Part shown: positions 1-64,000 of the stretch, one piece after another
Numbering within the stretch: position 1 is the first letter of the stretch
Layout of the letters: the number at the start of each line of letters is the position of its first letter
NCBI GenBank assembly: GCA_005893305.1
Contig: VBOZ01000029.1
Coordinates: 169,072 to 233,071 of the forward strand
DNA: 64,000 bases
Direction: 5' to 3'
Source of the DNA: Candidatus Eiseniibacteriota bacterium
Lineage (GTDB): Bacteria > Eisenbacteria > RBG-16-71-46 > SZUA-252
Program-made: the position numbers and the translations under genes
The notes under the pieces: generated by a model
What the model saw: the letters and a program-made list of their open reading frames with translations, nothing else
Databases searched by the model: none
What the model was told of the DNA's origin: nothing

Positions 1-207
1 CAGGAGGACAGAGACGCTGTTCGCGTGCGACGTGACGAGATCCAGCGTGCCGTCCCCATTGAGATCTCCCACCTCGACGTGGCTGGGTTGGGATCCCGTA
101 GCGTACTGCGCCGGCGCTCCAAACGGCTGCCCCAAGGCTCCGCTTGGAATGAGCCCGATCAGGGAAATGGAGATGAGTAGCACGGTGGGCAGAGGGGTGC
201 GATTCAT
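1..207 (-). CDS. N-terminal fragment (gene runs off the window start) of a third FG-GAP repeat surface-protein paralog
   Basis: Minus-strand ATG at about 205-207 is preceded by AGGAGG. The N-terminus MNRTPLPTVLLISISLIGLIPSGALGQPF...DLNGDGTLDLVT has a signal peptide and an FG-GAP repeat. Nucleotides 1-180 are about 90% identical to 4393-4600, the 5' end of the paralog at 2551-4638. Confidence 0.75.
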   Translation of the reverse strand, partial: MNRTPLPTVLLISISLIGLIPSGALGQPFGAPAQYATGSQPSHVEVGDLNGDGTLDLVTSHANSVSVLL

Positions 208-293
208 GGCGAGTCCTCCTAGTGAGTAAGACCCTCCTCGCCTCGAATGCGGTGAAGTGCAAGTCCTTCACCGGACAAACACAAGCGTTGGCC

Positions 294-2360
294 CTACTTC
301 GTAAGCGTCACCTTCAGCACCGCGGACTGCGCTCCGCCGGCGAGCACCTGATCCGTTCTCACGAAGTAGATTCCCGACGATGCCTGCTGGTTCTGGTCAT
401 TCGCGCCGTCCCAACGCACCTCATGGGTGCCCGCCGCCGTCATCTCACCCTGCTTCAGCGTCCGAACGAGGCGGCCGTCCATCGAGTAGACGCGGAGCGT
501 GACCGGCCCCTCGCTCTTCACGGTGTATGAGATCGCCGTCTCTGGGTTGAACGGATTCGGTGAGGCCGATGTCATGATCGGTGCCGAGCCTGTGCCGCCG
601 GTTCGGAGGGTGACCGACTTCACGCCTTGGAGCGGCGCGGTCCCCGACGTTGTCTGGACCTCCCCGGCGACGATGATGTTCACGGTGCTGTTATTCGGAG
701 CACCGCTGAGCAGGTCCCGGACACACGATGTGGCGAAGCTGATCTGGTAGTCGGGTACGCCGTTCAGATCCATGTCGCCGATGGTACCCGTGCCAACCCG
801 GGTGTCGGCGGCGCACTCGGTGACCGCGCCGGGGGTCGGGTAGTCGGTCTTCAGGCGGAGCGTAGCGGCGTGTATCGATGAGTACGGCATCATGGTCTCC
901 TCGATGGCAACCTTGGTGGATCCCCTTCCGGTCGAGACATCGAGGACGGTGCCGTTGTTCTTGAGGACGACCGCGACCGGGACATCGGATCGGACCGTTG
1001 CGGTCGTGGAGTCGTCATCGGAAAGGCCGCCCGCGTCGGCCACATGGAGCATCACCGGGAAGACCCCCTCGGCGGGGTATGCGTGCGCGGGGGTCGGGCC
1101 AGAGGCGGTCTTGCCGTCCCCGAAATCCCAAGTGAACGCAAGCGCATCGCCGTTCGGATCGGACGAGGCGGTACCGTTGAAGTCGATGGACTGAGTCGCG
1201 AGCCCTGCGTACGGTCCGCGGGCGTTTGCCTCCGGAGCGCGGTTTCCGACGTTCAGCAGTACCGCCACGGAATTGGATGACGGGAGCGTGACCACGAGGT
1301 CGAGCCGCGAGTCGCCGTTCAGATCCGCCGGCGCGATGAATCCCGGGGCACCTCCCGTCTCGTACACATACTGCGCGTCTCTCCGCCCGTCGCCGGCGCC
1401 GGTGAGGATTGCGACGCCGCCGCTGTCCGGCAACGTCGATAGATCCAACAGCCCGTCGCCGTTGAAGTCGCCCTTGCCGAGCACACCGGGCGCGAAGGGA
1501 GACCCCCAGTCGATCACATCTCCGAACGTTCCGTCGCCGTTGCCCAACAGCACCGACAGGATGTGGACGTCGAAAACGACCGTTGCAAGATCCGATTTTC
1601 GGTCCCCGTTCAAGTCGCCGACCGCGATGATGTCCGGATCCCCGCCGGAGGGCACGTGGTAGACGGGCGTATATCCGCCGTAGCCAAAGGTGCCGTCGCC
1701 GTTTCCAAACAGCACCGTGATCCCTCCACCCTTCGAAAACGCGATATCCGGCTTCGAGTCTCCGTTCAGGTCGGTCACGGCGACCGAATAAGCGACGCCC
1801 CAGCGATCGTCGTCCGTCCTTGGCGCGAAGGTGCCGTCCCCATTGCCGAGAAAGACGGACACGATGCCAAAACCCACCACGACGACGTCCGGCTTAGAGT
1901 CCGCGTTCAGATCGGCGATCGCGAAAAACGTGGATGGTCCCTGTGGATTTGCCGTGGGGAAGTCGGCCCTCTCGCGAAACGACCCGTCGCCGTTGCCGAG
2001 GAGAACCGAGACGGCGGCTTGACCCAAGGTCAGCACGTCCAAGATCCCGTCCTGGTTCATGTCACTGACGAGGACACGGAACGGCCCCGTCCCCGTTGCG
2101 TATTCCCTGTGCGGCTGGAAGGCCCCGGTCCCGTCGCCCAAGAGGACGGAGACGATGCCCGATCCCTCGTGTGCCGTGACGAGATCCAGAGCGCCGTCCC
2201 CGTTGAGGTCGCCTACCGCAGCGTCCCCGGGGCCGAGCGCCGTTTCGAACTGCGTCGGCGCTCCGAACGGCTGGCCCGAAGCTCCGCTCGGGGCGAGTTC
2301 GATCAGCGAAATGGAAAGGAGCAGAGCGGTGGGTAGAGAGGTCCGATAGATTCCATTCAT
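294..2360 (-). CDS. Secreted FG-GAP/VCBS-repeat protein with a PKD-like domain and a C-terminal FlgD-Ig-like/T9SS-type sorting domain
   Basis: 688-aa ORF with signal peptide MNGIYRTSLPTALLLSISLIELAPSGASG and at least seven DLNGD(G/S)xxDL FG-GAP repeats. The C-terminus reads NPFNPETAISYTV...LRVYSMDGRLVRTL...HEVRWDGANDQ...SGIYFVRTD. AGGAGG ribosome-binding site upstream. Confidence 0.85.
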   Translation of the reverse strand: MNGIYRTSLPTALLLSISLIELAPSGASGQPFGAPTQFETALGPGDAAVGDLNGDGALDLVTAHEGSGIVSVLLGDGTGAFQPHREYATGTGPFRVLVSDMNQDGILDVLTLGQAAVSVLLGNGDGSFRERADFPTANPQGPSTFFAIADLNADSKPDVVVVGFGIVSVFLGNGDGTFAPRTDDDRWGVAYSVAVTDLNGDSKPDIAFSKGGGITVLFGNGDGTFGYGGYTPVYHVPSGGDPDIIAVGDLNGDRKSDLATVVFDVHILSVLLGNGDGTFGDVIDWGSPFAPGVLGKGDFNGDGLLDLSTLPDSGGVAILTGAGDGRRDAQYVYETGGAPGFIAPADLNGDSRLDLVVTLPSSNSVAVLLNVGNRAPEANARGPYAGLATQSIDFNGTASSDPNGDALAFTWDFGDGKTASGPTPAHAYPAEGVFPVMLHVADAGGLSDDDSTTATVRSDVPVAVVLKNNGTVLDVSTGRGSTKVAIEETMMPYSSIHAATLRLKTDYPTPGAVTECAADTRVGTGTIGDMDLNGVPDYQISFATSCVRDLLSGAPNNSTVNIIVAGEVQTTSGTAPLQGVKSVTLRTGGTGSAPIMTSASPNPFNPETAISYTVKSEGPVTLRVYSMDGRLVRTLKQGEMTAAGTHEVRWDGANDQNQQASSGIYFVRTDQVLAGGAQSAVLKVTLTK

Positions 2361-2465
2361 CGCGTCCTCCTAGCAGCCGCCCCCCAGCCCTGAAGGTGGC
2401 CGCGGCTCAAGTCCCCGTCCCGGTAGGAGGGGACGCGACGGATCGTACGGGACGCGCGTGCGAAC

Positions 2466-2507
2466 CGGTATTCGCTGGATTCCAGATCCGGCGATGAAAA
2501 ACTACTG
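2466..2507 (-). promoter_or_regulatory. Copy (a) of a conserved ~45-nt intergenic element (plus strand ATTCG..GGAT..GGCGATGAAAAACTAC), about 110 nt upstream of the minus-strand FG-GAP gene start
   Basis: Aligns with the copies at 4755-4799, 7844-7882 and 11408-11447, all in the same orientation relative to the downstream minus-strand genes. Confidence 0.5.
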
Positions 2508-2550
2508 ATGAGCCGGGCCGGGCGGTTTGGCCGCCTCCCCGGGCAATTCG

Positions 2551-4638
2551 TTATTTCGTAAGCGTTAGCTTCAGCACCGCGGACAGCTCCCTGTCGCCGA
2601 GCACCTGATCCGTCCTCACGAAGTAGATGCCCGACGAGACCGGCTCGCTCCGGTCGTTCGCGCCGTTCCACCACACTTCATGCGTGCCCGCCGTCGTCAT
2701 CTCTCCATGCTTCAGCGTCCGAATCAGGCGGCCGTCGATCGAGAAGATTCGCAGCGTAACCGGCCCCGCGCTGTTCACCGTGTACGAGATCGCCGTCTCC
2801 GGGTTGAACGGGTTCGGCGAGGCGGATGCGTGGATCGGCGCCGAGCTGTGGGCCGTGCGAACGGTGACCGTCTTCACGCCGCGGAGCGGCGCGGTGCCCG
2901 ACGAGGTCTCGACCTCTCCGGTGACGATGATGTTCGCCGTGGTGTTGTTCGGAGCCCCATCGAAGAGATCCCTGACACACGATTCGGCGAAGCTGATCAT
3001 GTAATCAGGTACACCATTCAGATTCATGTCGCCGAGAGTACTCGTGCCGGCCTTGATCTCGGCCGCGCACTCGGTGACGGTGCCGGGGGTAGGGTAGTCG
3101 GTCGTCAGGCGGAGTGAGGTGGCGACAATGGACGAGTAGGGGACCATGGCCTGCTCGACGGCCACCTTCGTGTATCCCCTCACCTTCCTGGCATCGAGGA
3201 CGGTTCCGTTGTTCTTGGCGATGATCGCGACCGGGACGTCGGATCGGACCGTGGCCGTCGTGGGGTCGTCGTCGGAGAGGCCGCCCGTGTCGGTGACCTG
3301 GAGGATTACCGGGAAGACGCCCTCCGCCGCGTAGGCATGCATGGGGGTCGGGCCCGTGGCCGTCCTGCCGTCTCCGAAGTCCCAGGCGTACGCCAGCGCG
3401 TCGCCGTCCGGGTCGGACGAGCCGGTACCGATGAACTCGATGCTCTGATTGACGAGCCCGGCGTACGGCCCTCGCGCGTTCGCCACCGGATAGCGGTTCC
3501 GAATGTTGAGCATTACGGCCACGGAATCGGCTCCTCGCAGGTTGGTGACAAGATCGAGCCGCCCGTCGCCGTCTAGATCTGCCGGCGCGGTGAACCCAGG
3601 AGGACCTCCCGCCGCGCACGCAACCTGGCCGTTTGTTCGGCCATCACCGGCCCCGAGGAAGACTTCGATGGCGTTCGGATTGGTGACCACAAGATCCAAG
3701 TGCCCGTCGCCGTTGAAGTCCCCCTTGGCAATATCATCTGTAGAGGATGACCCCCACTGGATGGGCTGCCCGAAACTACCGTCGCCATTGCCTAAGAGGG
3801 TAGCCATGACATCGATGTCGAAAACTCTCGTCGCCAGGTCCGTCTTACCGTCCCCGTTCAAGTCCCCGACCGCGATGATGTACGGTTCGCCGCCGGGGCG
3901 CGCAAGGGAGATTGCCGCGCCCCCGCAGCCCCGAAAGCTGCCGTCGCCATTCCCACACAACACAGTGACTCCACCGCCCTTCGGATACGCGAGGTCCTGA
4001 TTCGAGTCTCCGTTGAAATCAGCGACGGCGAGCGAATAAACCGGCCATCCCATATCGTTGTCCATCCTCGCGCCGAACGTGCCGTCTCCGTTTCCTAGGA
4101 AAATAGACAGGATGCCCCAGCCGGCCACGATGGCGTCCAGTTTTGAGTCGCCGTTTAGATCGGCTACCGCTAAGAGGAATGGCGATTGGCCGTAAACGCC
4201 CGCTCTCGTGGCGTAGTCGGTCCTTGGGCCGAACGACCCGTCCCCGTTGCCGAGGAGGACAGAGAGGGCCGAGCCGCTCAGAATCAGCAAGTCGAGCTTC
4301 CCGTCCTGGTTTAGATCACCCATCCGGAGCGAGCCGGTGACGCCCGTTGGATAGTCCACGTGCGCCCCGAAAGCCCCGTTTCCGGTGCCCAGGAGGACAG
4401 AGACGCTGTTCGCGTGCGACGTGACGAGATCCAGCGTACCGTCCCCATTGAGATCTCCCACCTCGACGTGGCTGGGTTGGGACCCTGTTGCGTAGTGCGC
4501 CGGCGCTGCGAACGGCTGGCCCGGCGCTCGGCTTGGAGAGAGTCCGATCAGGGAGACGGAGAAGAGCAGGATGGCGGATAGCGTGTGGTTCCTCGGCTCG
4601 CCCCCCGCAGGGCGGCGCCGATTGGAGAAACCGATCAT
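2551..4638 (-). CDS. Secreted FG-GAP/VCBS-repeat protein with a PKD-like domain and a C-terminal FlgD-Ig-like/T9SS-type sorting domain (tandem paralog)
   Basis: Full-length paralog of 294-2360, co-linear with it. The internal Met (MIGFSNRRR...) matches the paralog N-termini; the track ORF runs to 4725. Confidence 0.8.
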   Translation of the reverse strand: MIGFSNRRRPAGGEPRNHTLSAILLFSVSLIGLSPSRAPGQPFAAPAHYATGSQPSHVEVGDLNGDGTLDLVTSHANSVSVLLGTGNGAFGAHVDYPTGVTGSLRMGDLNQDGKLDLLILSGSALSVLLGNGDGSFGPRTDYATRAGVYGQSPFLLAVADLNGDSKLDAIVAGWGILSIFLGNGDGTFGARMDNDMGWPVYSLAVADFNGDSNQDLAYPKGGGVTVLCGNGDGSFRGCGGAAISLARPGGEPYIIAVGDLNGDGKTDLATRVFDIDVMATLLGNGDGSFGQPIQWGSSSTDDIAKGDFNGDGHLDLVVTNPNAIEVFLGAGDGRTNGQVACAAGGPPGFTAPADLDGDGRLDLVTNLRGADSVAVMLNIRNRYPVANARGPYAGLVNQSIEFIGTGSSDPDGDALAYAWDFGDGRTATGPTPMHAYAAEGVFPVILQVTDTGGLSDDDPTTATVRSDVPVAIIAKNNGTVLDARKVRGYTKVAVEQAMVPYSSIVATSLRLTTDYPTPGTVTECAAEIKAGTSTLGDMNLNGVPDYMISFAESCVRDLFDGAPNNTTANIIVTGEVETSSGTAPLRGVKTVTVRTAHSSAPIHASASPNPFNPETAISYTVNSAGPVTLRIFSIDGRLIRTLKHGEMTTAGTHEVWWNGANDRSEPVSSGIYFVRTDQVLGDRELSAVLKLTLTK

Positions 4639-4754
4639 GTCAGCCCCCCAGGCCAATCGGGAGCGGCCGCCCGGCGGATCCCCCGACCCCCACGGCCGTT
4701 CCTCGACGTTGGTTTCCTTCGCCACTTGAGTGTAGGACGGGCCGCCGGGGAGGA

Positions 4755-4799
4755 CTATTCGGAAGAATACGGAATCGAGGTAGAAAATCTACGTAGCGG
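4755..4799 (-). promoter_or_regulatory. Copy (d), the most diverged, of the conserved intergenic element (CTATTCGGAAGAATACGGAATCGAGGTAGAAAATCTACG)
   Basis: About 120 nt upstream of the 2551-4638 gene start. Aligns to the other copies with the pattern ATTCG-N-GGA-N-CGGA-N-GAGGWWGAAAAWCTACG. Confidence 0.45.
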
Positions 4800-4905
4800 G
4801 GTGCCGCCGGGGTTGATAGCCAAAACAAGTTGCGACGGGGCACCGATGGGAGTAAGAAGTAGGTGGTAGGGCATTGGGGGACGTGCCGGTTTCTTACCTC
4901 GGAGG

Positions 4906-6105
4906 TTGGAGATCATGGTGAAGTGGATACTCTCAGCCCTGCTTACGGTTGTCGCGGTCGCAGGCCTCACGCAAGCGGCGGATGCGCAGTACATGTACAT
5001 GGACGCGAACGGGAACGGGGTTCATGACACGGGCGATCGGCTGAACGCGAACAACGACTCGACCTTCGTGGATATCTACTTGAGCACGACGCTGAACCGC
5101 AACGGGAGCGCGGTCACCTGCAATACCCTGCCCGCTGCCGCGATGGACATCAACTCGTACGCCTTCAGCATCGTGGCGACCGGCGGCACCGTGACGTATG
5201 GGACCTACGTCAACCGGCAGCCGGCTGCGTTCCCGAACCACGCAGAGGTGCTGAACCCGGGGGACGGGACGTACAAGGACGCGTTCTACTCGTTCTCCTA
5301 TACGCCGGGGGGCCTATTTAGGCTTGGGACGTTGACGATCACCGGCACGAGCGGGGCTCCCGCGATCACATTTGTGGATTTGATCACTGGGGCCCAGGAC
5401 TATACGTCGTTCGGGACGGAGTGTCCTGGGATAGGCGGCGACAACACGTACCGGCTGGACGGGCCGAACACGCAGGCCTTCTACGGCGTCCCTGGGGACT
5501 GGTTCGACACCGACGGCCTCGCCCGGAGCACGACCGCGGTCTCCGTCGCGCTCCAGGACGCGCAGGCCGAGGCAGGGCTTGTTCGCCTTCGCTGGATCGT
5601 CCCGGACGCGCGGAGCTCGGTCTCGATGGTGGAGCGGCGTACCGCGATCAGCGATTGGGCGACTCTGGGGCAGGCCGACGTGGAGAGCGGCGGCTATGTC
5701 CGTTACGAGGACCGGTCGGTGACCCCGGGCGAGCGCTACGCGTACCGGCTCTTCGTCCAGTCTCCGACGGACAATGGGTATTCGAACGAGGTATGGGTCT
5801 TGGTGCCCTCGGACGCGGCTGCTCCGCTCGCATTGCAGCTCGACCCCGTCTACCCGAATCCGTTCCAAACCGAGACCCGGTTCAACTTCGCGGTTCCTCG
5901 GTCCGGATCCGTCCGGCTGACCATATTCGACGTGCGCGGACGACGGGTCGCGACGGTTGTGGAGCGCGCGTTGCCCTCGGGTTGGCGCTCCGTGGCATGG
6001 AATGGCAGGGACCACTTGGGCAGGCCCGTTCCGTCGGGCACGTACTTCGCCAAGCTGGAACAGGCCGGAAAAGTCCAGATGCGGAAGATCGTCGTCGCGA
6101 GGTAA
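4906..6105 (+). CDS. Secreted hypothetical protein with a fibronectin-III-like segment and a C-terminal FlgD-Ig-like/T9SS-type sorting domain
   Basis: Signal peptide MEIMVKWILSALLTVVAVAGLTQAADA. C-terminus reads DPVYPNPFQTETRFNFAVP..VRLTIFDVRGRRVATV...WNGRDHLGRPVPSGTYFAKL. Confidence 0.75.
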   Translation: MEIMVKWILSALLTVVAVAGLTQAADAQYMYMDANGNGVHDTGDRLNANNDSTFVDIYLSTTLNRNGSAVTCNTLPAAAMDINSYAFSIVATGGTVTYGTYVNRQPAAFPNHAEVLNPGDGTYKDAFYSFSYTPGGLFRLGTLTITGTSGAPAITFVDLITGAQDYTSFGTECPGIGGDNTYRLDGPNTQAFYGVPGDWFDTDGLARSTTAVSVALQDAQAEAGLVRLRWIVPDARSSVSMVERRTAISDWATLGQADVESGGYVRYEDRSVTPGERYAYRLFVQSPTDNGYSNEVWVLVPSDAAAPLALQLDPVYPNPFQTETRFNFAVPRSGSVRLTIFDVRGRRVATVVERALPSGWRSVAWNGRDHLGRPVPSGTYFAKLEQAGKVQMRKIVVAR

Positions 6106-6135
6106 CGCCGGGGCCGCATCTCAGCGGCAGCGCCG

Positions 6136-6900
6136 CTAGGCGCCGTACAGCCCGTTCGAGCTGAACGGATACCCCTGGCCGTCGCGGAAGAGCATCCTTT
6201 GGAGCGAGACCTCCCGCGCGCTCGGCTCCACGAGCTGGTCGGGGAAGAGGATCGTCTGTCCGACCTCCACGGCGACGATATCCGTCTTCCCCACACCACA
6301 TAGGTGGCTGCCCCAAGCCTCGCCACCCTCGCCGAACATGCAGCGAATCAGGATTCCGCGGCCGAAGACGAGCTTCCCGCCGATGGTCGTGCACCGCGTG
6401 GAATATCTCCCGTCGGTCGTAATCTCCGCCACGAGCGTGGCGGGCACGCGGACGGATAGCCCGAATTCACGCGGCTCGCCGTCTTCCTGGCGCCCCAGGT
6501 TGCAGGCTTCGGCCAGCGGTGCACCCGAGGAATCGCGTATCTGAATCTGCAGAGGCGAGTGCCGGGTAATTCGAAGCGGCGGAGTCGACGATGCCGCCAC
6601 GAACCATTCACCCGGAGGGATGAGGATGGCCTCGGTCGCGATGCTCCCGCCATCTCGGTTGGCATGCTTCTTGGCAAACGTGAGCATCGCGCTGACCCCC
6701 GGCAGCACGATCGCCCCTTCGAGGGTCAACGTAGAGCCAAGCGGAGCGCCATGACCCGCCTCGCGGATCGAGGCCTGCACCTGAAGCGGCATCGAGACGT
6801 TCGCGGCGATCCGAACCGTCCGGTTGACATCCGGGTCCCGGTGGGGGATCCGGCGAAACGCGGGCGCTATCGACTGAGACATCACGTGGGTTGACATCAT
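6136..6900 (-). CDS. Hypothetical protein B of a duplicated two-gene cassette; paralog of 8043-9002; faint PilZ-like motif arrangement
   Basis: 254-aa ORF lying 9 nt downstream of A. Residues shared with B' include SMP.QVQ, TL.GA.VL, LIPPGEWF, TIGG.LVF.RGIL..CM and IGQT...PDQ. An RRIPHR motif is followed about 37 aa later by TLTLEGAIV. Confidence 0.65.
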   Translation of the reverse strand: MMSTHVMSQSIAPAFRRIPHRDPDVNRTVRIAANVSMPLQVQASIREAGHGAPLGSTLTLEGAIVLPGVSAMLTFAKKHANRDGGSIATEAILIPPGEWFVAASSTPPLRITRHSPLQIQIRDSSGAPLAEACNLGRQEDGEPREFGLSVRVPATLVAEITTDGRYSTRCTTIGGKLVFGRGILIRCMFGEGGEAWGSHLCGVGKTDIVAVEVGQTILFPDQLVEPSAREVSLQRMLFRDGQGYPFSSNGLYGA

Positions 6901-6909
6901 GACTGGCTC

Positions 6910-7752
6910 CTAATGAACGGGATACGCCGGCGCCACGGTGGAAGTGGAAGCCGTGACGCAACCGTTTTGCATCTCGGCGAGGCCCGGCTGCGCCCTTCCC
7001 AGGAGCGACTCGCCTCCCGTGATCTGCCCGATCCCATCCAGGAATGCGAGGTAGATCCAGGAGTCTCGGCCCAGTGGGGACCGAAGCGGCCGCGGGGGAA
7101 GATGAATGATGGTGTCGTCCGGGACGAGCGGCACTTCGACGGCCGCCTCCTGCTGGCCCGCGTCGACTCCCGATGAGTCGCTCGGCGACAGCGTGAGCCG
7201 GGCCCTGATGCCGGACCGGATGGAGACGTCGCCGGACATCGCGAGGTCGGAGATCGGATTCAGATCGAACACCTCGCCCCTGACGACCATCGCGTCGACG
7301 AAGAGGTTGAGTGGAAGAGACGGGTTCAGGTCGAACGGCCCCTGATCGCACCGGCCCAAGCGGGTCCGGGGGGCGAGCGGGGATCCGCCGCCGACGTACT
7401 GGATCCAGAGATCCGGTGGACGCCCCACTTCCGCCCAGTCGAGTGCCTGAGGCTGAATCGACAGGGATCGGTCGTGGAGGAGCGCGATCCGCTCGCTGGA
7501 TGTTTCCTCGAGCGGAAGGGAAGTGCCGCGCTCGACCCTGCGGTAAGTCAGCCGCGCGCCGAATCCACCGGCCTTGATCGTGCCTCCCACCGTCACGCGC
7601 CCGCCCGGTCCGCCGCGGAGCGCGCCCGGGCTCATCGTGGGCTCGATGTGCAGGGCCATGGGGATCGTGACCGGCACGAATCGCATGATCCGCAGTACAG
7701 CTGAACTCGTCACGTCCAAGGGTTGCTCGCGCTGCGTGATCACCCTTGCCAT
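6910..7752 (-). CDS. Hypothetical protein A of the duplicated two-gene cassette; paralog of 9018-9917
   Basis: Start MARVITQ is preceded by AAGGAG. Residues shared with A' include LRIMRF.PVTIP, VGGTI.A.GFGARLTY, SERIALLHDR, GRPPDLWIQ, TRLGRCDQGPFDL and PIGRDSWIY. The track ORF extends to 7995, probably as a read-through artefact. Confidence 0.7.
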   Translation of the reverse strand: MARVITQREQPLDVTSSAVLRIMRFVPVTIPMALHIEPTMSPGALRGGPGGRVTVGGTIKAGGFGARLTYRRVERGTSLPLEETSSERIALLHDRSLSIQPQALDWAEVGRPPDLWIQYVGGGSPLAPRTRLGRCDQGPFDLNPSLPLNLFVDAMVVRGEVFDLNPISDLAMSGDVSIRSGIRARLTLSPSDSSGVDAGQQEAAVEVPLVPDDTIIHLPPRPLRSPLGRDSWIYLAFLDGIGQITGGESLLGRAQPGLAEMQNGCVTASTSTVAPAYPVH

Positions 7753-7843
7753 TGTGTGTCTCCTTTCATCACCTGGCGATTCGGCCGCCAACCGCTCCTC
7801 GTCCCCATACGGAAGGAAGTATCGCCACGGGGAGAAGGAGCCG

Positions 7844-7882
7844 CCATTCGATGGATTGCGGACTTGAGGATGAAAAACTACG
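7844..7882 (-). promoter_or_regulatory. Copy (b) of the conserved intergenic element (CCATTCGATGGATTGCGGACTTGAGGATGAAAAACTACGG) between B' and A
   Basis: About 95-130 nt upstream of the A start codon. The downstream ATACTTCCTTCCGTATGG also matches the sequence around the TPR gene start codon (ATACTTCCTTACGTATGG). Confidence 0.5.
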
Positions 7883-8042
7883 GATGGTTCGGGTTGCGAT
7901 TTGCAAGGAGAACGCGGGCCGAGTTGGCGAATGCGATGAAGATCGCGCCCAAAAGGGGTGAGCGCCGGATGCTTGGTCGCCACTCCCGACGACATGGGTC
8001 ATCCGGCGCTCCGGAAGGCATCCATTTTTTGCGAGTTTCAGA

Positions 8043-9002
8043 TCAAATAGAACCACCTCCTCTCCAAGGTTTCCCGTTCCGAGCACCCGCGCGAGGGACG
8101 AATCGCCCCAGGGGGTGCCCGAGTCCGTCCAAGAAGGAGATCGCGCGCAACGGATGAGCGGGTGTCGTCCTCGACATCGGCTGATCGGGGATGCGAACAG
8201 TCTGGCCGATCGGAATCGCAACGGCTTCGGTGGCGGCGACCAGGGGCTCGTCGTCGTACCGATCCGGCTCGCGCCACGGATACATGCAGTGCGCGAGGAT
8301 GCCGCGGAGAAACACGAGGTTGCCGCCAATGGTGGACCGAGAGCTCGGCACGAGAGACAAGGTGTCTGTCGCGATCTCCACCGTCACCGCCACGGGGACG
8401 TGGAAGGAAAGCGCGAATCCATGCGGCTCTCGGTCACAAGGTCCGACCTCGCAGGTCTCGGAGATGCGGGTGCCGTCCCCGTCGTGGAATCGAATGCGGA
8501 TCGGCGCACCGGGATCGATCGGGGCGCGGCTGGCCGCCGCCGCGACCGTGAACCATTCGCCGGGCGGGATCAGCGTCATCGTGTTCTGTTTGAAGCGGTC
8601 CGCGTTGAAATGACTCTGGTGGGCGTCCCGTCCGAAGCTGAGTACCGCAGCCAGCCCCGCGAGGACGACGGCGCCATCCAGGGTCACCCGGAACCCATGG
8701 GGATCGTGGCATTCCGTGAGGCGGACCGATCCCTGTACCTGTACGGGCATCGAGAGAGCAGCGGAGAAGCGCAGCATCCGAGACCGGTCCGAGCCGGGGT
8801 GAATTCTCTGTCGGTTCGATTCAGGTACGAGTGGGTGCGCCGCGTGCATTCTCTCCATGAGTCCTCCCGTTCCTATCGCGAATGCGTGAGCTCCATCTCT
8901 CGCATCGATCAATCTTCCGTGGCGATGCAGCCGGCGGTTCCGGTCTCGTGGGCGCGTAGCCCCGCTGGGGACACTCGGAGAGCTATAGGTCGGGTCCGCC
9001 AC
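8043..9002 (-). CDS. Hypothetical protein B' (paralog of 6136-6900)
   Basis: Clear paralogy to B. The true start may be the internal MERMHAAHP (about 8858), which has a GGGAGG ribosome-binding site; the longer track ORF begins 15 nt after the A' stop. Confidence 0.6.
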   Translation of the reverse strand: MADPTYSSPSVPSGATRPRDRNRRLHRHGRLIDARDGAHAFAIGTGGLMERMHAAHPLVPESNRQRIHPGSDRSRMLRFSAALSMPVQVQGSVRLTECHDPHGFRVTLDGAVVLAGLAAVLSFGRDAHQSHFNADRFKQNTMTLIPPGEWFTVAAAASRAPIDPGAPIRIRFHDGDGTRISETCEVGPCDREPHGFALSFHVPVAVTVEIATDTLSLVPSSRSTIGGNLVFLRGILAHCMYPWREPDRYDDEPLVAATEAVAIPIGQTVRIPDQPMSRTTPAHPLRAISFLDGLGHPLGRFVPRAGARNGKPWRGGGSI

Positions 9003-9017
9003 ACGGGTTCCTGGACG

Positions 9018-9917
9018 CTAGCGACCGCCACGGTCCAAATGCGTCCTCCTCTCCAGCAGCCCGTCCGGGCTGACCAATGAGCTTTCCACGACGCCGGGCT
9101 CCGCTTTCCCGAGTAACGACTCTCCGCCCGTCGGCCGGCCCGCTCCGTCCAGAAACGTGACGTAGATCCAGGAATCGCGCCCGATCGGCCCGTGCAGCAT
9201 CCGCCGCGGCAGCTGGACCTCGGTGCCGCCTGGAAACAACGACACATCGGCAGGCGTGGTCGGATCGCCCGGCCTCGGGGCCGGACCGCCGTTCTCGGTG
9301 AGGGTGAATCGCGCGACGATTCCGGTCCGGATGCAGATCTCCCCGGCCAGGGCGAGCATCGGCATGGAATAGGGATCGGATCTCTCCGGTCTCAGGATGG
9401 CTGCGTCCACGGAGATTCCCAGGGTGAGGTTTGGGGTCAGGTCGAATGGACCTTGGTCGCAACGGCCCAGGCGGGTGAGGCCCGTGACCGGGGTGCCTCC
9501 GCCGTCGAGGAACTGGATCCAAAGATCCGGAGGACGGCCCGCGACGGGGCGGTCCACGGCTCGCGGCGGGAGCGTCAGGGTCCGGTCGTGAAGGAGAGCA
9601 ATTCGCTCGCTGGTGACCTCATCGGCCGGCGTGGTGCCGCTTCCACGTTGGCGATAGGTAAGCCGGGCGCCGAAGCCTTCGGCCGTGATTGTTCCCCCCA
9701 CCGCGACGCGCACGCCCGGTCGGACGACGAGAGTTCCGGAGTTGACCTTGGGTTCAATGCGCATCGGCACCGGAATCGTGACGGGCATGAATCGCATGAT
9801 CCGAAGGGCGACGACGCCCGAATCCCGCGGGGATCGTCCTCGATGCGTCGAAAATTCATCCATGATGGAACTCCCTTTCCCGGCTGGCGGGCCTCCCCGC
9901 CTATCTTGCGTTTTCAT
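9018..9917 (-). CDS. Hypothetical protein A' (paralog of 6910-7752)
   Basis: 299-aa ORF. Its start overlaps the 3' end of the upstream sugar-transferase gene by about 17 nt, suggesting translational coupling. Confidence 0.7.
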   Translation of the reverse strand: MKTQDRRGGPPAGKGSSIMDEFSTHRGRSPRDSGVVALRIMRFMPVTIPVPMRIEPKVNSGTLVVRPGVRVAVGGTITAEGFGARLTYRQRGSGTTPADEVTSERIALLHDRTLTLPPRAVDRPVAGRPPDLWIQFLDGGGTPVTGLTRLGRCDQGPFDLTPNLTLGISVDAAILRPERSDPYSMPMLALAGEICIRTGIVARFTLTENGGPAPRPGDPTTPADVSLFPGGTEVQLPRRMLHGPIGRDSWIYVTFLDGAGRPTGGESLLGKAEPGVVESSLVSPDGLLERRTHLDRGGR

Positions 9918-10644
9918 CGTTTGCCAGCACCTGAATCGTCCTGGCCATGATCTTCAGATCGAGAAGGAAGCAGTAGTTTCGGATGTAATGGATGTCGTAG
10001 CGCAACTTCCGCCGTGCCGCCCTCGTCGACTGCGTGTAGCCGTTGCTGACCTGCGCGAGGCCGGTGATGCCGGGCTTCACGGTGCAGCGACTCGAAAAGC
10101 CCGGGATCTCCTTGTCCAGCTTGGCCAGGAAGATCGGCCGCTCGGGGCGTGGACCGACGACGCTCATCTCGCCTCGAAGCACATTCCAGAACTGGGGCAG
10201 CTCGTCGAGGTGCGTGCGACGGAGAAACGCCCCGACGCGAGTCACTCTCGCGTCGTTCGTGGCCGCCCAGACCGGCCCCGTCTCCTGCTCCGCGTTCGCG
10301 ACCATGCTCCGGAACTTGAACATCAGAAACGGACGGCCGCGGAGCCCGGCCCGTTCCTGCCTGAAGAGGACCGGTGAGCCCGATTCCAGCCAGATCGCCA
10401 CGGCGACCACGACGTAGATCGGGAGGAGCGCCACGAGGCAAGTCACCGCGATCACGAGATCGACGGCTCGCTTCGCGAGATCCCTCTCCTTCGGGTGTGC
10501 AAGCCTCCACGGCCGTCCCGCGGCAGTCACCGCTGCATTGTTTGGCTCGGTTCCCATACTCTTGGAGACGATAGGAACGGGACGCCGGGCGAGCCATTCG
10601 GTGATACCCCGATTCGCCGAGGGGAAAATTACGGAGGCGGGCAT
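9901..10644 (-). CDS. Polyprenyl-phosphate sugar phosphotransferase (initiating bacterial sugar transferase, WbaP/EpsL-type C-terminal catalytic domain)
   Basis: Contains the family's core PVLFRQERAGLRGRPFLMFKFRSM...ELPQFWNVLRGEMSVVGPRP, with one transmembrane helix upstream. Its start ATG overlaps the TPR gene stop (TGATG). Confidence 0.85.
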   Translation of the reverse strand: MPASVIFPSANRGITEWLARRPVPIVSKSMGTEPNNAAVTAAGRPWRLAHPKERDLAKRAVDLVIAVTCLVALLPIYVVVAVAIWLESGSPVLFRQERAGLRGRPFLMFKFRSMVANAEQETGPVWAATNDARVTRVGAFLRRTHLDELPQFWNVLRGEMSVVGPRPERPIFLAKLDKEIPGFSSRCTVKPGITGLAQVSNGYTQSTRAARRKLRYDIHYIRNYCFLLDLKIMARTIQVLANDENAR

Positions 10645-11372
10645 CAGCGCACCTCCGATGCGCGGAGCGCGCGCAGAAGCGTCCGCTCCAACGCGGGGTT
10701 GCCCAATCGCTGCGCGAGCGAGATGCCCAACGCGAGCGTCCGCGTGTCATCAGGCCGGAGCTCCATGGCGAGCTGAAACGCTGAGTACGCTTCGCCGAGT
10801 CGGCCGTCCTCCAGCGCCATGCCCAGGATCCCCGTCGCGATCCACTCGAAGTCGGGCAGGAGCGATCCGGTGCGCTTGAGGTCGGCCAGGGCCGCTCCGT
10901 AGTTCCGATCCAGCTCATGGGCGAGCGCGCGCAACGCATAGAGCTCGGGCGCGGCTCCCGACCGTCGGAGCGGCGGCGTCAGCGCCGCCGCGGCGCGGGC
11001 CGGATCTCCAACCAAGCAGCTCACTCGACCCACCAGCATGGCCGCCTCGGAGTTCAAGCTGTCGACGGCGAGCGCCCGCTGCCCCCAGTCCAGCGCCGCC
11101 GAGTCGTCACCGAAGTTCTCGTACAGAGAGGCGACTCGAGACAACGCGTAGCTCGAGTGGGGATCCAGCGTGACGAGGGACACGGCCCAGGCGATCGCCT
11201 TCAAGCCATCGCCTTTCGCCGCCGCCAGCTCGGAGCGGACCTGACACTCGATCGGGGTCGGAGGATCTGCCGCCGACGAGGACGCGCCGGCGGCGATGGC
11301 CGTGGCCACGAGGGCCGGCACCATGGCCGCTTTCCATCCACCGTTGAAGCTTTGTTTGCGCCCGGTATCCAT
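10644..11372 (-). CDS. Secreted tetratricopeptide-repeat (TPR) protein
   Basis: Signal peptide AAMVPALVATAIAAGASSSAAD followed by TPR-like helical repeats (A..Y...G....A......AL). Confidence 0.7.
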   Translation of the reverse strand: MDTGRKQSFNGGWKAAMVPALVATAIAAGASSSAADPPTPIECQVRSELAAAKGDGLKAIAWAVSLVTLDPHSSYALSRVASLYENFGDDSAALDWGQRALAVDSLNSEAAMLVGRVSCLVGDPARAAAALTPPLRRSGAAPELYALRALAHELDRNYGAALADLKRTGSLLPDFEWIATGILGMALEDGRLGEAYSAFQLAMELRPDDTRTLALGISLAQRLGNPALERTLLRALRASEVR

Positions 11373-11407
11373 ACGTAAGGAAGTATTGCGGCAGATGCGT
11401 CGCGCCC

Positions 11408-11447
11408 ACCATTCGGTGGACTACGGCCCGGGATAGGAAAAACTACC
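11408..11447 (-). promoter_or_regulatory. Copy (c) of the conserved intergenic element (CCATTCGGTGGACTACGGCCCGGGATAGGAAAAACTACC) between the response-regulator stop and the TPR start
   Basis: About 40-75 nt upstream of the TPR ATG. Contains a CCACC-ATTC-GGTGG hairpin. Confidence 0.5.
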
Positions 11448-11509
11448 TAGTGGGGAAGAGGGGGAGGGAGGGACGAGGCTTGAGGGCAAAAAAACGGCCG
11501 TGCGGAGGG

Positions 11510-12142
11510 CTAGGGGATGATGAGGCCCCTTCGTATCGCGTAGCGGACCAACCCGGCGGTCTCGTGGATGTCGAGCTTCTCCATGATATGAGCCCGGTGT
11601 GCCTCGACGGTCCGCGCGCTGATATCGAGCGCTACGCCGATCTCCTTGGACGACCGGCCCTCCGTGATGAGCTGCAGCACCTCGCGCTCCCGCGGGGTCA
11701 AGGGGTCGTCCGGCAAATCGACCTTGGAGATGCAGGCCTCTACGACCGCCTTGGAAATGCCGGGGCTCAGATAGACCGAGCCCTGGGCGACCTCGCGGAT
11801 GGCCTGCACTAGGTGCGCGGTCGCCTGCGTCTTGAGGAGGTACCCGCGGGCGCCGGCCCGAAGCGCCTCGATGACGTAGGGGTCCTCCGTGTGCATCGTG
11901 AGGACGATCACGCGCGTCTCGGGCGAGCACTGAAGGACGCTTCGCGTCGTCTCGAGCCCGTTCAGCTGAGGCATGCCCAGGTCCAGCACCGCGATGTCGG
12001 GCTTCAACTCCTTGGCCAGGCGGACGGCCTCGCGGCCGTCCGGAGCGGATCCGACGACCTTGAAGCCTTCCGCGTTGAGAAGTGTGGCCAGGCCGTCCCG
12101 GATCACGGCGTGGTCATCGGCCAAAAGGACGCTCTCACGCAC
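11510..12142 (-). CDS. NarL/LuxR-family response regulator (REC + HTH_LuxR)
   Basis: Receiver motifs LLADDH...D (phospho-acceptor Asp in DIAVLDLGMP) and a C-terminal LTPREREVL.L...G.S.KEIG..L.IS..TVE.H LuxR helix-turn-helix. Start overlaps the histidine-kinase stop. Confidence 0.9.
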   Translation of the reverse strand: MRESVLLADDHAVIRDGLATLLNAEGFKVVGSAPDGREAVRLAKELKPDIAVLDLGMPQLNGLETTRSVLQCSPETRVIVLTMHTEDPYVIEALRAGARGYLLKTQATAHLVQAIREVAQGSVYLSPGISKAVVEACISKVDLPDDPLTPREREVLQLITEGRSSKEIGVALDISARTVEAHRAHIMEKLDIHETAGLVRYAIRRGLIIP

Positions 12143-13073
12143 GGATCGTCTCCAGCGGGATCGTCACCAGGAGCTCCGTTCCCTTGCGCTCGCCGGATTG
12201 GATCTCCAGTGTCCCCGAGAGCGGAGCGATCCGCTCGCGAATTCCAATCAATCCCAGACCGCGGCCCCCTTGACGCGTGCCCTTGGCCGCGGGGGGAAGC
12301 CCCACCCCGTCGTCGCGGATCGAGCATCGAACCAGGCCGTCCTCGTGCAGCAGCGTGATCGTGACGCGAGAGGCCTGGGCGTGCCGGGCCGCGTTGTTCA
12401 GCGCTTCCTGGACGATCCGATAGAGCGTCGTCTCGACGACCGGCGGCAGCCGTTCCTCGGTCGAGCCCTTGACGATGACGGCAATCCCCGCGCGCCGGGA
12501 AACTCCGTCCCCCAGGAACTGGATCGCGGGGACGAGGCCCAGGTCGTCGAGGATCAGCGGGCGGAGCTCGTGCGAAATCCGGCGGAGCTGCTCCTCGATC
12601 CGATCCAGAAGGCCGCGCACGTCTTTGAGCCGCTGCCTCGACGAAGGAGCGAGGTCGCGGCCGACCTCGTGGAGGGCGAGGTGAACCGAGGCCAGAAGCT
12701 GCCCGGCGTCGTCGTGGAGCTCGCGCGCGATCCGCTGCACCTGCTCCTCGAGGATCTCATTGATCCGTCGAAGCGCCGAGTTGGCGTCGCTTACCCCGCG
12801 ATGGGCCATCTCGAACGGCGAGAACGACTCCCGCGCGAAGCCCTCCGCGGCGCGGAGGATTGCCCCGAACTTCTCGGGAATGCCCGCCTCCTGGCAGACG
12901 GCGAGGAGCGCGGCGTGCTGGAGCGCGGCCATCTCGAGCGCGCCGACTCCGGAAGCGAGCGCCTCTCGGCCCAGCTCGTACGCCGCGTTGAGGGACGCTT
13001 CGCCTCCGCCGGCGACATGCCCGCGGAGTGCGGCCGCGTACCGCGATTCGAATGCAGGCGTGCCGTTATTCAT
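12135..13073 (-). CDS. Cytoplasmic sensor histidine kinase (HisKA_3 + HATPase_c) with an RsbU_N-like N-terminal domain
   Basis: H-box ELHDDAGQLL and an ATPase region with N, G1 and G2 boxes. The N-terminal ~100 aa (AAYELGREALASGVGALEMAALQHAALLAV) resembles the RsbT-binding N-domain of RsbU. ATGA overlap with the upstream phosphatase gene. Confidence 0.8.
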   Translation of the reverse strand: MNNGTPAFESRYAAALRGHVAGGGEASLNAAYELGREALASGVGALEMAALQHAALLAVCQEAGIPEKFGAILRAAEGFARESFSPFEMAHRGVSDANSALRRINEILEEQVQRIARELHDDAGQLLASVHLALHEVGRDLAPSSRQRLKDVRGLLDRIEEQLRRISHELRPLILDDLGLVPAIQFLGDGVSRRAGIAVIVKGSTEERLPPVVETTLYRIVQEALNNAARHAQASRVTITLLHEDGLVRCSIRDDGVGLPPAAKGTRQGGRGLGLIGIRERIAPLSGTLEIQSGERKGTELLVTIPLETIRA

Positions 13074-13687
13074 CGTCCGGGCTCCGTGAAGGATGCTACC
13101 ACCACGAGCGCGTCGTCCGACTTCTTACCGTGGCGGGCCAGGATGAGGTCGGCGATGTGCTTTGGCGGCGCGCCGGGCGAGATCAGCTTCGTGAATCCGT
13201 GGGAGATTCCGTCGGTGGTGAAGACCAGGGTGTCTCCTTGCCCGATCGGCAGCACGGTGCCGCTCAGCGCCGGCAGCCGGCTCCCGACCACGCCGGCGCG
13301 ATTCACCAGCCCCTCCGACCGGGGCCGGAAGGTCGGATCCCCGCGGAAGAGGGTGCCCTCCACGTTCCCGACGCCGGACCAGGACAGGAAGCCTTCCGAC
13401 GGTCGAATCGACGCGACGCTCACGGCCGCGCCCCGCGTGCTCCGGAGCGCGTCGTGGCACATGCGCAAGAGCGAGATCGGTCGCTCCCCGGCGTGCTTCG
13501 CCAAGAGCTTCGCTGCGACCGCCACGGCGGCGCCCGCCTCGCGTCCATGGCCGGCACCATCCAGAACCGCGATCATGATTCCGTCCGCGAACGGTTGGAC
13601 GACGCAAAGATCCCCCGACTCCGCGGCGTCGTTCAGCGGGCGGTGCGCGACGGCCCACTTCATTGAGAGCGCTGTCACGGTTTCCAT
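13070..13687 (-). CDS. PP2C/SpoIIE-family serine phosphatase (RsbX-like feedback phosphatase)
   Basis: Carries the SpoIIE/PP2C signature D.GHG (VLDGAGHG...VFTTDGI). At 205 aa it has only a catalytic domain, like RsbX. Confidence 0.8.
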   Translation of the reverse strand: METVTALSMKWAVAHRPLNDAAESGDLCVVQPFADGIMIAVLDGAGHGREAGAAVAVAAKLLAKHAGERPISLLRMCHDALRSTRGAAVSVASIRPSEGFLSWSGVGNVEGTLFRGDPTFRPRSEGLVNRAGVVGSRLPALSGTVLPIGQGDTLVFTTDGISHGFTKLISPGAPPKHIADLILARHGKKSDDALVVVASFTEPGR

Positions 13688-14121
13688 TTTTTTGCCGTTA
13701 CCGTGGTGCCGACGCCAAGCTGGGAGACGATCTCCATCTCGTCCATGAGCCGCTTGACTCCGGGCAACCCCAAGCCCAATCGCCCTGCGGTGGAATATCC
13801 GTCCTGGAGGGCCTGGCGGACGTCCGCAATTCCCGCTCCTTCGTCCTTGGCCACGACGGTCAGGCCGCGCTTCCCGTTCAGCTCGATCGGGATCAGCCGG
13901 ATCTCGCCCCGCTTCGCGTACGTCACGATGTTCCGGGCGAGCTCGGAAATGGCCGTGGCGATCAGGGTCGCGTCTCCGGGCGAGAAGCCGATCCCCAAGG
14001 CGAGCTCGCGACCCTTTTGGCGAGCGGCGACGATGTCAGCTTCGGTTACGAGCGGCACGCCCTGCTCCGGCGACCCCGATGGGGCGGATGAATTGTTGTC
14101 CGAACTCGCCGATGTGCTCAT
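13675..14121 (-). CDS. RsbT/RsbW-like serine kinase (GHKL ATPase, anti-sigma regulatory factor fold)
   Basis: Contains TAISELARNIV, DEGAGI and GLGLPGVKRLMDEM. ATGA overlap with the upstream STAS gene. Confidence 0.8.
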   Translation of the reverse strand: MSTSASSDNNSSAPSGSPEQGVPLVTEADIVAARQKGRELALGIGFSPGDATLIATAISELARNIVTYAKRGEIRLIPIELNGKRGLTVVAKDEGAGIADVRQALQDGYSTAGRLGLGLPGVKRLMDEMEIVSQLGVGTTVTAKKWKP

Positions 14122-14486
14122 CGCTTCGCCGGCGGCTTGGTGTTCGCGTCGAGATAGGCAAGACCTTCCTCCAGATCGAGCGTGGTCGCGACAGCTCCGA
14201 GGGTCAGGCCCATCTGGACCATCGCCATGGCGACCTCGGGTTGGATTCCGACGATGACCGTCTTGGCGCCCCGCAGGCTGATCATCCGGGAGATATCACC
14301 CAGCACGCGGGTGCCGAAGGAGTCCATGACGTCGAGTGCCGCGACGTCCACGATGACCCCCTGGGAGCGGTGCTGGCCGACGGACTTCATCAAGACGTCG
14401 CGGAAATGGAGCAGGTCCGTGTCCGAGAGCGCCGCCTGGATCGAGGCGATCAGGTAGGCGCCCTGCTTCAGAATCGGGACTTCCAC
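14118..14486 (-). CDS. STAS-domain protein (RsbS-like anti-sigma-factor antagonist)
   Basis: 122-aa STAS fold with the conserved phosphorylatable Ser/Thr region (VDVAALDVMDSFG). Confidence 0.8.
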   Translation of the reverse strand: MEVPILKQGAYLIASIQAALSDTDLLHFRDVLMKSVGQHRSQGVIVDVAALDVMDSFGTRVLGDISRMISLRGAKTVIVGIQPEVAMAMVQMGLTLGAVATTLDLEEGLAYLDANTKPPAKR

Positions 14487-14527
14487 AGATGCGATCCTTT
14501 GATTTAGGTCGAGTGGTGCCGCGTCCC

Positions 14528-15421
14528 CTAGGCGGCTTCGGATTCCCTCATGGGAAGGACCTTGTACCCGAGGAGACGCTCGGCCTCCTCGATGCCTCCC
14601 TGAAGATCTCCCACCGTCGTCATCTTGCCGAGATCCACGCCGATGTTGACGAGGGTCTGAGCGATCTCCGGCGAGAGACCGGTCACGATGACGGTCGCGC
14701 CGAGGAGTCGCGCCGACTCGACGGTCAGAACCAGGTGATTCGCGACGTTGGCGTCCATGGCCGCGACGCCGGTGATGTCGATCACGACGACCTTGGCTCG
14801 GTTCGTCCGGATGCCCCGCAGAAGCTGCTCGGTGAGCTGGCGCGCCCGCGCCGGATCGATGAGGCCGATGATCGGAAGAATCAGCAACCGCTCGCGGACC
14901 TGCAGAACGGGCGTGGACAGCTCTCGAATGGCCTCCTGCTGCTCGCGGATGACGCGCTCCCGCTCCTGCACGAAACCGACGGCCACCGTGATCGCGATGC
15001 GGTTCGCGGCCGGCTCATAGGCGTCGAGGATGCGATTCAGCGGGGCGAAGTCGGCGTGGTACTTGGCGAACAGCGATCGCGCCAAGACGTCGCGCAGGAG
15101 AAGCACGATGCCGACGACCTCGTGCGTTTCCACTCCTCGCGGGATGATCCGTTCCGAGAGGTTTCGCGCGTAAGCTTGAAGAGCTTCAAGGGTTCCCGTC
15201 TCCAGGGCGAGGACGTAGCTATCGTAGACGGAGGTCGCTTCCGCGAAGATCTCCTCTTTCGTCATCGCGGTCAGGAGCTCGGCGACGCTGATCCGCCGTA
15301 CCCATTCCTCGCGAAGCTTCGTGCGGTTCTGTCTCAAATGTGAGACGAGCTCGCGCAGGAGCGCGGGATTCTCGTCCTGAGTCGGGGGAGCGAAGGTGAC
15401 TTTGACAGCGCTGTCCGTCAT
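14528..15421 (-). CDS. RsbR-like stressosome sensor (N-terminal non-haem globin-like sensor domain + C-terminal STAS)
   Basis: 297 aa. The C-terminal STAS region (VVVIDITGVAAMDANVANHLV...ATVIVTGLSPEIAQTL) matches RsbR-family proteins. It is the first gene of the translationally coupled Rsb-like operon. Confidence 0.75.
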   Translation of the reverse strand: MTDSAVKVTFAPPTQDENPALLRELVSHLRQNRTKLREEWVRRISVAELLTAMTKEEIFAEATSVYDSYVLALETGTLEALQAYARNLSERIIPRGVETHEVVGIVLLLRDVLARSLFAKYHADFAPLNRILDAYEPAANRIAITVAVGFVQERERVIREQQEAIRELSTPVLQVRERLLILPIIGLIDPARARQLTEQLLRGIRTNRAKVVVIDITGVAAMDANVANHLVLTVESARLLGATVIVTGLSPEIAQTLVNIGVDLGKMTTVGDLQGGIEEAERLLGYKVLPMRESEAA

Positions 15422-15690
15422 GAGATCCTCCTCCTAATGTGTTGCACGATTCAGACGCACTCATGGCGACCGGAACGCCCCACGCGCATCCGCATGTATT
15501 ATTTTAATATGAGCATCGGCCGGGCCTGCAATTAGATAATCGTAAAAACACTGATACGTGATGGGACAGTTTCGGGGCCGCGAATCGCATCTCTCGACCC
15601 ACTCCGCAGATACGCGAAAATGTAGTTGTTTGGCCTACAAGCGCGAGGCGGAGATTTGCGCGGTGACGGACATTTCACGGAGGTGACACG

Positions 15691-16116
15691 ATGATTCGCA
15701 AGGGATCCGCCGAGTGGCAGGGGAGCCTCAAGGAGGGGAAGGGGACCGTTTCGACGGAGAGCGGCGTGCTCGCGAACGCGGCCTATTCGTTCGGGACTCG
15801 ATTCGAGAACGGGAAGGGGACGAACCCGGAGGAGATGATCGCGGCGGCGCACGCCAGCTGCTTCTCGATGGCGCTCTCGGCGCAGCTCGGCGCTGCCGGG
15901 ATCACCCCGGAAACCGTGCGCACCACGGCGGCGGTCACCCTCGAGAAGGTCGAGGGTGGATTTGCGGTGACCGCTTCCCACCTCGACGTGACCGCCAAGA
16001 TCCCGGGCGCGGATCGCGCGGCCTTCGAGAAGGCGGCCAACGAGGCGAAGACGGGCTGTCCGATCTCGAAGCTTCTCAACGCCAAGATTACGATGGACGC
16101 GAAGCTCGTGGCGTAG
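15691..16116 (+). CDS. OsmC/Ohr-family peroxiredoxin
   Basis: 141 aa with OsmC motifs (AAAHASCFSMAL ... TGCPISK) and the two conserved Cys. Confidence 0.85.
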   Translation: MIRKGSAEWQGSLKEGKGTVSTESGVLANAAYSFGTRFENGKGTNPEEMIAAAHASCFSMALSAQLGAAGITPETVRTTAAVTLEKVEGGFAVTASHLDVTAKIPGADRAAFEKAANEAKTGCPISKLLNAKITMDAKLVA

Positions 16117-16167
16117 GACTGTGATGGCGGCCTGCACGGATCGACCGACGGGAGCCAGAGGACGTCG

Positions 16168-18069
16168 ATGAACGCTCGCATTCGAGGAGCCGCCGGGATG
16201 GTCGTCGCTCTTGCGATGGCGTCATGCCTCGGGGCTCCCTCCGCCCGTGCTTCAGAGCCGGCCATCGCGCTCGCGGTCGACGCGACCGAAGCGCCGCGCC
16301 ACATCCTCCACGCGAAGCTCCGCATTCCCGCCGCGCCGGGTGAGCTCACGCTCTACTACCCGAAGTGGATTCCGGGGGAGCACGGACCGACCGGTCCGAT
16401 CCAGAACGTCGCCGGCATCACGCTCTCGGCGGGTGGACGCCAGATCGAGTGGAGCCGCGACGGAGAGGAAATGTACGCGATCAGCTGCGACGTGCCCGCG
16501 GGAGCCGGCGCGGTGGACCTATCGCTCGACTATCTCATCCCATCCGGCACCGACGGGTTGCGCGGCACGACGTCCGCGACCTCCAAGCTCGCGGTCCTGG
16601 ACTGGAATCAGGTTCTCTTCTATCCGAAGGGAACGCCGGCGGAGAGCCTCACGGTCAAGGCAACGCTCCGCGTGCCGGAAGGATGGAAGTGGGGAACGGC
16701 CCTCCCGGTGGAGCGTGCCGCCGGAAACGAGATCACGTTCCGGCCGGCGTCGCTCGTGACGCTGGTCGATTCTCCGGTCTTGACCGGCGCGTACTTCCGG
16801 GTCATCCGCCTAGCGCCGGAGATCACGCCGAAGCATGAGGTCGACCTGGCGGCCGACAGTCCCGGCGCGCTCGAGATCGAGCCGTCGCGGATCGCGAGCC
16901 TCGAGCGTCTCGTGCGGGAGGAGATCGCGACCTTCGGGGCGACGCACTACCGCGAGTATCACTTCCTCTTCTCGCTCAGCGATCAGATGAGCTACTCGGG
17001 GTTGGAGCACCACGAGTCGAGCGATAACCGGAGCCCGGAGGGGGCTCTCGTGGAGCCCGATCTCCAGATCCGGTCCGCGCAGCTCCTCCCGCACGAGTTT
17101 GCCCATTCCTGGAACGGAAAGCACCGCCGGCCCGCCGACATGACGCGGGGCGCCTTCCAGGCCCCGATGGAAACGGACCTGACCTGGGTCTACGAGGGCC
17201 TCACCGACTACCTGGCGTGGGTCTTCACGGCGAGGTCCGGTCTCCTTACGTTCGAGCAGTCCCTGGCCGACCTGGCGCAGACGGCGGCGACCGTCGCCAA
17301 CGAGTCGGGGCGATCGTGGCGGCCGCTCCGTGACGCGGCGATATCGGCGCCCATGACCGGCCGTGCCGGGCGGCCGTGGTCGAATTGGCGGCGGAGCTTT
17401 GGGGACGTCTACTCGGAGGGCGTCTTGATCTGGCTCGAGGTCGACTCGATCCTTCGCCGCGAGAGCGGCGGAGCCAAGTCGCTCGATGACTTCTGCCGCC
17501 TCTTCCACGGTGGGGAGAGCAGCGGCCCAGTGGTGAAGACCTACACTCTGGCCGACGTCGTGGCGGCGCTTCAGAAAATCGCGCCCTACGACTGGGATGG
17601 ATTCTTCGCCACGCGCGTCCGCCAAGCCTCGAAGCGGGCGCCGCTCGGGGGCATCGAGGGCAGCGGGTGGCGCCTCGCCTACTCGGACAGCCTCTCGGCG
17701 TACGCGCGCGCGATCGAGCGGGCGCGGCAGTGGACCTTTCTGACCTTCTCGCTTGGCCTGCTTCTGGGCTCCGACGGGGCGATCATCGACGTGAATCCGG
17801 ATCTTCCTGCGGCGAAGGCGGGGCTTGCCCCCGGGATGAAGCTCATCGCGGTGAACGGCCGCACGTGGACCGCCGATCGGGGCCGGAAAGCGATCGCCAC
17901 GGCGAGGAGCTCGGGCGGCCCGATCGAGCTTTTGGCCGAGTCGGGCGACTATCTCAAGACGTTCCGGATCGACTACCGGGGCGGCGAGCGGTATCCACGG
18001 CTCGTCCGCGACCCGTCGAAGCCGGACTACCTGACGCGGGTCCTGAGCCCGAGGACGAAACCCCGCTAG
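16168..18069 (+). CDS. Secreted M61-family glycyl aminopeptidase with a C-terminal PDZ domain
   Basis: Signal peptide, an HEFAHSWNGK zinc motif and a PDZ-like C-terminus (GMKLIAVNG). Confidence 0.8.
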   Translation: MNARIRGAAGMVVALAMASCLGAPSARASEPAIALAVDATEAPRHILHAKLRIPAAPGELTLYYPKWIPGEHGPTGPIQNVAGITLSAGGRQIEWSRDGEEMYAISCDVPAGAGAVDLSLDYLIPSGTDGLRGTTSATSKLAVLDWNQVLFYPKGTPAESLTVKATLRVPEGWKWGTALPVERAAGNEITFRPASLVTLVDSPVLTGAYFRVIRLAPEITPKHEVDLAADSPGALEIEPSRIASLERLVREEIATFGATHYREYHFLFSLSDQMSYSGLEHHESSDNRSPEGALVEPDLQIRSAQLLPHEFAHSWNGKHRRPADMTRGAFQAPMETDLTWVYEGLTDYLAWVFTARSGLLTFEQSLADLAQTAATVANESGRSWRPLRDAAISAPMTGRAGRPWSNWRRSFGDVYSEGVLIWLEVDSILRRESGGAKSLDDFCRLFHGGESSGPVVKTYTLADVVAALQKIAPYDWDGFFATRVRQASKRAPLGGIEGSGWRLAYSDSLSAYARAIERARQWTFLTFSLGLLLGSDGAIIDVNPDLPAAKAGLAPGMKLIAVNGRTWTADRGRKAIATARSSGGPIELLAESGDYLKTFRIDYRGGERYPRLVRDPSKPDYLTRVLSPRTKPR

Positions 18070-18094
18070 GCCGGGTCCTGGACGCGGCGGGTTC

Positions 18095-20119
18095 TCAATC
18101 CTTGCCCGCGAGCCAGGCGTCGAAGGCCTTGAAGTCGTAATCCCGCTTCAGGAAGCCCTTCACCAATTCCCTCGCCGGCATCGACCCGCCCGGGGCGAGC
18201 ACGGTGTCGCGGTACTGCGAAGCGACCGTCGGATCCAGCAGGTTTTCCCGGTCGAACCGGCTGAACATGTCCTTCGCGATGACCAGCGACCAGAGGTACG
18301 TGTAGTAGACGGCGGAGTAGCCGTCCAGGTGCCCGAACGACGTCTGCATGTGGGTGTTCTCCATGCGGGGCACCGGCGTGAACTTGGGCTCGAGGTCGGC
18401 GACGACCGCATCGGTGTTCACGTGGTCGGGCTTCGCGTTGTAGATGCCGAGGGAGATCGCCGAGTAGTAGGCCTGCGTGGCGGTGTTGAGGGCGCGGCCG
18501 AACTGGTCCGCCCTCCTCATCTTCTCCACCAGGGCCACCGGGATCGGCTGATCCGTTTGGTAGTGCCGGGCGAAGGTTTGAAGCACCTTCGGGTCCCAGG
18601 CCCACTCCTCGAGCATTTGAGACGGCGCCTCGACGAAGTCACGCTGCACCGCCGTCCCCGCGATCGGCTCCCACCGGCCCTGGCCGCCCAGGATCGCGTG
18701 CACGAGATGGCCGAATTCGTGGAGGAACGTCTCGACGTCCGAGTGCTCCATCAGTCCCGGATCGCCCGGCTTTCCGCCCGGGAAATTGCAGACGAGCGCG
18801 TGCTCCGGCACCTGGACGCCGGCTACGCCCTGGCGGATCGTGAATTTCGCCGCGTGGTTGAACTTTCCGGGGCGCGGGTGGAGGTCGAGAAAGAAGCGGC
18901 CGAGCAGCTTCGGGCCGTCGAACACCTCGTACGCCTCGACGCTCGAATCCCAGACGGCGGCGTTCTCCATCCGCTTGTACGTGAGGCCGAAGATCTTCGA
19001 GGTCACGTCGAGCACGCCCTGCTTCACCAGGTCGAAGCGGAAGTAGGCGCGCGCTTCCTGCGGATCGAAATCGTAGTCCCGCTTCCGGATCAGGCGGCCG
19101 TAGTAGGACATCTCCCACTTGTCCACCTGGGTCGCGGCGGGATTGTCCTCGCGCTTCCGCTTCAGGTAGAGCGCGTACTCCTCCTGGGCGCGGCGGAACG
19201 TCGTGCTCCGAAGCCGTTGGATGAAGTCGGACGCGTTCTTCGAGGACCCGATCATCTTGTCCACGGTCACGTAGTCCGCCCACGTCGGATAGCCCAGAAT
19301 CCGGGCCAGCCGGTAGCGCTTGGCGATCAGCGAGTCGAGCACCGCGATGTTCGCCGGATAGGCTCGGTTCAGGTCCTCGTACATGAGCCGGCGCCGGACG
19401 TCGCTGTTCTGCGCGTACCGGATGACGGGGAAGTAGTCGGGGTTCTCGATGCTCAGCGTGATCTTCCCGTCCGGCCCGGGGGGATGGGACCGGATGAAGT
19501 CCTCGGGGAGGCCCGCCAGATCCTCGACTCGGTCGACCTGGATCGTTCGGGAATCGGTCCGGATGTTCCGGCTGAAGTCCTGCCCGGTCTTGGTCAACTC
19601 TTCCAGAAGGGTCGAGATCGTCTTTCGGGTGGCCTCGTCCTTGTCCACGCCCGCGAGGCGGAAGTCCTGAAGCGTCCGGAAGAGGAAGTACCGCGTGGCG
19701 GCGTCCTCCTTCTTCGCGTCGACCTCGACCAAGGCGTCATAGACCGGCCGGTTCAGGCTGAGGTCGTCGATGAACTTGCTCGCGCGCTGGGTCAGCTCTT
19801 CGGACCGGGCGCGAAACGTCGAATCGGGATGGACCGATTCCATGAGGTGCGACCCGTACGCCGCGTTCTCCGCGTGGGTCATGACCGCGTTGTAGGGGAC
19901 GAGCGTGTTCTCGATCGTCCGCTTTCCCTGTACCGCCAGCATCGCGCTGAGCGCGTCCCGGGCGGCTTGGAGCTCGGCCTCCGCGCTCACCTGGAATGTC
20001 GCCACGTCGGGGGCGCCGGTGAAGAAGGGCGCGGGCGCCGCGGCCGGCATCTCTTCGGCGGCTACCGCGGCGCGGGCGGCGGGGGGCGACAGCGCGATCA
20101 GCAGCGCGAAGGCAAGCAT
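18095..20119 (-). CDS. Secreted M3-family oligopeptidase (Dcp/oligopeptidase A-like)
   Basis: HEFGHLVH zinc-binding motif with the M3 fold across about 670 aa. Signal peptide MLAFALLIALSPPAARAAVA; the track ORF starts 24 codons earlier. Confidence 0.85.
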   Translation of the reverse strand: MLAFALLIALSPPAARAAVAAEEMPAAAPAPFFTGAPDVATFQVSAEAELQAARDALSAMLAVQGKRTIENTLVPYNAVMTHAENAAYGSHLMESVHPDSTFRARSEELTQRASKFIDDLSLNRPVYDALVEVDAKKEDAATRYFLFRTLQDFRLAGVDKDEATRKTISTLLEELTKTGQDFSRNIRTDSRTIQVDRVEDLAGLPEDFIRSHPPGPDGKITLSIENPDYFPVIRYAQNSDVRRRLMYEDLNRAYPANIAVLDSLIAKRYRLARILGYPTWADYVTVDKMIGSSKNASDFIQRLRSTTFRRAQEEYALYLKRKREDNPAATQVDKWEMSYYGRLIRKRDYDFDPQEARAYFRFDLVKQGVLDVTSKIFGLTYKRMENAAVWDSSVEAYEVFDGPKLLGRFFLDLHPRPGKFNHAAKFTIRQGVAGVQVPEHALVCNFPGGKPGDPGLMEHSDVETFLHEFGHLVHAILGGQGRWEPIAGTAVQRDFVEAPSQMLEEWAWDPKVLQTFARHYQTDQPIPVALVEKMRRADQFGRALNTATQAYYSAISLGIYNAKPDHVNTDAVVADLEPKFTPVPRMENTHMQTSFGHLDGYSAVYYTYLWSLVIAKDMFSRFDRENLLDPTVASQYRDTVLAPGGSMPARELVKGFLKRDYDFKAFDAWLAGKD

Positions 20120-20207
20120 CGGATGGGCTTTGGCGACTCGGCACGAGTTCAGTAGGGTCACGATTCCTCCAGGCAGGATGGCGGGCTCCATGTAGTCGGC
20201 GGGGATT

Positions 20208-20624
20208 CTACACGAGCCTCTTCCCCAGCCTGTACTGCGACTTGACGACCTCGTATCCCCGAGACTTGTAGAACTCGTGGGCCTTGGTGCGGATGACGTT
20301 GGTTCGGACGCGCACGACCTCGTACCCGCGCTCTCTCGCCCATGCTTCCGCCGAGGCCATGAGCGCCGATCCGACGCCCCGTCCGCGGGCCGTTTCGTCC
20401 ACGACGAGGCCGCCGATCTCCGCGCCGGGGTCCGACTCGAGATGCCGGGTTCCGTAGACGTGGATCCACCCGAGAACCGTCCCGTCTCGACCCTCGGCGA
20501 TCAGAGCGCGCGCATCGGGAGATTCCTCCAGCGCGCGGAATCGGCGCTCGATCTGGGCGGCGGTCGACGGGTAGCCGAGCTGCGTCGCGAGGTGGGCGAC
20601 CGCGGCGGCGTCCTCGACCTTCAT
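20208..20624 (-). CDS. GNAT-family N-acetyltransferase
   Basis: 138-aa core with the acetyl-CoA binding motif (V.E..RGRGVGSALM) and the HEFYKSRGY tail. The long upstream extension in the track ORF is probably spurious. Confidence 0.8.
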   Translation of the reverse strand: MKVEDAAAVAHLATQLGYPSTAAQIERRFRALEESPDARALIAEGRDGTVLGWIHVYGTRHLESDPGAEIGGLVVDETARGRGVGSALMASAEAWARERGYEVVRVRTNVIRTKAHEFYKSRGYEVVKSQYRLGKRLV

Positions 20625-20722
20625 CGGTCGCACCGGAATTTGGGGCGGGCTCACGGGAAGACCGGGCGACGCGGAGCGCCGCGAACCGCCAGCGCCCCGC
20701 GCCGACACCGGAACGGCGCTCC

Positions 20723-21316
20723 CTAGAAGAAGATTCCGAACGTAACGGGGATGATCTGGGTCTTGAGGTCCTTCGTGACGGCCGTGCTGAACCCCTGATC
20801 GGTGTAGACATTCTCGATCTTGCCTTCCACGAACCCGTTCAACCCCATCAGCCCGAATTGCACGCCGGCGCCCGCGTCGATGCCGAACTTGGTCACGGAG
20901 CCCGGTTTCGGAGCGCCCGCCGCGTCGAACGTGGTCTTCATGTTGAACGCGCCGAGCCCGGCCGTGATGTAGGGCCTCACCGGCCCCGGGAACGGCAGCG
21001 TGTACGTGATGTTGCCGAGGCCCGAGATGATCTTGCTCGCGCCGTCGGAGCCGACCGTTGCGGGGTCGAGCTTGAAGTGCTTGTAGGAGCCGATCGCCCG
21101 GAGGTCGAACGGCAGGCCGGGAGGATTGAACTTGGCGATCACCGATCCGTGCCAACCGCTCTTCAGAGCGTCGCCCGCGTCTCCGACCGGGACGCTGACG
21201 CCGCCGCCCACGCCGATCTGGAACGGCTTCTGAATCGCCGACGCCGTGGCCGACCAACCCGCCACCGCAACGGCGATGGCAACGGCTGAGACCGTGGAGA
21301 TTCGAATCCGCCTCAT
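20723..21316 (-). CDS. Outer-membrane beta-barrel protein (OmpW/OmpA-like small porin family)
   Basis: Signal peptide, alternating beta-strand pattern and C-terminal Phe (VTFGIFF). AGGAGG ribosome-binding site before the MRRIRI start. Confidence 0.7.
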   Translation of the reverse strand: MRRIRISTVSAVAIAVAVAGWSATASAIQKPFQIGVGGGVSVPVGDAGDALKSGWHGSVIAKFNPPGLPFDLRAIGSYKHFKLDPATVGSDGASKIISGLGNITYTLPFPGPVRPYITAGLGAFNMKTTFDAAGAPKPGSVTKFGIDAGAGVQFGLMGLNGFVEGKIENVYTDQGFSTAVTKDLKTQIIPVTFGIFF

Positions 21317-21410
21317 GCGATTCCTCCTGTGTTCGAGTAAGTGGACACCTGGGAAGGGGCCGTGTTTCAATGCGGCCACCATGCTACCCCGGACTCGATA
21401 GCGTGCCAAA

Positions 21411-22655
21411 TTGAATCCTGCAAGCACCGCTCCCGGTCGCGATCGCCTCATCGTCTATACCGCGGCCTTCCTCCGCGCGCTCGCCACCGGGATGATCGCC
21501 GTCTTGATCGGCATCCATCTCGCCAAGCTCCGGTTCGACCCGGCTTCGATCGGGACGGTGGTGGCGGCCGGGCTGGCCGGCGCCACCGCGGCCGCGCTCC
21601 TCGTCACCGTCGCCGGCGATCGGATCGGACGGCGCCGTGCCCTTATAGGGCTGGGGATTCTAGGCGCGCTCGGCGGGCTGGCGGTCGCGCTCGCGGCGAA
21701 ACCGTACATCGTGGGGCTCGCCGCGTTCTTCGGGATGTTGAACGGCATGGGCCGAGACCGCGGCGCCTCGATGATTCTGGATCAGGTCGTGCTCCCGGCA
21801 ACGACCACCGACGACCGGCGAACCTATGCGTTCGCCTATTACAACATCGTGCAGGACATCGGGCACGCCCTCGGATCGCTGCTGGCGGGGCTACCGCTGC
21901 TCGTCCGGCGCTTCGTTCCCATGGCCGAGGGCGACTCGCTTCGCCTCGCGGTCGGCTTCTACGCGCTCCTCCTCCTCGCGACGGCGGTCCTGTACGCCGC
22001 GCTCTCGCCGCGCGTGGAGCCGGTGGCTCCGAAAGAAAAGGTGCGGATCTCGCCCGAGACCCGCCGGATCGTCACCCGGATCTCGGCCTTGTTCGCGCTC
22101 GACGGCCTGGGGGGCGGGTTCCTGACAACGGCGATGCTCTCGCTATTCTTCTACAGCCGGTTTCACGTGGACGAAGGCGTCGTGGGCGCGCTCTTCTTCG
22201 GGGCCAGGACGATGAACGCGCTTTCCCACATGGGCGCGGCGTGGCTCGCGCGCCGGATCGGCCTCGTGAACACGATGGTGTTCACGCACATCCCTTCGAG
22301 CCTCCTGCTCCTCACGGTTCCGCTCGCGCCGAGCTTTCTCGTGGCGGCGATCCTCTTCCTGATCCGGGAAGGGCTCGTGGAGATGGACGTTCCGACGCGA
22401 CAGTCCTACGTGATGGCGGTCGTTCGGCCCGAGGAGCGGACGTTCGCGTCCGGCGTGACGCACATCGTGCGGTTGGGATCGTGGGCGGCCGCGCCCGCAT
22501 TCGCGGGGCTCTTCATGCGGACCGCGTCACTCGCCGCGCCGCTCGTGATCGGCGCCGCGATGAAGATCACCTACGACGTGCTGCTCTTCTCCGCGTTCCG
22601 GTCGATCCGGCCTCCGGAGGAGGTCGCGGGATCCCCTTTGAGCGCGACGAAGTAA
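21411..22655 (+). CDS. MFS transporter
   Basis: 414 aa with 12 predicted transmembrane helices and an MFS-type loop motif (G.L.DRIGRRR). Confidence 0.85.
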   Translation: MNPASTAPGRDRLIVYTAAFLRALATGMIAVLIGIHLAKLRFDPASIGTVVAAGLAGATAAALLVTVAGDRIGRRRALIGLGILGALGGLAVALAAKPYIVGLAAFFGMLNGMGRDRGASMILDQVVLPATTTDDRRTYAFAYYNIVQDIGHALGSLLAGLPLLVRRFVPMAEGDSLRLAVGFYALLLLATAVLYAALSPRVEPVAPKEKVRISPETRRIVTRISALFALDGLGGGFLTTAMLSLFFYSRFHVDEGVVGALFFGARTMNALSHMGAAWLARRIGLVNTMVFTHIPSSLLLLTVPLAPSFLVAAILFLIREGLVEMDVPTRQSYVMAVVRPEERTFASGVTHIVRLGSWAAAPAFAGLFMRTASLAAPLVIGAAMKITYDVLLFSAFRSIRPPEEVAGSPLSATK

Positions 22656-23380
22656 TGGTTCTGGCACCAGGTCGAGAGGGGAACGGCGAGAACGGAGTCG
22701 AGCCCGTCCCACGCCTCGGCAAGCGCGCGCGACCGGCGCAGCGCGGCCGGCAGGCGGTGGCCGAAATTTCGAGGTAGAACCCCGTAGCGGCCGGCCTCGA
22801 GAAGGCGGAGCCCCGCGCCCGCGGTGAGCGACTCGATGTCGGACCGGGTAAACCGGAATTCGTGATGGTGCTTTCCTGGCACCCTCCGCGCCGCCCAGTC
22901 GATCCAGCTGGATCGGTTGGGGAAGTGGTAGCAGGCGAACACGCCGCCGGGCCGGAGCACGCGGGCGATCTCCGCCAGGCTCCCCGCCTCGCTCCCCCCG
23001 GTCTCGCGAACGTGCTCCAGGACCCCCACCGATGCGACCGCGTCGAACGAACCGTCGGCGTATGGGAGTTGGACCGGCTCGCGTTCGTCCCCGCGCAGGA
23101 ATGGGTAATCGCGGTCCGGAAGCCAGCGGAGAAACGACCCGTCGAGAAGCGAATAGCCCGACGCGCGGTACCCGGAACGCTGAAGGTAATATGAGAAGTG
23201 CCCGTTGCCGGCGCCCCAGTCGAGCACCCGGGCCCCCTCGGGCACGTAGTTCCGGAAGAGACGGTAGAGCGGCAGATATTGGTACGCGCCCAGAAGGCTG
23301 CCGAACTGGAGCAGGGAATCGCCGGGATGCGCTTCCGCGCGCGAGTACAGCTCGAGGGCGATCGTCTCCGCCGGCGGCCG
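22571..23380 (-). CDS. Class I SAM-dependent methyltransferase
   Basis: Motif I VLDWGAGNG and post-I acidic residues (SFDAVASVGVLEH ... LRPGGVF). No in-frame ATG after the kinase stop, so the start is probably GTG/TTG or overlaps the kinase. Confidence 0.65.
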   Translation of the reverse strand, partial: RPPAETIALELYSRAEAHPGDSLLQFGSLLGAYQYLPLYRLFRNYVPEGARVLDWGAGNGHFSYYLQRSGYRASGYSLLDGSFLRWLPDRDYPFLRGDEREPVQLPYADGSFDAVASVGVLEHVRETGGSEAGSLAEIARVLRPGGVFACYHFPNRSSWIDWAARRVPGKHHHEFRFTRSDIESLTAGAGLRLLEAGRYGVLPRNFGHRLPAALRRSRALAEAWDGLDSVLAVPLSTWCQNHYFVALKGDPATSSGGRIDRNAEKSSTS

Positions 23381-23382
23381 GT

Positions 23383-25635
<2,253 letters not shown>

Positions 25636-25687
25636 GGCGCGAGTATATCTCAACGCGGCGGCGGCCAGCCCGCCGCGGCCCTAAGCC

Positions 25688-26187
25688 CTATTTCAAAGGG
25701 TCGAACTTGAGCGCGGCGGAGTTCATGCAGTAGCGCAGACCCGTCGGTTTCGGCCCGTCGTCGAACACGTGTCCCAAGTGCGCGTCGCAGCGGGCGCAGC
25801 GGATTTCCGTCCGATCCATGAGAAGGCTCGCGTCGGAACGGTCGGCGATGTTCTCTTTGGCGATCGGGGCCGTGAAGCTGGGCCATCCGGTGCCCGACTC
25901 GAACTTGGCATCCGAGGAAAAGAGGTCGGTGCCGCAGCAGACGCACCCTTGGCGTGGTTGTTCCAGTACTTTCCGGTAAAGGCAACCTCGGTCCCGGCCT
26001 TGCGCGCCACTCGAAATTCCTCGGGAGTCAGGATCTTTTCCCACTCCGCATCGCTTTTCACGACCTTGTCCACGATGACGATTCCCCTCTTCTTAGCTGA
26101 GTAGATCTTGATCTTGGCGGGGGCTGCCGGCGCGGCGGCGATCGACGCCGCGGCCAAGAGCACCCAAACCCCATTCCACCACTTCAT
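25688..26187 (-). CDS. msrB: Peptide-methionine (R)-S-oxide reductase MsrB with an N-terminal signal peptide; the reading frame is interrupted by an apparent frameshift near 25950-25960
   Basis: The N-terminal half (signal peptide [21 protein letters not shown], then [26 protein letters not shown]) is in one frame. The [24 protein letters not shown]...[29 protein letters not shown] half is in another. The 25688-26187 span is 3n+2 nt long. Confidence 0.7.
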
Positions 26188-26323
26188 TCGCGCTCCTTCC
26201 TCCACCCCTTCATCCAACCAGCCGCGGTCCTTTCAGGACGATCTCGCGCAGATTGCCGCGCTCGGTTATGATGCCCCCGATTCCGCCACGAATCCACCAG
26301 ACGGTTTCAACGCAAGGAGCCCT

Positions 26324-27445
26324 ATGTCGACCAAGGAGGGGACCCGCGCCATCCTCGCACTCGAGGACGGCACCTTCTTTGAAGGCAAAGGGTTCGGGAG
26401 AAGCGCTGAGACATTCGGTGAAGTGGTCTTCAACACGACCCTCTGCGGATACCAGGAAGTCCTCACCGATCCATCCTACCGCGGCCAAGTCGTCGTCATG
26501 ACCTACCCGCACATCGGGAATTACGGGGTCAACCGGGAGGACGTCGAGTCCCTCCACCCTCAGGTGGCCGGGTTCGTGGTCCGCGAGATCTCCACCCGGG
26601 CCTCCTCCTGGCGGGCGTCCGGGGAGCTCCACCGGTATTTAGACGAGGCGGGCGTCGTGGGGATCAGCGAAATCGACACGCGCGCCCTGACGCGGCACAT
26701 CCGGACTCGAGGCGCGATGCGGGGGGTGATTTCGACCACCACGCTCGATGCCGACGTATTGATCCGGCGCGCGCGCGAGGCGCCCTCCATGGTCGGGCTC
26801 GACTTGGTCCGCGAGGTGACGTGCGACGCGGCCCACGCGTTCGAGGACCCGGACGTCGCCGGGACGCGCGGGCGGTTCCGCGTGGTGGCGTACGACTTCG
26901 GGATGAAGCGAAATATCCTTCGCATGCTCGCCGCCTCGGGCTGCGACGTGGCCATCGTGCCGGCGACGACCTCCGCCGAGGACGCCATGGCCGGCGATCC
27001 CGACGGGATCTTCTTTTCGAACGGCCCGGGTGACCCGGAGCCGTGCACCTACGCGATTCGCGCGGCGCGCGACCTCATCGGCCGCCGCCCGATCTTCGGC
27101 ATCTGCCTCGGACACCAGATCCTCGGCCTGGCGTGCGGCGGGAAGACGTTCAAGCTCAAGTTCGGGCACCGAGGAGCCAATCATCCGGTCAAGAATCTGC
27201 GCACCGGCCAGGTCGAGATCACGGCCCAGAACCACGGCTTCGCCGTCGATCCGGCGCTCTTCTCGAAGTCGGAATACGAGCTGACCCACGTCAACCTGAA
27301 CGACGGTACGGTCGAGGGATTCCGCCACCGGGAGCTTCCCGTTTTTTCAGTCCAGTACCACCCCGAGGCGAGCCCGGGCCCGCACGACAGCCACTACCTG
27401 TTCCGCGAGTTCATGGAGGAGATGGCCGCGCGCCGCGTGGCCTGA
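26324..27445 (+). CDS. carA: Carbamoyl-phosphate synthase small (glutaminase) subunit
   Basis: Contains the class-I glutamine amidotransferase triad region GICLGHQ and H..F.VQYHPE. AAGGAG ribosome-binding site; MSTKEG start. Confidence 0.95.
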
Positions 27446-27448
27446 CCG

Positions 27449-30676
<3,228 letters not shown>

Positions 30677-30683
30677 CCGCGCG

Positions 30684-31330
30684 CTACGCCTTGCCGGTCG
30701 GGTTGTCGATCGCTCTCCACAGATACCAGCTCGCCACCGTGCGAAACGGTCTCCATCGCTCCCCACGGCGGAGCACCTGCGCCGGCGTCGGGAGTCCCCG
30801 GGTGCGGAACGCGCGCTGGAATCCCTTCCGCACGCCGTAGTCGTGCGCCGGGAGCACGTCGGGGCGTCCGAGCCGTATCAGGAGCATCTCCACCGTCCAT
30901 CGGCCGATTCCGCGGACCGCGGTGAGCCGCTCCACGATTTCCTCGTCGTCGAGCCGGCGGATCGCGGCCAGGGTCGGCACCGTGCCGTCGATGGTCTTCC
31001 GCGAGAGGTCCTTCACCGCCGCCACCTTGGCGCGCGAGAGGCCCGCCGAACGGAGAGCCTCGTCGCGCGTGGCCAGGAAATCCTCCGGCGACGGGAAGCG
31101 CTTCGGGCGATAGAGCGCGAGGACGCGCGAGAAGATCGTGGCCGCGGCCTTCCCGGTGAGCTGCTGGTAGGCGATCGCCTCGGCCAGCGAGGCGAACGGG
31201 CTTCGCGAAGCGTCGGCCCTCAGGCGGAATGGACCGTGCCGCTCCATGAGCGGCGCCAGCTTTGGATCGGAGGCGCGGAGGAGTCGCTCGGCTTCCTGAA
31301 CGTCGAACGAGAGGGACACGCGTGGCGCCA
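30684..31330 (-). CDS. DNA-3-methyladenine glycosylase II-like (HhH-GPD superfamily, AlkA-like)
   Basis: HhH-GPD motif (VRGIGRWTVEMLLIRLGRPDVLPAHDYGVRKG) with the catalytic Asp. The start is uncertain because the track ORF is a 722-aa chimera with antisense sequence; a GTG start near 31320 is plausible. Confidence 0.7.
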
Positions 31331-31342
31331 AGGACCTTACGT

Positions 31343-32725
31343 CTAGAGGCGGCCCCGCCTGCGATCCGGACCGCGAACCGCCTTGGGACGCCGGCCGAAG
31401 CCGCCGCCGGCGGGTTGGCCGGAATGGGTCATGGGACGGCTGGGTCGCGACCCGCCGGAGCTCGAGCCGCCGCCGTGGTGGGCGCGGCCTCCGCTCGATC
31501 CGCGGGCGTTCCCGCCGGGTCTCCCGACAGCGTGCCCGCCGCCGTGGCGGCCGCCGTGGCCACCCTGGGTACGGACGCTGTCCGCGATCTCGCGGGGGCG
31601 CATCTTGTAGTCGAAATCCGGGAGGAGCACGCGCGGGACGGTGCGTCCGAGGAACCGCTCGATCGCGGTGACGTCCTTCTGCTCGTCGGGGCTCATCAAG
31701 GTGAACGCGTCCCCGATCGCGTCGACGCGGCCCGTCCTGCCGATGCGGTGGACGTAATCCTCGGGCGTGTGCGGCACGTCGTAGTTGACCACGTGCGTGA
31801 TCCCCTCGACGTCGATGCCGCGCGAGGCGATGTCGGTCGCGACGAGGATCTGGATCCTTCCGCGCTTCAGGTCGCTCAACGCCCGCTCCCGCTGGCTCTG
31901 GCTCCGATTCCCGTGGAGCGGCGCGACGGTGAAATTCCGGCGCGCCAGCTGGCGCGCGAGGCGGTCGGCGCCGTGCTTCGTCCGCGTGAAGACGATCACG
32001 CTCCGGACTTCCGTGCGCGAGAGGATCTCGTCCAGGAGCTCGGTCTTGAGATTGCGCGGCACCGGGTAGATCGCCTGCGTGATTCCCGCGGCCGGCCGGG
32101 AAGGCGGCGCCAGGTCGATCCGGACCGGATCCCGGAGCGCCTCTTTCGCGACCTTGTTCAGGTCGGGCGGCATCGTCGCGGAGAACATGAGCGTCTGCCG
32201 CTCGGTGGGCAGGAGTTTCAAGATGCGACGCAGATCCGGCGCGAAGCCCATGTCGACCATGCGGTCCGCTTCGTCCAGGACCAGGACCTCGACGTAGTCG
32301 AGCCGAAGCGCCAGGCGTCCGTGCAGGTCGAGAAGCCGGCCCGGGGTGGCGACGAGAAGCTCGACGCCGGGCGAGCGGAGCATCCGCTCCTGAGGCGGGA
32401 GGGGAACCCCGCCATAGACCACGCCGACGTTCACATTCGTGAAGCGCGCGTAATCCCGCGCGTTGGTCTCGACCTGCGCGGCAAGCTCCCGGGTCGGCGT
32501 CAGTACCAGGGCGCGAATCTTGCGCGGGCCGTCCATAAGCCGGGTCAGGATGGGGAGCACGAACGCCGCGGTCTTTCCGGTGCCGGTCTGCGCGGCGGCG
32601 ATCAAATCCCTCCCGGAGAGCACGACCGGGATGGCTTTTCGTTGTACGGGGAGAGGCTCGGTGTATCCGGCGGCGCGGACGCCTTTGACGATGGCGGCGG
32701 GCAGCCCAAGGGCGGCGAATGGCAG
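31343..32725 (-). CDS. DEAD-box ATP-dependent RNA helicase
   Basis: Motifs Q (GYTEPLPVQ), I (AQTGTGKT), DEAD, SAT, HRIGRTGR, and a Gly-Arg-rich C-terminal tail. There is no in-frame ATG or GTG upstream of the Q-motif before a TAA; an AAGGAG site 8 nt before a CTG (about 32723-32725) suggests a non-canonical start. Confidence 0.85.
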   Translation of the reverse strand: MPFAALGLPAAIVKGVRAAGYTEPLPVQRKAIPVVLSGRDLIAAAQTGTGKTAAFVLPILTRLMDGPRKIRALVLTPTRELAAQVETNARDYARFTNVNVGVVYGGVPLPPQERMLRSPGVELLVATPGRLLDLHGRLALRLDYVEVLVLDEADRMVDMGFAPDLRRILKLLPTERQTLMFSATMPPDLNKVAKEALRDPVRIDLAPPSRPAAGITQAIYPVPRNLKTELLDEILSRTEVRSVIVFTRTKHGADRLARQLARRNFTVAPLHGNRSQSQRERALSDLKRGRIQILVATDIASRGIDVEGITHVVNYDVPHTPEDYVHRIGRTGRVDAIGDAFTLMSPDEQKDVTAIERFLGRTVPRVLLPDFDYKMRPREIADSVRTQGGHGGRHGGGHAVGRPGGNARGSSGGRAHHGGGSSSGGSRPSRPMTHSGQPAGGGFGRRPKAVRGPDRRRGRL

Positions 32726-32767
32726 GGGGTTTTCTCCTTACGTTTGAGAGTGTTGTAGCATCAGGGA

Positions 32768-33535
32768 ATGGCACCATTGTGGCTGAAAGACTGGCCGAAA
32801 GATAGCGCGAAGCGCGCGGCCTACGTCGACGAGGTTTTTCTCCGCGTCGCACCCCAGTACGACCGCCTCACGCGCCTCCTCTCCTTCGGCCGGGACGAGA
32901 GGTGGAAAGAGGCGGTGATCGAGCTGCTTCCGCCCGGCGCGAGGCAAGCGCGGGTCCTGGATCTGGCGACCGGCACCGGTGCCTTCCCGGATCTCCTCCG
33001 CCGAGCCGGGTTCCAAGGGACGATCCTCGGGCTCGATCGCAGCCAGGCCATGCTCGCGCGAGCCCGGGCGAAGTGCGCCGCGCACGAGAGGGTCTACCTT
33101 GCCCGCGGCGACCTGAACGCCATCCCGGTCGCCGCGGGGACCTTCGATGCGATCCTGGTCGGGTACGGGCTCCGGTACATCGGCGATCTGCGCGGCGCGA
33201 TGGTCGCGGCTCACCGGGCGCTTCGTCCCGGCGGAGTCTTCATCTCGCTCGACTTCGGACTGCCTCCCTCTCGCTGGTATCGCCGCCTCTGCCTCGCGTA
33301 CCTCTTCCTCTTCGGCACCCTCTGGGGACTCGTGCTCCACGGAAAGCTGGACACCTATTGGCACATCGTGGAATCGCTCCGGGCCTATCCGGGGCAGCGG
33401 ACGCTCGAGAACGCCCTCGAGGAGGCCGGGTTCGCGCGGATCGCGATCGTGGAGCAGCTAGGCGGAATTTCGGTTCTCGCGCGCGCCGAGAAGCTGGCCG
33501 AGGCGCCGGCAGCCGCGGCATCGGCCGCGCGCTAG
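32768..33535 (+). CDS. UbiE/MenG-family SAM-dependent methyltransferase
   Basis: Motif I VLDLATGTG, plus YDRLTRLLSFGRDERW, which is typical of UbiE/MenG C-methyltransferases. Confidence 0.75.
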   Translation: MAPLWLKDWPKDSAKRAAYVDEVFLRVAPQYDRLTRLLSFGRDERWKEAVIELLPPGARQARVLDLATGTGAFPDLLRRAGFQGTILGLDRSQAMLARARAKCAAHERVYLARGDLNAIPVAAGTFDAILVGYGLRYIGDLRGAMVAAHRALRPGGVFISLDFGLPPSRWYRRLCLAYLFLFGTLWGLVLHGKLDTYWHIVESLRAYPGQRTLENALEEAGFARIAIVEQLGGISVLARAEKLAEAPAAAASAAR

Positions 33536-34782
33536 CGCAGGAAGTAGAGGGCGGCCCCCAGGGCGACCGCCATCACGGCGAGGCACGCCGGCACCAGGAC
33601 GCGCACCGCGCCTCGTCCCAGCACGATGGCGGCGGCCGACTTGAACAACGTGTTCGAGAGAATCCCGACCGCGATGGCCTGCGACGCGGCGGCCACCATG
33701 GCCGGCTCCGACGCGCTCTTGGCCATCGAGATCGTCAGCGCATCCATGTCGGTGAGGCCGACGATCGCGCCCGATACGACGAGCCCCGTGTCTCCCCACT
33801 GCTCGCGCGCGGCGTGCACCGCGAGCAACACGACCTGGAACATCAGGGCCATCTGAAGCGCAGCGCGGAGCTCGAGAGGGTTCGAGGGCGCCTCGACGTG
33901 ATCGCCGCCCCCATCCAGCCGTCTCCAGCCCAGAACCGTGATCACGATTCCAAGGACGAACGGAACGGCGATATAGGGCAGGAGGGCGGTCATGAGGTCC
34001 GGGTTCAATACCGCCGTGGCCACGAGGATGCGGAGGAACATCACCGTGCACGCCGCGATAATTCCGAAGGCGAGGGGCTTGCCGAGCGCCGGGTGCTCCG
34101 CGCTCTCGCGGGCGAAGGTGAACGTGACGCTCGTCGAGGAGACGATCCCGCCCAGAAGCCCGGCGAGCGGGTAGCCGTGGGTCACGCCGACGGCGCGCCG
34201 AGCGATGAATCCCGCGAAGCTGATGCCCGAAAAAAATAAGACGAGGAGCCAGAGCTCGCGCGGCCGGATCCCACCCCACGGCCCGTAGGGACCCTCGGGA
34301 AGAAGCGGCAGGACGACGACCGCCATGACCGCGAAGCGGATCGCCGCTCGGATCTCCGCGTCGTCCAGGCGGGCGATCGACGAGTGGAGGCGCGATTTCT
34401 CGACGAGGAGAAGGCAGGTCACCGCGATGATGCCGCTCGCGATCGCCAGGTAGCCGAGGCCCGCGAGGACGCCGGCCGCGAGCGTCACGAGGGCGGCCAC
34501 CTCCGTGGTGCCCTCCACGTCGCGGCGGCTGACCGCCACGTAGCCGGCCAGCACCAACCCGACGGCCCCCGCCAGGAGGACCGTCGCGACCGCGGGCAGC
34601 CCGATCGTCCAGAGCCACCCTGCGAGCCCCGCCAGCCCGCCGAGGAGGGTGAAGGTGCGGACGCCGCCGATCCGCCCGGTCGGGCCGCTCGCGTGGCCGG
34701 ACCACTGGCGCTCTACCCCGACCGCGGCTCCGCAGACGGCCGCCACCGCGATTCGAAGAACCCCGGTGGAATCGAAGTTCAC
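33532..34782 (-). CDS. MgtC/SapB-family membrane protein with a DUF4010-like C-terminal membrane domain
   Basis: N-terminal RIAVAAVCGAAVGVERQ is an MgtC hallmark; about 10 transmembrane helices. GTG start lies immediately after the acnA stop. Confidence 0.7.
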   Translation of the reverse strand: MNFDSTGVLRIAVAAVCGAAVGVERQWSGHASGPTGRIGGVRTFTLLGGLAGLAGWLWTIGLPAVATVLLAGAVGLVLAGYVAVSRRDVEGTTEVAALVTLAAGVLAGLGYLAIASGIIAVTCLLLVEKSRLHSSIARLDDAEIRAAIRFAVMAVVVLPLLPEGPYGPWGGIRPRELWLLVLFFSGISFAGFIARRAVGVTHGYPLAGLLGGIVSSTSVTFTFARESAEHPALGKPLAFGIIAACTVMFLRILVATAVLNPDLMTALLPYIAVPFVLGIVITVLGWRRLDGGGDHVEAPSNPLELRAALQMALMFQVVLLAVHAAREQWGDTGLVVSGAIVGLTDMDALTISMAKSASEPAMVAAASQAIAVGILSNTLFKSAAAIVLGRGAVRVLVPACLAVMAVALGAALYFLR

Positions 34783-34789
34783 GGGGTGC

Positions 34790-37555
34790 TCAGTGTTCGG
34801 TGGCGCCGAGGAGCTTGCGGAGCACGTAGGGAAGGATTCCGCCGTGCTCGTAGTATCGGGCTTCCTGGGGCGTATCGATCCGGACCAGGGCGCGGAACTC
34901 TCGCGCCGCGCCGGCTCCGTTCCGGACACGGACCAGGGCCTCGGCCCCGCGCTCGAGGCCGCGCCGGAGGAGGTCCGGAACTCCGAGGATGTCGTAGCGC
35001 TCGCGGCCGGTCAGCCCGAGGGAGTCGGCGGTCCGGCCGGCAGGGAATTGGAGCGGGAGGATTCCCATTCCGATCAGATTGCTCCGGTGGATCCGCTCGA
35101 AACCCTCCGCGATCACGGCGCGCACGCCCAGGAGCTTCGGACCCTTGGCCGCCCAGTCGCGGGAGGAGCCGGTCCCGTATTCCTTGCCCGCGATGACGAT
35201 GGTCGGCACGCGCTCGGACTCGTACTTCATCGCGGCGTCATAGATCGTCAGCTGCTCGCCGCTCGGCACATGCGCGGTGAAGCCGCCCTCCACGCCGGGC
35301 ACGAGGCGGTTTCGAATCCGGACGTTCGCGAACGTGCCGCGAACCATGACCTCGTGGTTTCCCCGCCGCGAGCCGTAGGAGTTGTAGTCGGCCGGCTTGA
35401 CGCCGTGCTGCTCGAGGTATTGGCCCGCGGGACTGCCGCGCTTGATCGACCCGGCCGGGGAGATGTGGTCGGTCGTCACGCTGTCTCCCAGGAGGGCCAG
35501 GACCCGCGCTTCGTGAATCTCCTCCACCGCGGCGGGCTCGAGCGACATCCCGTCGAAGTATGGCGGCCGCTTCACGTAGGTCGAGCTTGGCTCCCACGCG
35601 TAGCGGTCGCCCTCGGGAACGGGAAGGTTCTGCCACGTCTCGTTGCCCGCATAGACGTTCGCGTAGGCCCGGCGGAACGTATCCGACTGGACGGCGGCGC
35701 GGATCGTATCCTCGATCTCCCGCCTCGACGGCCAGAGATCGCGCAGGGAGACCGGCGTTCCGTCGCTCCCGACGCCGATAGGCTCCCGGCTCATGTCGAC
35801 GTCGATCCGTCCGGTGAGGGCGTACGCGACCACGAGCGGGGGAGAGGCGAGATAGTTCGCGCGAACCTCGGGGTGGATGCGCCCTTCGAAGTTCCGGTTT
35901 CCGCTCAACACGGAGGCGACCACGAGCCCGTTCGCCTCGACCGCCGCCGAGATCGGCTCGGGGAGCGGCCCGCTGTTCCCGATGCAGGTCGTGCATCCGT
36001 ATCCGACGGTGAAGAAGCCGAGCTTCTCGAGATAGGGAGTGAGCCCCGCCCTTTCCAGATATTCGGTCACCACCTTCGAGCCGGGGGCGAGGCTCGTCTT
36101 GACCCACGGCTGGGTCTTGAGCCCCCGCTCCACCGCGCGCTTCGCGAGGAGGCCGGCTCCCACCATGACGGACGGATTCGATGTGTTCGTGCAGCTCGTG
36201 ATCGCCGCGATCACGACCGAGCCGTCGTTCAAGGGAAACGTCTCCCCCGCCATGGTGACCTTGCCCACGGGCGGGGCCATGACCACGACGTTCCCGTCCC
36301 CACCCTCGCTCTCCCAGCGCCCGTCGGTGTCGGGGGTGGGCGGCGTCTTCGGCGCGACCTTCATCGTCGGGAGCGCCGTCTGGAAGTTCGACTTCACGTC
36401 GCGGAGCGGGACGCGATCCTGGGGACGGCGTGGGCCCGCGAGGCTCGGCTCGACGCGGCTCAGGTCGAGGTGGAGCTGGTCGGAGTATTGGGCCTCTGGA
36501 TGCCCGGGGCCGGCGAAGAGACCCTGCTCCTTCGCGTATGCCTCGATGAGCCGCAACTGTTCTTCGCCACGGCCGGTGAATTCCAGATACCGGAGGGTCT
36601 CGGCGTCGATCGGGAACATCCCGCACGTCGCGCCGTACTCGGGGGCCATGTTGGCGATCGTGGCGCGATCGGCGACCGGCAGCCCCTCGAGCCCCGGGCC
36701 GTAGAACTCGACGAACGACCCGACGACCCCCTTCTGCCGCAGCATCTCGGTGACCGTGAGGACCAGGTCTGTAGCCGTCGCGCCCTCCGGAAGCGCGCCA
36801 TCCACCCTGAAGCCGACCACGCGCGGCACCAGCATCGACACCGCCTGGCCGAGCATGGCGGCCTCCGCCTCGATGCCGCCGACGCCCCAGCCCAGCACGC
36901 CGAGGCCGTTGATCATGGTGGTGTGCGAATCGGTCCCGATCAGGGTGTCCGGGTACGCTTCAGGCTTCGGGCCGGGCGTCGCGAAGACCACGCGGGCCAG
37001 GTATTCGAGATTCACCTGGTGGACGATCCCGGTCGCGGGCGGGACCACCCGGAAATCGCGGAAGGCGCGCTGGCCCCATCGAAGGAAGAGGTACCGCTCG
37101 CGGTTCCGCTCGAACTCCTTCTCTGCGTTGATCAGGAGCGCGGCGCGCGACCCGTACTCGTCGACCTGGACCGAGTGGTCGATCACGAGCTCGGCGGGTT
37201 GAAGCGGATTGATCTTCTTGGGATCGCCCCCGAGCGTCGCCATGGCATCCCGCATCGCCGCGAGATCCACGACCGCCGGCACCCCGGTGAAGTCCTGGAG
37301 GAGGACGCGGCTCGGCGTGAACGCGATCTCCCGATCGGGCTCCGCGGCCGGATTCCACCGGGCGACCGCCTCCACGTCCTCGGCCCGAACGACGCGGCCG
37401 TCGAGCGTCCGAAGAAGGTTCTCGAGGAGGATCTTCAGCGAGTAGGGAAGGCGCTCGATCGGGAGCCCGGCGCGCGCGAGCGCGTCGAGCCGGTGGATCT
37501 CATACGAGCGGCCTCCGACCTTGAGCGTCGAGCGGGCGCCGAACGGATCGTTCAT
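34790..37555 (-). CDS. acnA: Aconitate hydratase A
   Basis: About 920 aa with the aconitase family's signature ([11 protein letters not shown], Fe-S Cys ligands CTNTSN / [10 protein letters not shown]). Confidence 0.95.
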
Positions 37556-37684
37556 GCCGCATAGAATAAACGAGGCGGCCGTCACGGCCTCAGGAGAAAT
37601 GTCGAAGCCCCGACGCGGCGGTCCGGTGTCGCGGAGGAAATTCCGGCTTCCGGGTCCCCGAGCGCTCGCGTAGAGTTCGCCCGA

Positions 37685-38311
37685 ATGATCCCAACCCCGC
37701 GGCAGGAATCCGGAACAGAACCCGCGGGCCCGGCGAGGGGCGGGCGGCGCGGTCCGAGCATCGGTCTGATTTTGGCCGCCGTCGCCATCTTAGGCGCGAT
37801 CACGGTGCTGGGATTCATGCTCGCGCCGTATTTCCAGCGGGAGCGGATCGAGGGTTGGGTTCGCGACGCCGGCGCGTGGGGCCCGTTCGTGCTGCTCGCC
37901 GTCCAGGCCCTGCAGATCCTGCTCGCGCCGATCCCAGGGTTCTTCGTGCCGGTGCTCGCGGGATTGTTCTACGGTCCGGTGATCGGCCCGCTCATCACCA
38001 TGGCGGGATCGGTCCTCGGCTCGGCGGCCGCCTTCTGGATCGGGCGGAGCGGCGGTCGGCCCGTCGCGGAGCGGCTCGTGGGGACGGAGGCTGTCCAGAA
38101 GGCCCAAAACCTCTTCGCCGGGAAGCGCTGGATCGCGCTCGTGCCCTTATTTCTCTTCCCGTTCTCGCCGGCCGACGCGCTCTGCTTCGTCGCGGGGATC
38201 ATCGGGATGGACGCGAAGCGATTTCTGCTCGCGGTCGCGCTGGGCCGGCTGCCGAAGGACGCGCTCGTGGCCGCCGGGACCGCCCTCGGCTGGAGCTTCC
38301 TCCGGCCCTAG
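37685..38311 (+). CDS. TVP38/TMEM64 (DedA-superfamily) membrane protein
   Basis: Contains [10 protein letters not shown]...AGLFYGP.IG...[20 protein letters not shown], the DedA/TVP38 signature. Confidence 0.8.
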
Positions 38312-39786
38312 CGGCCCTTACCTTTCGTCACGATCTTGATGGGAGTGCCGGCCTGGACCTCGGCGGTGGCGCGCATCCCATTCAGGATGGCCCCGTCTTC
38401 CACGCCGATCGCAAGCGGTCCGAAATCGGACCAGACCGTCGCGAAGGTCGCGGTGCGCTTCGCGGGCTGCACGGAGAGACGGTCCGGCGCAACGTTCAGC
38501 TTCGCCGGATCCCGGAGCGCCGCGATGCTTCGGATCGACTGGTAGATCTCGTCGTTGGCCAGGCCTGCCTTGGATTGTCCGATCACCTCCAGGAATTGCC
38601 CTGGGTGGATCCGGACGAAGCCCGCGGCGAACTCCGACTGCCCTCCTTGGCCCTGGAGGATGACGGTCCCGATCCACGCGGGGAAGTCCCGGAACTGCTC
38701 CGTCCGTCCGGTCGCGGTCGCGACCGACCCGCGGGCTCGCAGGGAATCCACGTACTCGGCGGGCGTCACCGACTGATCCTTCGTCGAGCCGAGGGTGACC
38801 TGCATCATCGCTCCCGACCCTTCATTGGCAGCCTGGAGCGCCGAAGGCAGATTCTGAGTCTTCCATCCGCTAGGAAGAATCATCTGAAACGCCAGGTCGG
38901 GATGGTAGAAGCGGTTGTCCTCGAAATAACCCGCCCGCGGATCGTCGCCGAACACCAGCCCCTCGATCCGCTTCCGGTATTCCGGGGCGCGGATGATGAG
39001 GTCGCCCTGCGTGCTCGAGACGGACGCGAGCGCGAGCTGGCGCGTGCGCACCTCGCGGTCGCCCGGGTCTGGGTGCGTCGACATGAAGCTGGGGATCGAC
39101 TGGCCCTGCCGCTCCCCGATCCGCTTCAGCGTCGCGTAGGTCGCCGGGATCTCCCGCGGGTCGTATTTCGCCTTCGTCGCATAGGCGATTCCCAGCTCAT
39201 CCGCCTGGGTCTCATGGTCGCGGCTGTACTTGAGGAAGAGGAGCCCCAGGCTTTGGGCCGCGATGCCGCCGAGCGGCCGGAACTGGGGCACGAAGATCGT
39301 GCCCGCGATCAAGCCCACCGAAGCGATCTGCTGCTGCGTCATCTGCTGCGCGGTGTGCCGCGCCGTGACGTGGCCGGTCTCGTGACCCAGCACGCCCGCC
39401 AGCTGGGCCTCCGAGTTCATGTACGCCAGGATTCCCCGCGTGATGTAGATGTAGCCGCCGGGGATCGCGAACGCGTTCACGACCGGCGAGTCGAGGAGGC
39501 GGTAATGCCACTCGAGGTCCGGCAGGTGCGAGGCCTTGCCGACGCGCTGGCCGACCCCGTCCACGTATTTGGCGAGCGAGGAGTCTCCGTAGAGGCCGTA
39601 CTCGGCGACGATCGCCGGGTCGGCGTCCTTGCCCATCTCGAGCTCTTTGTTCTGCGAGACGAAGGAGATCTGCCGCTTGCCGGTCGCGGGATTGGTGGCG
39701 CAGCCGGGGTGCGTCGTGAGGAGGACGGCGAGCAGGGCCAGCGCGAGTCCGCTGCCCCTTGTCGCGAACCGCTTTCCGTGGCTCAT
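38308..39786 (-). CDS. M48-family zinc metallopeptidase lipoprotein
   Basis: LGHETGHV HExxH motif and a lipobox LLTTHPGC. GGGAG ribosome-binding site before MSHGKRF. Confidence 0.8.
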   Translation of the reverse strand: MSHGKRFATRGSGLALALLAVLLTTHPGCATNPATGKRQISFVSQNKELEMGKDADPAIVAEYGLYGDSSLAKYVDGVGQRVGKASHLPDLEWHYRLLDSPVVNAFAIPGGYIYITRGILAYMNSEAQLAGVLGHETGHVTARHTAQQMTQQQIASVGLIAGTIFVPQFRPLGGIAAQSLGLLFLKYSRDHETQADELGIAYATKAKYDPREIPATYATLKRIGERQGQSIPSFMSTHPDPGDREVRTRQLALASVSSTQGDLIIRAPEYRKRIEGLVFGDDPRAGYFEDNRFYHPDLAFQMILPSGWKTQNLPSALQAANEGSGAMMQVTLGSTKDQSVTPAEYVDSLRARGSVATATGRTEQFRDFPAWIGTVILQGQGGQSEFAAGFVRIHPGQFLEVIGQSKAGLANDEIYQSIRSIAALRDPAKLNVAPDRLSVQPAKRTATFATVWSDFGPLAIGVEDGAILNGMRATAEVQAGTPIKIVTKGKGR

Positions 39787-39892
39787 TCGGGAGACTCCCT
39801 GTCCGTGGGAATGAATTGTGAATCCGATTATGATACACCGTTGGCTGGAATTCGCATCCCGCGAACGGCGCTTCGTCCCATCGGAGGAATGG

Positions 39893-41926
39893 ATGCCCGC
39901 CATTTCCGTGGACATCGAACAGCTTTGCGTCAACACCATCAAGTTTCTCTCGGTCGACGCCGTGGAGCGCGCGAAGTCGGGCCATCCGGGGGCGCCCATG
40001 GGCGCCGCCGACATGGCGTTCGTGCTCTGGGCCAAGTTCCTTCATTTCGATCCGTCCGACCCGGCGTGGGTCAACCGCGACCGGTTCGTCCTCTCGGCGG
40101 GCCACGCCTCGATGCTCCTCTATTCGCTCCTCCACCTCTTTGGATTTGACCTGCCCATGGAAGAGCTCCGGCGCTTCCGCCAGTGGGAATCCAGGACGCC
40201 GGGGCACCCGGAGCACGGGATCACGCCCGGCGTGGAAGCGACGACCGGCCCTCTGGGGCAGGGCTTCGGCAACGGCGTGGGCATGGCGCTGGCCCAGCGG
40301 ATGGTGCGGGCCCGGTTTCCGCGCCTCGGGCCGCTTCTCGACGGCCGGGTCTTCGGCATCGTGAGTGACGGCGATCTCATGGAGGGCGTGGCGTCGGAGG
40401 CGGCCTCGCTCGCGGGGCACTGGGGTCTTGGAAACCTCGTCTACCTCTATGACGACAATCACGTCTCGATCGAGGGACCCACGACGCTCGCGTTCAGCGA
40501 GGACGTGGGGCTTCGGTTTGAGGCGTATCGGTGGCACGTGCAGCGGATCGACGGTCAGGATCGCGGCCAGGTGGAGGTGGCCCTTCGCGCGGCGATCGCG
40601 GAGGAGGACCGCCCCTCGATCATCATAGCGAGGACCACGATCGGAAAGGGCGCGCCGACGAAGGAGGGAACCGCGAAGACGCACGGCGAGCCGCTCGGCC
40701 CCGACGAGACCAAGCGCGCCAAGGAGGCCGTGGGGTGGCCTCTCGAGCCGGCGTTCTTCGTCCCGGACGAGGCGCGCGACTATTTCAAGAAGGGCGCCGA
40801 GGAGAAGCGCCGCCATCGCGCCGCGTGGGAAGAGCGATGGGCCTCGCTCAGGGCCGAGGCGCCGGAGGAGGCGTCGCGCTGGGACGCGCTCTTCGGGCGC
40901 GCGATCCCGGACGATCTCGAGGCCCGCCTCGCGGCGGCGGTCGAGCCGGCCCTGGATCTCGCGACGCGCACCTGGTCCGGGAGAGTGATTCAGGCGGCGG
41001 CGGAGGCGGTGCCGTCCCTGGTCGGCGGATCGGCGGACCTCGCTCCCTCCACGATCACCGACATCGGGAAAGGGGGAAGCGTCGCTCCGGCGGGGCTCAA
41101 GCCCGGCGCCCCGATCGAGTTCGCCGGCCGCACCCTCCATTTCGGCGTGCGCGAGCACGGCATGGGCGCGATCGTGAACGGAATGGCGCTCCACGGCGCG
41201 TTCCTCCCGTTCGGCGCCACCTTCCTCATCTTCTCGGATTACATGCGCCCGGCGATCCGGCTCGCGGCCCTGACCGGGCTCCGGTCGATCTTCGTCTTCA
41301 CGCACGACAGCGTTTTCCTGGGCGAGGACGGCCCGACGCATCAGCCGGTCGAGCAGCTCGCGTCGCTCCGTCTCATTCCGAACATCGAGGTCTGGCGTCC
41401 CGCGGACGGCCCGGAGACGGCCGCCGCGTGGGCGTCGGCGCTCAGGCGCAGCCAGGGACCGAGCGCGCTCGCGCTCACGAGGCAGAAGCTCCATCCGCTC
41501 GCCCGCGCGGGCGGAGCCGGCCTCGAGCCGGTCCTCCGCGGCGGCTACGTGCTTCAGGAGGCGGCCGGGGCGCGCGCCCACGCGATCCTCGTCGCGTCCG
41601 GATCGGAGACCCCGCTTGCCCAGGACGCCGCCGCGATCCTCGCGAAGAGGGGAATCCCGGTCCGCGTCGTATCGATGCCCTGCGTCGAGCGGTTCCAGGG
41701 CCAGCCCGAAGCGTATCGCCGCTCCGTGTTGCCGGAAGGAGCGCGCTACGTCGTGATCGAGGCGGCACAGACCGACCTCTGGTGCGCCCTCGTGGGGTCG
41801 GAGGCGCTCCGCCTGGGGCTCAATCGTTTTGGCGCCTCCGCGCCGGGCGAGACAATCGCGGAGAAGCTCGGGTTCACGCCGGAGGCGGTGGCGCGCCGAA
41901 TCTCGCTCTGGCTCCGTCCCGAATGA
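39893..41926 (+). CDS. tkt: Transketolase
   Basis: TPP-binding GHPG and the conserved [28 protein letters not shown] region. GGAGG ribosome-binding site before MPAIS. Confidence 0.95.
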
Positions 41927-41933
41927 GCGGAGC

Positions 41934-43544
41934 GTGACCGCTCCGGAACCGCCATTGGCGCCGCGCCACCCCTGGCATCCGCGTCACACGGCAATCCTTG
42001 TCGCGATCCTTCTTCTCGGCCTCGGACACCTGACGCCGTTCCTCGGCTACCTCACCGACGACACCTTCATCCACCTTCAATTCGCGAAGAACCTGATCGG
42101 AGGGCGCGGCTTCGCCTTCAATGCCGGGGAGCCGACGTACGGATCGACGAGCCCGCTCTGGGTTCTCCTCCTGGCGGGCGTCGGCCGATTCGTGCCAGGC
42201 GCCGGTGCGACCCCGGCGGACGTCGCCCGGATGCCGGAGATCGCGTGGGTCGCGAAGGCGTGCGGGGCCGTCTTCCTCGCCCTCTCGCTCCTCCTGCTCG
42301 CGCGCTTGGGAAGGACGCTCGGGTGGCGTCCCGCGAGCGCGCTTGCCCTGCCCGCGCTCCTGGCGGCCCATGCCTGGTCCGCGCGGTGGGCGATCTCCGG
42401 CATGGAGACGCCGCTCGCCGTCTTCCTTGTCGTGCTCGCGCTGGGGGCCGTAGCACGGGCCGCGATCGAGGGAAGGGGAGGGTTCCTCGCCGGGCTTTTT
42501 CTCGGCCTGGCGACGCTGGCTCGGCCGGAGTGCTGGATCCTCGCCGCGCTCGGGGTGGGCGCGGTCGCGCTCGCGGCCGAGGAGGGGCGCGGCAAGCGGA
42601 CGCTCGCGGCGCTCGCGGGCGTCGCGGCCGGCGCCGGCCCATGGCTCGTGGACGCCTGGCTCCTGTTCCACCGGCTGCTCCCCAACACCAGCGCTGCGAA
42701 GGCGGGCGCACCGTTCGTGCCGGGCCTCATGATCTCGGCGCTCCGGGCCTCCCTCCGGATCCTGATCTCGACGGACGCGATTCCGATCGCGCTGGCCGTC
42801 GTGGCCATGGCGCTCGCGGGGCCGGGACTCCTACGCTCCCTGCCGCGGGGCCGGCGTGCGTTCTGGCTCATGGCCGGAGCGTGGCCGCTCCTCCTCGTGG
42901 CGGGGCTCGCCGCCGGCGGCGTTCAAGTGATCTCGAGATACCTCCTCCCCGCCGTTCCCTCGCTCCTCCTCCTGGGAGTCGCCTCGCTCCAATGGGCCTC
43001 CGGCCGGCTGGGGGCGCGGCGCCAGGTCCTGGCCGTCGTCCTCCTCGTCGCCCTCTACGCGGCGCCCAACGCGTACCTCACGCTGCGATATAGCGCGCCG
43101 CACGCGCGTCGCCATACGGCGGGACTCCGATCCTCGCTCGCGACGTTCGGGCTCTGGGCTCGCGGACACACGCCGCCGAAAACGGTGATCGCGACCCCCG
43201 ACATCGGCGCGTTCGGATATTACTCGGACCGGCCGGTGCTCGATCTGTTCGGCCTGGTCACGCCCGCCATGGCCCCGATCGCGGTCCGCGAGGGGTACGA
43301 CGCGATCGTCGACCGCCTCCTCTTCGAGAGGGTGGGCCGTCCGTCATACTTGATCGATCGCGCCCGTGAAGCCAACCGCCTCGCCCGGACCGACGATCCC
43401 GCCAACCCCTACGTCTTTACGGTAGCGCGCGAGATCTCCGACTTGGGGATCACGCGACCGGCTCCGTATGTCTACTCCCTCTACTCGATCCGGTGGGACG
43501 TGTATGACCGGATGCACCCCCGACTCGCCTTCCAAAACCGTTGA
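41934..43544 (+). CDS. Polytopic membrane protein, putative GT-C-fold glycosyltransferase (ArnT/PMT-like)
   Basis: About 12 transmembrane helices. A first-loop acidic motif YLTDDTFIHLQFAKNLIGGRGFAFNAGEPTYGSTSPLW is typical of GT-C enzymes. GTG start follows the tkt stop. Confidence 0.55.
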   Translation: MTAPEPPLAPRHPWHPRHTAILVAILLLGLGHLTPFLGYLTDDTFIHLQFAKNLIGGRGFAFNAGEPTYGSTSPLWVLLLAGVGRFVPGAGATPADVARMPEIAWVAKACGAVFLALSLLLLARLGRTLGWRPASALALPALLAAHAWSARWAISGMETPLAVFLVVLALGAVARAAIEGRGGFLAGLFLGLATLARPECWILAALGVGAVALAAEEGRGKRTLAALAGVAAGAGPWLVDAWLLFHRLLPNTSAAKAGAPFVPGLMISALRASLRILISTDAIPIALAVVAMALAGPGLLRSLPRGRRAFWLMAGAWPLLLVAGLAAGGVQVISRYLLPAVPSLLLLGVASLQWASGRLGARRQVLAVVLLVALYAAPNAYLTLRYSAPHARRHTAGLRSSLATFGLWARGHTPPKTVIATPDIGAFGYYSDRPVLDLFGLVTPAMAPIAVREGYDAIVDRLLFERVGRPSYLIDRAREANRLARTDDPANPYVFTVAREISDLGITRPAPYVYSLYSIRWDVYDRMHPRLAFQNR

Positions 43545-43677
43545 AATCCGGGCGCCGAAACGCTATCGTTTAGGGGTAGTAAGAGGGCCTACCTCTTGTC
43601 CTGGCGCCGCAGCTCTAACCTGATTAGATCCAGGGACTTCAATCCAAAACATTAACCTGAGCTCGAGGCGCCGCCGG

Positions 43678-46600
43678 ATGATCCGGGCAGCGCCGGTCGT
43701 CGTCGCGTCTTTCGCGGCCGTGATCGGGCTTTCGACGTCCGCCTGGGCGCTCCCGCCGCGGCCGGCGCGGCAGGCTCCCGACGCGGGCCGCGCGGCTCCG
43801 TTCGCCCCGTCGCTCCTCCCGTCCACTTCCGGCTCGCCCGTCGACTGCGTCATCGTGGCTCCCGACTCCATGGCCGACATCTACCAGCGGTTGGCCGACT
43901 ACCAGACTCGGACCGGTCGGGCCACCGTGGTCCGCGGTCTCTCGACGATCCGCGCGCTCGATCCCAGGTCGAACGATCTCGCGCAGGCGGTCCGGAGCTT
44001 CCTTCGATCCGCGTACGAGCTCTGGGGGATACGCTGGGCGATCCTGGCCGGGGATCACGAGGCGATTCCGCTCCGGGTCGTCCGGGTCCTGTCGCCCTCC
44101 CCGGAGGACATTCCGAGCGACGCGTACTACGCCGATCTCGACGGGACGTGGGACGGGAACGGGAACGGAGTCTACGGGGAAGTCGCGGACAGCCTCGACA
44201 TGGTCTCGGACATCGCGGTGGGGAGGCTGTCGGCCAACACGCGCGCCGAGGCCACCATCATGGTGAACCGCGCGCTGCGCTACGCCACCGGGGTCTCGAC
44301 GGCCTCCGTCGGCCAGAACCTTCTCCTGGCGGAGGTCCTCTTTCCCTCGGATTGGCAGCCGGGGCAGTTCATCTCGAGCGACGGCGCCCAGCAGGCGCAG
44401 ATGCTGCTCCCCCGCACGCCGGGCTGCGTCGCCTCGGACCGCTACTACGAGAACTACACCGCCTACCCTGGCTCCTTGCCCTTCACCAAGTCGAACGCGA
44501 TGAGCGCGATCGGCCAGGGCTACCACGTCGTGGCGCACTACGGTCACGGCTCCCGGTCCCAGCTTTCCTTCGGGAACGCGATCATCACCGCGCCGGAGCT
44601 CGCGTCGATCCCGACGGGGGAGTCGACCGCGCTCTGGATCGCGAACAACTGCGCGTCCGCGGCGGTCGACTTCGACTGTGTCGCGGAGCGGATGGTGCGG
44701 TCTCCGAACGGGGGAACCCTGGCGTACGTCGGTGCGACGAGGGATGCGTGGCCCGAGAACACGGCGCCGATCGCGAACGCGATTTTCGACCGGCTGTTCG
44801 GATCCTCCCCGATTCCTCTTGGGGACGCGATCGAAGGCGCGCGCGCGACGATGCTGCCGTCGGGCCGGTCCGAGACCCTTGCCCGCTGGGGCTACTTCGA
44901 GACCATCCTCCTCGGCGTCCCCTCGCTCGACATCTGGAAGTGCCCTCCCGTACCGCTCACGGTGACCCGGCCCAGCTCCGTTCCGATCGGCGCGGGCGGG
45001 TTCGCGGTGACGGTGCAGAAAAGCGGCGCCCCGGTCGAGTCGGCGCTCGTCGTCGCCTGGAAGGCGGGGGAGGACTACCGGGCGGTCTACACGAACGCTT
45101 CCGGGCAGGCGACCGTGCCGTTCCACCCCGCGTCGACCGGATCGTTTTCGCTCGCGGTGACGTCGAGAGGATGCGTTCCCTCCCTCGACTCGCTCACGGT
45201 GTCGGCTTCGGCCCCGGCGCTCTACGTCTTCCTGGGCGCGGCAGCGCGGGACGATCTGGGCGGGGACGCGGACGGAACCGTCGGCGCCGGCGAGCAGTTC
45301 GGGATCGGCGGCTCGATCCGGAACGCCGGCGGAAGCGCGGGGGCGGGGACCCTGCAGGTCACGATGCAGGCGCTCACGGCGGGAGTCGCCGTCAACGTTT
45401 CAAGCGGCGTCGCGCCGTCCCTGGCGGCCGGGGCCCAGACCGCGATTCCCTCGACCCTGAGAGCGCACGCGCTCGCCACGCCCCTGAGCGAGCGCTCCGA
45501 ACGGCTCCGCATCATCGTCGGGGACGGCGTCCGCTCCGATACCACGCAGATCGCGCTCGCCGTCGGAGCGCCCGCGCCGCTTCTCGCCGCGAATGTGTTC
45601 AGCGACGCCGGAGCGGGAGGCAACGGGAACGGCGTCCTCGATCCGGGGGAGACCGCATCGCTTGCGTACACCGTGGGAAACGACGGCGGCGCGCGCGCGC
45701 GGAGCGTGACGGTCCAGGTCTTGAACCCGGCTTCCGGGGTCACGCTCATCGACACGAACGCGACCCTGGGCGACGTGGCCGCGGGCGCCACCGCCACGAC
45801 GCCCGCGCTCCGATTCTCGGTCACCGCCGTTCCCTCAGGACGCCTCTACGACCTCAAGCTTCAAGATACGTACGGGCATTCGTGGACCTTCCCGATCGAG
45901 CGCTCGGCGCCGGGGCAGCCCGCCGCGCCGAACGTCGAAGCCTCGAGCATCAACCGGATCACGATCGGGTGGAGCCCGGTCGGGGCGACCGACCTTCTCG
46001 GGTATCGGGTCTATCGCGGTCCGAACGACGCCAGCACGCCGCAGCCGTTGATGTCGATTCCCGTGCGCCGGATTCCCAGCTACGAGGACGCGGGGCTTTT
46101 GACCTTGACCTCGTACCGCTACCAGGTGAGCGCGGTCGACTCGAGCGGCAACGAGGGGCCGCGCTCTCCCATCCTCCTCGCGAGCACGACCCCGCCGTCC
46201 CTCACCGGGTGGCCCGTCCCGATGGGACAATCGACCTCCTCGTCGGTCTGCCTCGCCGACCTGGACGGGGACCATCGGCCCGAGGTCATCGTCGGCGCGG
46301 AGTACCTCTACGTCCTGCGTCCCGACGGCACCGATTGGCTCGACGGAGATCAAAACGCGATCACGACCGGCATCTTCAGCACCGCGCTCCACTACATCCC
46401 GTCCTCTCCGACCGCCGCCGACCTCGATTTCGACGGAACTCCGGAGATCATCGCGGCGTCCTGGGACGACTCCACGGTCGGTGTGTGGAAGTCGAACGGA
46501 ACGATGATGCCCGGGTGGCCGCGGAAGGGAGCGGCGCCGTTCTGGTCGGTCCCCGCGGTCGGCGAAATCGACGGGGATCCAGGCATGGAAATCGTGGTCG

Positions 46601-47805
46601 GCTCCAACTCGTCCCGGCTCTACGCCTGGAACTCGGACGGCACCGAGGTTCTGGACGGCGACCAGAATCCGTCCACCCAAGGCGTCTACTACGTTCCGCT
46701 CGGAACCACGATCTCCTCGCCCGCGATCGCGGACATCGACAAGGACGGCGTGCGCGAGGTCGTCTTCGGGACCTCGGCGGGGCGGGTCTACGCGCTCCGC
46801 TACGGGGTCCCGCTCGCGGGATGGCCCTTTGTCGCGACGGGTCTCATGAGCTCCTCGCCGGCGATCGGGGACATCGTCCCCGGCGGCGGCCTCGAGATCG
46901 CGATGGCTTCCTCGAACGACAGCGTCTACGTCCTGACCTCATCGGGAACGCGCGCCCCAGGCTGGCCGCGCCCGCTGGAGCTGACGACCGGAAACGGCCG
47001 CACGCCGTCCCCCGCCCTGGCGCCGCTTCGAAAGCACCTCGGAGATCCCTCGCTCTGCGTGATCATCTGCGGGGCGGACGGAAAGCTGACCGCGTTCGAT
47101 CCGGCCGGGAACACGCTCCCCGGTTGGAGCTCGGTCCAGCTGGGCGCGAACGCCGCCACGGAGGCGTCGCCCGCCGTCGCCGATATCGACGGCGACGGCG
47201 CGCTCGAGGTGCTGATCGCAGCGGAGGACCGCCGCCTCTACGCCTTCCGATTCGACGGGACCCCGGTGAGCGGATTTCCGATCGAAACGGGAGCCGAGCT
47301 GCGCGGGACGCCAGCGGTTTGGGACCTGGACGGTGACGGCGCGTGCGATATCGTCGTCGCGGGCTGGGACCGAAACATTTACGCATGGCGCTATCCGGGC
47401 ACCTTCAACCAGGGCGGGATGGCGTGGCCGATGTTCCATCACGACAACTGGCGCACCGGCCTCGCGACGTTCCCGATTCTCACCGCGGTGGACACGGAGC
47501 CGGCCGCCGCGGCCCCTCCGGCCCGCCCGTCCCTCGCGCAGAATCGCCCCAACCCCTTCAATCCGGTGACGGTGATCGGCTATTCGGTCGCCGCGGCGGG
47601 ACCGGAGGAGGTCCGCCTGCGCGTCTTCACGATCGCCGGGCGCCTCGTGCGGACTCTGGTTTCGCGGCGCGTCGAACCCGGCTATCATGAGGCCCGCTGG
47701 GACGGCCGCGACGACCACGGCCTCCCGGCCGCATCGGGGGTCTATTTGTACCGGGCCGATATCGGCCGGACCGCGTTGACGCGGAAGATGACCCTGCTGC
47801 GATAG
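43678..47805 (+). CDS. Giant secreted multidomain protein: N-terminal C25 (gingipain-like) cysteine-peptidase domain, Ig-like/CARDB and FN3 domains, FG-GAP/VCBS repeats, and a C-terminal FlgD-Ig-like/T9SS-type sorting domain
   Basis: C25 hallmarks YYADLDGTWDGNGNGVYGE, HYGHGS (His) and ANNCASA (Cys). At least six FG-GAP repeats (ADLDGDHRPEVIVGA etc.). C-terminus reads NRPNPFNPVTVIGYSV...RLRVFTIAGRLVRTL...WDGRDDHGLPAASGVYLYRAD. Confidence 0.8.
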   Translation: MIRAAPVVVASFAAVIGLSTSAWALPPRPARQAPDAGRAAPFAPSLLPSTSGSPVDCVIVAPDSMADIYQRLADYQTRTGRATVVRGLSTIRALDPRSNDLAQAVRSFLRSAYELWGIRWAILAGDHEAIPLRVVRVLSPSPEDIPSDAYYADLDGTWDGNGNGVYGEVADSLDMVSDIAVGRLSANTRAEATIMVNRALRYATGVSTASVGQNLLLAEVLFPSDWQPGQFISSDGAQQAQMLLPRTPGCVASDRYYENYTAYPGSLPFTKSNAMSAIGQGYHVVAHYGHGSRSQLSFGNAIITAPELASIPTGESTALWIANNCASAAVDFDCVAERMVRSPNGGTLAYVGATRDAWPENTAPIANAIFDRLFGSSPIPLGDAIEGARATMLPSGRSETLARWGYFETILLGVPSLDIWKCPPVPLTVTRPSSVPIGAGGFAVTVQKSGAPVESALVVAWKAGEDYRAVYTNASGQATVPFHPASTGSFSLAVTSRGCVPSLDSLTVSASAPALYVFLGAAARDDLGGDADGTVGAGEQFGIGGSIRNAGGSAGAGTLQVTMQALTAGVAVNVSSGVAPSLAAGAQTAIPSTLRAHALATPLSERSERLRIIVGDGVRSDTTQIALAVGAPAPLLAANVFSDAGAGGNGNGVLDPGETASLAYTVGNDGGARARSVTVQVLNPASGVTLIDTNATLGDVAAGATATTPALRFSVTAVPSGRLYDLKLQDTYGHSWTFPIERSAPGQPAAPNVEASSINRITIGWSPVGATDLLGYRVYRGPNDASTPQPLMSIPVRRIPSYEDAGLLTLTSYRYQVSAVDSSGNEGPRSPILLASTTPPSLTGWPVPMGQSTSSSVCLADLDGDHRPEVIVGAEYLYVLRPDGTDWLDGDQNAITTGIFSTALHYIPSSPTAADLDFDGTPEIIAASWDDSTVGVWKSNGTMMPGWPRKGAAPFWSVPAVGEIDGDPGMEIVVGSNSSRLYAWNSDGTEVLDGDQNPSTQGVYYVPLGTTISSPAIADIDKDGVREVVFGTSAGRVYALRYGVPLAGWPFVATGLMSSSPAIGDIVPGGGLEIAMASSNDSVYVLTSSGTRAPGWPRPLELTTGNGRTPSPALAPLRKHLGDPSLCVIICGADGKLTAFDPAGNTLPGWSSVQLGANAATEASPAVADIDGDGALEVLIAAEDRRLYAFRFDGTPVSGFPIETGAELRGTPAVWDLDGDGACDIVVAGWDRNIYAWRYPGTFNQGGMAWPMFHHDNWRTGLATFPILTAVDTEPAAAAPPARPSLAQNRPNPFNPVTVIGYSVAAAGPEEVRLRVFTIAGRLVRTLVSRRVEPGYHEARWDGRDDHGLPAASGVYLYRADIGRTALTRKMTLLR

Positions 47806-47856
47806 CCGGAGGGCGGACGCCCGCCGGAACGGTCCCACTTCCACCGAGGAGAGATC

Positions 47857-49307
47857 ATGGCGGCGCCCGTGCGGGTGCGCTTCGCGCCGAGCCCATCCGG
47901 CTTCCTCCACGTCGGTGGAGCGCGCACCGCCCTTTTCAACTACCTCTTCGCGCGGCGCCACGGCGGCGCGTTCGTGCTGCGCATCGAGGACACGGACCGT
48001 GAGCGCTCGACGGACGAATCGATCGCCGCGATCTACGAAGCCCTGCGCTGGCTCGGGATGAGCTGGGACGAGGGGCCGGAGATCGGCGGATCGTTCGGAC
48101 CGTACCTCCAGAGCGAGCGCCTTCCGCGCTACGCCGAAGCGGGCAAGCGGCTGCTCGGAGATGGAAAGGCCTATCGCTGCTTCTGCGATCCGGAGGACCT
48201 GAAGCGCCGCCGCGACGAAGCCATGCGCCGGGGCGAGCCTCCGAAGTACGACCGCGCCTGCCTCAAGCTATCGCCCGAGGAGAGCGCGGCCCGCGCCGCG
48301 AAGGGGGAGCCGCACGCGATCCGATTCCGGATTCCGGATGGCGAGACGACGTGGAACGACCTCGTCCGGGGCGACGTGACGTTTCAGAACGCGGTGCTCG
48401 ACGACCTCGTGATTCTCCGGACCGACCGCCATCCGACCTACAATTTCGCCGCGGTGGTCGACGACCATGCGATGGAGATCACGCACGTGCTGCGCGGGGA
48501 CGACCACATTTCGAACACGCCCCGCCAGATTCAGATCTACCGCGCGCTCGGCCTCACGCCGCCGCAGTTTGCCCATATCCCGATGATCCTGGGCCCCGAC
48601 GGGACACGCCTCTCGAAGCGGCACGGCGCGACATCGGTGACATCCTTCCGGGACGAAGGGTTCCTTCCGGAAGCCATGGTCAATTTCCTCGCGCTCTTGG
48701 GGTGGGCCTACGACGGGGAGCGAGAGATCTTCACGATGGAGGAGCTGACGCAGTTCTTCTCGCTGGACCGCGTCTCCAAGAATCCCGCGATCTTCAACTA
48801 CGAGAAGCTGGAGTGGATGAACGGCGAGTATTTCCGCGCGCTCCCGCTCGGTCGCCGGACGGACCTCGTGATCGACCACCGTCGCGCGACCAAGGCGCTC
48901 CCGGAGTCGGCGCTCAAGGACCGCACGTTCCTCATGCGCGCCGTCGAGGCGGCCGGGGACCGGATCAAGCGGCCCCAGCACTTCATGGACTACCCGAGCC
49001 GGGTCCCTGGCAGGATCTTCAGGCGAAGCCCGGCGTCGCCGCCCGCCTGCGAAAGCTCGCCTCGACGCTCGAGCGGGTCACTCCGTTCGAGCACGATCCG
49101 CTGGAAGAGGCCACGCGCGCCGTGGCGAAGGAAGAGGGCGTGAAGGCGGGCGAGGTGATCATGCCGGCCCGGATCGCGCTGACCGGCAAGAAGGTCACGC
49201 CCGGCATCTTCGACGTCATGCTTCTTCTGGGGCGCGAGCGCACGGTGCGGCGGCTCGCCGACGCGGCCGATCGGCTGGAGGCGCCCTCCCCGGCGCCGGC
49301 CGGCTAG
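47857..49307 (+). CDS. gltX: Glutamate--tRNA ligase; reading frame interrupted by an apparent single-nucleotide frameshift near 49005-49015
   Basis: HIGH-type PSPSGFLHVGGARTA and the KMSKS-equivalent LSKRHG lie in the frame of the 47857-49143 ORF. The conserved C-terminal anticodon-binding region (...VIMPARIALTGKKVTPGIFDVMLLLGRERTVRRL) lies in the frame of the 48351-49307 ORF. The combined length is 3n+2 nt. Confidence 0.85.
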
Positions 49308-49310
49308 CGG

Positions 49311-50576
49311 ATGGCGCTCACGCTCCAGACGTTGCGCGTCGCCCTCGTCCACGACTGGCTGACCGGGATGCGCGGCGGAGAAAAGTGCCTCGAGGTCCTC
49401 TGCGAGCTCTTCCCGCACGCCGACCTGTACACGCTCGTTCACCGCCGCGGCAGCGTTTCCAAGACGATCGAGTCCCGAACCGTGCGCGAGTCGTGGATCG
49501 CCCGCCTCCCCGGAGGCCGTCGCCACTATCGCTGGTACGTGCCGCTCTATCCGCTGGCGATCGAGTCGTTCGATCTGACCGGCTACGACCTCGTGATCTC
49601 GACCAGCCACTGCGCCGCGAAGGGGGCGCTCACGCGCGCGGACACGCTCCACGTCTGCTACTGCTTTACTCCGGTCCGATACTTCTGGGATCTCTACCCG
49701 GACTACTTCGGCCCCGGGCGGGGAAGCGCGCTCGGACGGGCGCTGGCGCCCTGGATCGCCCACTACTTTCGAATCTGGGATCGCGTGAGCGCGGACAGGG
49801 TCGATCTCTTCGTTGCCGACTCGCGCCATGTCCGGGCCCGGATCGCGAAGCACTACCGCCGTCCCGCGCGCGTGATCTACCCGCCCGTCGACACCGCCTT
49901 CTTCACGCCCGCGACGATACCGGCGGGTCAACCCGATTCGGGGACCGCGGCGGCCGGCGCGGGTGGCGCCGCGGCCTCGCCCGGCGTGGAGAGCGCCGGA
50001 GGGGCGGCCGCGCCGTATCTCGTCGTGTCGGCGCTCGTTCCTTATAAGGGGGTCGAGCGGACGATCCGGGTCGCGAACCGGCGGCGATTTCCGCTGCGGA
50101 TCGTCGGGACCGGCCCCGAAGAGAACCGGCTGCGCTCCATCGCGGGCCCCACGGTCCGCTTCGACGAGTGGCTCTCGATGGAGGCGTTGCGCGACGCGTA
50201 TCGGGGCTCGAGGGCGCTGATCCAGGCCCACGAGGAAGACTTCGGTATCGCGCCGCTCGAGGCGATGGCGTGCGGCCGCCCCGTGATCGCGCTCCGGAAG
50301 GGCGGCGCCGCCGAGGTCGTCGCGGCGGGCACGGGGGTCCTGTTCGACGAGGCGACGGAGGGGGGCTTGGAGCGGGCCGTCGACGAATTCGAGTCGCGGC
50401 GATTCAATCCCGCCGAGGTCCGGCGCCACGCACTCGGGTTCGACCGGCAGGTCTATCGCGAGGCGATGGAGGCGCTCCTCCACGAGGCGGTTGAAGCGTT
50501 TCAGAGGCGGGAGGCGGATCCTCCCGGGCTCGACCGTCTGGCCGGAGCTTGCGCCGAGCAAGACACTGTGGTATAA
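49311..50576 (+). CDS. Glycosyltransferase family 4 (GT-B, group 1)
   Basis: C-terminal EDFGIAPLEAMACGRPVIA motif. Confidence 0.85.
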   Translation: MALTLQTLRVALVHDWLTGMRGGEKCLEVLCELFPHADLYTLVHRRGSVSKTIESRTVRESWIARLPGGRRHYRWYVPLYPLAIESFDLTGYDLVISTSHCAAKGALTRADTLHVCYCFTPVRYFWDLYPDYFGPGRGSALGRALAPWIAHYFRIWDRVSADRVDLFVADSRHVRARIAKHYRRPARVIYPPVDTAFFTPATIPAGQPDSGTAAAGAGGAAASPGVESAGGAAAPYLVVSALVPYKGVERTIRVANRRRFPLRIVGTGPEENRLRSIAGPTVRFDEWLSMEALRDAYRGSRALIQAHEEDFGIAPLEAMACGRPVIALRKGGAAEVVAAGTGVLFDEATEGGLERAVDEFESRRFNPAEVRRHALGFDRQVYREAMEALLHEAVEAFQRREADPPGLDRLAGACAEQDTVV

Positions 50577-50669
50577 TAGGTTGTAGGATCGCTTTCAACC
50601 GAGTCCCGGGAGACACGCTCCAGGAGGCTCCATGCCGGTTCTTCCGCTTCCGTCTCCCGCGTCGCCGTC

Positions 50670-53486
50670 ATGAGGCCGGCCCTCGCCGTGCTCGCGGCCG
50701 CCGGGGTCGCGACGATCGCGATCCTCCTCCTCCTCAGACCGTCGTCCCTCCGCTCCTCGACGACCGCGACCAGCGACTACGCGAACTTCGAGGCGCTCCA
50801 GGTCCATCCGCTGGCCATAACGCCCGACCGGACCCGGCTCCTCGCCGTGAACACGCCCGATGCCCGGCTCGAGGTGCTCACGATCGGTGCCCACACCCTG
50901 AGCCGGCTCGGCGAGATCCCGGTGGGATTGGAGCCCGTTTCGGTCTCGGCGTTCAACGACAGCATCGCCTGGGTGGTCGACAACGTCTCCGATGCGGTGA
51001 GCATCGTGAATCTACGGACCTTCAGCGTGGAGAACACGCTCACGGTCGGGGACGAGCCGACCGACGTGGTCTTCGCCGGGAGTCCAAAGCGGGCCTTCGT
51101 CTGCGTCAGCGGCGAGGACGCCGTGAAGCTCTACGATCTCGTGGATCCGCTCGCGCCGACGCTCGCCGCGAACCAGACGATCCAGGGCACGCACCCGCGC
51201 GCCCTGGCCGCGTGGGGCAACGAGGTCTACGTCGGCGTGCTGGACGCCGGGAACCGGACGAGTGTCGTGAGCGCGAGCCTCGTGCGGGCCGGCGGCGGCC
51301 CGCCGCCGCCGAGCCCGCCGCGCAAGCTGACCTCCTCCGCGCCCGACGTCGCCCTCATCGTGCAGCAGGTCGGAAGCGATTGGGTGGACGAGCGCGCCGC
51401 CTCCCAGAAGACCTGGAACTCGGTCATCCCCTACACCCTGCCCGACCGCGACGTGCAGGTCCTCGACGCGAGCTCGGGGGCGCCGGTCCGAACGGTCTCC
51501 GACGTAGGCACCAACCTCTTCAACCTCGCCGTGGCGCCCGGGAGCGGAAACGTCTACGTCACGAACACCGAGGCCTTCAACCGCACGCGCTTCGAGCCGA
51601 ACTTAAGGGGACGGTTCGCGCAGAATCGGATTTCGCGGATCCGACCCGGGCAGACACTCCCGTCCGACGTCTGGCACCTGAACAGCCACATCGTCTACGA
51701 CACGATTCCGGGCCCGTCGTTCGAGAGGGACCTGAGCCTCTCCCAGCCGATCGACATCGCGGTGAACGCTGCCGAGACGCGCGTCTACGTGGCCGCGCTC
51801 GGGTCGGACAGGGTGGGGGTCTTCGATCTCTCGCAGGGAACGGTGGTGAACCGGATTCCGTCCTCGCTCGCCCCGCTGCCGAAGCGCGGGGGCCCGACCG
51901 GATTGGCGCTGGACGAGGCCAGGGCGCAGCTTTTCGTGCTCAACCGATTCGCCAACTCGGTCTCGATCGTGGACCTCGGCACGGAGAACATCGTCGGGGA
52001 GACGTTCTTTCGTTTCTATCCGACTCCCCGGGAGGTGTTCGAGGGACGGCGGTTCCTCTACGACGCGACGCTCTCGGGCCACGGCGATCTCGCCTGCTCC
52101 TCCTGTCACATCGCGAGCAACTTCGACAACATCGCCTGGGATCTCGGTGACCCGCAGGGCGATCCCATCCCGGTGCCGCCGGGGCAGTCGCCGTTCCTAC
52201 CGCCGTTCGATCCGATGAAGGGCCCGATGACGACGCAGTCGCTGCGCGGGCTGAGCGGAACGGGGAACCTGCACTGGCGGGCCGACCGTGAGAACTTCCT
52301 CGCCTTCAACCCCGCCTTCGTGAAGCTGATGGGGAATGATGCTCAGCTCTCGACCACCGACATGCAGAGGTACAACGACTTCATCATGACGGTGGTCTAC
52401 CCCCCGAACCCGAATCAGAATCTGGACCGGACGTGGCCGGACCCGGCGGCGCCAACTCCGAGTCCGACGCGCGGGAAGATCGAGTTCGACACGAACAACC
52501 ACGACGGGGGCACCTGCGCCGCGTGCCACGCCTTCCCGGCCGGCACGAACGGGACGATCATCCCGGGGCCGCTGCTTCAAGAGAGCCAGGGGATGAAGGT
52601 GCCGCAGCTGCGGAACGCGTACGCCAAGACCGGCTTTACCAACGCGGCCGGCCCCCAGAAACGGGGCTTCGGCTACATTCACGACGGCTCGATCGACAAC
52701 CTGATCACGTTTCTGCACCTCCCGGTGTTCAATTTCCAGAACGAGCAGCAGCGGCGCGACCTCGCGTCGTTCATCCTCTCGTTCGACACCGGGATGGCCC
52801 CATCGGTCGGCCGGCAGCTCACGATCAGCGCCTCGACCAAGAATCTGGCCTCAACGACGTCGCTGCTCGACTCGCTCTACCTTGAGGCCGACATCGGCAA
52901 CTGCGACCTGGTGGCGCACGGGTACATCGACGGCCAGAATCGCGGCTACCGATACACCGGCGCCCGCAAGTTCGAGAGCGATTACAACCCGGAGGGCGTC
53001 CTTGACGCCGATCTCCTCCGCGGGCTCCCCGACGCTCCCGGCGAGGCGATCACCTATCTCGGCGTGCCGCCGGGCTCGGGCGTGCGGATGGGGATCGATC
53101 GCGACCGGGACGGGTACCGCGACCGCTACGAGATCGCGCTCGGGTCCGATCCCGCCGATGCGAGCTCGGTCCCGTCGGTGAGCGCGATCACGATGCCTCC
53201 GACCGCTCCGATCGCGCGGCTGTCGCAGAACGCGCCGAATCCGTTCAATCCATCGACGGTGATCGCCTATGATGTGGCCCACGCGGGCACGGTGAAGCTC
53301 CACGTGTTCGACGCGGCCGGGCGGCTCGTGCGAACCCTCGTCGACGCCAACGTGCCCGCGGGGCGGCATACCGTGCGCTGGGACGGCGCGGATGATCAAG
53401 GCCGACCGGCCGCGAGCGGGCGCTACTACTACCGGCTCCGCGTCGGGCCGAAGGTCCTGACGAGGGACATGACCCTCATCAAGTAG
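50670..53486 (+). CDS. Secreted fusion of a YVTN-type beta-propeller, a di-haem cytochrome c peroxidase/MauG-like domain, and a C-terminal FlgD-Ig-like/T9SS-type sorting domain
   Basis: Two CxxCH motifs (CSSCH, CAACH). CCP-family motifs VPQLRN and GYIHDGS. Propeller repeats in the N-terminal ~450 aa. C-terminus reads NAPNPFNPSTVIAYDV...LHVFDAAGRLVRTL...WDGADDQGRPAASGRYYYRL. Confidence 0.8.
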   Translation: MRPALAVLAAAGVATIAILLLLRPSSLRSSTTATSDYANFEALQVHPLAITPDRTRLLAVNTPDARLEVLTIGAHTLSRLGEIPVGLEPVSVSAFNDSIAWVVDNVSDAVSIVNLRTFSVENTLTVGDEPTDVVFAGSPKRAFVCVSGEDAVKLYDLVDPLAPTLAANQTIQGTHPRALAAWGNEVYVGVLDAGNRTSVVSASLVRAGGGPPPPSPPRKLTSSAPDVALIVQQVGSDWVDERAASQKTWNSVIPYTLPDRDVQVLDASSGAPVRTVSDVGTNLFNLAVAPGSGNVYVTNTEAFNRTRFEPNLRGRFAQNRISRIRPGQTLPSDVWHLNSHIVYDTIPGPSFERDLSLSQPIDIAVNAAETRVYVAALGSDRVGVFDLSQGTVVNRIPSSLAPLPKRGGPTGLALDEARAQLFVLNRFANSVSIVDLGTENIVGETFFRFYPTPREVFEGRRFLYDATLSGHGDLACSSCHIASNFDNIAWDLGDPQGDPIPVPPGQSPFLPPFDPMKGPMTTQSLRGLSGTGNLHWRADRENFLAFNPAFVKLMGNDAQLSTTDMQRYNDFIMTVVYPPNPNQNLDRTWPDPAAPTPSPTRGKIEFDTNNHDGGTCAACHAFPAGTNGTIIPGPLLQESQGMKVPQLRNAYAKTGFTNAAGPQKRGFGYIHDGSIDNLITFLHLPVFNFQNEQQRRDLASFILSFDTGMAPSVGRQLTISASTKNLASTTSLLDSLYLEADIGNCDLVAHGYIDGQNRGYRYTGARKFESDYNPEGVLDADLLRGLPDAPGEAITYLGVPPGSGVRMGIDRDRDGYRDRYEIALGSDPADASSVPSVSAITMPPTAPIARLSQNAPNPFNPSTVIAYDVAHAGTVKLHVFDAAGRLVRTLVDANVPAGRHTVRWDGADDQGRPAASGRYYYRLRVGPKVLTRDMTLIK

Positions 53487-53503
53487 CGGGAGTTGCCGGG
53501 GCG

Positions 53504-56290
53504 CTACTGCGGGATTGAATCGAGGTCGCCGGCGACGACCAGGTGGAGCTTCTCGGGGAGCAGGCGCGACCGGATGACCGCGTCCACCTGATCGCGGGTG
53601 ACCGCGCGGACCCGATCGGGGAATTCGTCCAGGTAGCGCGGCCCGAAACCATACTTATCGGCGAAGGCGAGCGCGGAGGCCACGCCGGCGTTGGTCCCCA
53701 GCTGCACGCGGAAGCTCCCGGCGAAATAGTTCTTCTGGGTCTCGACCTCCGCGTCGGTGATCCCCTCCTTGCAGTAGCGCTCGATCTCCTCCCGCGTCGA
53801 GTGCATCGCCTTCGCCAGATTCTTGGGCGCCACCGCGACGTTGACCATCCAGATTCCGTCCAGGTAGTCGGACCAGGCGAATCGCGACGCCAGGGTGTAG
53901 CTCAACCCTTCGCGGTCGCGCACGCGCTTCCCGATCCGCGACGTCAGCGAGCTCTGGCCGAGCGCGGCGTTCGCGACGATCGCGGCCTCCCACTCGGAAT
54001 CCGTGCGCTTCAACCCGCTGGCCTCTCCGAACGTGAAGTTCATGTTGGCCTTCCCGCGCATCGTCTCCACCGCGCGCTCCGCCGCGTTGGGCGCCGTGCG
54101 GGCGCGGTCGTAGTCGGGCCGGTCGCCCCTCGGGATCGGCGCGAAGAGCGAGTCCACGAGCGCGGCCACCATCGCCGTGTCGACGTCGCCCGCGACGGAG
54201 AGGATGAGCCCCGACCCGACGTAGTGTCCGCGGTGGAACGACCGGAGGTCCGCCACCGTCGCCGCGTCGAGGCTCGCGAGCATCTCCTCGCGGTCGGCGG
54301 CCCGGTACGGATGGCCCTTCGGGAAGATGAGCCGCGAGAGGCGGTCTCGAGCGCGGATGCCGGTGCTCTCGTAACTGCGGAGGAAATCGGCCCTGAGCTC
54401 GCTTTTGGCCTTCGCCAATTCGTCCGGCGCGAAGGCCGGATGCCGGACCTCGTCGGCGATCACGGAGAGCAGGAGCCGAACGTCGCGCGAGAGGGCGGAG
54501 CCCACGATCGTCGCCTCGCTCAGATCGGCGCCGATCGAGACGCTCGCTCCGACGTCGTCGAGGAGCGCCGCGATGGCGCGCTTGTCGCGCGTCGTGGTTC
54601 CGCGGGTCAGCATCATCGCGGCGAGCGACGGGATCGCCGGCTTCCCGGCCGGCGCCTCCTGGCGTCCCGCGAGCACGAGGCCGCTCACCGCGACGGTGGG
54701 GACCGCGGGGTTCGCGATCACGTCCAGGATCACCCCGTTCGGAAGGACGCGGTGGAGCGTGCGATCGGCGAACCTCTCGCCGCGCGCGGTCTCGGTCGCC
54801 CCGCCGGCGCCCGGCCGCTTCGATCGGGCGGGCCGCTTGCTCGGTGCCTGCGCGGGCTTCGCCGGCGCGGCGTCGCCCTGGACCGGCACGAACCAGCCGA
54901 CGGTGGCGTGCGCCGGAACGAGGTAGCTCTTGGCGACGCGCTGGACATCCTCGGCGGATACTCGCTTCATCGCGTCGATGTATCCCACGAACCACTTCCA
55001 ATCGGCGGAGGCGACCGCCTCGCCCAGCGAGGAAGCGAGCTGGTAGGTCCCGTCGCGGGAGCGGATGATCGAGACCTCGAGGCGGCTCTTCGCGCGAGCC
55101 AGCTCCACATCCGTCACGCCATGCTCCGCGACGCGGTACAGGGTTTCCTTGATGGCGGCTTCCACCTTGGCGGGCGTCGAGCCCGGAGACACGGTCGCGG
55201 TCGCCACGAGCGGGTAGGGATCCCGGAGGCCGTAGCTTTCGGCGTCCACGTCGGTGGCGAGACCGGTCTCCACGACGGCCTGATAGAGCCTCGAGTTCAC
55301 GCCGCCGGAGAGGATCGTGGCCAGCACATCGAGCGGGATGAAGTCGGGATGTAGGGCGCCGGGACGGAGGTAGGCGATCTCGACGAGTCCCACCTCACCG
55401 GGCCGGCTCACGATGACGCGCCGCTCTCCCTCCTGGGGCGGCTCGACCGTGATGATTTCCGGGATCGGGGTCGTGGAGCGCGGGAAGGTTCCGAACTCGC
55501 GATCGAAGCGCCGCAGAGCGTCGAGCGGGTCGAAATCGCCGACCAGGATCGCCTCGGCGTTGTTGGGCCAGAAGAAGTTCTTGTAGTGCTCCCGCAATTT
55601 CTCCGTCGTGACCCCTTCGATGTCGGAGCGATACCCGATCGTGGGCCAGTGGTAGGGGTGGGCGACGATGCAGGCCGCGATGACCGATTTGTCGAGCGCG
55701 CGCGCGGGATTGTTCTCCCCGATCTCGTACTCGTTCCTCACCACCGACATCTCGGGTTGCCGCTCCTGGTCGAGGATGAGCGCGCGGCCCATCCGGTCCG
55801 CTTCGATCCGTATCGCGAGGTCGAGCTTGTCGGACGGCAGCGTCGAGTACCCGGTCATCCGGTCGTACCAGGTGGTCATGTTGGTACTCGAGAAATCGGC
55901 GCCGGCCTCGTAGAGGACCTCCTGGAACGTCTGGTGGCCGTTCGCGCGACCGAAGTTCTTCGTGCTCTTGTTGAAGATCATGTGCTCGAGGAGATGCGCC
56001 GACCCGGTGTTTCCCGGAGCCTCGTTCCGGGATCCGACGTGATAGACGACGAGGAAGGTGATGACGGGGGCCGCGTGACTCGGGGAGAGCAGGATCTTCA
56101 TCCCGTTCGAGCGAAGCCGGTACTGCGTGATCCCGCCCATGGAGTCGAGCCGCTCGACGTTCGCAGGGAGCGCTAAGTCGCGCGAGGTCGACGACGGGCG
56201 AGGGGTTTCGCGGGGCTGCGCCGAGACCGGCGCGGACAACGCGCAGGCGCACAGGATCAGCGCGGCCGCAAGCGACCGCGCCGATCCGCG
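53504..56290 (-). CDS. Secreted tandem M16-family (pitrilysin/insulinase-like) zinc peptidase
   Basis: HLLEHM inverted zinc motif plus two M16 active/inactive domain pairs across about 900 aa. A signal-peptide-like segment (LAAALILCACALSAPVSAQP) is in frame upstream, but the track ORF start (56347) lies inside tRNA-Glu and there is no in-frame ATG or GTG between the tRNA and this segment. The start is unresolved (CTG/TTG or an indel). Confidence 0.8.
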   Translation of the reverse strand, partial: RGSARSLAAALILCACALSAPVSAQPRETPRPSSTSRDLALPANVERLDSMGGITQYRLRSNGMKILLSPSHAAPVITFLVVYHVGSRNEAPGNTGSAHLLEHMIFNKSTKNFGRANGHQTFQEVLYEAGADFSSTNMTTWYDRMTGYSTLPSDKLDLAIRIEADRMGRALILDQERQPEMSVVRNEYEIGENNPARALDKSVIAACIVAHPYHWPTIGYRSDIEGVTTEKLREHYKNFFWPNNAEAILVGDFDPLDALRRFDREFGTFPRSTTPIPEIITVEPPQEGERRVIVSRPGEVGLVEIAYLRPGALHPDFIPLDVLATILSGGVNSRLYQAVVETGLATDVDAESYGLRDPYPLVATATVSPGSTPAKVEAAIKETLYRVAEHGVTDVELARAKSRLEVSIIRSRDGTYQLASSLGEAVASADWKWFVGYIDAMKRVSAEDVQRVAKSYLVPAHATVGWFVPVQGDAAPAKPAQAPSKRPARSKRPGAGGATETARGERFADRTLHRVLPNGVILDVIANPAVPTVAVSGLVLAGRQEAPAGKPAIPSLAAMMLTRGTTTRDKRAIAALLDDVGASVSIGADLSEATIVGSALSRDVRLLLSVIADEVRHPAFAPDELAKAKSELRADFLRSYESTGIRARDRLSRLIFPKGHPYRAADREEMLASLDAATVADLRSFHRGHYVGSGLILSVAGDVDTAMVAALVDSLFAPIPRGDRPDYDRARTAPNAAERAVETMRGKANMNFTFGEASGLKRTDSEWEAAIVANAALGQSSLTSRIGKRVRDREGLSYTLASRFAWSDYLDGIWMVNVAVAPKNLAKAMHSTREEIERYCKEGITDAEVETQKNYFAGSFRVQLGTNAGVASALAFADKYGFGPRYLDEFPDRVRAVTRDQVDAVIRSRLLPEKLHLVVAGDLDSIPQ

Positions 56291-56299
56291 CGCGAAGAG

Positions 56300-56374
56300 T
56301 GGTAGCGCTACGGGGAATCGAACCCCGGTTTGATGGCTGAGAACCATCCGTCCTAACCCCTAGACGATAGCGCC
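56300..56374 (-). tRNA. tRNA-Glu (anticodon CUC)
   Basis: Cloverleaf read by hand: acceptor GGCGCTA/TAGCGCT (G1-U72), D-arm TCGTCTAGGGGTTAGGAC as in tRNA-Glu, anticodon stem GATGG/CCATC with loop TTCTCAG, T-arm CGGGG-TTCGATT-CCCCG, encoded CCA. Confidence 0.85.
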
Positions 56375-56410
56375 ACGACGCCGGCTCTATGAAGTGGCAC
56401 GCGATGAGCT

Positions 56411-56485
56411 TGGCTGGGGGAAGAGGATTCGAACCCCTGTACCGTGGTCCAGAGCCACGTGTCCTACCACTGGACGATCCCCCAA
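56411..56485 (-). tRNA. tRNA-Gln (anticodon CUG)
   Basis: Acceptor TGGGGGA/TCCCCCA (U1-A72, as in bacterial tRNA-Gln), D-arm GTCC-AGTGGTAG-GGAC, anticodon stem CGTGG/CCACG with loop CTCTGGA, T-loop GGTTCGAATCC, encoded CCA. Confidence 0.85.
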
Positions 56486-56521
56486 AAGGCGTCGGAGTTT
56501 AGCAAAGGCGCTCGGAGGGCG

Positions 56522-57178
56522 TCAACGCCGCGGGCCGCTCGAGTCAGGCGGCGCGGGATCGTGGCTCGACCGGAAATGACTGCGGAGCCAGAGGAGGAAG
56601 AGGAGGCCGAGCGCGGCGACGACGGCGAGGTCGAACCCGCGCCAGTACTCGCGAATTCGCTCCCAATGCTCGCGGAACATGACCCCGACCTGCGCGAGCA
56701 CGAGCGACCAGACCGCCGATCCCAGGAATGTGTAGAGCGAGAACCGCCAGAAGGGAACGCGCGCCGCGCCCGCGGGGAAGGAGATGAAGGTCCGCACGAT
56801 GGGAAGAAGCCGGGTCCAGAAGGCGACCTGAAGCCCGTGTCGCTTCAGCCAGCCGTCCGCTCGGTCGTACTCCTCCACCCGGATCAGGCGCCAGCGCGCG
56901 AGGCGCTCGGCGAGAGGGCGGCCGCCCTTCACCCCGAGCCAGTACGAGACCCACGATCCGAGCACGTTTCCAAAGGCGCCCGCGAGCACGACGCCCCAGA
57001 GCGTGAACCGCCCCGTGGTCACCAGGTAGCCCGAGAACGGCATGATGATCTCGCTGGGGAGGGGAATGCAGGCGCTCTCGATGGCCATGCAGAGCACGAT
57101 CCCGCCGTATCCGAGCGTCGAGATCACGGCGAGGATGAAGGCGGCGAGCGGGGCGACGATCCGATCCAGCAAATGCAC
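56522..57178 (-). CDS. DedA-family membrane protein
   Basis: DedA signature GYGGIVLCMAIESACIPLPSEIIMPFSGYL...G.W.SYWLG..GGRP. Confidence 0.85.
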   Translation of the reverse strand: MHLLDRIVAPLAAFILAVISTLGYGGIVLCMAIESACIPLPSEIIMPFSGYLVTTGRFTLWGVVLAGAFGNVLGSWVSYWLGVKGGRPLAERLARWRLIRVEEYDRADGWLKRHGLQVAFWTRLLPIVRTFISFPAGAARVPFWRFSLYTFLGSAVWSLVLAQVGVMFREHWERIREYWRGFDLAVVAALGLLFLLWLRSHFRSSHDPAPPDSSGPRR

Positions 57179-57269
57179 GCGCGAACCCTACGCGACGCGC
57201 TTCGCGGCAGACAAGCGGAAAGACTTCCGCCTTGAGGGGTTCCGCGTGCGCGTGATAGCGTCGAGGCGG

Positions 57270-59828
57270 ATGACATCCTCTTCGGTTCGACGGTCGCGCC
57301 CGCTCCGGCACGCGCTCCTTGCGGGGTGCCTCCTCGCCGCCACAGCCCCGGCCGCCGACGCCCTGCCCGAGGTCGTCGCGACGAGGGGTCTTCCGTCCTC
57401 GATCTCGTCCACCTACGGCACCGCCGTTCCGCTCGGGGATCCATCCACAGCGGGGCTCTTCGCGATCTCCACGCGATGGGGCGTCGAGATCCGCGATGCC
57501 GTGTCGGGCGCGGAGGCGCCGGTCGGCGCGTTCCGCACCTCGGGCGCCGTGAACGCGGTGGCCGCGGACGGGAACACGCTCTACCTCTTCGCGGGAACGC
57601 GGGGCATCGTGGCGGTGGACGTCACCGATCCCGCGAATCCAGCGGCGATCGGATCGCGCGGCGACCTGGGCGATCTGAAGCTCGGCGCGGCCTCTCCGAA
57701 CGGTTATGGGCTCGCGGCCGCGAACGCCTCCGAGCTCCACTTCCTCGGCCGCTCCTCGCCCGGCGCGCTCTCCTTGCTCGCGACGCTTCGATACGCGGAC
57801 GACCGTATCGTCCGCGCGATCGTCGCTCGGTCGGATTCCTTCCTCGTGGTGAGCGAGAGATCTACGCCGCTTCAGCGCCTCTTCCTCACGCTCTACCGGC
57901 TGCCGGCCGGCGCCGCGCAGCCCCAATTCGTGAGCGAGATCCCGGTTCCGAACCAGGCTCCGACGGGGATGGTCTGGCGCGGGGATCTCGCGTTCATCGG
58001 CGCGGGGAGTCTCGGCATACTCACGGCGAACGTGCGTACGGGCGTCGTGACCGGTCCGGCCGGCATCGGGAAATACGTCCGTGAAGTCGACGCGAACGAC
58101 TCGGTCGTCGTCGCCGCGGCGCAGGCCGGAACGTTCGTCCGCTTAAGGCGAAGCGGCTCCGGGGGCGCTACCCTCATCAACCCGACCTTCGAGTCGCTTC
58201 CGCTCGAGCCGATCCACATCGCGCTCTCGGGGAGCCGCGTCGCGATCTCGGTGCAGGACGTCGACTCGGCGCAGGACCCGGACGAGGTCGGACGCGGCGC
58301 GATCGAATTCCGGGATCTGGACCTGACGCTCGCGATCCCCGCGGTGGGTGGGACCGGGCGGACCCGCCGCGTCGCCTGGAGCGCCGGCCTCGCGTACGTC
58401 GCCGACTATACGGGCGGCCTCCGCATCTACCGCGCGGACGGATCCGACACCAGCCTCGTCGGGGTCCTCCCGCTCGGATCGAGCACCCGCGTCGTGGACA
58501 TCGCCCTCGATCCTCCGCGGCACCGGGCCTACCTGGCGGCCGGCAGCCAGGGGCTCCAGATCGTGGACACCACGGATCCGTCGGCACCCGCGCTCCTCTC
58601 CGCGCTCCCGCTCCCGGGCCTGGCGAGCGCGGTGGCGGTCGTCGATTCCGACCTCGTCGTGGTGGGCCGGCGCGGAACGGTCGGGGCCGGACTCACCTTC
58701 GTTGACGTCACCTCTCCGGCCTCTCCCGCGCCGCGCGGCCAGCTGGGAAGCGGCTCCATTCCCGATCCCCGCGCCATCGCGGTCAAGGACACGATCGCGT
58801 TCGTGGCGGACGAATCGCTCGGCTTGCTCGCGGTGCGTTTCGGCAACCCCGATGCTCCTGGCTTGGTCGGGACGCCCACCGGCACCGCCGCGCGCGACCT
58901 CGATCTCTCAGGCAACGTGCTCCTGGTCGCGACGGGCGCCGCCGGGCTCCAAGTGGTCAACGTTTCCAATCCCGTGATTCCGGTCCTCCAATCTCAGGTG
59001 GCGACACCCGCTCTCCTGGGGGTGGCGCGGTCGGCCAACTCCGCCGCTCTCTTCCTGGGAGACGAGGGGGCGCTTGTCGTCGACCTGAACAATCCTTCCG
59101 CCCCCGTGCTCCGCGGACCGATCGGAGTTCCGGGTGCGTCGCGCGACGGGATCTGGGTGGGCGACACGCTCCTGGTCGCGACCGGCTTCGCCCTGGAGCG
59201 TTTCCGCGTGAGCCCCGCGCCGACCGTGGTGCCCGCGCTCACGATCGAGTTCGATCGCGCGCTCCTCCTTCCTCGCGCCAGGATCCGATGGACGCCCGTG
59301 TCGCTCCCCGGCATGGTGGGGCTCAACGTCTATCGCGACCTGCTGCCGGGCCGGCAAGGCACGTCGCCCGCGGGGACGCTCGTGAACAAATCGCTGTTGA
59401 GCCCGGGCGCGACGGAGGCGGTCGACGACTCGCTCGTGGCGGGGACGACCTGCCGCTACAGGCTCGAGGCGTTCTTCGCGGACGGAAGCGCGATCAAAGT
59501 GGCCGAGGGCTCGATCTTCGTTCCGTCCAATTCCGCGGTGGGACGTCCGTTCCCGAATCCCTACCGGCCGAATGGCGGCGCCGCGCTCACGCTGCCGTTT
59601 CGGATCGCTCCGGGCTCACCCGCGGGGACCGTCGAGGTAACCATCCACGATGCTTCCGGCAGGCTCGTCCGCCGGTCGGTTCAGGCCGTCGGGGCGGGAG
59701 GCGGATTCGGGACTGCGGCGTGGGACGGCCGCGACGGGCGAGGCCGCAAGGCGCCGGACGGCGTCTACTTCGCGCGAGTGCGGGGACCGGGGATCGACGA
59801 TGCACGCCAGTTCGTCCTCTTACATTAA
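57270..59828 (+). CDS. Secreted LVIVD-repeat beta-propeller protein with a C-terminal FlgD-Ig-like/T9SS-type sorting domain
   Basis: Signal peptide after MTSSSVRRSRPLRHALLAGCLLAATAPAADA. Repeated (A)YVA...GL.IVD units. C-terminus reads FPNPYRP...VEVTIHDASGRLVRRS...WDGRDGRGRKAPDGVYFARV. Confidence 0.7.
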   Translation: MTSSSVRRSRPLRHALLAGCLLAATAPAADALPEVVATRGLPSSISSTYGTAVPLGDPSTAGLFAISTRWGVEIRDAVSGAEAPVGAFRTSGAVNAVAADGNTLYLFAGTRGIVAVDVTDPANPAAIGSRGDLGDLKLGAASPNGYGLAAANASELHFLGRSSPGALSLLATLRYADDRIVRAIVARSDSFLVVSERSTPLQRLFLTLYRLPAGAAQPQFVSEIPVPNQAPTGMVWRGDLAFIGAGSLGILTANVRTGVVTGPAGIGKYVREVDANDSVVVAAAQAGTFVRLRRSGSGGATLINPTFESLPLEPIHIALSGSRVAISVQDVDSAQDPDEVGRGAIEFRDLDLTLAIPAVGGTGRTRRVAWSAGLAYVADYTGGLRIYRADGSDTSLVGVLPLGSSTRVVDIALDPPRHRAYLAAGSQGLQIVDTTDPSAPALLSALPLPGLASAVAVVDSDLVVVGRRGTVGAGLTFVDVTSPASPAPRGQLGSGSIPDPRAIAVKDTIAFVADESLGLLAVRFGNPDAPGLVGTPTGTAARDLDLSGNVLLVATGAAGLQVVNVSNPVIPVLQSQVATPALLGVARSANSAALFLGDEGALVVDLNNPSAPVLRGPIGVPGASRDGIWVGDTLLVATGFALERFRVSPAPTVVPALTIEFDRALLLPRARIRWTPVSLPGMVGLNVYRDLLPGRQGTSPAGTLVNKSLLSPGATEAVDDSLVAGTTCRYRLEAFFADGSAIKVAEGSIFVPSNSAVGRPFPNPYRPNGGAALTLPFRIAPGSPAGTVEVTIHDASGRLVRRSVQAVGAGGGFGTAAWDGRDGRGRKAPDGVYFARVRGPGIDDARQFVLLH

Positions 59829-61167
59829 GAGGCTGATCTGCCTTCTGGCGGTGACGCTGGCCGCGGAGCCGGCGCCGCCTCTCGTGGGCCGCGCCTTGGC
59901 TCAGTATCCCAGCCCCGTTCCGGCTCCTCCGCCCGAGGTCCCAAGCCCCGGCATCAGCCTGGCTCGACCGAGATTCTCCGCCGACGCGACGGTCCAGCCC
60001 GGCGAGACCGGTGAGCCCGAGGTCCGCATCGACTACCGCCTCGCGCGCAGCGAGCTCCTCTTCGAGCGCACTTCGTCCGGTTACCACGCTGCGTACGAGC
60101 TCCGGGCCATTTTCGTGAGCGAGAAGGGGAAGAGGGAGGTCGCGGGGGATGCCCACACCCGCGAGCTCCGGGTGGCGCGGTATACCGAGACCCAGGCGAT
60201 CGGAGACGACATCGCCGATCACATCCCATTCCGGGTGCCACCGGGCAAGTACCGGATCGAGGTCTACCTCACGGATCTGAACGCGGAGCGCACCTCCTCC
60301 ACGACGATTCCCCTCGAGGTGCCGGGGGTCGCCGCGGGACAGCTCTGGCTCACCGACCTCTACCTGGGTACCGTGGACTCCACGGGTAGCGCGGGGCAGC
60401 ATGCGGGTCTGATTCCGAATCCATCGCGCACCTTCGGAGACGAGCTTCCGCGCTTCGCGGCGGCAGGCGAGATCGTGGACAACCGGCCGGCCGGCGCCCC
60501 GGATTCCGCCTTTCAGCTGAGCTACAAGGTCCTGAACGAGCTTCAGGTCGCCGTGGCCCACGGCGACACTTCGATCGCGCGACGGGGCCCGCGCACTCCG
60601 TTTCTGATCCGCCCCGCCTTCGGCCCCTTGGAGGCGGCCTCGTATCGCGTCGTCGTCGAGCTCGTGAGCCCGCTCGTCACGATCAAGGGTCAGAAGAAGC
60701 CGAGCCCCATCCGCCGGGAGAAGGCGTTCACAGTCGTGCCCAGCTCGGCGAGCGCGGTGACCGATATCAAGACCTCCCTGGAGGTGGTGCGCTTGATCGC
60801 GACCGACGCGGAGTTGCGCGAGATGGACCGGCAGCGGACCCCGGAGGAGCGCCAGGCGTTCTGGGATGCCTTCTGGAAGAGCCGCGATCCGACCCCCGAG
60901 ACGCCCCGCAACGAGGCGCTGGAGGAGTTCTACAGGCGCGTGCGTTACGCGGATCAGCGCTTCGGCGTGGGGGGGCCAGGCTGGAAGACCGACATGGGCG
61001 CTACCTACATCCAGTACGGCCCGCCCGACGAGATCGTGCGGAACCCGTTCCGGTTCGACGGCCCGCCCGAGGAGATTTGGTACTACTATCAATCGCGGAG
61101 GGTCTTCACCTTCGTCGATCGGGACGGTTTTGGTCGCTATGAGCTTGACCGCGAACGCTCCCGATAG
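59800..61167 (+). CDS. GWxTD-domain protein (secreted)
   Basis: C-terminal GWKTDMGATYIQYGPPDEI...EIWYY matches the GWxTD signature. Signal peptide IKRLICLLAVTLAA. Start overlaps the upstream gene by about 29 nt. Confidence 0.7.
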   Translation: MHASSSSYIKRLICLLAVTLAAEPAPPLVGRALAQYPSPVPAPPPEVPSPGISLARPRFSADATVQPGETGEPEVRIDYRLARSELLFERTSSGYHAAYELRAIFVSEKGKREVAGDAHTRELRVARYTETQAIGDDIADHIPFRVPPGKYRIEVYLTDLNAERTSSTTIPLEVPGVAAGQLWLTDLYLGTVDSTGSAGQHAGLIPNPSRTFGDELPRFAAAGEIVDNRPAGAPDSAFQLSYKVLNELQVAVAHGDTSIARRGPRTPFLIRPAFGPLEAASYRVVVELVSPLVTIKGQKKPSPIRREKAFTVVPSSASAVTDIKTSLEVVRLIATDAELREMDRQRTPEERQAFWDAFWKSRDPTPETPRNEALEEFYRRVRYADQRFGVGGPGWKTDMGATYIQYGPPDEIVRNPFRFDGPPEEIWYYYQSRRVFTFVDRDGFGRYELDRERSR

Positions 61168-61633
61168 CGCCGGATCGGCACTCCAGAGCTGGGCCGAGTT
61201 CCTTGCCGCCCATCATCTTCGTGTCACCGAGCCGCGCCGGCTCATCGCCCAGGCGATCGCCCAGTCGCCGGGGCACTTCGACGCGGAGACGCTTCGGCTC
61301 CGGCTGAGGGGCCAGGGGCGGCGCCTCTCCCGCGCCACGATCTACCGGACTCTCGCCCTGCTCCAGAGCTGTGGGATCCTGAGAAGGGTGCAGCTCGTGG
61401 AGGGTACGCTCCACTACGAGCTCTCCCGTCCGAACGATCCGCACCATCATCTTGTCTGCCGGCGCTGCGGCTCCGTCCAGGAGGTCACCGACGCGTCGCT
61501 GACGCGAGCGGTCCGCGAAGCGGCTCGCAGGGCGGCCTTTGCGCCGGAGGAGTTTGTCCTACGCATTCGGGGCCTCTGCTCCCGATGCCGCGGATCGCGC
61601 GCCTCAGGGGGTCGACCTGAGCCATCAACATAA
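61139..61633 (+). CDS. Fur-family metalloregulator (Fur/Zur/PerR-type)
   Basis: Fur fold with DNA-binding helix RATIYRTL, metal-site His cluster HHHLVC, and two CxxC pairs (CRRCGSV ... CSRCRG). Confidence 0.8.
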   Translation: MSLTANAPDSAGSALQSWAEFLAAHHLRVTEPRRLIAQAIAQSPGHFDAETLRLRLRGQGRRLSRATIYRTLALLQSCGILRRVQLVEGTLHYELSRPNDPHHHLVCRRCGSVQEVTDASLTRAVREAARRAAFAPEEFVLRIRGLCSRCRGSRASGGRPEPST

Positions 61634-61651
61634 CCACTTACCACAACACAA

Positions 61652-61671
61652 GTTATCCCATTATAGATAAA
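61652..61671 (+). promoter_or_regulatory. Candidate Fur-family operator: AT-rich inverted repeat GTTATC-N8-GATAAA, immediately upstream of a putative -35
   Basis: The only AT-rich palindromic site in the Fur/porin intergenic region, and it resembles Fur/Zur box half-sites (GATAAT/ATTATC). Inferred, not confirmed. Confidence 0.35.
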
Positions 61672-61678
61672 TATTCGT

Positions 61679-61708
61679 TTGACACACCCTGGGGGCGGTG
61701 CCTATGGT
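61679..61708 (+). promoter_or_regulatory. Putative sigma70-type promoter (TTGACA-N18-TATGGT) for the downstream porin-like gene
   Basis: Perfect -35 hexamer with a plausible -10; implies a ~230-nt leader. Confidence 0.4.
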
Positions 61709-61938
61709 CCCCCGAAAATTTAGAGCGACGCTGGGGCGCTGCAGCGAAATAGTTTGAGCGACTTGGTCTTGTGCGACCCAACCCAAATACCTAACCGAAA
61801 GGGGGTGGCGGCTAGGTCCTAACGAGCAGCAACTGCTCTCTCGGATCTCCCTGGGACGATATCCAACTTCACTGTGTGATCGGCCCGGGCGGTAGACCCT
61901 GGATGGTCTAGGGTCCTAAAACAAGGAGGCGAACTCAG

Positions 61939-63258
61939 ATGTTTCAGCGCAAGCTGATTGTCGTTTTGGTCGTGGCCCTCGTCGCTTTGACGGCGGGAGT
62001 GAGTCAGGCGTCGCTGTCGCGCGTGGAAGGCATGGGGCTCGGAACGCCTCAGCTCAGCCAGTTCACGGACGACTACGCGAACATCTACTACTACCCGACA
62101 TCGGTCGTCCGGCAGAACAACCTGGTGCTCGCAGAGCTCGGCAACAACCCGGGCGGCTTCGTGGACGCGGTTTCGCACATTGACCAGAGCCTCACGCTCA
62201 TCAGGAATTTCCCGCGCTTCGGCTCCATCGCATTCCAGATGAAGCAGAACGCGCTCAACTCCGCGTTCCCGGGCAACCTCAATAATGAGATTTTCGACGT
62301 GATCTGGGGAACCGGCCTGGCGAAGATGGACATCGCCGTTCGCGTCGATGTGACGAATTCTTCGTTCAACCAGGACTTGAGCGGCGGCCCGACGCACAAC
62401 GAGGCTCACGGCGACGGCTTCCTGCCGGGTGACCCGTATCCGTTCGGCGCCTTATTCGTCAACGATATCATTGTGGGCACGGGCGTCGAGCTCAACACGT
62501 GGGGCGTGGGCCCTGCGATCGCCCTGCATCTGGCGAATGACAACCGCATCGAGGGTACGGTTGATTTCCGTCGCTACACGCTCGACCGCAAGACCTCCAC
62601 GGCAGGCGTGGCCGGCGAGTCGTGGAAGGACGGAGGAAACATGTCCTACGCGGTTGCTGCCCGTGGAATCCTCCATCAGGGCGACCGGGCGACGTGGTAC
62701 CCGGCATTCTGGTACATCAACGACGACCTGAGCTATGAGGTCAGGAACAACCCGGCCACCGTCGGCCCGCGCTCTGCCGACGAGACGTACAAGCAGCTTG
62801 GGGCCGGGATCTCTCACAACATGAGAGTGAACGACAACAACCTCCTGATCTTCGGCGCGTCCGTGTCGCAGTCGAAGGCGACGTACGACCGGACGGACAA
62901 CAACGACGGCGTCGCGAACGGCAACCTCAAGCACCGCGAGTTCAAGACGACGCTCGCGCCGCGCTTCTTCGCCTCGCTCGAGACCGACCTCACCCGCTGG
63001 CTCAAGGGGCGCCTCGGCGCGTCGAAGTCCATGCAGTCGGAGAACACCGAGACGTCCGACTTCAACACGGTCCCGGTGACCTCGAAGCTCAAGGAGCGGT
63101 TCTCGGACTTCGCGTTCAGCCTCGGCACGGGCATCAAGTTCAACAATTTCGACGTCGACATGACCCTGAACCAGTCCTTCCCGCTGTCGGGCGGCTGGGT
63201 TCTTTCGGGCGATCCGGCGACGCCGTTCACCCGCGTCTCGGGGACGTACCACTTCTAG
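61939..63258 (+). CDS. Outer-membrane beta-barrel protein (porin-like)
   Basis: Signal peptide MFQRKLIVVLVVALVALTAGVSQA, amphipathic beta-strand pattern and C-terminal aromatic residue (YHF). AAGGAGG ribosome-binding site. Lower GC and different codon choice (ttt, att, aat common) than its neighbours. Confidence 0.7.
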   Translation: MFQRKLIVVLVVALVALTAGVSQASLSRVEGMGLGTPQLSQFTDDYANIYYYPTSVVRQNNLVLAELGNNPGGFVDAVSHIDQSLTLIRNFPRFGSIAFQMKQNALNSAFPGNLNNEIFDVIWGTGLAKMDIAVRVDVTNSSFNQDLSGGPTHNEAHGDGFLPGDPYPFGALFVNDIIVGTGVELNTWGVGPAIALHLANDNRIEGTVDFRRYTLDRKTSTAGVAGESWKDGGNMSYAVAARGILHQGDRATWYPAFWYINDDLSYEVRNNPATVGPRSADETYKQLGAGISHNMRVNDNNLLIFGASVSQSKATYDRTDNNDGVANGNLKHREFKTTLAPRFFASLETDLTRWLKGRLGASKSMQSENTETSDFNTVPVTSKLKERFSDFAFSLGTGIKFNNFDVDMTLNQSFPLSGGWVLSGDPATPFTRVSGTYHF

Positions 63259-63305
63259 AAGAAAGTCTGAATCAAGGGCCCGGCGACGGGTCCAAAAAAG
63301 CCTGG

Positions 63306-63342
63306 GGCCGCTCGGCGTCATCGCCGGGCGGCCTTACTTTTT
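63306..63342 (+). terminator. Rho-independent terminator for the porin-like gene
   Basis: GGCCGCTCGGCG-TCAT-CGCCGGGCGGCC forms a 12-bp stem with one G·U pair, followed by TTACTTTTT. Confidence 0.7.
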
Positions 63343-63355
63343 GCAACGAAAGTAG

Positions 63356-63384
63356 TTGACACGGTACGGGCCGGTTTCTAAGTT
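63356..63384 (+). promoter_or_regulatory. Putative sigma70-type promoter (TTGACA-N17-TAAGTT) for the TonB-dependent receptor gene
   Basis: Consensus -35 with a reasonable -10 at 17-nt spacing; about 260-nt leader to the ATG. Confidence 0.45.
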
Positions 63385-63644
63385 GGGTGGGAAGCAAATG
63401 GATGGCGGCTCCAAGCCGGAACGTGGCCGCGCTGAGTCAGTGGGGAAGGAAGGCAAGGGGGTAACCAAAGAAAAACGCCGGAACGAGTGGAGAACAGCCG
63501 ATAGAGGGACCCAATGGCGTGCTGGAATGGACCGGGGTCATCGCGGAGCCGGTCTTGGGGACTCATGGGACAAGGGAGAACATCACTCAAGGAATGAGTG
63601 ACCCTCGGATGGCGCTTCCACAGGAGTGCAGGGGAGGGAGAGTC

Positions 63645-64000
63645 ATGACGCGACCTCGGATGCGTCGGAGGCTGGGCGTCGTCACGTTCATCGTGGCGTG
63701 CGCCTTTTTTGTTTTTGGGAAATCGTGGGCGGGAACGACGGGCACGATCAGCGGCACCGTCACGGACTCCAAGACCGGCGAGCCGATCGGGCTTGCCACG
63801 GTCACGATTCCGGAGCTCAAGCGCGGGGCGACGAGCGACGCCCAGGGCCATTACTACGTCACCAATCTGCCGGCAGGTAAGTACTCCGTACGGGTCGCGC
63901 TCCTCGGCTACGTCCCGCAAGCGCGGGAGGGGATCGAGGTATTCCCCGACTTCACGACGAAGCTCGACATACCCATGGAGCCCACGGTTCTCAAGGACGT
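63645..64000 (+). CDS. TonB-dependent receptor, N-terminal part (signal peptide + carboxypeptidase-regulatory-like domain); continues beyond the window end
   Basis: GGGGAGGGAG ribosome-binding site. N-terminus MTRPRMRRRLGVVTFIVACAFFVFG...GTISGTVTDSKTGEPIGLATVTIPELKRGATSDAQGHYYVTNLPAGKYSVRV is the CarbopepD_reg-like extension of SusC/TonB-dependent receptors. Confidence 0.75.
   Translation, partial: MTRPRMRRRLGVVTFIVACAFFVFGKSWAGTTGTISGTVTDSKTGEPIGLATVTIPELKRGATSDAQGHYYVTNLPAGKYSVRVALLGYVPQAREGIEVFPDFTTKLDIPMEPTVLKD

What the first reader, a model, noticed from the sequence alone, without database searches (positions are those of the whole stretch)
11510..15421. Complete stressosome module (RsbR/RsbS/RsbT plus a PP2C phosphatase) translationally coupled to an RsbU_N-domain histidine kinase and a LuxR-family response regulator
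Six consecutive genes have ATGA or overlapping junctions. The histidine kinase has no transmembrane segments, and its N-terminal ~100 aa resemble the RsbT-binding N-domain of RsbU. The stressosome output kinase therefore probably activates a two-component system directly, instead of going through sigma-B partner switching. The response regulator sits next to the element-bearing TPR/sugar-transferase/A'B'/AB operon, which gives a testable pathway: stress signal, stressosome, histidine kinase, LuxR regulator, surface/glycan regulon. Stressosome-TCS wiring is documented in a few lineages but is not common.
Basis: partly seen in the sequence, partly recalled or inferred. Interest (0 to 1): 0.6.

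Follow-up and report, generated by a model that had tools for sequence, protein, structure and literature searches.

The report
Stressosome operon wired to two-component system
Six co-transcribed genes in a soil bacterium (probably Candidatus Eisenbacteria) encode a stress-sensing "stressosome" followed by a soluble histidine kinase carrying the docking domain for the stressosome's kinase, plus its DNA-binding partner; this wiring is already published and turns out to be common in soil bacteria, so it is a solid but ordinary find.

Summary
Window 11510-15421 (minus strand) encodes RsbR, RsbS, RsbT, an RsbX-type PP2C phosphatase, a soluble HisKA_3 histidine kinase and a REC+LuxR/GerE response regulator. 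Four of the five junctions overlap; RsbR>RsbS is a 41-nt spacer.

The kinase's N-terminal ~95 residues belong to the RsbU_N family. The window's own sequence scores just below Pfam's cut-off. All of its relatives match, some well above the cut-off, and a profile built from them finds B. subtilis RsbU N-domain as the best solved structure.

The same six-gene order recurs in about 20 genomes from eight phyla. Catalytic and phospho-acceptor residues are invariant. No sigma factor, anti-sigma kinase or extra STAS gene lies in the 64 kb.

The most likely mechanism is that RsbT, released from the stressosome, docks on the RsbU_N dimer, orders the helix that runs into the His120 helix and switches the kinase, which then phosphorylates Asp54 of the regulator. 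This is inferred, not shown.

The architecture is already published (Heinz 2022; Baral 2025) and is abundant in soil metagenomes. A local "glycan regulon" has only weak, lineage-restricted support.

Two side observations: RsbR is about 80-90% identical across phyla despite saturated synonymous sites, and it lacks both canonical phospho-threonines.

The parts
14528..15421 (-). RsbR-type co-antagonist and sensor: N-terminal RsbR/RsbRD_N-like helical sensor domain, linker helix and C-terminal STAS domain. AGGAGG Shine-Dalgarno 7 nt upstream.
   Evidence: Pfam gives STAS 1.4e-14 and RsbRD_N 0.005. It aligns over its full length with Listeria RsbR (9O3Z, 7B0U), E 7.6e-34, residues 23-287. The positions equal to Lm T175 and T209 are Pro190 and Ala224. 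It is 73-90% identical to orthologues in eight phyla.
14118..14486 (-). RsbS-type single-STAS scaffold protein. The phospho-acceptor Ser56 is the codon at 14319-14321.
   Evidence: Pfam STAS 3e-13. Matches Listeria and Bacillus RsbS (6QCM, 6JHK) at E about 1e-24. Ser56 aligns with Lm S56 (Bs S59) and is conserved in 22 of 22 orthologues.
13675..14121 (-). RsbT-type GHKL serine/threonine switch kinase. ATGA overlap with rsbS.
   Evidence: Pfam HATPase_c_2 7e-13. It belongs to the anti-sigma-kinase class (SpoIIAB, 1.5e-6). E60, N64, D93, G95 and G97 are invariant in 24 of 24 orthologues. It always lies between RsbS and the PP2C.
13070..13687 (-). RsbX-type single-domain PP2C feedback phosphatase. 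13-nt overlap with rsbT.
   Evidence: Pfam SpoIIE 2.2e-10. The best solved relatives are the Moorella stressosome phosphatase MtX (3ZT9, 6e-14) and B. subtilis RsbX (3W40, 2.7e-6). D26, D43, D159, D191 and D192 are invariant in 25 of 25 orthologues.
12789..13073 (-). RsbU_N-type N-terminal domain of the kinase (about residues 1-95), the presumed RsbT docking and dimerisation module.
12135..13073 (-). Soluble histidine kinase: RsbU_N, continuous helix, HisKA_3 DHp domain (His120, codon 12714-12716), HATPase_c. ATGA overlap with the PP2C gene.
   Evidence: Pfam HisKA_3 and HATPase_c. Similar to DesK by sequence (4e-11) and by fold. AlphaFold2 helix 66-138 runs unbroken from the N-domain into the H-box. 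H120 is conserved in 27 of 27 orthologues. No transmembrane segment.
11510..12142 (-). NarL/LuxR-family response regulator (REC + GerE helix-turn-helix). Asp54 is the codon at 11981-11983. 8-nt overlap with the kinase gene.
   Evidence: Pfam Response_reg 2.7e-30 and GerE 1.1e-20. D9, D10, D54, T82 and K104 are conserved. It follows the kinase in 20 or more loci.

Best explanation
This is one operon encoding a minimal stressosome and its output.

Components:
- RsbR and RsbS form the STAS-domain scaffold.
- RsbT is the sequestered serine kinase.
- An RsbX-type PP2C phosphatase resets the system.
- The output is a cytoplasmic two-component system instead of sigma-B partner switching.

Proposed sequence of events:
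1. At rest, RsbT is held on the RsbR/RsbS core.
2. A signal sensed by the RsbR N-domain lets RsbT phosphorylate RsbS Ser56 and dissociate.
3. Free RsbT docks on the dimeric RsbU_N domain of the kinase.
4. By analogy with RsbT activating RsbU, docking orders the helix that continues without a break into the HisKA_3 DHp helix carrying His120. This shifts the kinase/phosphatase balance.
5. Phosphoryl transfer to Asp54 of the LuxR-type regulator changes transcription.
6. The PP2C dephosphorylates RsbS-P and RsbT is recaptured.

Shown here: gene identities, domain architecture, conserved catalytic residues and conserved synteny. Inferred: complex formation, RsbT-kinase binding, the sign of the effect and the regulon.
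For: - Domain assignments for all six proteins.
- RsbU_N membership of the kinase N-domain at family level.
- In the AlphaFold2 model, N-domain helix 4 is continuous with the H-box helix, residues 66-138.
- The six-gene order and its tight junctions are conserved in about 20 loci from Eisenbacteria, Acidobacteriota, Methylomirabilota/NC10, Nitrospirota, Verrucomicrobiota, Planctomycetota, Gammaproteobacteria and Bacteroidota.
- These residues are invariant: RsbS Ser56, the RsbT N- and G-box residues, the PP2C metal-binding aspartates, kinase His120 and regulator Asp54.
- HK residues 1-112 contain no invariant Ser or Thr, which argues for binding rather than phosphorylation.
- No rival output (STAS, anti-sigma kinase or sigma factor) lies in the 64 kb.
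- Literature: RsbT activates RsbU by binding the N-domain and rigidifying the linker. The same authors model an RsbU-N-domain "NreB" kinase from a stressosome operon as a coiled-coil dimer (PMC12143880). RSTX modules with RsbU_N-bearing downstream signalling proteins are described in PMC9237108.
Against: - No experiment on any member of this kinase family was found, so everything after gene identity is inference.
- The window protein's own Pfam RsbU_N score is below the gathering threshold and covers only profile positions 2-53 of 75.
- In Vibrio vulnificus, two-hybrid tests failed to show RsbT binding to the downstream two-component protein, although that protein lacks RsbU_N (PMC9237108).
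- RsbR lacks both canonical phospho-threonines, so the Bacillus activation logic cannot be transferred unchanged.
- Two of about 21 loci with enough upstream sequence (L016, L025) have the kinase and regulator without RsbRST beside them.
Confidence: 0.7

Rival explanations
1. RsbT acts on the kinase (or on the regulator) as an enzyme. It phosphorylates a Ser or Thr rather than activating by stoichiometric binding, as was reported for the Moorella RsbT homologue and its diguanylate cyclase.
For: - The RsbT catalytic residues are invariant.
- The Moorella case is summarised as phosphorylation of the downstream cyclase in PMC4976288.
- Heinz et al. propose transient phosphorylation for downstream kinases that lack RsbU_N.
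- Ser85 in the conserved SPFEMA motif is Ser or Thr in 88% of 64 homologues.
Against: - No Ser or Thr is invariant in HK residues 1-112.
- RsbT's kinase activity is needed anyway for RsbS Ser56, so its conservation is not diagnostic.
- The RsbU precedent is activation by binding (PMC12143880).
Confidence: 0.12
2. The components and contacts are the same but the sign is opposite. RsbT binding pushes the HisKA_3 kinase into its phosphatase state, so stress switches the regulon off or relieves repression.
For: HisKA_3 kinases such as DesK are bifunctional kinase/phosphatases switched by the conformation of the helix entering the DHp domain. DesK is the closest solved relative. Nothing in the sequence fixes the sign.
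Against: The only studied RsbU_N proteins (RsbU and MtG) are described as activated by RsbT.
Confidence: 0.12
3. The kinase and regulator are merely neighbours of the stressosome genes. The real stressosome output is elsewhere, for example an unlinked partner-switching sigma or anti-sigma module.
For: Only 64 kb of the genome could be inspected. L016 and L025 show that the kinase-regulator pair can exist without adjacent RsbRST.
Against: - The RsbU_N domain is present on the kinase.
- Synteny with overlapping junctions is conserved across eight phyla.
- The window holds no STAS, anti-sigma kinase or sigma genes elsewhere.
Confidence: 0.04

Closest known systems
RsbU-N-domain histidine kinases in stressosome operons. 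Examples: the "NreB" kinase MBI3545564.1 from a gammaproteobacterial MAG (Baral et al., eLife 2025, PMC12143880, Fig. 5E), and the RSTX downstream modules of Heinz et al. 2022 (PMC9237108, Fig. 3).
   Same: Same architecture class: an rsbRSTX module followed by a kinase whose N-terminus is an RsbU_N domain joined to the DHp domain by a long helix. UniRef names the window protein "Oxygen sensor...", that is NreB-like. The published status is also the same: predicted, not tested biochemically.
   Different: The window copy comes from Candidatus Eisenbacteria. Its RsbR is of the RsbRA/RsbRD type and is not a haem globin.
Bacillus subtilis / Listeria monocytogenes stressosome: RsbR-RsbS-RsbT -> RsbU -> RsbV/RsbW -> sigma-B, with RsbX
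   Same: RsbR aligns over its full length with Listeria RsbR (E 7.6e-34). RsbS matches at about 1e-24 with the phospho-Ser conserved. The phosphatase is RsbX-like. The target carries an RsbU_N docking domain.
   Different: - The effector domain is a HisKA_3 kinase, not a PP2C.
- The window holds no RsbV, RsbW or sigma-B.
- rsbX directly follows rsbT.
- RsbR lacks the T171 and T205 equivalents, which are Pro and Ala.
- There is a single RsbR with no paralogues nearby.
Vibrio vulnificus / V. brasiliensis stressosome (RsbRSTX + D1/D2 two-component proteins)
   Same: A four-gene RSTX module followed by two-component signalling proteins and no sigma-B (PMC9237108).
   Different: - Vibrio RsbR has a haem-globin O2 sensor. 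The window RsbR matches Vibrio RsbR only in the STAS part (7O0I, residues 155-289).
- No RsbU_N was detected in VvD1, and no RsbT-D1 interaction was found.
- Vibrio RsbR keeps Ser/Thr at both phospho-sites.
Moorella thermoacetica MtR-MtS-MtT-MtX-MtG
   Same: RSTX order, with an RsbU_N-bearing effector encoded next. The window PP2C's best solved relative is MtX (3ZT9).
   Different: The Moorella effector is RsbU_N-GAF-GGDEF (a c-di-GMP output), not a histidine kinase with a regulator.
DesK-DesR and other HisKA_3/NarL-family two-component systems
   Same: The DHp H-box (E-L-H-D), the HATPase_c domain and the REC+GerE partner are shared. DesK is the best match by both sequence and fold.
   Different: The window kinase has no membrane sensor. 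Its input is a cytoplasmic RsbU_N domain. It falls below the cut-off of every named NCBIfam equivalog, for example MctS at 152 bits against 700.

Membership tests
Stressosome RsbR-RsbS-RsbT(-RsbX) module | RsbR: a variable N-terminal sensor domain joined by a linker helix to a C-terminal STAS domain | tested here: met
   Pfam STAS covers residues 171-263. There is a full-length alignment to Listeria RsbR, residues 23-287, E 7.6e-34.
Stressosome RsbR-RsbS-RsbT(-RsbX) module | RsbS: a single STAS domain with the conserved phosphorylatable serine (Bs S59 / Lm S56) | tested here: met
   Ser56 aligns with Lm S56, whose position is identified from the S56A variant 9O4R. It is conserved in 22 of 22 orthologues.
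Stressosome RsbR-RsbS-RsbT(-RsbX) module | RsbT: a small GHKL-type serine kinase encoded directly after rsbS, with intact ATP-binding motifs | tested here: met
   Pfam HATPase_c_2 7e-13. E60, N64, D93, G95 and G97 are invariant. The gene position is conserved. No RsbT-specific reference model was available, and NCBIfam gives only sub-threshold SpoIIAB/RsbW hits.
Stressosome RsbR-RsbS-RsbT(-RsbX) module | RsbX-type single-domain PP2C feedback phosphatase | tested here: met
   The protein is 205 aa and consists of a SpoIIE domain only. Best solved relatives are MtX (3ZT9, 6e-14) and RsbX (3W40, 2.7e-6). Five aspartates are invariant.
Stressosome RsbR-RsbS-RsbT(-RsbX) module | RsbR phospho-threonines equivalent to Bs T171 and T205 (Lm T175 and T209) | tested here: not met
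   The equivalents are Pro190 (Pro in 21 of 21 orthologues) and Ala224 (Ala 8, Ser 8, Val 5). This is a modulatory feature, not one required for assembly.
Stressosome RsbR-RsbS-RsbT(-RsbX) module | Assembly of RsbR and RsbS into a megadalton pseudo-icosahedral core that sequesters RsbT | not testable with these tools
   This needs co-expression with cryo-EM or size-exclusion chromatography. Only single-chain prediction was available.
RsbU_N domain (Pfam PF08673) | Profile match at or above Pfam's gathering score (25.5 bits) | tested here: inconclusive
   The window sequence scores 20.2 bits (full protein) and 22.8 bits (domain alone), covering profile positions 2-53 of 75. Relatives at 32-78% identity all match: 13 of 13, best 1.9e-12. 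Ten of ten longer relatives score 30-44 bits. Most of the top 120 homologues carry PF08673.
RsbU_N domain (Pfam PF08673) | Homology to the solved RsbU N-terminal domain | tested here: met
   The four best hits of the family profile among 177,635 PDB sequences are all RsbU N-domain entries (2J70, 2J6Z, 1W53, 2J6Y), E 0.003-0.07. hhalign gives E 5.8e-5, probability 66%, 77 columns.
RsbU_N domain (Pfam PF08673) | Four-helix N-terminal domain followed by a long helical linker into the effector domain | tested here: met
RsbU_N domain (Pfam PF08673) | Binds RsbT | not testable with these tools
   This needs a pull-down, ITC or a multimer structure prediction.
HisKA_3 / NarL-LuxR two-component system | HisKA_3 DHp domain with the H-box histidine, a HATPase_c domain with N and G boxes, and a partner with REC (Asp pocket) plus a GerE helix-turn-helix | tested here: met
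   Pfam domain matches. H120 aligns with DesK H188 and is conserved in 27 of 27 orthologues. The regulator's D9, D10, D54, T82 and K104 are conserved. The fold matches DesK.
Sigma-B partner-switching output (RsbU-RsbV-RsbW-SigB) | Adjacent genes for an anti-anti-sigma STAS protein, an anti-sigma kinase and a sigma factor | tested here: not met
   HMMs built from the operon's STAS, RsbT and PP2C orthologues find no other copy among the window's ORFs. Pfam scans of 30 window proteins, nine of them the operon genes and their two downstream neighbours, show no sigma factor or partner-switch domain outside the six operon genes. About a dozen larger window ORFs (571-1,375 aa) were not scanned with Pfam.

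The most novel reading that the evidence does not exclude
This operon may represent a very large, unstudied "soil-type" stressosome clade with three distinctive properties.

- Its RsbR, including the sensor domain, is under ribosomal-protein-like constraint: 79-89% amino-acid identity across eight phyla, with saturated synonymous sites.
- Its RsbR has lost both regulatory phospho-threonines.
- Its only output is an RsbU_N histidine kinase.

That pattern would suggest that the RsbR N-domain reads a universal intracellular cue or docks on a universally conserved partner, and that phosphorylation of RsbS alone gates release of RsbT.
Probability: 0.3. Interest if true: 0.55.

Novelty: new member of a known kind. 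Interest (0 to 1): 0.3.

Why it matters
What stressosomes sense, and how they signal outside the Firmicutes, are open questions. This family offers an unusually clean system for testing whether RsbT controls a histidine kinase through an RsbU_N domain. That idea is currently only a published prediction.

- The system is compact, with six genes.
- All six predicted proteins lack a transmembrane segment.
- It has a single RsbR.
- It has one conserved phospho-site (RsbS Ser56).
- Its output is a standard kinase-regulator pair that can be read by phosphotransfer assays.

The family is abundant in uncultured soil phyla, so the result would apply widely. For genome annotation, the kinase should be labelled as a stressosome-output kinase. 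At present NCBI calls it a hypothetical protein and UniRef calls it an oxygen sensor.

Tried and rejected
- The first related-loci run, with the 13-sequence N-domain alignment, failed because no stretch was conserved enough. I repeated it with five closer sequences.
- With the full-length model, Foldseek returns only DesK-like kinases.
- The terminator and promoter scan found nothing on the operon strand. RNA folding of the RR-TPR spacer is no better than shuffled sequence. I therefore could not decide whether the TPR/sugar-transferase genes are co-transcribed with the operon.
- The idea that the repeated element downstream of the RR is a conserved RR box could not be supported by comparison. 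Its palindrome occurs only in contigs of this same organism, not in the 27 related loci.
- A conserved downstream regulon is rejected at cross-phylum level, because the neighbours differ by lineage. The NAD-GH hit in L015 falls on an ORF that was not checked for being a real gene, so I gave it no weight.
- Recent horizontal transfer as the explanation for RsbR's high identity is rejected. Third-codon-position identity is 35-55%, as for the other genes.
- OsmC, the divergent neighbour, is not conserved next to the operon in any related locus.

Full report
**What is there**

| Gene | Coordinates | Length | Pfam result |
|---|---|---|---|
| RsbR-like | 14528-15421 | 297 aa | C-terminal STAS 1.4e-14; weak RsbRD_N |
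| RsbS-like | 14118-14486 | 122 aa | STAS 3e-13 |
| RsbT-like | 13675-14121 | 148 aa | HATPase_c_2 7e-13 |
| PP2C | 13070-13687 | 205 aa | SpoIIE 2.2e-10 |
| Histidine kinase (HK) | 12135-13073 | 312 aa | HisKA_3 3.7e-9; HATPase_c 2.4e-17; RsbU_N 6.6e-4 (20.2 bits, cut-off 25.5) |
| Response regulator (RR) | 11510-12142 | 210 aa | Response_reg 2.7e-30; GerE 1.1e-20 |

Reading the sequence gives the junctions:
- RsbS>RsbT and PP2C>HK are ATGA overlaps.
- RsbT>PP2C overlaps by 13 nt.
- HK>RR overlaps by 8 nt (GTGCGTGA).
- RsbR>RsbS is a 41-nt spacer with its own ribosome-binding site.

So four of five junctions overlap, not all five. The kinase has no hydrophobic segment.

**Source**

Identical proteins occur on soil-metagenome contigs. 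In NCBI the kinase is a hypothetical protein of a Candidatus Eisenbacteria MAG (E6K79_09475). The closest named N-domain fragment also comes from Eisenbacteria.

**Identity of the stressosome parts**

- RsbR aligns over residues 23-287 with Listeria RsbR from solved stressosomes (E 7.6e-34).
- RsbS matches Listeria and Bacillus RsbS at about 1e-24. Its Ser56 aligns with the phospho-serine, whose position is fixed by the S56A variant in the PDB.
- The PP2C's best solved relatives are the two known stressosome feedback phosphatases: Moorella MtX (3ZT9, 6e-14) and B. subtilis RsbX (3W40, 2.7e-6).
- RsbT belongs to the anti-sigma-kinase GHKL class.

Across orthologues the following are invariant or nearly so: RsbS Ser56; RsbT E60, N64, D93, G95 and G97; five PP2C aspartates; kinase His120; and regulator D9, D10, D54, T82 and K104.

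One departure from the Bacillus and Listeria paradigm stands out. The RsbR positions equal to T171/T205 (Lm T175/T209) are Pro190 (Pro in 21 of 21) and Ala224 (Ala, Ser or Val). Vibrio RsbR, by contrast, keeps Ser/Thr at both positions (PMC9237108).

**Is the kinase N-domain RsbU_N?**

On its own the window sequence is sub-threshold, at 20-23 bits. At family level the answer is yes.
- A search with residues 1-105 returned 12 relatives, most pre-annotated PF08673.
- All 13 aligned sequences hit RsbU_N, the best at 1.9e-12.
- A profile of them searched against all PDB sequences gives the RsbU N-domain entries 2J70, 2J6Z, 1W53 and 2J6Y as its four best hits (E 0.003-0.07).
- hhalign against the B. 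subtilis domain gives E 5.8e-5 over 77 columns.
- Most of the 120 best full-length homologues (at least 53% identical) carry PF08673.
- Ten longer relatives all pass the Pfam cut-off, at 30-44 bits.

AlphaFold2 models the domain as four helices at pLDDT 92. In the full-length protein the fourth helix (residues 66-138) runs without a break into the DHp helix that carries His120.

**Comparative genomics**

A scan of one genome per GTDB species found 27 related loci. The phyla are Eisenbacteria, Acidobacteriota, Methylomirabilota/NC10, Nitrospirota, Verrucomicrobiota, Planctomycetota, Gammaproteobacteria and Bacteroidota.

About 20 of these loci have the same RsbR-RsbS-RsbT-PP2C-HK-RR order. Junction geometry is conserved too:
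- The RsbR>RsbS spacer is 8-41 nt in 21 of 21.
- The 13-nt RsbT>PP2C overlap occurs in 19 of 21.
- PP2C>HK and HK>RR mostly overlap.

Variants also exist:
- Nitrospirota and Bacteroidota kinases carry a PAS insert between RsbU_N and HisKA_3.
- L016 and L025 have the kinase and regulator without adjacent RsbRST.
- L031 and L032 have an orphan RsbT next to RsbU_N proteins.

An exhaustive profile search of 1.84 billion cluster representatives found 2,629 clusters (50% identity) at E<=1e-3 for this N-domain subfamily, and 1,671 at E<=1e-10. Effector domains include HisKA_3 kinases, classic HisKA kinases, PAS/GAF kinases and a GAF-PAS-SpoIIE phosphatase. The wiring is therefore common in environmental bacteria, not rare.

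**Other outputs**

HMMs built from the operon's orthologues find no second STAS, RsbT-like, PP2C, HisKA_3 or NarL-type gene in the 64 kb. Pfam scans of 30 window proteins show housekeeping, transport, peptidase, Ser/Thr kinase and glycosyltransferase genes, and no sigma factor. The remainder of the genome could not be examined.

**Mechanism**

The best-supported model follows the RsbT-RsbU paradigm. In that system, binding of RsbT to the N-domain and linker rigidifies a coiled coil and dimerises the effector (PMC12143880). Here that helix is the entry helix of a HisKA_3 DHp domain, and HisKA_3 is the class of kinase (DesK) that is switched by the conformation of that helix.

The absence of an invariant Ser or Thr in HK residues 1-112 favours binding over phosphorylation. 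The direction of the effect (kinase-on or phosphatase-on) cannot be read from sequence. With RsbR lacking phospho-threonines, RsbS Ser56 is the only conserved RsbT substrate and so the likely target of the PP2C.

**The proposed link to a surface/glycan regulon**

In the window the regulator is followed by a TPR protein, a Bac_transf sugar transferase and four unknown proteins. Relatives of the transferase or of the unknown proteins follow the regulator in three other Eisenbacteria loci (L007, L012, L017). A Bac_transf gene lies 2-3 kb downstream in two Acidobacteriota loci.

Elsewhere the neighbours differ. They are a GGDEF protein in a gammaproteobacterium, giant Ig-like/Laminin_G proteins in Nitrospirota, and a hybrid kinase in L016.

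A roughly 90-nt element is shared by the spacers upstream of the TPR gene and of the second unknown-protein pair. It occurs only in this organism. It is a reasonable candidate for an RR site, and nothing more than that.

**Comparison with the literature**

RSTX modules with varied downstream signalling modules are described by Heinz et al. 2022, who build on Pane-Farre et al. 2005; some of those modules carry RsbU_N and some are kinase/receiver phosphorelays. Baral et al. [quoted passage not shown] They show an AlphaFold2 dimer of such an "NreB" kinase.

I found no biochemical test of RsbT acting on a kinase, and no description of the soil clade.

**Verdict**

The kind of system is already known, so this is a new, unstudied member of it.

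The most interesting residue is the RsbR protein itself. It is 79-89% identical across phyla (sensor domain 74-89%) while third codon positions are saturated at 35-55% identity, like the rest of the operon. The kinase and PP2C are only 33-55% identical.

Noticed in passing
window 14528-15421 (RsbR), compared with L007-L033: RsbR is 73-90% amino-acid identical to orthologues in eight phyla, and its N-terminal sensor domain is 74-89% identical. RsbS is 61-70%, RsbT 47-61%, and PP2C and HK 32-54%. Third-codon-position identity is only 35-55% for all of these genes. This points to extreme purifying selection on a sensor protein, not recent transfer.
   Followed up: partly
window 14528-15421: codons for Pro190 and Ala224: Both canonical RsbR phosphorylation sites (Bs T171/T205, Lm T175/T209) are absent. 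The first is Pro in 21 of 21 orthologues and the second is Ala, Ser or Val. RsbS Ser56 is invariant. RsbT may therefore have RsbS as its only scaffold substrate in this clade.
   Followed up: partly
window 6136-9863 (minus strand): 9018-9863, 8043-8858, 6910-7752, 6136-6900: Four consecutive proteins of 254-281 aa have no Pfam match (two of them were scanned here; none has a precomputed Pfam hit). They form two paralogue pairs: 9018-9863 with 6910-7752 (E 1e-82), and 8043-8858 with 6136-6900 (E 1e-43). All four are distantly related to one another. Homologues follow the regulator in Eisenbacteria loci L007, L017 and L012.
   Followed up: partly
window 11358-11446 and 7794-7881: A roughly 90-nt intergenic element occurs twice, upstream of the TPR/sugar-transferase genes and upstream of the gene at 6910-7752. 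Its conserved blocks, read on the minus strand, are GTAGTTTTTC, the palindrome CCAYCGAATGGYGG, and ATACTTCCTTMCGTATGG. Zero copies are expected by chance. It was found only in contigs of this same organism. It is a candidate promoter or regulator site, possibly for the adjacent LuxR-type regulator.
   Followed up: partly
L026, L028, L030 (Nitrospirota), L033 (Bacteroidota); proteins P0063, P0084, P0099: These are variants of the same operon in which the kinase carries a PAS domain of about 120-150 aa between RsbU_N and HisKA_3. That would add a second input to the stressosome signal.
   Followed up: partly
L031:5377-7978 and L032:6266-7327: RsbT homologues lie next to RsbU_N proteins with no RsbR, RsbS or PP2C nearby. 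They include stand-alone RsbU_N ORFs of about 100-170 aa (L031:7670-7978, L032:6809-7327), and a Bac_transf gene lies 2-3 kb downstream. This may be a stripped-down or trans-acting version of the system.
   Followed up: no
L016 and L025: The RsbU_N-type kinase and its regulator are present, but no RsbR, RsbS or RsbT gene lies in the 7 kb upstream. L016 keeps only the PP2C. The kinase family is therefore not strictly linked in cis to the stressosome genes.
   Followed up: no
window 15691-16116 (+) and 15422-15690: An OsmC-family peroxiredoxin-like gene is transcribed divergently from rsbR across a 269-nt spacer. This neighbour is not conserved in any related locus.
   Followed up: yes
window 23383-25653 (-): A 756-aa Hanks-type Ser/Thr protein kinase fused to TPR repeats lies 8 kb from the operon. 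It is unrelated to the stressosome genes by sequence.
   Followed up: no

What the first reader, a model, noticed from the sequence alone, without database searches (positions are those of the whole stretch)
43678..47805. 1375-aa C25 (gingipain-like) cysteine peptidase fused to FG-GAP repeats, Ig-like domains and a sorting domain
The N-terminal ~400 aa carry the C25 catalytic architecture (YYADLDGTWDGNGNGVYGE, HYGHGS His, NNCASA Cys). They are followed by about 600 aa of Ig/FN3-like modules, at least six FG-GAP/VCBS repeats and the C-terminal sorting domain. C25 peptidases outside Bacteroidota are poorly characterised. A low-GC promoter-like leader with a small AAGAGG-GCCTA-CCTCTT hairpin sits upstream (43560-43677).
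Basis: partly seen in the sequence, partly recalled or inferred. Interest (0 to 1): 0.5.

Follow-up and report, generated by a model that had tools for sequence, protein, structure and literature searches.

The report
Gingipain-like surface protease of Eisenbacteria
This gene encodes a large secreted protein whose front end is a gingipain-type cysteine protease with intact catalytic residues, followed by spacer domains, an eight-bladed propeller and a secretion tag; it is a correctly read but ordinary, uncharacterised member of a very large family already auto-annotated in databases.

The parts
43541..43569 (+). Weak sigma-70-like promoter match, TTGAAA-17-TATCGT, overlapping the stop codon of the upstream gene
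   Evidence: 9 of 12 matches; 1 site found against 0.1 expected in shuffles. This is a consensus match only. The promoter type of this phylum is unknown.
43545..43677 (+). 133-nt intergenic leader with lower GC (56 %) than the window (67 %)
   Evidence: No Rfam family. No conserved secondary structure across 5 syntenic loci.
43581..43597 (+). Small hairpin AAGAGG-GCCTA-CCTCTT (6-bp stem, 5-nt loop); probably of no significance
   Evidence: Seen in the sequence and in the MFE fold. No T-tract or terminator call. Leader fold z = -1.4. The sequence is not conserved in L001/L005.
43665..43668 (+). GAGG, a Shine-Dalgarno-like element 9 nt upstream of the ATG
   Evidence: Read directly; inference only.
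43678..43749 (+). Sec-type signal peptide, aa 1-24 (MIRAAPVVVASFAAVIGLSTSAWA | LPP)
   Evidence: This is the only hydrophobic segment in the protein. The n/h/c regions and the AWA motif were read from the sequence. No signal-peptide predictor was available, so this is inferred.
43750..43839 (+). Pro/Ala-rich linker, aa 25-54; too short to hold a gingipain-type prodomain
   Evidence: Low conservation and low pLDDT at the start of model 1. The reading frame opens only 18 codons upstream of the ATG and the upstream gene ends at 43544, so no prodomain can be encoded.
43840..44937 (+). C25 (gingipain-like, clan CD) catalytic domain, aa 55-420
44125..44226 (+). Conserved acidic loop, aa 150-183 (YYADLDGTWDGNGNGVYGEVADSLDMVSDIAVGR); about 17 of these residues are an insertion relative to Kgp
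   Evidence: D153, D155, G156, W158, G167, E168, D171, D174 and R183 are each kept in at least 90 of 97 sequences. The gap opposite Kgp appears in the profile alignment. A Ca2+-binding role is speculation.
44545..44547 (+). Catalytic His290 (in HYGHGS), followed by invariant Gly291
   Evidence: Aligns with RgpB His211. Invariant in 97/97.
44650..44652 (+). Catalytic Cys325 (in NNCASA)
   Evidence: Aligns with RgpB Cys244 and with the catalytic Cys of Kgp. Invariant in 97/97.
44938..45207 (+). IgSF-like beta-sandwich, aa 421-510, equivalent to the IgSF domain of RgpB/Kgp
45223..45900 (+). Two beta-sandwich modules, aa 516-642 and 659-741; the second is weakly CARDB-like
   Evidence: Model 2 secondary structure with pLDDT about 90. 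Pfam CARDB E 0.059 at 654-708. Weak NCBIfam matches to the equivalent modules of myxobacterial peptidases.
45910..46173 (+). FN3 domain, aa 745-832
   Evidence: Pfam fn3 E 0.0013, below cut-off. The family profile hits FN3 domains of RPTPs and titin at E 1e-12 to 1e-8.
46174..47427 (+). Eight-bladed FG-GAP beta-propeller, aa 833-1250, with D-x-D-x-D-G type motifs in five blades and a recurring GWP motif
   Evidence: Pfam FG-GAP_3 88.3 bits, FG-GAP 42.8 bits. Eight strand groups in model 2. Foldseek matches to the 8-bladed BamB at TM 0.68-0.69 and to ITFG2. Motifs listed.
47428..47532 (+). Linker, aa 1251-1285; aa 1269-1279 are predicted disordered. Candidate site of CTD removal
   Evidence: pLDDT below 50 at model residues 850-860. 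Cleavage is inferred by analogy with T9SS cargo (PMC11285876).
47533..47805 (+). C-terminal sorting-type domain, aa 1286-1375 (QNRPNPFNP ... GRLV ... WDGRDD.G ... SGVY ... K), plus the stop codon
   Evidence: Pfam FlgD_ig 31.6 bits against cut-off 27. The same domain ends five other window ORFs. Sibling CTDs give sub-threshold Por_Secre_tail/TIGR04183 and PorU-CTD matches. Beta-sandwich in model 2.

Best explanation
The gene encodes a multidomain extracellular cysteine endopeptidase of family C25 (clan CD, gingipain-like) from a Candidatus Eisenbacteria-type bacterium.

Proposed pathway:
1. The N-terminal signal peptide takes the protein across the inner membrane by Sec (inferred).
2. The C-terminal FlgD_ig/T9SS-type beta-sandwich domain targets the folded protein to a type IX-like outer-membrane translocon. 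The domain is probably then cut off in the disordered linker by a separate PorU-like C25 sortase of the same lineage, leaving the enzyme attached to the cell surface or released (inferred by homology).
3. Outside the cell, His290 activates Cys325, which attacks the scissile peptide bond through a thioester intermediate, as in gingipains. The residues and fold are shown here; the chemistry is inferred.

The four beta-sandwich modules would act as a stalk, and the eight-bladed FG-GAP propeller as a binding module for substrate, ligand or Ca2+ (inferred). Unlike gingipains, the protein has no N-terminal prodomain, so it is not a gingipain-style zymogen. Its likely role is degradation or processing of extracellular protein, in a genome neighbourhood rich in other peptidases and CTD-tagged surface proteins.
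Against: There is no experimental evidence for activity or localisation. No T9SS machinery gene lies in the window or next to the PorU-like paralogue, and I could not scan a whole Eisenbacteria genome. The query CTD does not itself reach TIGR04183/PF18962. The missing prodomain leaves folding and latency control unexplained.
Confidence: 0.75

Rival explanations
1. The protein is the lineage's PorU-type sortase or C-terminal signal peptidase. It would remove the CTDs of the many CTD-tagged proteins and attach them to the surface, rather than act as a degradative protease.
For: PorU is itself a C25 member carrying a CTD. The query gives a sub-threshold hit to NF033707 (84.8 bits). The gene is a syntenic, well-conserved core gene in a region rich in CTD proteins. 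It lacks a prodomain, as PorU does (own knowledge).
Confidence: 0.07
2. The protein is an active C25 peptidase, but the C-terminal FlgD_ig-like domain is not a T9SS signal. Export would use another route (Sec plus an unknown outer-membrane step, vesicles or lysis), and the domain would be a structural or adhesive Ig module.
For: The query CTD matches only FlgD_ig, not TIGR04183 or PF18962. No T9SS component was found in any locus examined. No literature on T9SS in Eisenbacteria turned up.
Against: The domain always sits at the extreme C-terminus of otherwise unrelated secreted proteins (six in this window), which is the behaviour of a sorting signal. It carries the PNPF and G.Y motifs and a basic C-terminus, and sibling copies match Por_Secre_tail, TIGR04183 and the PorU CTD just below threshold. 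PorU-like proteins exist in the phylum. Eisenbacteria belong to the FCB group, where T9SS is reported (PMC11285876).
Confidence: 0.13
3. The C25 domain is a catalytically dead scaffold, and the protein works as an adhesin or binding protein through its propeller and Ig modules.
For: A large share of the protein (about 950 aa) is made of binding-type modules. There is no prodomain, and the third catalytic residue is unassigned.
Against: His290, Gly291 and Cys325 are invariant in 97/97 sequences down to 30 % identity, and the catalytic domain is among the best conserved parts of the protein. The high-confidence gingipain fold also argues against it.
Confidence: 0.03

Closest known systems
Gingipains RgpB and Kgp of Porphyromonas gingivalis (MEROPS C25; PDB 1CVR, 4IEF, 4RBM)
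   Different: Sequence identity is only 16-20 %. There is no ~200-aa N-terminal prodomain. It carries a conserved ~17-residue acidic insertion (aa ~156-172). About 740 extra residues (two beta-sandwiches, an FN3 and an 8-bladed FG-GAP propeller) lie between the IgSF domain and the CTD, where RgpA/Kgp have haemagglutinin/adhesin domains (own knowledge). The S1 specificity residue is unassigned. The host is a soil or groundwater-type FCB candidate phylum, not an oral Bacteroidota pathogen.
PorU, the T9SS sortase / C-terminal signal peptidase (NCBIfam NF033707; PDB 6ZA2)
   Same: Both belong to family C25, carry a CTD and lack a classical gingipain prodomain. The acidic loop region and the catalytic core align (NF033707 positions 475-715).
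Auto-annotated 'C25 family cysteine peptidase' proteins of Candidatus Eisenbacteria and other FCB-group MAGs (for example P0016, P0020, P0040; CP070702.1)
   Same: These share the architecture C25 + Ig/FN3 + FG-GAP + FlgD_ig at 51-99 % identity. The gene neighbourhood is the same in 4/4 contigs. The same fusion occurs at 22-38 % identity in Fibrobacteraceae, WOR-3 and Bacteroidales MAGs.
   Different: Nothing of substance: the query is one more member (P0001 is 99 % identical). The more distant members carry a 230-262-aa N-terminal extension that the query's clade lacks.
FG-GAP / integrin-alpha-type and BamB-type beta-propellers
   Same: FG-GAP repeats with D-x-D-x-D-G Ca2+-type loops. The beta-propeller fold matches BamB at TM 0.68-0.69 and ITFG2.
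   Different: The propeller has eight blades rather than the seven of integrin alpha (the integrin blade count is own knowledge). It is fused to a protease, and no ligand is known.

Membership tests
Peptidase family C25 (Pfam PF01364 / MEROPS C25, clan CD) | Profile match above the curated threshold over the whole catalytic domain | tested here: met
   172.8 bits against cut-off 23, profile positions 2-372 of 374. Family profile hits RgpB at E 3.7e-47.
Peptidase family C25 (Pfam PF01364 / MEROPS C25, clan CD) | Catalytic dyad in the order His (followed by Gly) then Cys, at the positions of RgpB His211 and Cys244 | tested here: met
   His290-Gly291 and Cys325 align with RgpB GHGS and the catalytic Cys. 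They are invariant in 97/97 sequences.
Peptidase family C25 (Pfam PF01364 / MEROPS C25, clan CD) | Caspase-like alpha/beta fold followed by an IgSF domain | tested here: met
Peptidase family C25 (Pfam PF01364 / MEROPS C25, clan CD) | Third catalytic acid (RgpB Glu152 / Kgp Asp388) and an acidic S1 specificity residue (RgpB Asp163 / Kgp Asp516) | tested here: inconclusive
   The conserved acids Glu219 (E/D in 95/97) and Asp235 (95/97) lie in the right region. The column of Kgp Asp516 is not acidic in the query.
Peptidase family C25 (Pfam PF01364 / MEROPS C25, clan CD) | Peptide-bond hydrolysis sensitive to cysteine-protease inhibitors | not testable with these tools
   Needs biochemistry.
Gingipains proper (RgpA/RgpB/Kgp-type zymogens) | N-terminal ~200-aa prodomain (Pfam PF08126) that keeps the enzyme latent | tested here: not met
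   No PF08126 hit. The catalytic domain starts at about aa 55, and the frame opens only 18 codons upstream of the ATG. All 90 close relatives have at most 89 aa before the domain.
PorU T9SS sortase (NCBIfam NF033707) | Score at or above the 420-bit equivalog cut-off, with PorU's N-terminal domains preceding the C25 core | tested here: not met
T9SS cargo with a type A C-terminal domain (TIGR04183 / PF18962) | Beta-sandwich domain of about 70-100 aa at the extreme C-terminus, shared by unrelated secreted proteins of the same genome | tested here: met
   FlgD_ig 31.6 bits against cut-off 27. Six window proteins end in the same domain. Predicted as a beta-sandwich after a disordered linker.
T9SS cargo with a type A C-terminal domain (TIGR04183 / PF18962) | Match to the TIGR04183 / PF18962 models above threshold | tested here: not met
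   The query has no hit at E <= 0.1. Sibling CTDs score just below threshold: 26.2 against 27 and 19.5 against 23.
T9SS cargo with a type A C-terminal domain (TIGR04183 / PF18962) | Presence of T9SS machinery (SprA/Sov, PorV, PorK/L/M/N, PorU) in the same genome | not testable with these tools
   None was found in the 64-kb window or beside the PorU-like paralogue. Whole-genome scans were not possible. Only a sub-threshold PorU-like protein was found in the phylum.
T9SS cargo with a type A C-terminal domain (TIGR04183 / PF18962) | N-terminal Sec signal peptide | tested here: inconclusive
   The pattern is typical (MIR, a hydrophobic core, then AWA|L), and it is the only hydrophobic segment in the protein. 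No dedicated predictor was available.
FG-GAP beta-propeller (Pfam PF13517 / PF01839) | Repeated FG-GAP units above threshold that form a closed propeller | tested here: met
   FG-GAP_3 88.3 bits against 26.9, FG-GAP 42.8 bits against 22.1. Eight blades in a model with pLDDT about 90. Propeller matches in PDB.

The most novel reading that the evidence does not exclude
In the query's Eisenbacteria clade, the loss of the prodomain, housekeeping-level conservation and fixed synteny could mean that this is not a nutritional protease. It could instead be a dedicated envelope-maturation enzyme: a second, gingipain-derived processing peptidase or transpeptidase that acts on the many CTD-tagged surface proteins. 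In that reading, the Ca2+-binding eight-bladed propeller would take over the latency or substrate-selection role that the prodomain plays in gingipains.
Probability: 0.08. Interest if true: 0.6.

Novelty: new member of a known kind. Interest (0 to 1): 0.25.

Why it matters
All biochemically characterised C25 peptidases (RgpA/B, Kgp, PorU) come from Bacteroidota (own knowledge), and none of my seven literature searches found a paper on this architecture. Yet the catalytic domain has thousands of relatives in metagenomes: 6,427 50 %-identity representatives at E <= 1e-3. This protein is a clean, confidently modelled, prodomain-less representative from an uncultured FCB phylum. It could serve as a starting point for expressing an environmental gingipain-like enzyme, for asking how C25 enzymes are kept latent without a prodomain, and for documenting T9SS-type cargo in Eisenbacteria. 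As a genome-scan finding, however, it confirms an annotation that NCBI and JGI pipelines already produce, and nothing about it contradicts expectation.

Tried and rejected
1. Upstream hairpin or leader as a regulatory element: rejected. The leader fold has z = -1.4, there is no terminator, no Rfam hit, no consensus structure across five syntenic loci, and the sequence alignment is poor.

2. A functional link through neighbouring GT-C glycosyltransferases: rejected. The PorU-like P0107 sits beside a PMT_2 gene and the query sits beside a 571-aa membrane protein, but the two membrane proteins show no similarity (blastp E 5.6). The window protein has only a weak LA_3751/LA_3752 hit.

3. Looking for PorV or other T9SS genes around the PorU-like paralogue and in the rest of the window: nothing was recognised.

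4. Residue-level alignment to PorU with a single sequence: too weak, as PorU was not reached.

5. Testing whether the 230-262-aa N-terminal extension of distant members is Propeptide_C25: only 1 of 5 gave a weak sub-threshold hit (18.4 bits against 22). The tandem paralogue in L003 has a weak precomputed hit. This remains inconclusive.

6. The search for related loci with alignment A1 failed because no stretch was conserved enough.

7. The afdb50 fold library was unavailable.

8. Fold search of the C-terminal 956 aa returned only generic Ig/FN3 arrays and propellers, with no functional clue.

9. Literature searches for Eisenbacteria plus T9SS/type IX, and for C25 plus FG-GAP, returned nothing.
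Full report

Yes. The ORF runs from an ATG at 43678 to a stop at 47805 on the + strand and encodes 1375 aa. Its GC3 is 0.88, typical of the real genes in this 67 % GC window.

Pfam gives these matches:
- Peptidase_C25 at aa 58-417: E 1.7e-50, 172.8 bits against a cut-off of 23, covering profile positions 2-372 of 374.
- FG-GAP_3, five stretches, E 5e-25.
- FG-GAP, E 4.5e-11.
- fn3 at aa 748-831, weak.
- CARDB at aa 654-708, weak.
- FlgD_ig at aa 1310-1359, above threshold.

The leader has lower GC (56.4 % against 67.4 %) and contains the stated 6-bp hairpin at 43581-43597.

**2. What is the catalytic part?**

An AlphaFold2 model of aa 40-530 was built on 47 family sequences. It is confident (mean pLDDT 89.5, pTM 0.89).
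- Foldseek against the PDB puts RgpB first (E 7e-29, TM 0.82-0.83 on the target) and Kgp next (TM 0.75). PorU follows far behind (E 1.7e-8).
- A family profile hits RgpB at E 3.7e-47, Kgp at 2.3e-37 and PorU at 4.5e-29.

In both the single-sequence and the profile alignments, the query's GHGS aligns with the RgpB segment that holds His211, and its NNC aligns with RgpB Cys244. I aligned 97 family members reaching down to 30 % identity. His290, Gly291, Cys325 and Glu337 are invariant in all of them. Glu219 is E/D in 95/97 and Asp235 is D in 95/97.

The equivalents of RgpB Glu152/Asp163 and Kgp Asp388/Asp516 could not be fixed. Substrate specificity therefore stays open.

A conserved acidic loop (aa 150-183) includes an insertion of about 17 residues relative to Kgp.

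**3. What is the rest of the protein?**

A second model covers aa 420-1375 (pLDDT 89.6). Together with the Pfam and PDB-profile hits, it gives this layout:

| Residues | Feature |
|---|---|
| 1-24 | Signal peptide |
| 25-54 | Pro/Ala-rich linker |
| 55-420 | C25 catalytic domain |
| 421-510 | IgSF domain, as in gingipains |
| 516-642 and 659-741 | Two beta-sandwich modules, the second weakly CARDB-like |
| 745-832 | FN3 domain |
| 833-1250 | Eight-bladed FG-GAP propeller |
| 1251-1285 | Linker, disordered at 1269-1279 |
| 1286-1375 | C-terminal beta-sandwich (CTD) |

The propeller has eight strand groups. Its best structural matches are the 8-bladed BamB (TM 0.68-0.69) and ITFG2. Five blades carry D-x-D-x-D-G motifs.

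**4. Is the C-terminal domain a sorting domain?**

The last ~95 aa recur at the extreme C-terminus of five other, otherwise unrelated proteins in the window (E 1e-30 to 1e-6):
- 297-2369 (-) and 2554-4788 (-): FG-GAP + PKD.
- 4870-6102 (+).
- 50580-53483 (+): propeller.
- 57030-59825 (+): LVIVD.

The six align well, with conserved PNPF(N)P, GR.V, W.G.D..G, SG.Y and a basic C-terminus. All match FlgD_ig (four of the five siblings above its cut-off). One also matches Por_Secre_tail at 26.2 bits against a cut-off of 27. Another matches the PorU CTD and TIGR04183 weakly.

This is how a T9SS type A-like sorting signal behaves. The literature says T9SS may be present in several non-Bacteroidota FCB phyla, and describes cleaved CTDs as 67-88-residue seven-stranded sandwiches (PMC11285876). 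CTD cargo has also been proposed for Fibrobacter (PMC6851124).

The machinery itself was not seen in the window. I could not scan a whole genome, so the export route is inferred rather than shown.

**5. Organism, family and context**

The closest database proteins come from Candidatus Eisenbacteria/Eiseniibacteriota MAGs. P0001 is 99 % identical. About 90 clusters share the architecture at 51-99 % identity, and several carry the NCBI name 'C25 family cysteine peptidase'.

The neighbourhood is aconitase - VTT - M48 - transketolase - multi-TM protein - C25 - gltX - GT4 glycosyltransferase - (CTD propeller protein) - M16. It is identical in 4 of 4 contigs examined, at 55-74 % identity.

Between the same genome pairs the C25 protein is about as conserved as transketolase, GT4 and M16: 74 % against 75, 72 and 73 %, and 61 % against 67, 63 and 67 %. 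It is therefore a vertically inherited core gene of this clade, not a mobile accessory gene.

The same fusion, with C25 directly upstream of the Ig modules, propeller and CTD, occurs at 22-38 % identity in another Eiseniibacteriota chromosome, in Fibrobacteraceae, WOR-3 and Bacteroidales MAGs, and in unclassified MAGs.

An exhaustive HMMER search with the catalytic domain alone finds 6,427 50 %-identity representatives at E <= 1e-3 and 402 at E <= 1e-30.

**6. What differs from gingipains?**

The clearest difference is the lack of an N-terminal prodomain.
- The catalytic domain begins about 30 residues after the signal peptide.
- The reading frame opens only 18 codons upstream of the ATG, and the preceding gene ends at 43544.
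- There is no Propeptide_C25 hit.

All 90 close relatives have at most 89 residues before the domain. The seven distant members (30-37 % identity) carry 230-262 extra residues. Most of the nearest 50 %-identity representatives also start their catalytic domain at residue ~230-260.

Whether that extension is a true C25 propeptide is only weakly supported: 1 of 5 tested scored 18.4 bits against a cut-off of 22, and a tandem paralogue has a weak hit. The query's clade looks like a prodomain-less branch, and that state is in the minority but not unique.

**7. Protease or sortase?**

PorU is the other characterised C25 member, so I tested that reading.
- The query scores 84.8 bits on the PorU model against a cut-off of 420, and only over the catalytic core.
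- It has no match to the PorU2 model.
- It is structurally far closer to RgpB/Kgp than to PorU.
- Eisenbacteria encode a different ~1430-aa C25 protein (P0106/P0107). It scores 190-204 bits on the PorU model, including PorU's N-terminal domains.

That paralogue is the better sortase candidate, so the query is best read as cargo.

**8. The upstream leader**

Beyond its lower GC and one weak sigma-70-like match (TTGAAA-17-TATCGT at 43541-43569), nothing supports a specific element.
- The fold is not unusual (z = -1.4).
- No terminator-like site was found.
- No Rfam family matches.
- Five syntenic leaders share no consensus structure.

By my own estimate, a perfect 6-bp hairpin is expected about 0.2 times by chance in 133 nt.

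**9. Verdict**

The feature is a gingipain-like C25 cysteine peptidase with an intact, invariant His/Cys dyad. It is fused to beta-sandwich modules, an eight-bladed FG-GAP propeller and a T9SS-type CTD. It most likely works as a Sec- and T9SS-exported surface or secreted endopeptidase.

It is one member of a large family that is already auto-annotated but has never been characterised experimentally. The missing prodomain and the housekeeping-like conservation are the only mildly unusual traits. Novelty: new member of a known kind. Interest: 0.25.

Noticed in passing
window 47857-49307 (+), break near 48993-48999: The glutamyl-tRNA synthetase gene (gltX) immediately downstream is split by a frameshift. 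Residues 1-381 of the 493-aa orthologue match one frame and residues 390-493 match another. For an essential gene this is probably an assembly or sequencing indel.
   Followed up: partly
window 297-2369 (-), 2554-4788 (-), 4870-6102 (+), 50580-53483 (+), 57030-59825 (+): Five further proteins end in the same FlgD_ig/T9SS-like CTD. They include a tandem pair of FG-GAP + PKD + CTD paralogues, a propeller protein with a CCP_MauG-like haem-motif hit, and an LVIVD-repeat protein. With six in 64 kb, the density of CTD cargo is high.
   Followed up: partly
P0106 / P0107; L006 10001-14293: Eisenbacteria encode a separate ~1430-aa C25 protein that matches the PorU sortase model at 190-204 bits (cut-off 420), including PorU's N-terminal domains. 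This makes it a candidate divergent PorU. No PorV-like neighbour was recognised. Its neighbours are a PMT_2 glycosyltransferase, rotamases and a HEAT/cyclophilin protein.
   Followed up: partly
L003 5091-9842 and 10001-15367 (also L004): A distant lineage has two tandem C25 + FG-GAP + CTD paralogues (1583 and 1788 aa). The first has a weak Propeptide_C25 hit. gltX again lies about 1.7 kb downstream, so the linkage to gltX persists at about 33 % identity.
   Followed up: no
window 41829-43544 (+): A conserved 571-aa multi-TM protein lies directly upstream of the C25 gene in all syntenic contigs. It has no Pfam family and only a weak hit to the LA_3751/LA_3752 putative glycosyltransferase family (35.6 bits against cut-off 200). 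Its function is unknown.
   Followed up: partly
window 59641-61164 (+): A GWxTD-domain protein (Pfam PF20094, E 2e-16) follows the LVIVD-CTD protein, and its open frame overlaps the end of that ORF. The role of GWxTD proteins is uncharacterised.
   Followed up: no
window 16117-20500, 38311-40041, 53507-56359: The window is rich in other peptidases: M61 glycyl aminopeptidase, M3 oligopeptidase, M48 and a double M16. This fits a proteolytic lifestyle.
   Followed up: no
window 61000-64000: GC falls to about 0.62 from about 0.68-0.71. The 448-aa ORF at 61912-63255 has no Pfam family, and the window ends in a CarboxypepD_reg-domain protein. This may be a compositionally distinct segment.
   Followed up: no
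window 6139-9917: This stretch holds ORFs with no Pfam family (6139-6909, 6913-7998, 8046-9002, 9021-9917, all on the - strand). They lie upstream of a Bac_transf sugar transferase at 9904-10746. It may be an uncharacterised polysaccharide or envelope locus.
   Followed up: no

Follow-up and report, generated by a model that had tools for sequence, protein, structure and literature searches.

A conserved, structured mRNA leader on the gene for a PopA-type outer-membrane protein in Eisenbacteria

The 5' untranslated region of E. coli ompA, like the leaders of S-layer and other major outer-membrane protein (OMP) mRNAs, is long and structured, with hairpins placed before an accessible, strong ribosome binding site. 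In ompA it is 133 nt long, with two hairpins and a 5'-terminal stem-loop, and is targeted by MicA and Hfq. Leaders of this class belong to monocistronic mRNAs that encode the most abundant envelope protein and stop at a strong terminator, a layout that the Eisenbacteria locus considered here appears to share. We know of no sequence or structural homology between its leader and those of the ompA type, nor of any partners of the MicA/Hfq type for it. A different arrangement is the 5' mRNA stabilizer STAB-SD of Bacillus thuringiensis cry3A (Agaisse and Lereclus, 1996; reviewed in PMC4113751), where a Shine-Dalgarno (SD)-like element near -129 binds the 30S subunit and blocks RNase J1 (PMC4113751). 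On the protein side, the closest described system is PopA (Bd0427) of Bdellovibrio bacteriovorus, a pentameric major OMP of the lipid-trapping superfamily (PDB 9gf0/9ga1; PMC12228718). PopA and its relatives, some of them in Fibrobacter and Ignavibacteria, are major, highly expressed OMPs (PMC12228718).

The window, a 64,000-nt stretch of DNA from a Candidatus Eiseniibacteriota bacterium, contains near its end a gene for an OMP of this kind, preceded by a Fur-family gene and a long leader. The interpretation we consider somewhat better than even is that 61672–63342 forms one expression unit, self-contained and passed on by vertical inheritance, for an Eisenbacteria PopA-type OMP, with a constitutive leader that stabilizes the mRNA and promotes its translation. 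The features, in order, are:

61139–61633, + strand: gene for a Fur-family regulator, 164 aa (Pfam FUR match)
61652–61671, no strand: inverted repeat GTTATC-N8-GATAAA, probably not an operator
61672–61708, + strand: promoter, comprising an UP-like tract, -35 and -10
61715–61792, + strand: variable 5' part of the leader, with hairpin P1 and a palindrome
61793–61808, + strand: invariant block AACCGAAAGGGGGTGG with the pseudo-Shine-Dalgarno (pseudo-SD), predicted single-stranded
61814–61848, + strand: hairpin P2 (folding probability, joint loss of arms)
61850–61889, + strand: hairpin H3 (covariation)
61895–61915, + strand: hairpin H4, GACCCT-N9-AGGGTC (covariation)
61916–61941, + strand: A-rich unstructured tract, SD, spacer and ATG
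61939–63258, + strand: gene for the 439-aa PopA-type outer-membrane beta-barrel
61944–61957, + strand: hairpin H5 in codons 3–7 (pairing, codon invariance)
63303–63342, + strand: intrinsic terminator, a 15-bp GC-rich stem (stem region 63303–63336) followed by CTTTTT

The unit is conserved across loci. The gene order FlgD_ig/LVIVD, GWxTD, an optional fur, OMP and TonB receptor is found in seven Eisenbacteria metagenome-assembled genomes, in 32 metagenome loci and in six loci retrieved by protein similarity, and the position of the OMP gene is constant in about 50 orthologous loci across the phylum. All 32 matches to a DNA pattern for the leader precede an OMP orthologue at a distance of about 140 nt, and nhmmer finds exactly one leader per locus. 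The invariance of several leader blocks in L013–L044 is imposed by the search pattern; the unbiased leader set is the 14 loci found through protein similarity.

The 439-aa protein has a signal peptide, a helical plug-like N-terminus and a beta-barrel. The initial annotation had called it porin-like, and this is borne out by a monomer model, which predicts a PopA fold: as in PopA, an N-terminal helical plug-like segment is followed by a barrel of some 16 strands, in which long strands form a high “outer wall”. It differs from PopA in sequence, with just 12–14% identity and about 100 additional residues, and it matches the NCBIfam PopA model NF053618 only in its C-terminal part, at 44.7 bits (cutoff 150). 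Two of the groups with PopA relatives, Fibrobacter and Ignavibacteria, are generally placed in the FCB group. The protein is probably the major OMP of the organism, and the high expression suggested earlier is likely, given a codon bias stronger than that of the genome and the high expression of PopA relatives.

Transcription signals frame the gene on both sides, and here the initial annotation holds up well. An UP-like AT-rich tract (AATATTCGT) is followed by the -35 hexamer TTGACA (61679–61684) and, 18 nt further on, the -10 hexamer TATGGT (61703–61708), the sole promoter-like site in 3 kb (0.4 expected). TTGACA-N17/18-TAnnnT recurs at a constant distance from the leader in each locus whose sequence reaches that far. 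Hexamers, spacing within 16–18 nt, conservation and contigs that begin just downstream, apparently at transcript ends, are those of a sigma-70 promoter, with transcription probably starting near 61715. At the other end, the 15-bp terminator stem (-30 kcal/mol) is retained in orthologues with compensatory changes. One OMP orthologue is present in 42 collection blocks, always on contigs shorter than 2 kb. Transcript-like contigs of about 1.6 kb come from many samples. Ten of those carrying this orthologue, 1577–1658 nt in length, have their 5' ends 203–240 nt before the ATG; the longest starts in the conserved +1 motif, none of the ten reaches the promoter, and the 3' ends of seven lie within the terminator. 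Contigs of L061, whose OMP is 83% identical to that of the window, show similar boundaries. These boundaries, and an Illumina adapter at the 5' end of one contig, suggest that the short contigs are cDNA. They cover the leader, earlier put at ~230 nt, and the near-consensus promoter would give a monocistronic mRNA of about 1.6 kb.

The leader is about 225 nt long and consists of a variable 5' part (pairwise identity merely 0.40) and a core at 61793–61957, whose pairwise identity of 0.67 is about equal to that of the coding sequence (0.65). The 5' part contains hairpin P1, formed in the window by CGCT (61737–61740) and AGCG (61757–61760). P1 is 71% paired, with six pairs altered on both sides and a covariation score of 0.235 against 0.136 in shuffles (reached in 0 of 500), and is weak and register-shifted in the window's own clade. 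The perfect 10-nt palindrome reported earlier, CGCTGCAGCG, is indeed present at 61737–61746, in this variable part, and is not conserved.

The core opens with block AACCGAAAGGGGGTGG, within which the pseudo-SD GAAAGGRGGUG is unchanged in all 14 protein-retrieved loci, 134–148 nt upstream of the ATG. It is complementary to CACCUCCUUUC, the canonical 16S rRNA 3' end, a tail that may not be that of Eisenbacteria. No ATG, GTG or TTG lies 4–14 nt downstream of it in 31 of 32 leaders, and its predicted pairing partners differ from sequence to sequence. One covarying pair, seen as GC in 17 sequences and as AU in seven, joins CUYCC and the pseudo-SD, a hint of intramolecular pairing instead of ribosome binding that comes from one clade and has a folding probability near 0.

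Three hairpins follow. P2 pairs AGGUCC with GGAUCU on the outside and GAGC (61824–61827) with GCUC (61835–61838) across a loop on the inside (-14.6 kcal/mol). Over 29 leaders, the mean pairing probability of the outer helix is 0.76 and that of the inner 0.95; in L032 and L039 A-U replaces a G.U pair, and both arms are lost jointly in L046. H3 pairs CCUGGGACGAU with AUCGGCCCGGG around a variable loop, and in 40 sequences eight of its 11 pairs are changed on both sides (43 cells), one of them appearing as CG 17 times and as UA 15 times. The GACCCT-N9-AGGGTC hairpin noted previously just before the ribosome binding site is real: this is H4, GACCCUGG-AUGGU-CUAGGGUC (-12.9 kcal/mol), paired at 97.5% in the same number of sequences, with changes on both sides in seven of eight pairs and a fully compensated stem in L046 (GAUUCCGAG/CUCGGAAUC). 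For the structure as a whole, 96.2% of cells are paired and nine pairs show double changes, compared with 5.0 ± 1.1 in shuffles (0 of 500 reach nine) and at most three in slid controls. No Rfam match was found in 61000–64000 (cmscan, E ≤ 1), and the leader is an RNA family not yet described.

The ribosome binding site is present as annotated, AAGGAGG at 61923–61929, with a 9-nt spacer to the ATG at 61939; GGAGG and the ATG are invariant. It had been proposed that the hairpin could sequester this site. Structure prediction over the leader gives covarying hairpins and an SD that is unpaired in the consensus; H4 ends 8 nt before it, leaving it outside the hairpin, and no conserved, covarying partner for the SD was found, so that sequestration by H4 is not supported. 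Just inside the gene lies H5, UCAGC-GCAA-GCUGA, whose loop is of the GNRA type; over 40 sequences its pairing is 100%, an A-U pair becoming G.U in L045. OMP codons 2–6 are invariant at the nucleotide level, whereas, of the 92 other columns where the amino acid never varies, only 7 keep to one codon, and the only TTT among 27 OMP Phe codons is codon 2. The first codons are under nucleotide-level selection.

We propose that the leader acts constitutively, keeping the mRNA stable and its translation efficient: the pseudo-SD would hold a 30S subunit, as STAB-SD does in cry3A, and the hairpins would shield the 5' region from nucleases. They may also take up a CU-rich segment able to pair with the true SD, so that the true ribosome binding site stays free. 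By sequence, the likeness to cry3A lies in complementarity to 16S rRNA (canonical tail), in the position of a strong SD-like sequence, here GAAAGGRGG, more than 100 nt before the start codon (-129 in cry3A, -134 to -148 here), and in the lack of translation initiation from the element. Both leaders also belong to very highly expressed genes, the high expression in Eisenbacteria being predicted. The cry3A element, however, is from the Firmicutes, depends on RNase J1 and is located where a processed transcript begins, whereas the Eisenbacteria one, in a diderm, is 70–98 nt into the transcript, with no processed end evident. The assembled putative transcripts extend upstream of the pseudo-SD, and a processed 5' end like that of cry3A is therefore not seen, except possibly in L062, the only contig that starts at the pseudo-SD. 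By analogy, 30S binding and mRNA stabilization by this leader may be proposed, and it is possibly STAB-SD-like. The sequence-invariant unpaired blocks would be compatible, too, with recognition by a ligand or by a specific trans-acting factor.

The best of the alternatives, although one we regard as rather improbable, is that the leader switches translation according to conditions, as an orphan riboswitch, as an RNA thermometer, or by binding a trans-acting sRNA or a CsrA-type GGA-binding protein, with the invariant unpaired blocks as sensor or binding sites. No leader hairpin is followed by a run of U residues, so any control would act on translation. Covarying helices flanked by long invariant unpaired blocks are what a switch might look like, but there is no Rfam match, as noted above, and the SD has no partner in the consensus structure. 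Conserved alternative pairings are possible between UCUCC and the GGAGG of the SD and between GGAUCU and GGGUCC; these show no covariation and have folding probabilities near 0. GGA motifs are found within GGAUC, within the GGAUGG of the H4 loop and within the SD, and their spacing resembles that in CsrA targets. Most sequences have GGA both in the hairpin loop and in the SD, and it is retained in the H4 loop of L018, L021, L035 and L039 although the loop has diverged, but it is missing from that of L038 and L046. Neither csrA nor hfq turned up in 350 kb of sequence, a result that is uninformative.

Much less likely still is the repression proposed in the initial annotation, in which Fur, Zur or PerR from the upstream gene would bind GTTATC-N8-GATAAA beside the -35 and make the porin gene metal-responsive. 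The regulator gene directly upstream of the OMP gene is genuine: the ORF matches Pfam FUR (PF01475) over residues 26–141 with E = 5.6e-26 and 91.5 bits (cutoff 23.1), and has two CxxC motifs, CRRC at residue 107 and CSRC at 147, as in a structural zinc site. Assignment to one of the Fur, Zur or PerR subfamilies is not supported: every match to the NCBIfam equivalog models is under cutoff, the highest scores being 71 bits for Bacillus-type Fur (cutoff 220), 55 for PerR and 43 for Zur, and among the PDB matches are Fur, Zur and PerR proteins that score broadly alike. With a Fur-family gene adjoining OMP and TonB-receptor genes, the latter following the OMP gene, and an AT-rich repeat near the -35, the locus resembles Fur-repressed outer-membrane genes; it differs from them in lacking a Fur-box match, in the non-conservation of the repeat and in that fur is dispensable for the locus.

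The repeat lies at 61652–61671 as described, but does not overlap the -35 hexamer, ending 7 nt upstream of it. Its arms agree at five of six positions, and an equally good imperfect palindrome arises in 64% of shuffles of the 45-nt AT-rich segment, which is chance level. Its best Fur-box score is 10/19, equalled at 353 sites in the window, and it matches no PerR or Zur box. Two substitutions break it in L028, whose OMP is 99% identical; it is absent from the other ~10 fur-carrying loci, and no motif limited to fur-carrying loci was found at the TonB-receptor promoter. In one fur-less clade, a clean TGTGA-N6-TCACA palindrome occupies the equivalent position, and this spot may therefore be a regulator-binding site more generally. 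No conserved operator is present at the OMP promoter, GTTATC-N8-GATAAA is probably not one, and a Fur operator there is not supported. The presence of fur itself varies among loci: it is found in only a minority of the ~50 orthologous ones, and promoter and leader are kept where it is missing. The gene overlaps the stop codon of the preceding GWxTD gene by 29 nt and would be co-transcribed with it; it is an accessory neighbour outside the conserved OMP unit, not a regulator of the OMP promoter.

Least credible is that fur and the OMP gene arrived on an island gained by horizontal transfer, a reading rejected here because, although GC does drop visibly, as first noticed (from about 0.70 to 0.54–0.64 between 61500 and 63600, against 0.65–0.75 in the surroundings), the flanks lack repeats and mobility genes, the gene keeps its place in the ~50 loci across the phylum, and its GC3 of 0.877 (GC1 0.559, GC2 0.430) is that of its neighbours (0.85–0.90). 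The OMP codons, which had been thought to differ from those of adjacent genes, follow the genome's direction, only more strongly (AAG 1.00, CAG 1.00, TTC 0.96), and are native. Because GC3 and codon preferences are native, the dip can be attributed to the non-coding leader and to a beta-barrel rich in Asn, Phe, Tyr, Lys and Asp.

The reading of 61672–63342 as a constitutive, vertically inherited OMP expression unit leaves room for a more far-reaching and quite tentative proposal: that the leader represents a new class of cis-acting RNA, in which the 11-nt pseudo-SD captures ribosomal subunits to stabilize the mRNA or load ribosomes, or in which the same blocks form the sensor of an orphan riboswitch or protein switch. 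If the pseudo-SD does act in this way, a STAB-SD or standby-type element would be on record for the first time outside the Firmicutes, and for the first time on the mRNA of a diderm's major OMP.

The gene for a PopA-type outer-membrane barrel (OMP, 61939-63258) is preceded by a previously undescribed structured 5' UTR that is found across the phylum and shows covariation. All of the elements that the initial annotation had listed around it were found, and one further conserved hairpin lies beyond the stop codon:

61139-61633, Fur-family ORF (Pfam FUR, E 5.6e-26)
61652-61671, inverted repeat GTTATC-N8-GATAAA
61679-61708, promoter TTGACA-N18-TATGGT, the sole promoter-like site within 3 kb
61737-61746, palindrome CGCTGCAGCG
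61895-61915, hairpin GACCCT-N9-AGGGTC (H4)
61923-61929, Shine-Dalgarno (SD) sequence AAGGAGG
61939-63258, OMP ORF, 439 aa
63276-63293, second conserved hairpin GGGCCCG-GCGA-CGGGUCC, past the OMP stop codon and ahead of the terminator (-14.9 kcal/mol; covaries in orthologues)
63303-63336, terminator with a 15-bp stem (-30 kcal/mol)

The observation behind that annotation was largely real, including the dip in GC content (to 0.54-0.64). The foreign codon usage proposed for the OMP gene was not borne out, its GC3 being 0.877 vs 0.85-0.90 in neighbouring genes. GC1 (0.559) and GC2 (0.430) are both low, and synonymous choice follows the genome's preferences, applied more strictly. With native third positions, low first and second positions and genome-like codon choice, the dip is attributed to non-coding DNA together with the amino-acid composition of a beta-barrel. 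Codon usage within the window is most aberrant in minus-strand ORFs at 6910-9917 (window 6900-10000), with an RSCU distance of 0.31-0.45 and GC3 of 0.73-0.76 vs 0.85-0.90 elsewhere.

The exact OMP sequence is present on metagenome contigs, and relatives at 59-75% identity occur in seven Candidatus Eisenbacteria MAGs. All of these share the gene order FlgD_ig/LVIVD protein, GWxTD protein, [fur], OMP, TonB-dependent receptor, which is identical in 32 metagenome loci and in six more found by protein similarity. Only a minority carry the fur gene (the window, L006, L007, L011, L014, L024/L030, L028, L032-L034, L036 and L045); in the others, 300-380 nt of non-coding DNA separates the GWxTD gene from the OMP gene. 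From the conserved order and the patchy presence of fur, the OMP unit is vertically inherited, and fur is an optional insert upstream of its promoter. Given this order in orthologous loci and the native GC3, horizontal acquisition of the OMP gene, as first proposed, is unsupported. Stored gene calls for the source contigs (L001-L005) omit the fur ORF and show nothing from the GWxTD gene to the OMP gene despite the strong Pfam match, likely because of its 29-nt overlap with the GWxTD gene. NCBI assigns two OMP orthologues, P0040 and P0140, to MAGs of Hyphomicrobiales and Planctomycetota; since the complete Eisenbacteria gene order is present on the P0040 contig, these labels look like binning or labelling errors.

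Promoter-to-ATG distance was 223-233 nt in the first eight loci compared. A metagenome search with a DNA pattern taken from the leader returned 32 loci, and in all 32 the pattern lies about 140 nt upstream of an OMP orthologue (52-99% identity). Because the invariance of GAAAGGNGGTGG, GAGC, GCTC and GGATC in these loci (L013-L044) was imposed by the search pattern, the 14 loci retrieved by protein were used as the unbiased set. Among them, pairwise identity is 0.67 in the leader core and 0.40 in the 5' part of the leader; the corresponding values for the coding sequence are 0.65 at all positions, 0.56 at third positions and 0.97 over the first 21 nt. An nhmmer profile of the leader finds exactly one copy per locus (61793-61959 in the window), and an Rfam scan of 61000-64000 at E<=1 gave no match.

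Folded as H1'+H2+H3+H4+H5, 28 unique leaders are 96.2% paired. Nine pairs have changes on both sides, vs 5.0+/-1.1 in shuffles (0/500 as high) and at most three in slid controls. Among 40 unique cores, compensatory changes affect 8 of 11 pairs in H3 (61850-61889) and 7 of 8 in H4, the GACCCT hairpin of the initial annotation, which is real; in the most divergent locus, L046, the whole H4 stem is rewritten as GAUUCCGAG/CUCGGAAUC. Hairpin P2 (61814-61848; AGGUCC..GAGC-loop-GCUC..GGAUCU) was assessed by anchor-based folding, MAFFT pair counts being unreliable there because of a 1-nt register shift. Its mean pairing probabilities are 0.76 and 0.95, with G.U replaced by A-U in two loci and both arms lost jointly in L046. 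Hairpin P1 belongs to the variable 5' part; it shows covariation from clade to clade (score 0.235 vs 0.136 in shuffles) and is weak in the window's own clade. A long-range pairing of GAAA with UUUC at the start codon did not hold with 28 sequences.

Conservation extends into the coding sequence. Codons 2-6 (TTT CAG CGC AAG CTG) are nucleotide-invariant in 25 unique genes; among the 92 remaining columns whose amino acid is invariant, just seven use one codon throughout, and the TTT at codon 2 is the only one among 27 Phe codons. Hairpin H5 (UCAGC-GCAA-GCUGA, 61944-61957, within codons 3-7) is paired in 40 of 40 sequences, the sole variant being A-U to G.U in locus L045, and nucleotide conservation ends exactly where H5 ends. 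The true SD lies within an A-rich stretch and is unpaired in the consensus structure. A terminator scan flagged the codon 3-7 hairpin, TCAGCGCAAGCTGA then TTGTCGTTTT (61944-61966), as terminator-like; an attenuator role for H5 was rejected because the U-rich tail is not conserved in orthologues.

All 14 loci of the unbiased set share an invariant second SD-like sequence, AAC(C/G)GAAAGG(G/A)GGUG, which precedes the ATG by 134-148 nt and lies 70-98 nt past the inferred start site. It contains GAAAGGAGGUG, perfectly complementary to the canonical 16S 3' tail CACCUCCUUUC. This pseudo-SD has no start codon at a usable distance after it in 31 of 32 leaders, which disposes of a leader peptide. Its predicted pairing partners differ between sequences, which suggests from folding that it is single-stranded. 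RNAalifold proposed a pairing with CUYCC (an anti-anti-SD). The one covarying pair (GC in 17 sequences, AU in 7) comes from a single clade and the folding probability is near 0, so this pairing is kept as a caveat. One contig, L062, starts inside the pseudo-SD; it is the only contig with an end there, and no other processed end was seen.

An alignment of the promoters brings out three conserved features: the -35 hexamer, a -10 of sequence TAnnnT with 17-18 nt spacing, and, immediately upstream, the tract AAAT(A/T)TT. The inverted repeat had been read as a Fur operator right at the -35. It does exist, but it ends 7 nt upstream of the hexamer, and its arms match at 5/6 positions. The 20 nt containing it are variable, also among fur-carrying loci (in L028, with an OMP 99% identical, AGATAA is CCATAA), and a repeat of equal quality arises in 64% of shuffles of the 45-nt AT-rich segment. 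Box prediction for Fur, Zur and PerR, the check proposed with that reading, gave background-level matches only: the best score against the canonical Fur consensus at the repeat segment is 10/19, equalled by 353 sites in the window, and consensus scans found no PerR or Zur box there. At the downstream receptor promoter, too, no motif restricted to loci with fur was seen. At chance level, not conserved and matching no Fur, PerR or Zur box, the repeat is unsupported as an operator. The window Fur protein has both CxxC motifs, and its NCBIfam and PDB matches gave no assignment to the Fur, PerR or Zur subfamily. The lesson from comparing orthologous loci is that a regulator gene beside a near-promoter palindrome predicts control poorly.

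One fur-less clade (L017, L022, L026/L044, L040/L043, L041) has a near-perfect CRP/FNR-type palindrome, TTGTGAATAnATTCACAA (TGTGA-N6-TCACA), in the variable segment upstream of the -35, with the same centre as the window repeat. The segment may be a lineage-specific activator or repressor site. The short motif yTAAGt, about 48 nt upstream of the -35 (window 61629-61640), is conserved in loci with and without fur, its TAA being the fur stop codon where that gene is present; another conserved motif is cTTAc, about 25 nt upstream of the -35.

Many OMP homologues are on contigs of 1.48-1.66 kb. Dozens of 1.5-1.66 kb contigs from different samples (L051-L062, L013, L015, L019, L035, L038) consist of exactly the leader, the OMP gene and the terminator. 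The orthologue P0062 occurs in 42 collection blocks, always on contigs below 2 kb. Ten of these were read (1577-1658 nt). Their 5' ends lie 203-240 nt upstream of the ATG, the longest opening with CCGGTTTTGAGG, the conserved motif after the -10 hexamer in genomic loci; the promoter is absent from all ten, and in one the 5' end is joined to an Illumina adapter. Seven stop inside the terminator hairpin, 44-59 nt past the stop codon, and three read through into the receptor promoter. L061, with an OMP 83% identical to that of the window, starts at the equivalent of about 61726 and stops at the terminator foot, and L013, L015, L019, L035 and L038 have similar ends. From their boundaries and the one adapter, we infer that the short contigs represent an abundant monocistronic mRNA, assembled as cDNA and stored under the label "metagenome". 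If so, the leader is transcribed, at least in orthologues.

The OMP protein matches no Pfam family, and its more than 270 close homologues are all annotated as hypothetical, most of those with an organism name being labelled Eisenbacteria. A profile search over 1.84 billion cluster representatives gave 24 matches at E<=1e-30, 181 at <=1e-10 and 539 at <=1e-3: one tight orthologous cluster, then a sharp drop to distant relatives matching mainly the C-terminal half. An AlphaFold2 model (pLDDT 75, pTM 0.75) has short N-terminal helices followed by 16-18 strands, and its best structural matches are to the Bdellovibrio PopA pentamer (Foldseek E 1.8e-10); the NCBIfam PopA model matches at E 1.2e-11, under its cutoff. 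PopA is the major OMP of Bdellovibrio, and its superfamily relatives from Fibrobacter and Treponema are likewise either major or highly expressed (PMC12228718). The protein is a PopA-type barrel and probably the major outer-membrane protein of the phylum.

The consensus -35 with its UP-like tract, the long structured leader, the open and perfect SD, a codon bias exceeding that of the genome, the very strong terminator, the apparent abundance of a monocistronic mRNA and the homology to major OMPs all speak for an expression unit of high output, in which the leader would act as a constitutive stabiliser and translation module for the OMP mRNA. In cry3A, the STAB-SD is an SD-like element near -129 that binds 30S and blocks RNase J1 with no translation start (PMC4113751); the pseudo-SD resembles it and by analogy might act similarly. 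A translational switch, with the invariant unpaired blocks serving a ligand, an sRNA or a protein such as CsrA, is the less likely alternative. As regards CsrA, two lineages lack the GGA in the H4 loop. The sampled DNA contained neither csrA nor hfq, but at only some 350 kb it is uninformative on this point.

The TonB-dependent receptor gene downstream (window 63343-63644; L006-L012) has its own conserved promoter (TTGACA at 63356-61, N17, TAAGTT), beginning about 14 nt past the T-run of the OMP terminator, and a second structured leader of about 260 nt, unrelated to the first. This includes long-range helices (GUGGA:UUCCAC, GCCG:UGGC, GAGGG:CCCUC) and a hairpin CACUC-AGGGAUn-GAGUG, with compensatory changes in 22 predicted pairs and no Rfam match. 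The sequence ACCCT(C)GGATGG occurs at 61896, 43 nt before the OMP start codon, at 63601, 44 nt before that of the receptor, and at just one other place in 128 kb. It was rejected as a shared element: in the receptor leader it serves as the 3' strand in a long-range helix, and receptor orthologues do not preserve its GGA. nhmmer found no homology between the two leaders. The resemblance is probably coincidental; conceivably it marks a trans-acting factor common to both genes.

To our knowledge Candidatus Eisenbacteria have no cultured member, so their envelope biology and gene control are known from sequence alone. Here they gain an undescribed, phylum-wide structured 5' UTR whose covariation is real and which transcripts appear to support. 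The PopA-type OMP of Eisenbacteria extends a superfamily structurally defined only in 2025, and the leader raises the testable idea that ribosome-binding pseudo-SD stabilisers may exist outside Gram-positive bacteria.

What the first reader, a model, noticed from the sequence alone, without database searches (positions are those of the whole stretch)
63385..63644. About 260-nt leader upstream of a TonB-dependent receptor: a candidate riboswitch or sRNA region
A consensus-like promoter (TTGACA-N17-TAAGTT) puts the transcription start site about 260 nt before the receptor ATG. The leader is purine-rich, has no ORF, and repeats GCCGGAACG twice (about 63412-63420 and 63482-63490). TonB-dependent receptors are commonly riboswitch-controlled (cobalamin and others), but I could not find a B12 box (GCCACTG / GAGACC), so the class is unknown.
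Basis: partly seen in the sequence, partly recalled or inferred. Interest (0 to 1): 0.5.

Follow-up and report, generated by a model that had tools for sequence, protein, structure and literature searches.

The report
Structured leader plus in-gene terminator
The purine-rich stretch in front of this outer-membrane receptor gene is a real, conserved, folded RNA leader absent from RNA databases; it comes with a hairpin that hides the ribosome-binding site and a terminator inside the gene's first 24 codons, which suggests a new control device whose trigger is unknown.

Summary
The observation mostly holds. TTGACA-N17-TAAGTT lies about 255 nt before the receptor ATG (63645). The leader is the most purine-rich 260-nt tile in the window. 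Rfam finds nothing.

The leader is conserved. Twenty-two distinct orthologous loci (Candidatus Eisenbacteria, receptor identity 60-94%) keep the same gene order, a 268-407 nt spacer, the upstream terminator, the promoter and a set of sequence blocks.

A long-range helix (GCCG..GAGGG, 63497-63508, with CCCUC..UGGC, 63602-63613) closes a multi-hairpin domain. This domain folds the same way in most orthologs taken one at a time.

- The Shine-Dalgarno GAGG pairs with rare, synonymously conserved codons 3-5 (CGA CCU CGG), leaving the AUG in the loop.
- A 12-bp hairpin plus U-tract (63675-63716) sits inside the signal-peptide coding region. It shows compensatory changes and rare TTT/GTT codons, and it co-occurs almost exclusively with the leader (24/25 versus 2/139 loci).

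Best reading: a translation-coupled transcription attenuator governed by a structured leader, with the trigger (ligand, protein or sRNA) unknown. It is not a cobalamin riboswitch or any other known one. No transcripts or ligand binding were tested.

The parts
63303..63345 (+). Intrinsic terminator of the upstream 439-aa outer-membrane gene (15-bp hairpin 63303-63336, then CTTTTTGC). It marks the receptor as a separate transcription unit.
   Evidence: 15 pairs, 11 G-C; -28.6 kcal/mol; the hairpin and T-run are conserved in orthologs.
63356..63384 (+). Promoter: -35 TTGACA (63356-61), 17-nt spacer, -10 TAAGTT (63379-84). Predicted start near 63391-63393.
   Evidence: A TTGACA-like hexamer with a TAnnnT-type -10 lies 244-308 nt before the ATG in 20 of 22 orthologs. 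Not listed by the consensus scan. The start site is not mapped.
63405..63430 (+). P0, a G+C-rich hairpin near the 5' end (GCGGCU 63405-10 with GGCCGC 63425-30).
   Evidence: A hairpin is present at this place in nearly all orthologs, with different stem sequences. In the 62% clade, 7 pairs of which 3 show changes on both sides.
63456..63462 (+). Block B: AGGGGGU (AGGAGGU in other orthologs). Shine-Dalgarno-like, with no start codon behind it.
   Evidence: Conserved column block. No conserved start codon or ORF follows it. Its role is inferred only.
63476..63492 (+). GUGGAG could pair with UUCCAC at 63616-21.
   Evidence: AGCCGG is nearly invariant. GUGGA and UCCAC are invariant in 12 sequences, so the pairing is neither supported nor refuted (helix 1). 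In the 62% clade, GCCGG can instead pair with UCGGY.
63497..63508 (+). 5' strand of the closing helix P1: GCCG (63497-63500), AUA, GAGGG (63504-08). GAGGG is the same pentamer as in the Shine-Dalgarno.
   Evidence: It is the only helix RNAalifold finds on 20 full leaders. GAGGG:CCCUC is 97% paired and GCCG:UGGC 85%. L172 and L006 carry AAGGG:CCCUU and GCCUU:AAGGC.
63509..63601 (+). Interior of the P1 domain. It holds a variable hairpin directly after GAGGG; hairpin GACCGG 63530-35 with CCGGUC 63549-54; a G-tract linker at 63557-63580; and hairpin UCACUCA 63583-89 with UGAGUGA 63595-63601, whose loop is AGGAA (AGGGA in most orthologs).
   Evidence: Single-sequence folds give the same layout. 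Stem sequences differ between clades: GACCGG/CCGGUC, AACCGG/CCGGUU, CGGAC/GUCCG, AGCCGAC/GUCGGCU; GUGCCC/GGGCAC, GCGCCC/GGGCGC, CCUGC/GCAGG; CACUC/GAGUG, GCAC/GUGC, CGUC/GGCG.
63602..63621 (+). 3' strand of P1: CCCUC (63602-06), GGA, UGGC (63610-13), followed by GCUUCCAC (63614-21). CUUCC can pair with the Shine-Dalgarno purines.
   Evidence: RNAalifold on the window's clade pairs CUUCC with GGGAG. A 3-bp UUC:GAG stack with changes on both sides appears.
63631..63659 (+). Translation-initiation hairpin. The Shine-Dalgarno GGGGAGGG (63631-38) pairs through GAGG with CCUC (63654-57) in codons 4-5. The ATG (63645-47) is in the loop, and codons 3-5 are CGA CCT CGG.
   Evidence: Present in the window's own minimum-energy fold. 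On 21 sequences, 79.8% of cells pair against 26-49% in slid registers, and one pair is GC:9/AU:8. CGA-CCT is kept in most orthologs although CGA is 12% of Arg codons and CCT 8% of Pro codons.
63675..63716 (+). Intrinsic-terminator-like element inside the ORF (codons 11-24, signal peptide). GGCGU-CGUCACG (63675-86), loop 63687-91, CGUGGCG (63692-98), a bulged U, GCGCC (63700-04), then TTTTTTGTTTTT (63705-16).
   Evidence: - -18.3 kcal/mol in the window; -17 to -26 kcal/mol followed by a U-run in about 19 of 22 orthologs.
- 94.4% paired against 30-55% slid; 0 of 500 shuffles reach this; 3 pairs carry compensatory changes.
- TTT is 12% of Phe codons and GTT 8% of Val codons.
- It is one of only 6 such sites on both strands of the window.
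- Found in 24/25 leader-family loci against 2/139 other receptor loci and 5/632 control windows.
- Partly flagged.

Best explanation
The flagged stretch is the 5' untranslated part of a larger conserved control module of the receptor gene, spanning promoter to in-gene terminator (63356-63716). The module has three RNA parts:
1. A structured leader. Its core is a multi-hairpin domain closed by the long-range helix GCCG..GAGGG : CCCUC..UGGC.
2. A hairpin in which the Shine-Dalgarno GAGG pairs with CCUC of codons 4-5, so that the ribosome-binding site is closed and the AUG sits in the loop.
3. A strong hairpin followed by a U-tract, encoded inside the signal-peptide codons 11-24.

Proposed working (inferred):
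- If no ribosome starts at the AUG, the in-gene hairpin forms behind RNA polymerase and transcription stops. This leaves an RNA of about 325 nt.
- If a ribosome starts and follows the polymerase, it covers the 5' arm of that hairpin, and the full receptor mRNA (and the genes behind it) is made.
- The decision is therefore taken at translation initiation and amplified by termination.
- The upstream domain is the most likely place where a signal is read. That signal could be a small ligand, a protein or an sRNA. It would change access to the ribosome-binding site. Which signal is not known.

Shown: conservation, the helices, their compensatory changes, the synonymous-site constraint, and the co-occurrence of leader and terminator.
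Inferred: the transcription start, termination, ribosome coupling, and any sensing.
For: **Conservation**
- Same gene order (GWxTD protein, usually a Fur-family gene, a ~440-aa outer-membrane protein, spacer, receptor, a ~990-aa protein, a PorV-like protein). The spacer is 268-407 nt in 22 distinct loci.
- Blockwise conservation of the upstream terminator, the promoter and the leader blocks.

**P1 domain**
- P1 is the only consensus helix of 20 leaders.
- 97% and 85% paired, with compensatory variants in L172 and L006.
- It closes the minimum-energy fold in 14 of 18 orthologs folded alone. Domain z-scores average -1.6, and 16 of 18 are negative.
- Forcing P1b costs at most 1 kcal/mol of ensemble energy in 15 of 22.
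- Inner hairpins keep their place but change sequence between clades.

**Initiation hairpin**
- 79.8% paired against 26-49% slid; the covariation score is reached by 1 of 500 shuffles; one pair is GC:9/AU:8.
- Rare CGA-CCT codons are kept.
- The Shine-Dalgarno has an unpaired probability of about 0.2 in most folds.

**In-gene terminator**
- 94.4% paired; 0 of 500 shuffles; 3 compensatory pairs.
- Rare TTT and GTT codons.
- Such sites are rare in the window: 6 in 128 kb of sequence read on both strands.
- Strict association with the leader: 24/25 against 2/139 loci, and 5/632 control windows.
- It forms in the minimum-energy fold of 19 of 20 full transcripts. No conserved competing antiterminator was found, which fits a ribosome or factor, rather than an RNA switch, preventing it.

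**Literature**
- Ribosomes close behind polymerase prevent intrinsic terminator hairpins from forming (abstract of PMC5021804; PMC4824070).
- Translational riboswitches also control transcription termination (title and abstract of PMC5499598).
Against: - There is no transcript evidence: neither the start site nor a 3' end at the U-tract has been mapped.
- The consensus scan does not list the promoter. It flags the in-gene terminator only partly in the window and not at all in two orthologs, because of the bulge in the stem.
- The terminator begins only 30 nt after the AUG. A ribosome would have little time to initiate unless the polymerase pauses or 30S subunits are pre-bound, and nothing here tests that.
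- The whole leader folds no better than shuffles (z = +0.59).
- Compensatory changes are few and follow clade boundaries, so they may represent only a handful of events. The shuffle control does not correct for relatedness.
- Several alignments were anchored by hand. MAFFT alone fails on the variable domain.
- The predicted closure of the ribosome-binding site does not depend on P1 in thermodynamic folds. How the upstream domain would act on initiation is therefore unexplained.
- In the window itself the initiation hairpin is weaker than in most orthologs (GGGAGAG instead of GGGCGAG).
Confidence: 0.5

Rival explanations
1. Classical metabolite riboswitch. The P1-closed domain is an aptamer for a small molecule or ion. 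Ligand binding stabilises or breaks P1, and this alone sets the fate of the ribosome-binding site and the terminator through alternative RNA pairings.
For: - A multi-stem junction closed by a conserved P1, with variable peripheral stems and conserved junction-proximal and loop nucleotides (AGGGA loop; GA before CCCUC).
- An expression-platform-like hairpin and terminator lie downstream.
- The 3' strand of P1 continues into CUUCC, which can pair with the Shine-Dalgarno.
- Long leaders before TonB-dependent receptor genes are known riboswitch sites (btuB, PMC11162775).
Against: - No Rfam family matches, even at E<=10.
- No conserved antiterminator was found.
- Ribosome-binding-site closure is independent of P1 in folds.
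- The P1 sequence itself is nearly invariant, which is unusual for aptamer P1 stems.
- The motif was found before one gene family in one lineage only, so gene context gives no clue to a ligand.
- The receptor sits in a PorU/PorV-like cluster, not a vitamin or metal pathway.
Confidence: 0.2
2. Operator for a trans-acting factor. An sRNA (anti-antisense activation, as for rpoS or shiA) or an RNA-binding protein binds the conserved purine and pyrimidine boxes and opens or locks the initiation hairpin.
For: - Boxes are conserved in sequence, not only in pairing: AGGRGGU, AGCCGG, GAGGG, CCCUCGG, and AGGGA in a hairpin loop.
- The ribosome-binding site is closed by default.
- The neighbouring outer-membrane gene has its own conserved leader with similar boxes: GAAAGGGGGUGG, and GACCCUGGAUGG compared with GACCCUCGGAUGG. 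This would suit a common regulator.
- A Fur-family gene lies next door in several loci.
- The AGGGAU loop resembles the CsrA site CARGGAU (own knowledge).
Against: - GGA enrichment is not conserved. The z-score is 3.3 in the window but -0.9 to 0.6 in many orthologs.
- Some orthologs lack GGA in the loop (L166, L011) or in the Shine-Dalgarno (L007, L010).
- No CsrA gene is present in the DNA held here, which is uninformative.
- No candidate sRNA is known.
- The box shared with the neighbouring leader is not kept in the 62% clade.
Confidence: 0.17
3. An independent small-RNA gene. Promoter 63356 to terminator 63716 makes a stable RNA of about 325 nt with a function of its own. It merely overlaps the start of the receptor gene, and receptor mRNA arises by read-through.
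For: A strong -35, a conserved terminator-like end, a defined length and conserved internal structure. The terminator forms by default in predicted folds. It is purine- and GGA-rich in the window's clade.
Against: - The receptor has no other promoter, because the upstream gene ends in a strong terminator. Read-through must therefore be substantial.
- The 3' third of the RNA is the receptor's own ribosome-binding site and signal peptide.
- The module is found only in front of this receptor.
- No target or partner is known.
Confidence: 0.08
4. A passive 5' untranslated region without a switch. The hairpins stabilise an abundant outer-membrane-protein mRNA (as in ompA) or tune a fixed translation rate. 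The in-gene hairpin slows early elongation or aids targeting rather than terminating transcription.
For: A hairpin near the 5' end (P0) is found in nearly all orthologs. The neighbouring outer-membrane gene also has a long conserved leader. The whole-leader fold energy is not exceptional. U-rich coding of hydrophobic signal peptides is common (own knowledge).
Against: - A 12-bp G+C-rich stem directly followed by a U-tract built from rare codons is the signature of a terminator, not of a translation ramp.
- A Shine-Dalgarno hairpin maintained by rare codons points to repression that must be relieved.
- The SD-like and anti-SD-like boxes are conserved to the nucleotide.
Confidence: 0.08

Closest known systems
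Escherichia coli btuB leader (AdoCbl riboswitch acting on translation initiation of a TonB-dependent receptor)
   Same: A leader of a few hundred nucleotides in front of a TonB-dependent receptor gene. The ribosome-binding site is closed by a hairpin. Translation control is coupled to mRNA-level control (PMC11162775, PMC5499598). Own knowledge: the leader is about 240 nt and regulatory sequences reach into the coding region.
   Different: No B12 box and no match to any cobalamin model. A different helix layout. Here the mRNA-level step appears to be an intrinsic terminator encoded in the signal peptide, not Rho or RNase. The ligand, if any, is unknown.
pyrBI / pyrE-type attenuation and, more generally, ribosome suppression of intrinsic terminators
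   Same: A terminator hairpin lies within a translated stretch and is prevented from forming by a ribosome that follows the polymerase closely (abstract of PMC5021804; PMC4824070; the pyrBI mechanism is from own knowledge).
   Different: In pyrBI the ORF is a dedicated leader peptide and the signal is UTP-sensitive pausing. Here the ORF is the structural gene itself, the terminator starts 30 nt after the AUG, and the upstream control appears to act on initiation through a closed ribosome-binding site and a structured leader.
Anti-antisense leaders (rpoS with DsrA/RprA/ArcZ; shiA with RyhB)
   Same: A long 5' leader and a ribosome-binding site held in an inhibitory hairpin that has to be opened for translation (own knowledge).
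   Different: No sRNA partner is known here. The inhibitory strand lies in the coding region rather than upstream. An in-gene terminator is added.
ompA 5' untranslated region (mRNA stabiliser)
   Same: A long structured leader before an outer-membrane protein gene, with a hairpin near the 5' end (own knowledge; P0).
   Different: The ompA leader is 133 nt with two hairpins and leaves the ribosome-binding site open. It has no SD-mimic or anti-SD boxes and no in-gene terminator.
CsrA-bound leaders and CsrB/RsmZ sponges
   Same: Many GGA motifs in the window (19 in 260 nt). An AGGGAU/AAGGAA hairpin loop about 45 nt upstream of a GGA-containing Shine-Dalgarno.
   Different: GGA enrichment and the loop GGA are not conserved across orthologs. 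The presence of CsrA was not established.

Membership tests
Cobalamin riboswitch (Rfam RF00174 and AdoCbl variants) | Score at or above the family's gathering threshold; B12 box and conserved core | tested here: not met
   No match at gathering score, none at E<=10 over 63200-63760, and none in 14 orthologous loci.
Any curated RNA family (Rfam 15, 4227 models) | Covariance-model match in the leader | tested here: not met
   The only weak matches (E of 1.5-8) lie on the upstream terminator hairpin or are compositional (H19_3 on the minus strand).
Riboswitch (generic) | Conserved aptamer-like domain with helices supported by covariation | tested here: inconclusive
   The P1-closed multi-hairpin domain is conserved. 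It is recovered by RNAalifold and by single-sequence folds, and some compensatory changes are seen. The events are few and no phylogeny-aware test was possible.
Riboswitch (generic) | Direct, specific binding of a small ligand | not testable with these tools
   Needs in-line probing, ITC or reporter assays.
Riboswitch (generic) | Expression platform whose alternative pairings overlap the aptamer | tested here: inconclusive
   A Shine-Dalgarno hairpin and a terminator exist, and CUUCC next to P1 can pair with the Shine-Dalgarno. However, no conserved antiterminator was found, and Shine-Dalgarno closure is independent of P1 in folds.
Intrinsic (Rho-independent) terminator / attenuator | G+C-rich hairpin immediately followed by a U-tract, between promoter and gene body | tested here: met
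   A 12-bp stem at 63675-63704 and TTTTTTGTTTTT at 63705-16. 94.4% paired with compensatory changes. Such sites are rare in the window. It is linked to the leader.
Intrinsic (Rho-independent) terminator / attenuator | Termination actually occurs and is regulated | not testable with these tools
   Needs Term-seq, Northern blots or in vitro transcription.
Ribosome-coupled attenuation (pyrBI type) | Terminator hairpin lies inside a translated ORF, so that a ribosome can mask it | tested here: met
   The hairpin occupies codons 11-20 and the U-tract codons 21-24 of the receptor ORF. The signal peptide is conserved at the protein level.
Ribosome-coupled attenuation (pyrBI type) | Read-through depends on translation of that ORF | not testable with these tools
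   Needs start-codon and Shine-Dalgarno mutants in transcriptional fusions.
CsrA/RsmA-regulated leader or sponge | Several conserved GGA motifs, at least one in a hairpin loop and one over the Shine-Dalgarno; CsrA present in the genome | tested here: inconclusive
   The loop AGGGA is present in most but not all orthologs. GGA enrichment is not conserved. CsrA was not found in the DNA available, which covers only this locus.
RNA thermometer (ROSE / fourU) | Shine-Dalgarno paired with UUUU or U(U/C)GCU in a weak hairpin | tested here: not met
   The Shine-Dalgarno pairs with CCUC plus G-C pairs. No fourU or ROSE match in Rfam.
Small ORF / leader peptide | Conserved reading frame with start codon and Shine-Dalgarno | tested here: not met
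   The 67-81 aa ORF of the window is absent in L166. ORFs differ in frame, place and length in all 22 leaders.

The most novel reading that the evidence does not exclude
The P1-closed domain (63496-63614) is the sensor of a new riboswitch class, or the docking site of a new regulatory factor, in Candidatus Eisenbacteria. It sets translation initiation of an Oar-like TonB-dependent channel belonging to a PorU/PorV-like cluster. The cell converts that decision into transcription termination with an intrinsic terminator written into the signal-peptide codons. That design has not been described as a conserved natural module in any family or paper I could search here.
Probability: 0.25. Interest if true: 0.75.

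Novelty: new variant of a known kind. Interest (0 to 1): 0.6.

Why it matters
If the model holds, three things follow.
1. It adds a structured regulatory RNA from a candidate phylum known only from metagenomes, where almost nothing is known about gene control.
2. It shows a compact way to turn translational control into transcriptional control: a terminator embedded in signal-peptide codons and maintained by rare codons. Gene finders and terminator predictors that skip coding sequence would miss such elements.
3. It gives a testable handle on what regulates an Oar-like TonB-dependent protein linked to PorU/PorV-like genes.

It also warns against reading 'long leader before a TonB-dependent receptor' as 'B12 riboswitch'.

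Tried and rejected
- **Known RNA families:** none match.
- **Leader peptide or uORF:** the AUG at 63515 behind GAGGG and the 67-81 aa ORF are not conserved.
- **Functional GCCGGAACG repeat:** only one copy is conserved.
- **Pseudoknot between the AGGGA loop and UUCC/AUCC:** 3-4 possible pairs, no consistent covariation, and broken in L166 and L011. Judged by eye; not claimed.
- **Extension helix GUGGAG:UUCCAC:** invariant on both sides where present and absent in the 62% clade, so it is undecided.
- **RNA antiterminator against the in-gene terminator:** the best partners of the 5' arm fall at inconsistent places, in P0 for the window's clade and elsewhere in others.
- **Switch between P1 and the Shine-Dalgarno:** the Shine-Dalgarno stays paired whether P1 is forced or forbidden.
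- **CsrB-like sponge:** GGA enrichment is not conserved.
- **Column-pair scan for further helices** on the pruned alignment: only P1b stands out.
- **Spread beyond the orthologs:** a profile of the leader hits only receptor orthologs of at least 60% identity among 177 loci.
- **My own shuffle script** timed out and was replaced by the fold tool.
- **Covariance model:** not built. No structure-agnostic seed alignment of the variable domain could be obtained, and the collection scans that could have used a model were already spent.
- **Literature:** no paper links Eisenbacteria with riboswitches.
Full report
**1. What is at the coordinates**

- TTGACA is at 63356-61, a 17-nt spacer follows, TAAGTT is at 63379-84, and the receptor ATG is at 63645.
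- The upstream 439-aa gene ends at 63258. It is followed by a 15-bp terminator hairpin and a T-run at 63303-63345. The receptor therefore needs its own promoter.
- The -10 hexamer is weak (3 of 6 matches to TATAAT), and the consensus scan did not list the promoter.
- The leader 63385-63644 is 66.9% purine, the most purine-rich of 3187 tiles of the window (skews).
- GCCGGAACG occurs at 63415-23 and 63477-85.
- An 81-aa ORF (67 aa from an ATG) overlaps the leader, so 'no ORF' is literally wrong.
- Rfam gives nothing at gathering score or at E<=10.
- The whole leader folds no better than shuffled sequence, with z = +0.59 on the plus strand and -0.02 on the minus strand.

**2. Source and gene context**

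The window ends 355 nt into the receptor gene. Five public contigs carry identical DNA and supply the rest.
- The receptor is 981 aa. It has an N-terminal CarboxypepD_reg domain, a Plug domain and a TonB-dependent barrel.
- Behind it lie a 993-aa protein whose C-terminus weakly resembles PorU and a PorV/PorQ-family protein (161 bits against a cutoff of 90).
- In front lie a GWxTD-domain protein, a Fur-family regulator and the 439-aa outer-membrane protein, which is weakly PopA-porin-like.
- Homologs and locus titles place the organism in Candidatus Eisenbacteria.
- This is not the context of a vitamin importer.

**3. Is the leader conserved?**

Yes.
- I collected 22 distinct orthologous loci with receptor identity from 94% down to about 60%.
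- All keep the gene order and a long spacer of 268-407 nt between the outer-membrane gene and the receptor.
- The spacers align in blocks:
  - the upstream terminator;
  - AAAAAGTG-TTGACA-N17/18-TAAnTT;
  - a G+C-rich 5' hairpin;
  - AGGRGGU;
  - AGCCGG;
  - GCCGA(U)-(A)GAGGG;
  - an AGGGA-containing loop;
  - GACCCUCGGAUGGCG;
  - the Shine-Dalgarno.
- A TTGACA-like hexamer lies 244-308 nt before the ATG in 20 of 22 loci.
- A profile of the leader finds only these orthologs among all 177 loci fetched. Receptor homologs of 45-50% identity lack it.
- No ORF is shared among the leaders.
- Only the second GCCGGAACG is conserved, as AGCCGG. The first is the loop of the 5' hairpin in the window's closest relatives.

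**4. Structure of the leader**

*The closing helix P1*
- RNAalifold on 20 full leaders predicts a single consensus helix: GCCG (63497-63500) with UGGC (63610-13), and GAGG(G) (63504-08) with (C)CCUC (63602-06).
- On an alignment with the variable middle removed, GAGGG:CCCUC is paired in 97% of cells and GCCG:UGGC in 85%. The best slid register gives at most 51%.
- L172 and L006 carry AAGGG:CCCUU and GCCUU:AAGGC. The 62% clade has GCCAG:UUGGC.

*The domain it encloses*
- Folded alone, the P1-enclosed domain closes with this helix in 14 of 18 orthologs. It is more stable than dinucleotide shuffles in 16 of 18 (mean z = -1.6).
- Forcing P1b costs at most 1 kcal/mol of ensemble energy in 15 of 22 full leaders.
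- Inside the domain are two to four hairpins. Their places are kept but their sequences differ between clades.
- The last hairpin presents an AGGGA(U/A) loop just before CCCUC.
- A 5' hairpin (P0) is likewise kept with different stems.

*Limits of this evidence*
- The compensatory events are few and track clades.
- MAFFT alone cannot align the variable middle.
- No phylogeny-aware covariation test was available.

**5. The unit extends into the gene: the initiation hairpin**

- Codons 3-5 are CGA CCT CGG in most orthologs. In this genome CGA is 12% of Arg codons and CCT 8% of Pro codons.
- CCUC (63654-57) pairs with GAGG of the Shine-Dalgarno (63634-37), and inner pairs add to the stem. The AUG lies in the loop.
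- This pairing appears in the window's own minimum-energy fold.
- On 21 sequences, 79.8% of cells pair against 26-49% in slid registers. One pair alternates GC (9 sequences) with AU (8). The covariation score is reached by 1 of 500 shuffles.
- In thermodynamic ensembles the Shine-Dalgarno is mostly paired, with an unpaired probability of about 0.2.
- Two sequences recur. The leader's CCCUCGGAUGG resembles the coding CCUCGGAUG. The leader's GAGGG equals the Shine-Dalgarno core. P1b is therefore a copy of the initiation helix.

**6. The unit extends into the gene: a terminator in the signal peptide**

- At codons 11-24 the RNA forms GGCGU-CGUCACG / CGUGGCG-(U)-GCGCC (63675-63704). It is followed at once by UUUUUUGUUUUU (63705-16).
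- In the window the hairpin is -18.3 kcal/mol. Orthologs have hairpins of -17 to -26 kcal/mol followed by a U-run in about 19 of 22.
- The U-tract is built from TTT (12% of Phe codons) and GTT (8% of Val codons).
- On 21 sequences, 94.4% of cells pair against 30-55% slid. No shuffle of 500 reaches the observed pairing or covariation score. Three pairs change on both sides: CG/GC, CG/UA and GC/AU.
- Under the same criteria, only 6 hairpin-plus-U-run sites exist on both strands of the 64-kb window.
- A site is found at the signal-peptide position in 24 of 25 leader-family loci, in 2 of 139 other receptor loci, and in 5 of 632 control windows inside the genes.
- The simple consensus scan sees it only partly in the window and misses it in two orthologs because of the bulge.
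- The N-terminal peptide is a normal, conserved signal peptide. The start codon is therefore not mis-called, and the hairpin really lies in translated sequence.

**7. How it most likely works**

*What was shown*
- The terminator forms by default in predicted folds of 19 of 20 full transcripts.
- I found no conserved RNA partner that could act as antiterminator.
- A ribosome close behind the polymerase is known to prevent intrinsic terminator hairpins from forming (PMC5021804, PMC4824070).
- Translational riboswitches are known to feed into termination (PMC5499598).

*Reading I commit to (confidence about 0.5)*
- Initiation at the AUG decides the outcome. With the ribosome-binding site closed, no ribosome follows, the in-gene terminator forms, and an RNA of about 325 nt results.
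- With the site open, the ribosome masks the 5' arm and the receptor operon is transcribed.
- The conserved leader domain is the probable sensor or docking site.

*What is unexplained*
- What the signal is.
- How the domain communicates with the ribosome-binding site. Folds do not show a simple choice between P1 and Shine-Dalgarno pairing.
- How a ribosome could arrive in time at a terminator that starts 30 nt after the AUG.

*Rivals*
- A true metabolite riboswitch (0.2).
- An operator for an sRNA or protein (0.17).
- An independent sRNA gene (0.08).
- A passive stabilising leader (0.08).

**8. Comparison with known systems**

- The nearest analogue in logic is the E. coli btuB leader: a TonB-dependent receptor, a leader of a few hundred nucleotides, a closed ribosome-binding site, and coupled mRNA-level control (PMC11162775, PMC5499598). 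The defining B12 elements were tested and are absent.
- The terminator-in-ORF logic resembles pyrBI-type attenuation. Here, however, the ORF is the structural gene itself and control seems to act on initiation.
- The CsrA idea (AGGGAU loop, 19 GGA motifs) fails on conservation.
- RNA-thermometer and leader-peptide models fail their defining features.
- No paper in the library links Eisenbacteria with riboswitches.

**9. Verdict**

- It is a conserved, structured regulatory region unknown to Rfam. It is larger than flagged (63356-63716), and its most informative parts lie inside the coding sequence.
- I rate it a new variant of a known kind (cis-acting leader/attenuator), with interest 0.6.
- I give a 0.25 chance that it hides a genuinely new sensor class.

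Noticed in passing
window 61679-61938 (+), upstream of the 439-aa outer-membrane gene: A second conserved long leader of about 230 nt, starting from TTGACA-N18-TATGGT at 61679-61708. Its blocks are invariant across 19 loci: ACCGAAAGGGGGUGG; a GAGCAGnAACUGCUC hairpin; a CCYGGG...CCCGGG hairpin; a GACCCU-GGAUGGUCU-AGGGUC hairpin (GACCCC/GGGGUC in the 62% clade); and AAGGAGG. Rfam is negative. It shares the GGGGGU and GACCCU(C)GGAUGG themes with the receptor leader, in the window's clade only.
   Followed up: partly
window 61943-61957 (+), codons 2-7 of the 439-aa gene: ATG TTT CAG CGC AAG CTG AT is nearly invariant at the nucleotide level in 18 loci. It forms a small hairpin, UCAGC-GCAA-GCUGA, directly after the start codon. 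Almost no variation, so there is no covariation information.
   Followed up: partly
window 63557-63580 (+): A G-tract linker inside the leader domain (GGGG-N6-GGG-N4-GGG). Relatives L166, L168 and L170 have four or more G-tracts with short loops (G-quadruplex-like). The 62% clade has ordinary hairpins here instead.
   Followed up: no
window 63400-63407 and 63607-63614; 63600-63611 and 63652-63662: Two internal repeats. GGATGGCG occurs near the 5' end and again in the 3' strand of P1. GACC(C)TCGGATG occurs in the leader and again as codons 3-6 of the receptor.
   Followed up: partly
L166 1860-1880 (closest relative, 94% receptor identity): The otherwise conserved AGGGA/AAGGA hairpin loop reads AGCAAAU, so the GG is lost although the stem is intact. 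Either the loop is dispensable or this copy is impaired.
   Followed up: no
L174 3730-4110 (70% receptor identity): A divergent member. The spacer is only 268 nt. No TTGACA, no CGA-CCT codons and no in-gene U-tract are present, but GCCGAUAGAGGGACCC is retained. This may be a decayed version of the module.
   Followed up: no
L001 14696-18784 (downstream of the window): The receptor is followed by a 993-aa protein with a weak PorU-like / type IX sorting-domain C-terminus and by a PorV/PorQ-family protein. Nearby genes encode LVIVD/FlgD_ig and GWxTD-domain proteins. This suggests a type IX-like sorting cluster rather than a nutrient-uptake operon.
   Followed up: partly
window 61136-61633 (+): A Fur-family regulator gene (Pfam FUR, 6e-26) lies two genes upstream of the receptor. 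It is present in several but not all orthologous loci. No Fur-box analysis was done on the two promoters.
   Followed up: no
window 56303-56484 (-): Two adjacent tRNA genes (Rfam tRNA, 58 and 60 bits). They are the only Rfam matches in the window.
   Followed up: no
window 26967-27020 and 27300-27353 (+); 37612-37559 and 34281-34228 (-): These are the only other hairpin-plus-U-run sites in the window under the criteria used for the in-gene terminator. Their positions relative to genes were not examined.
   Followed up: no
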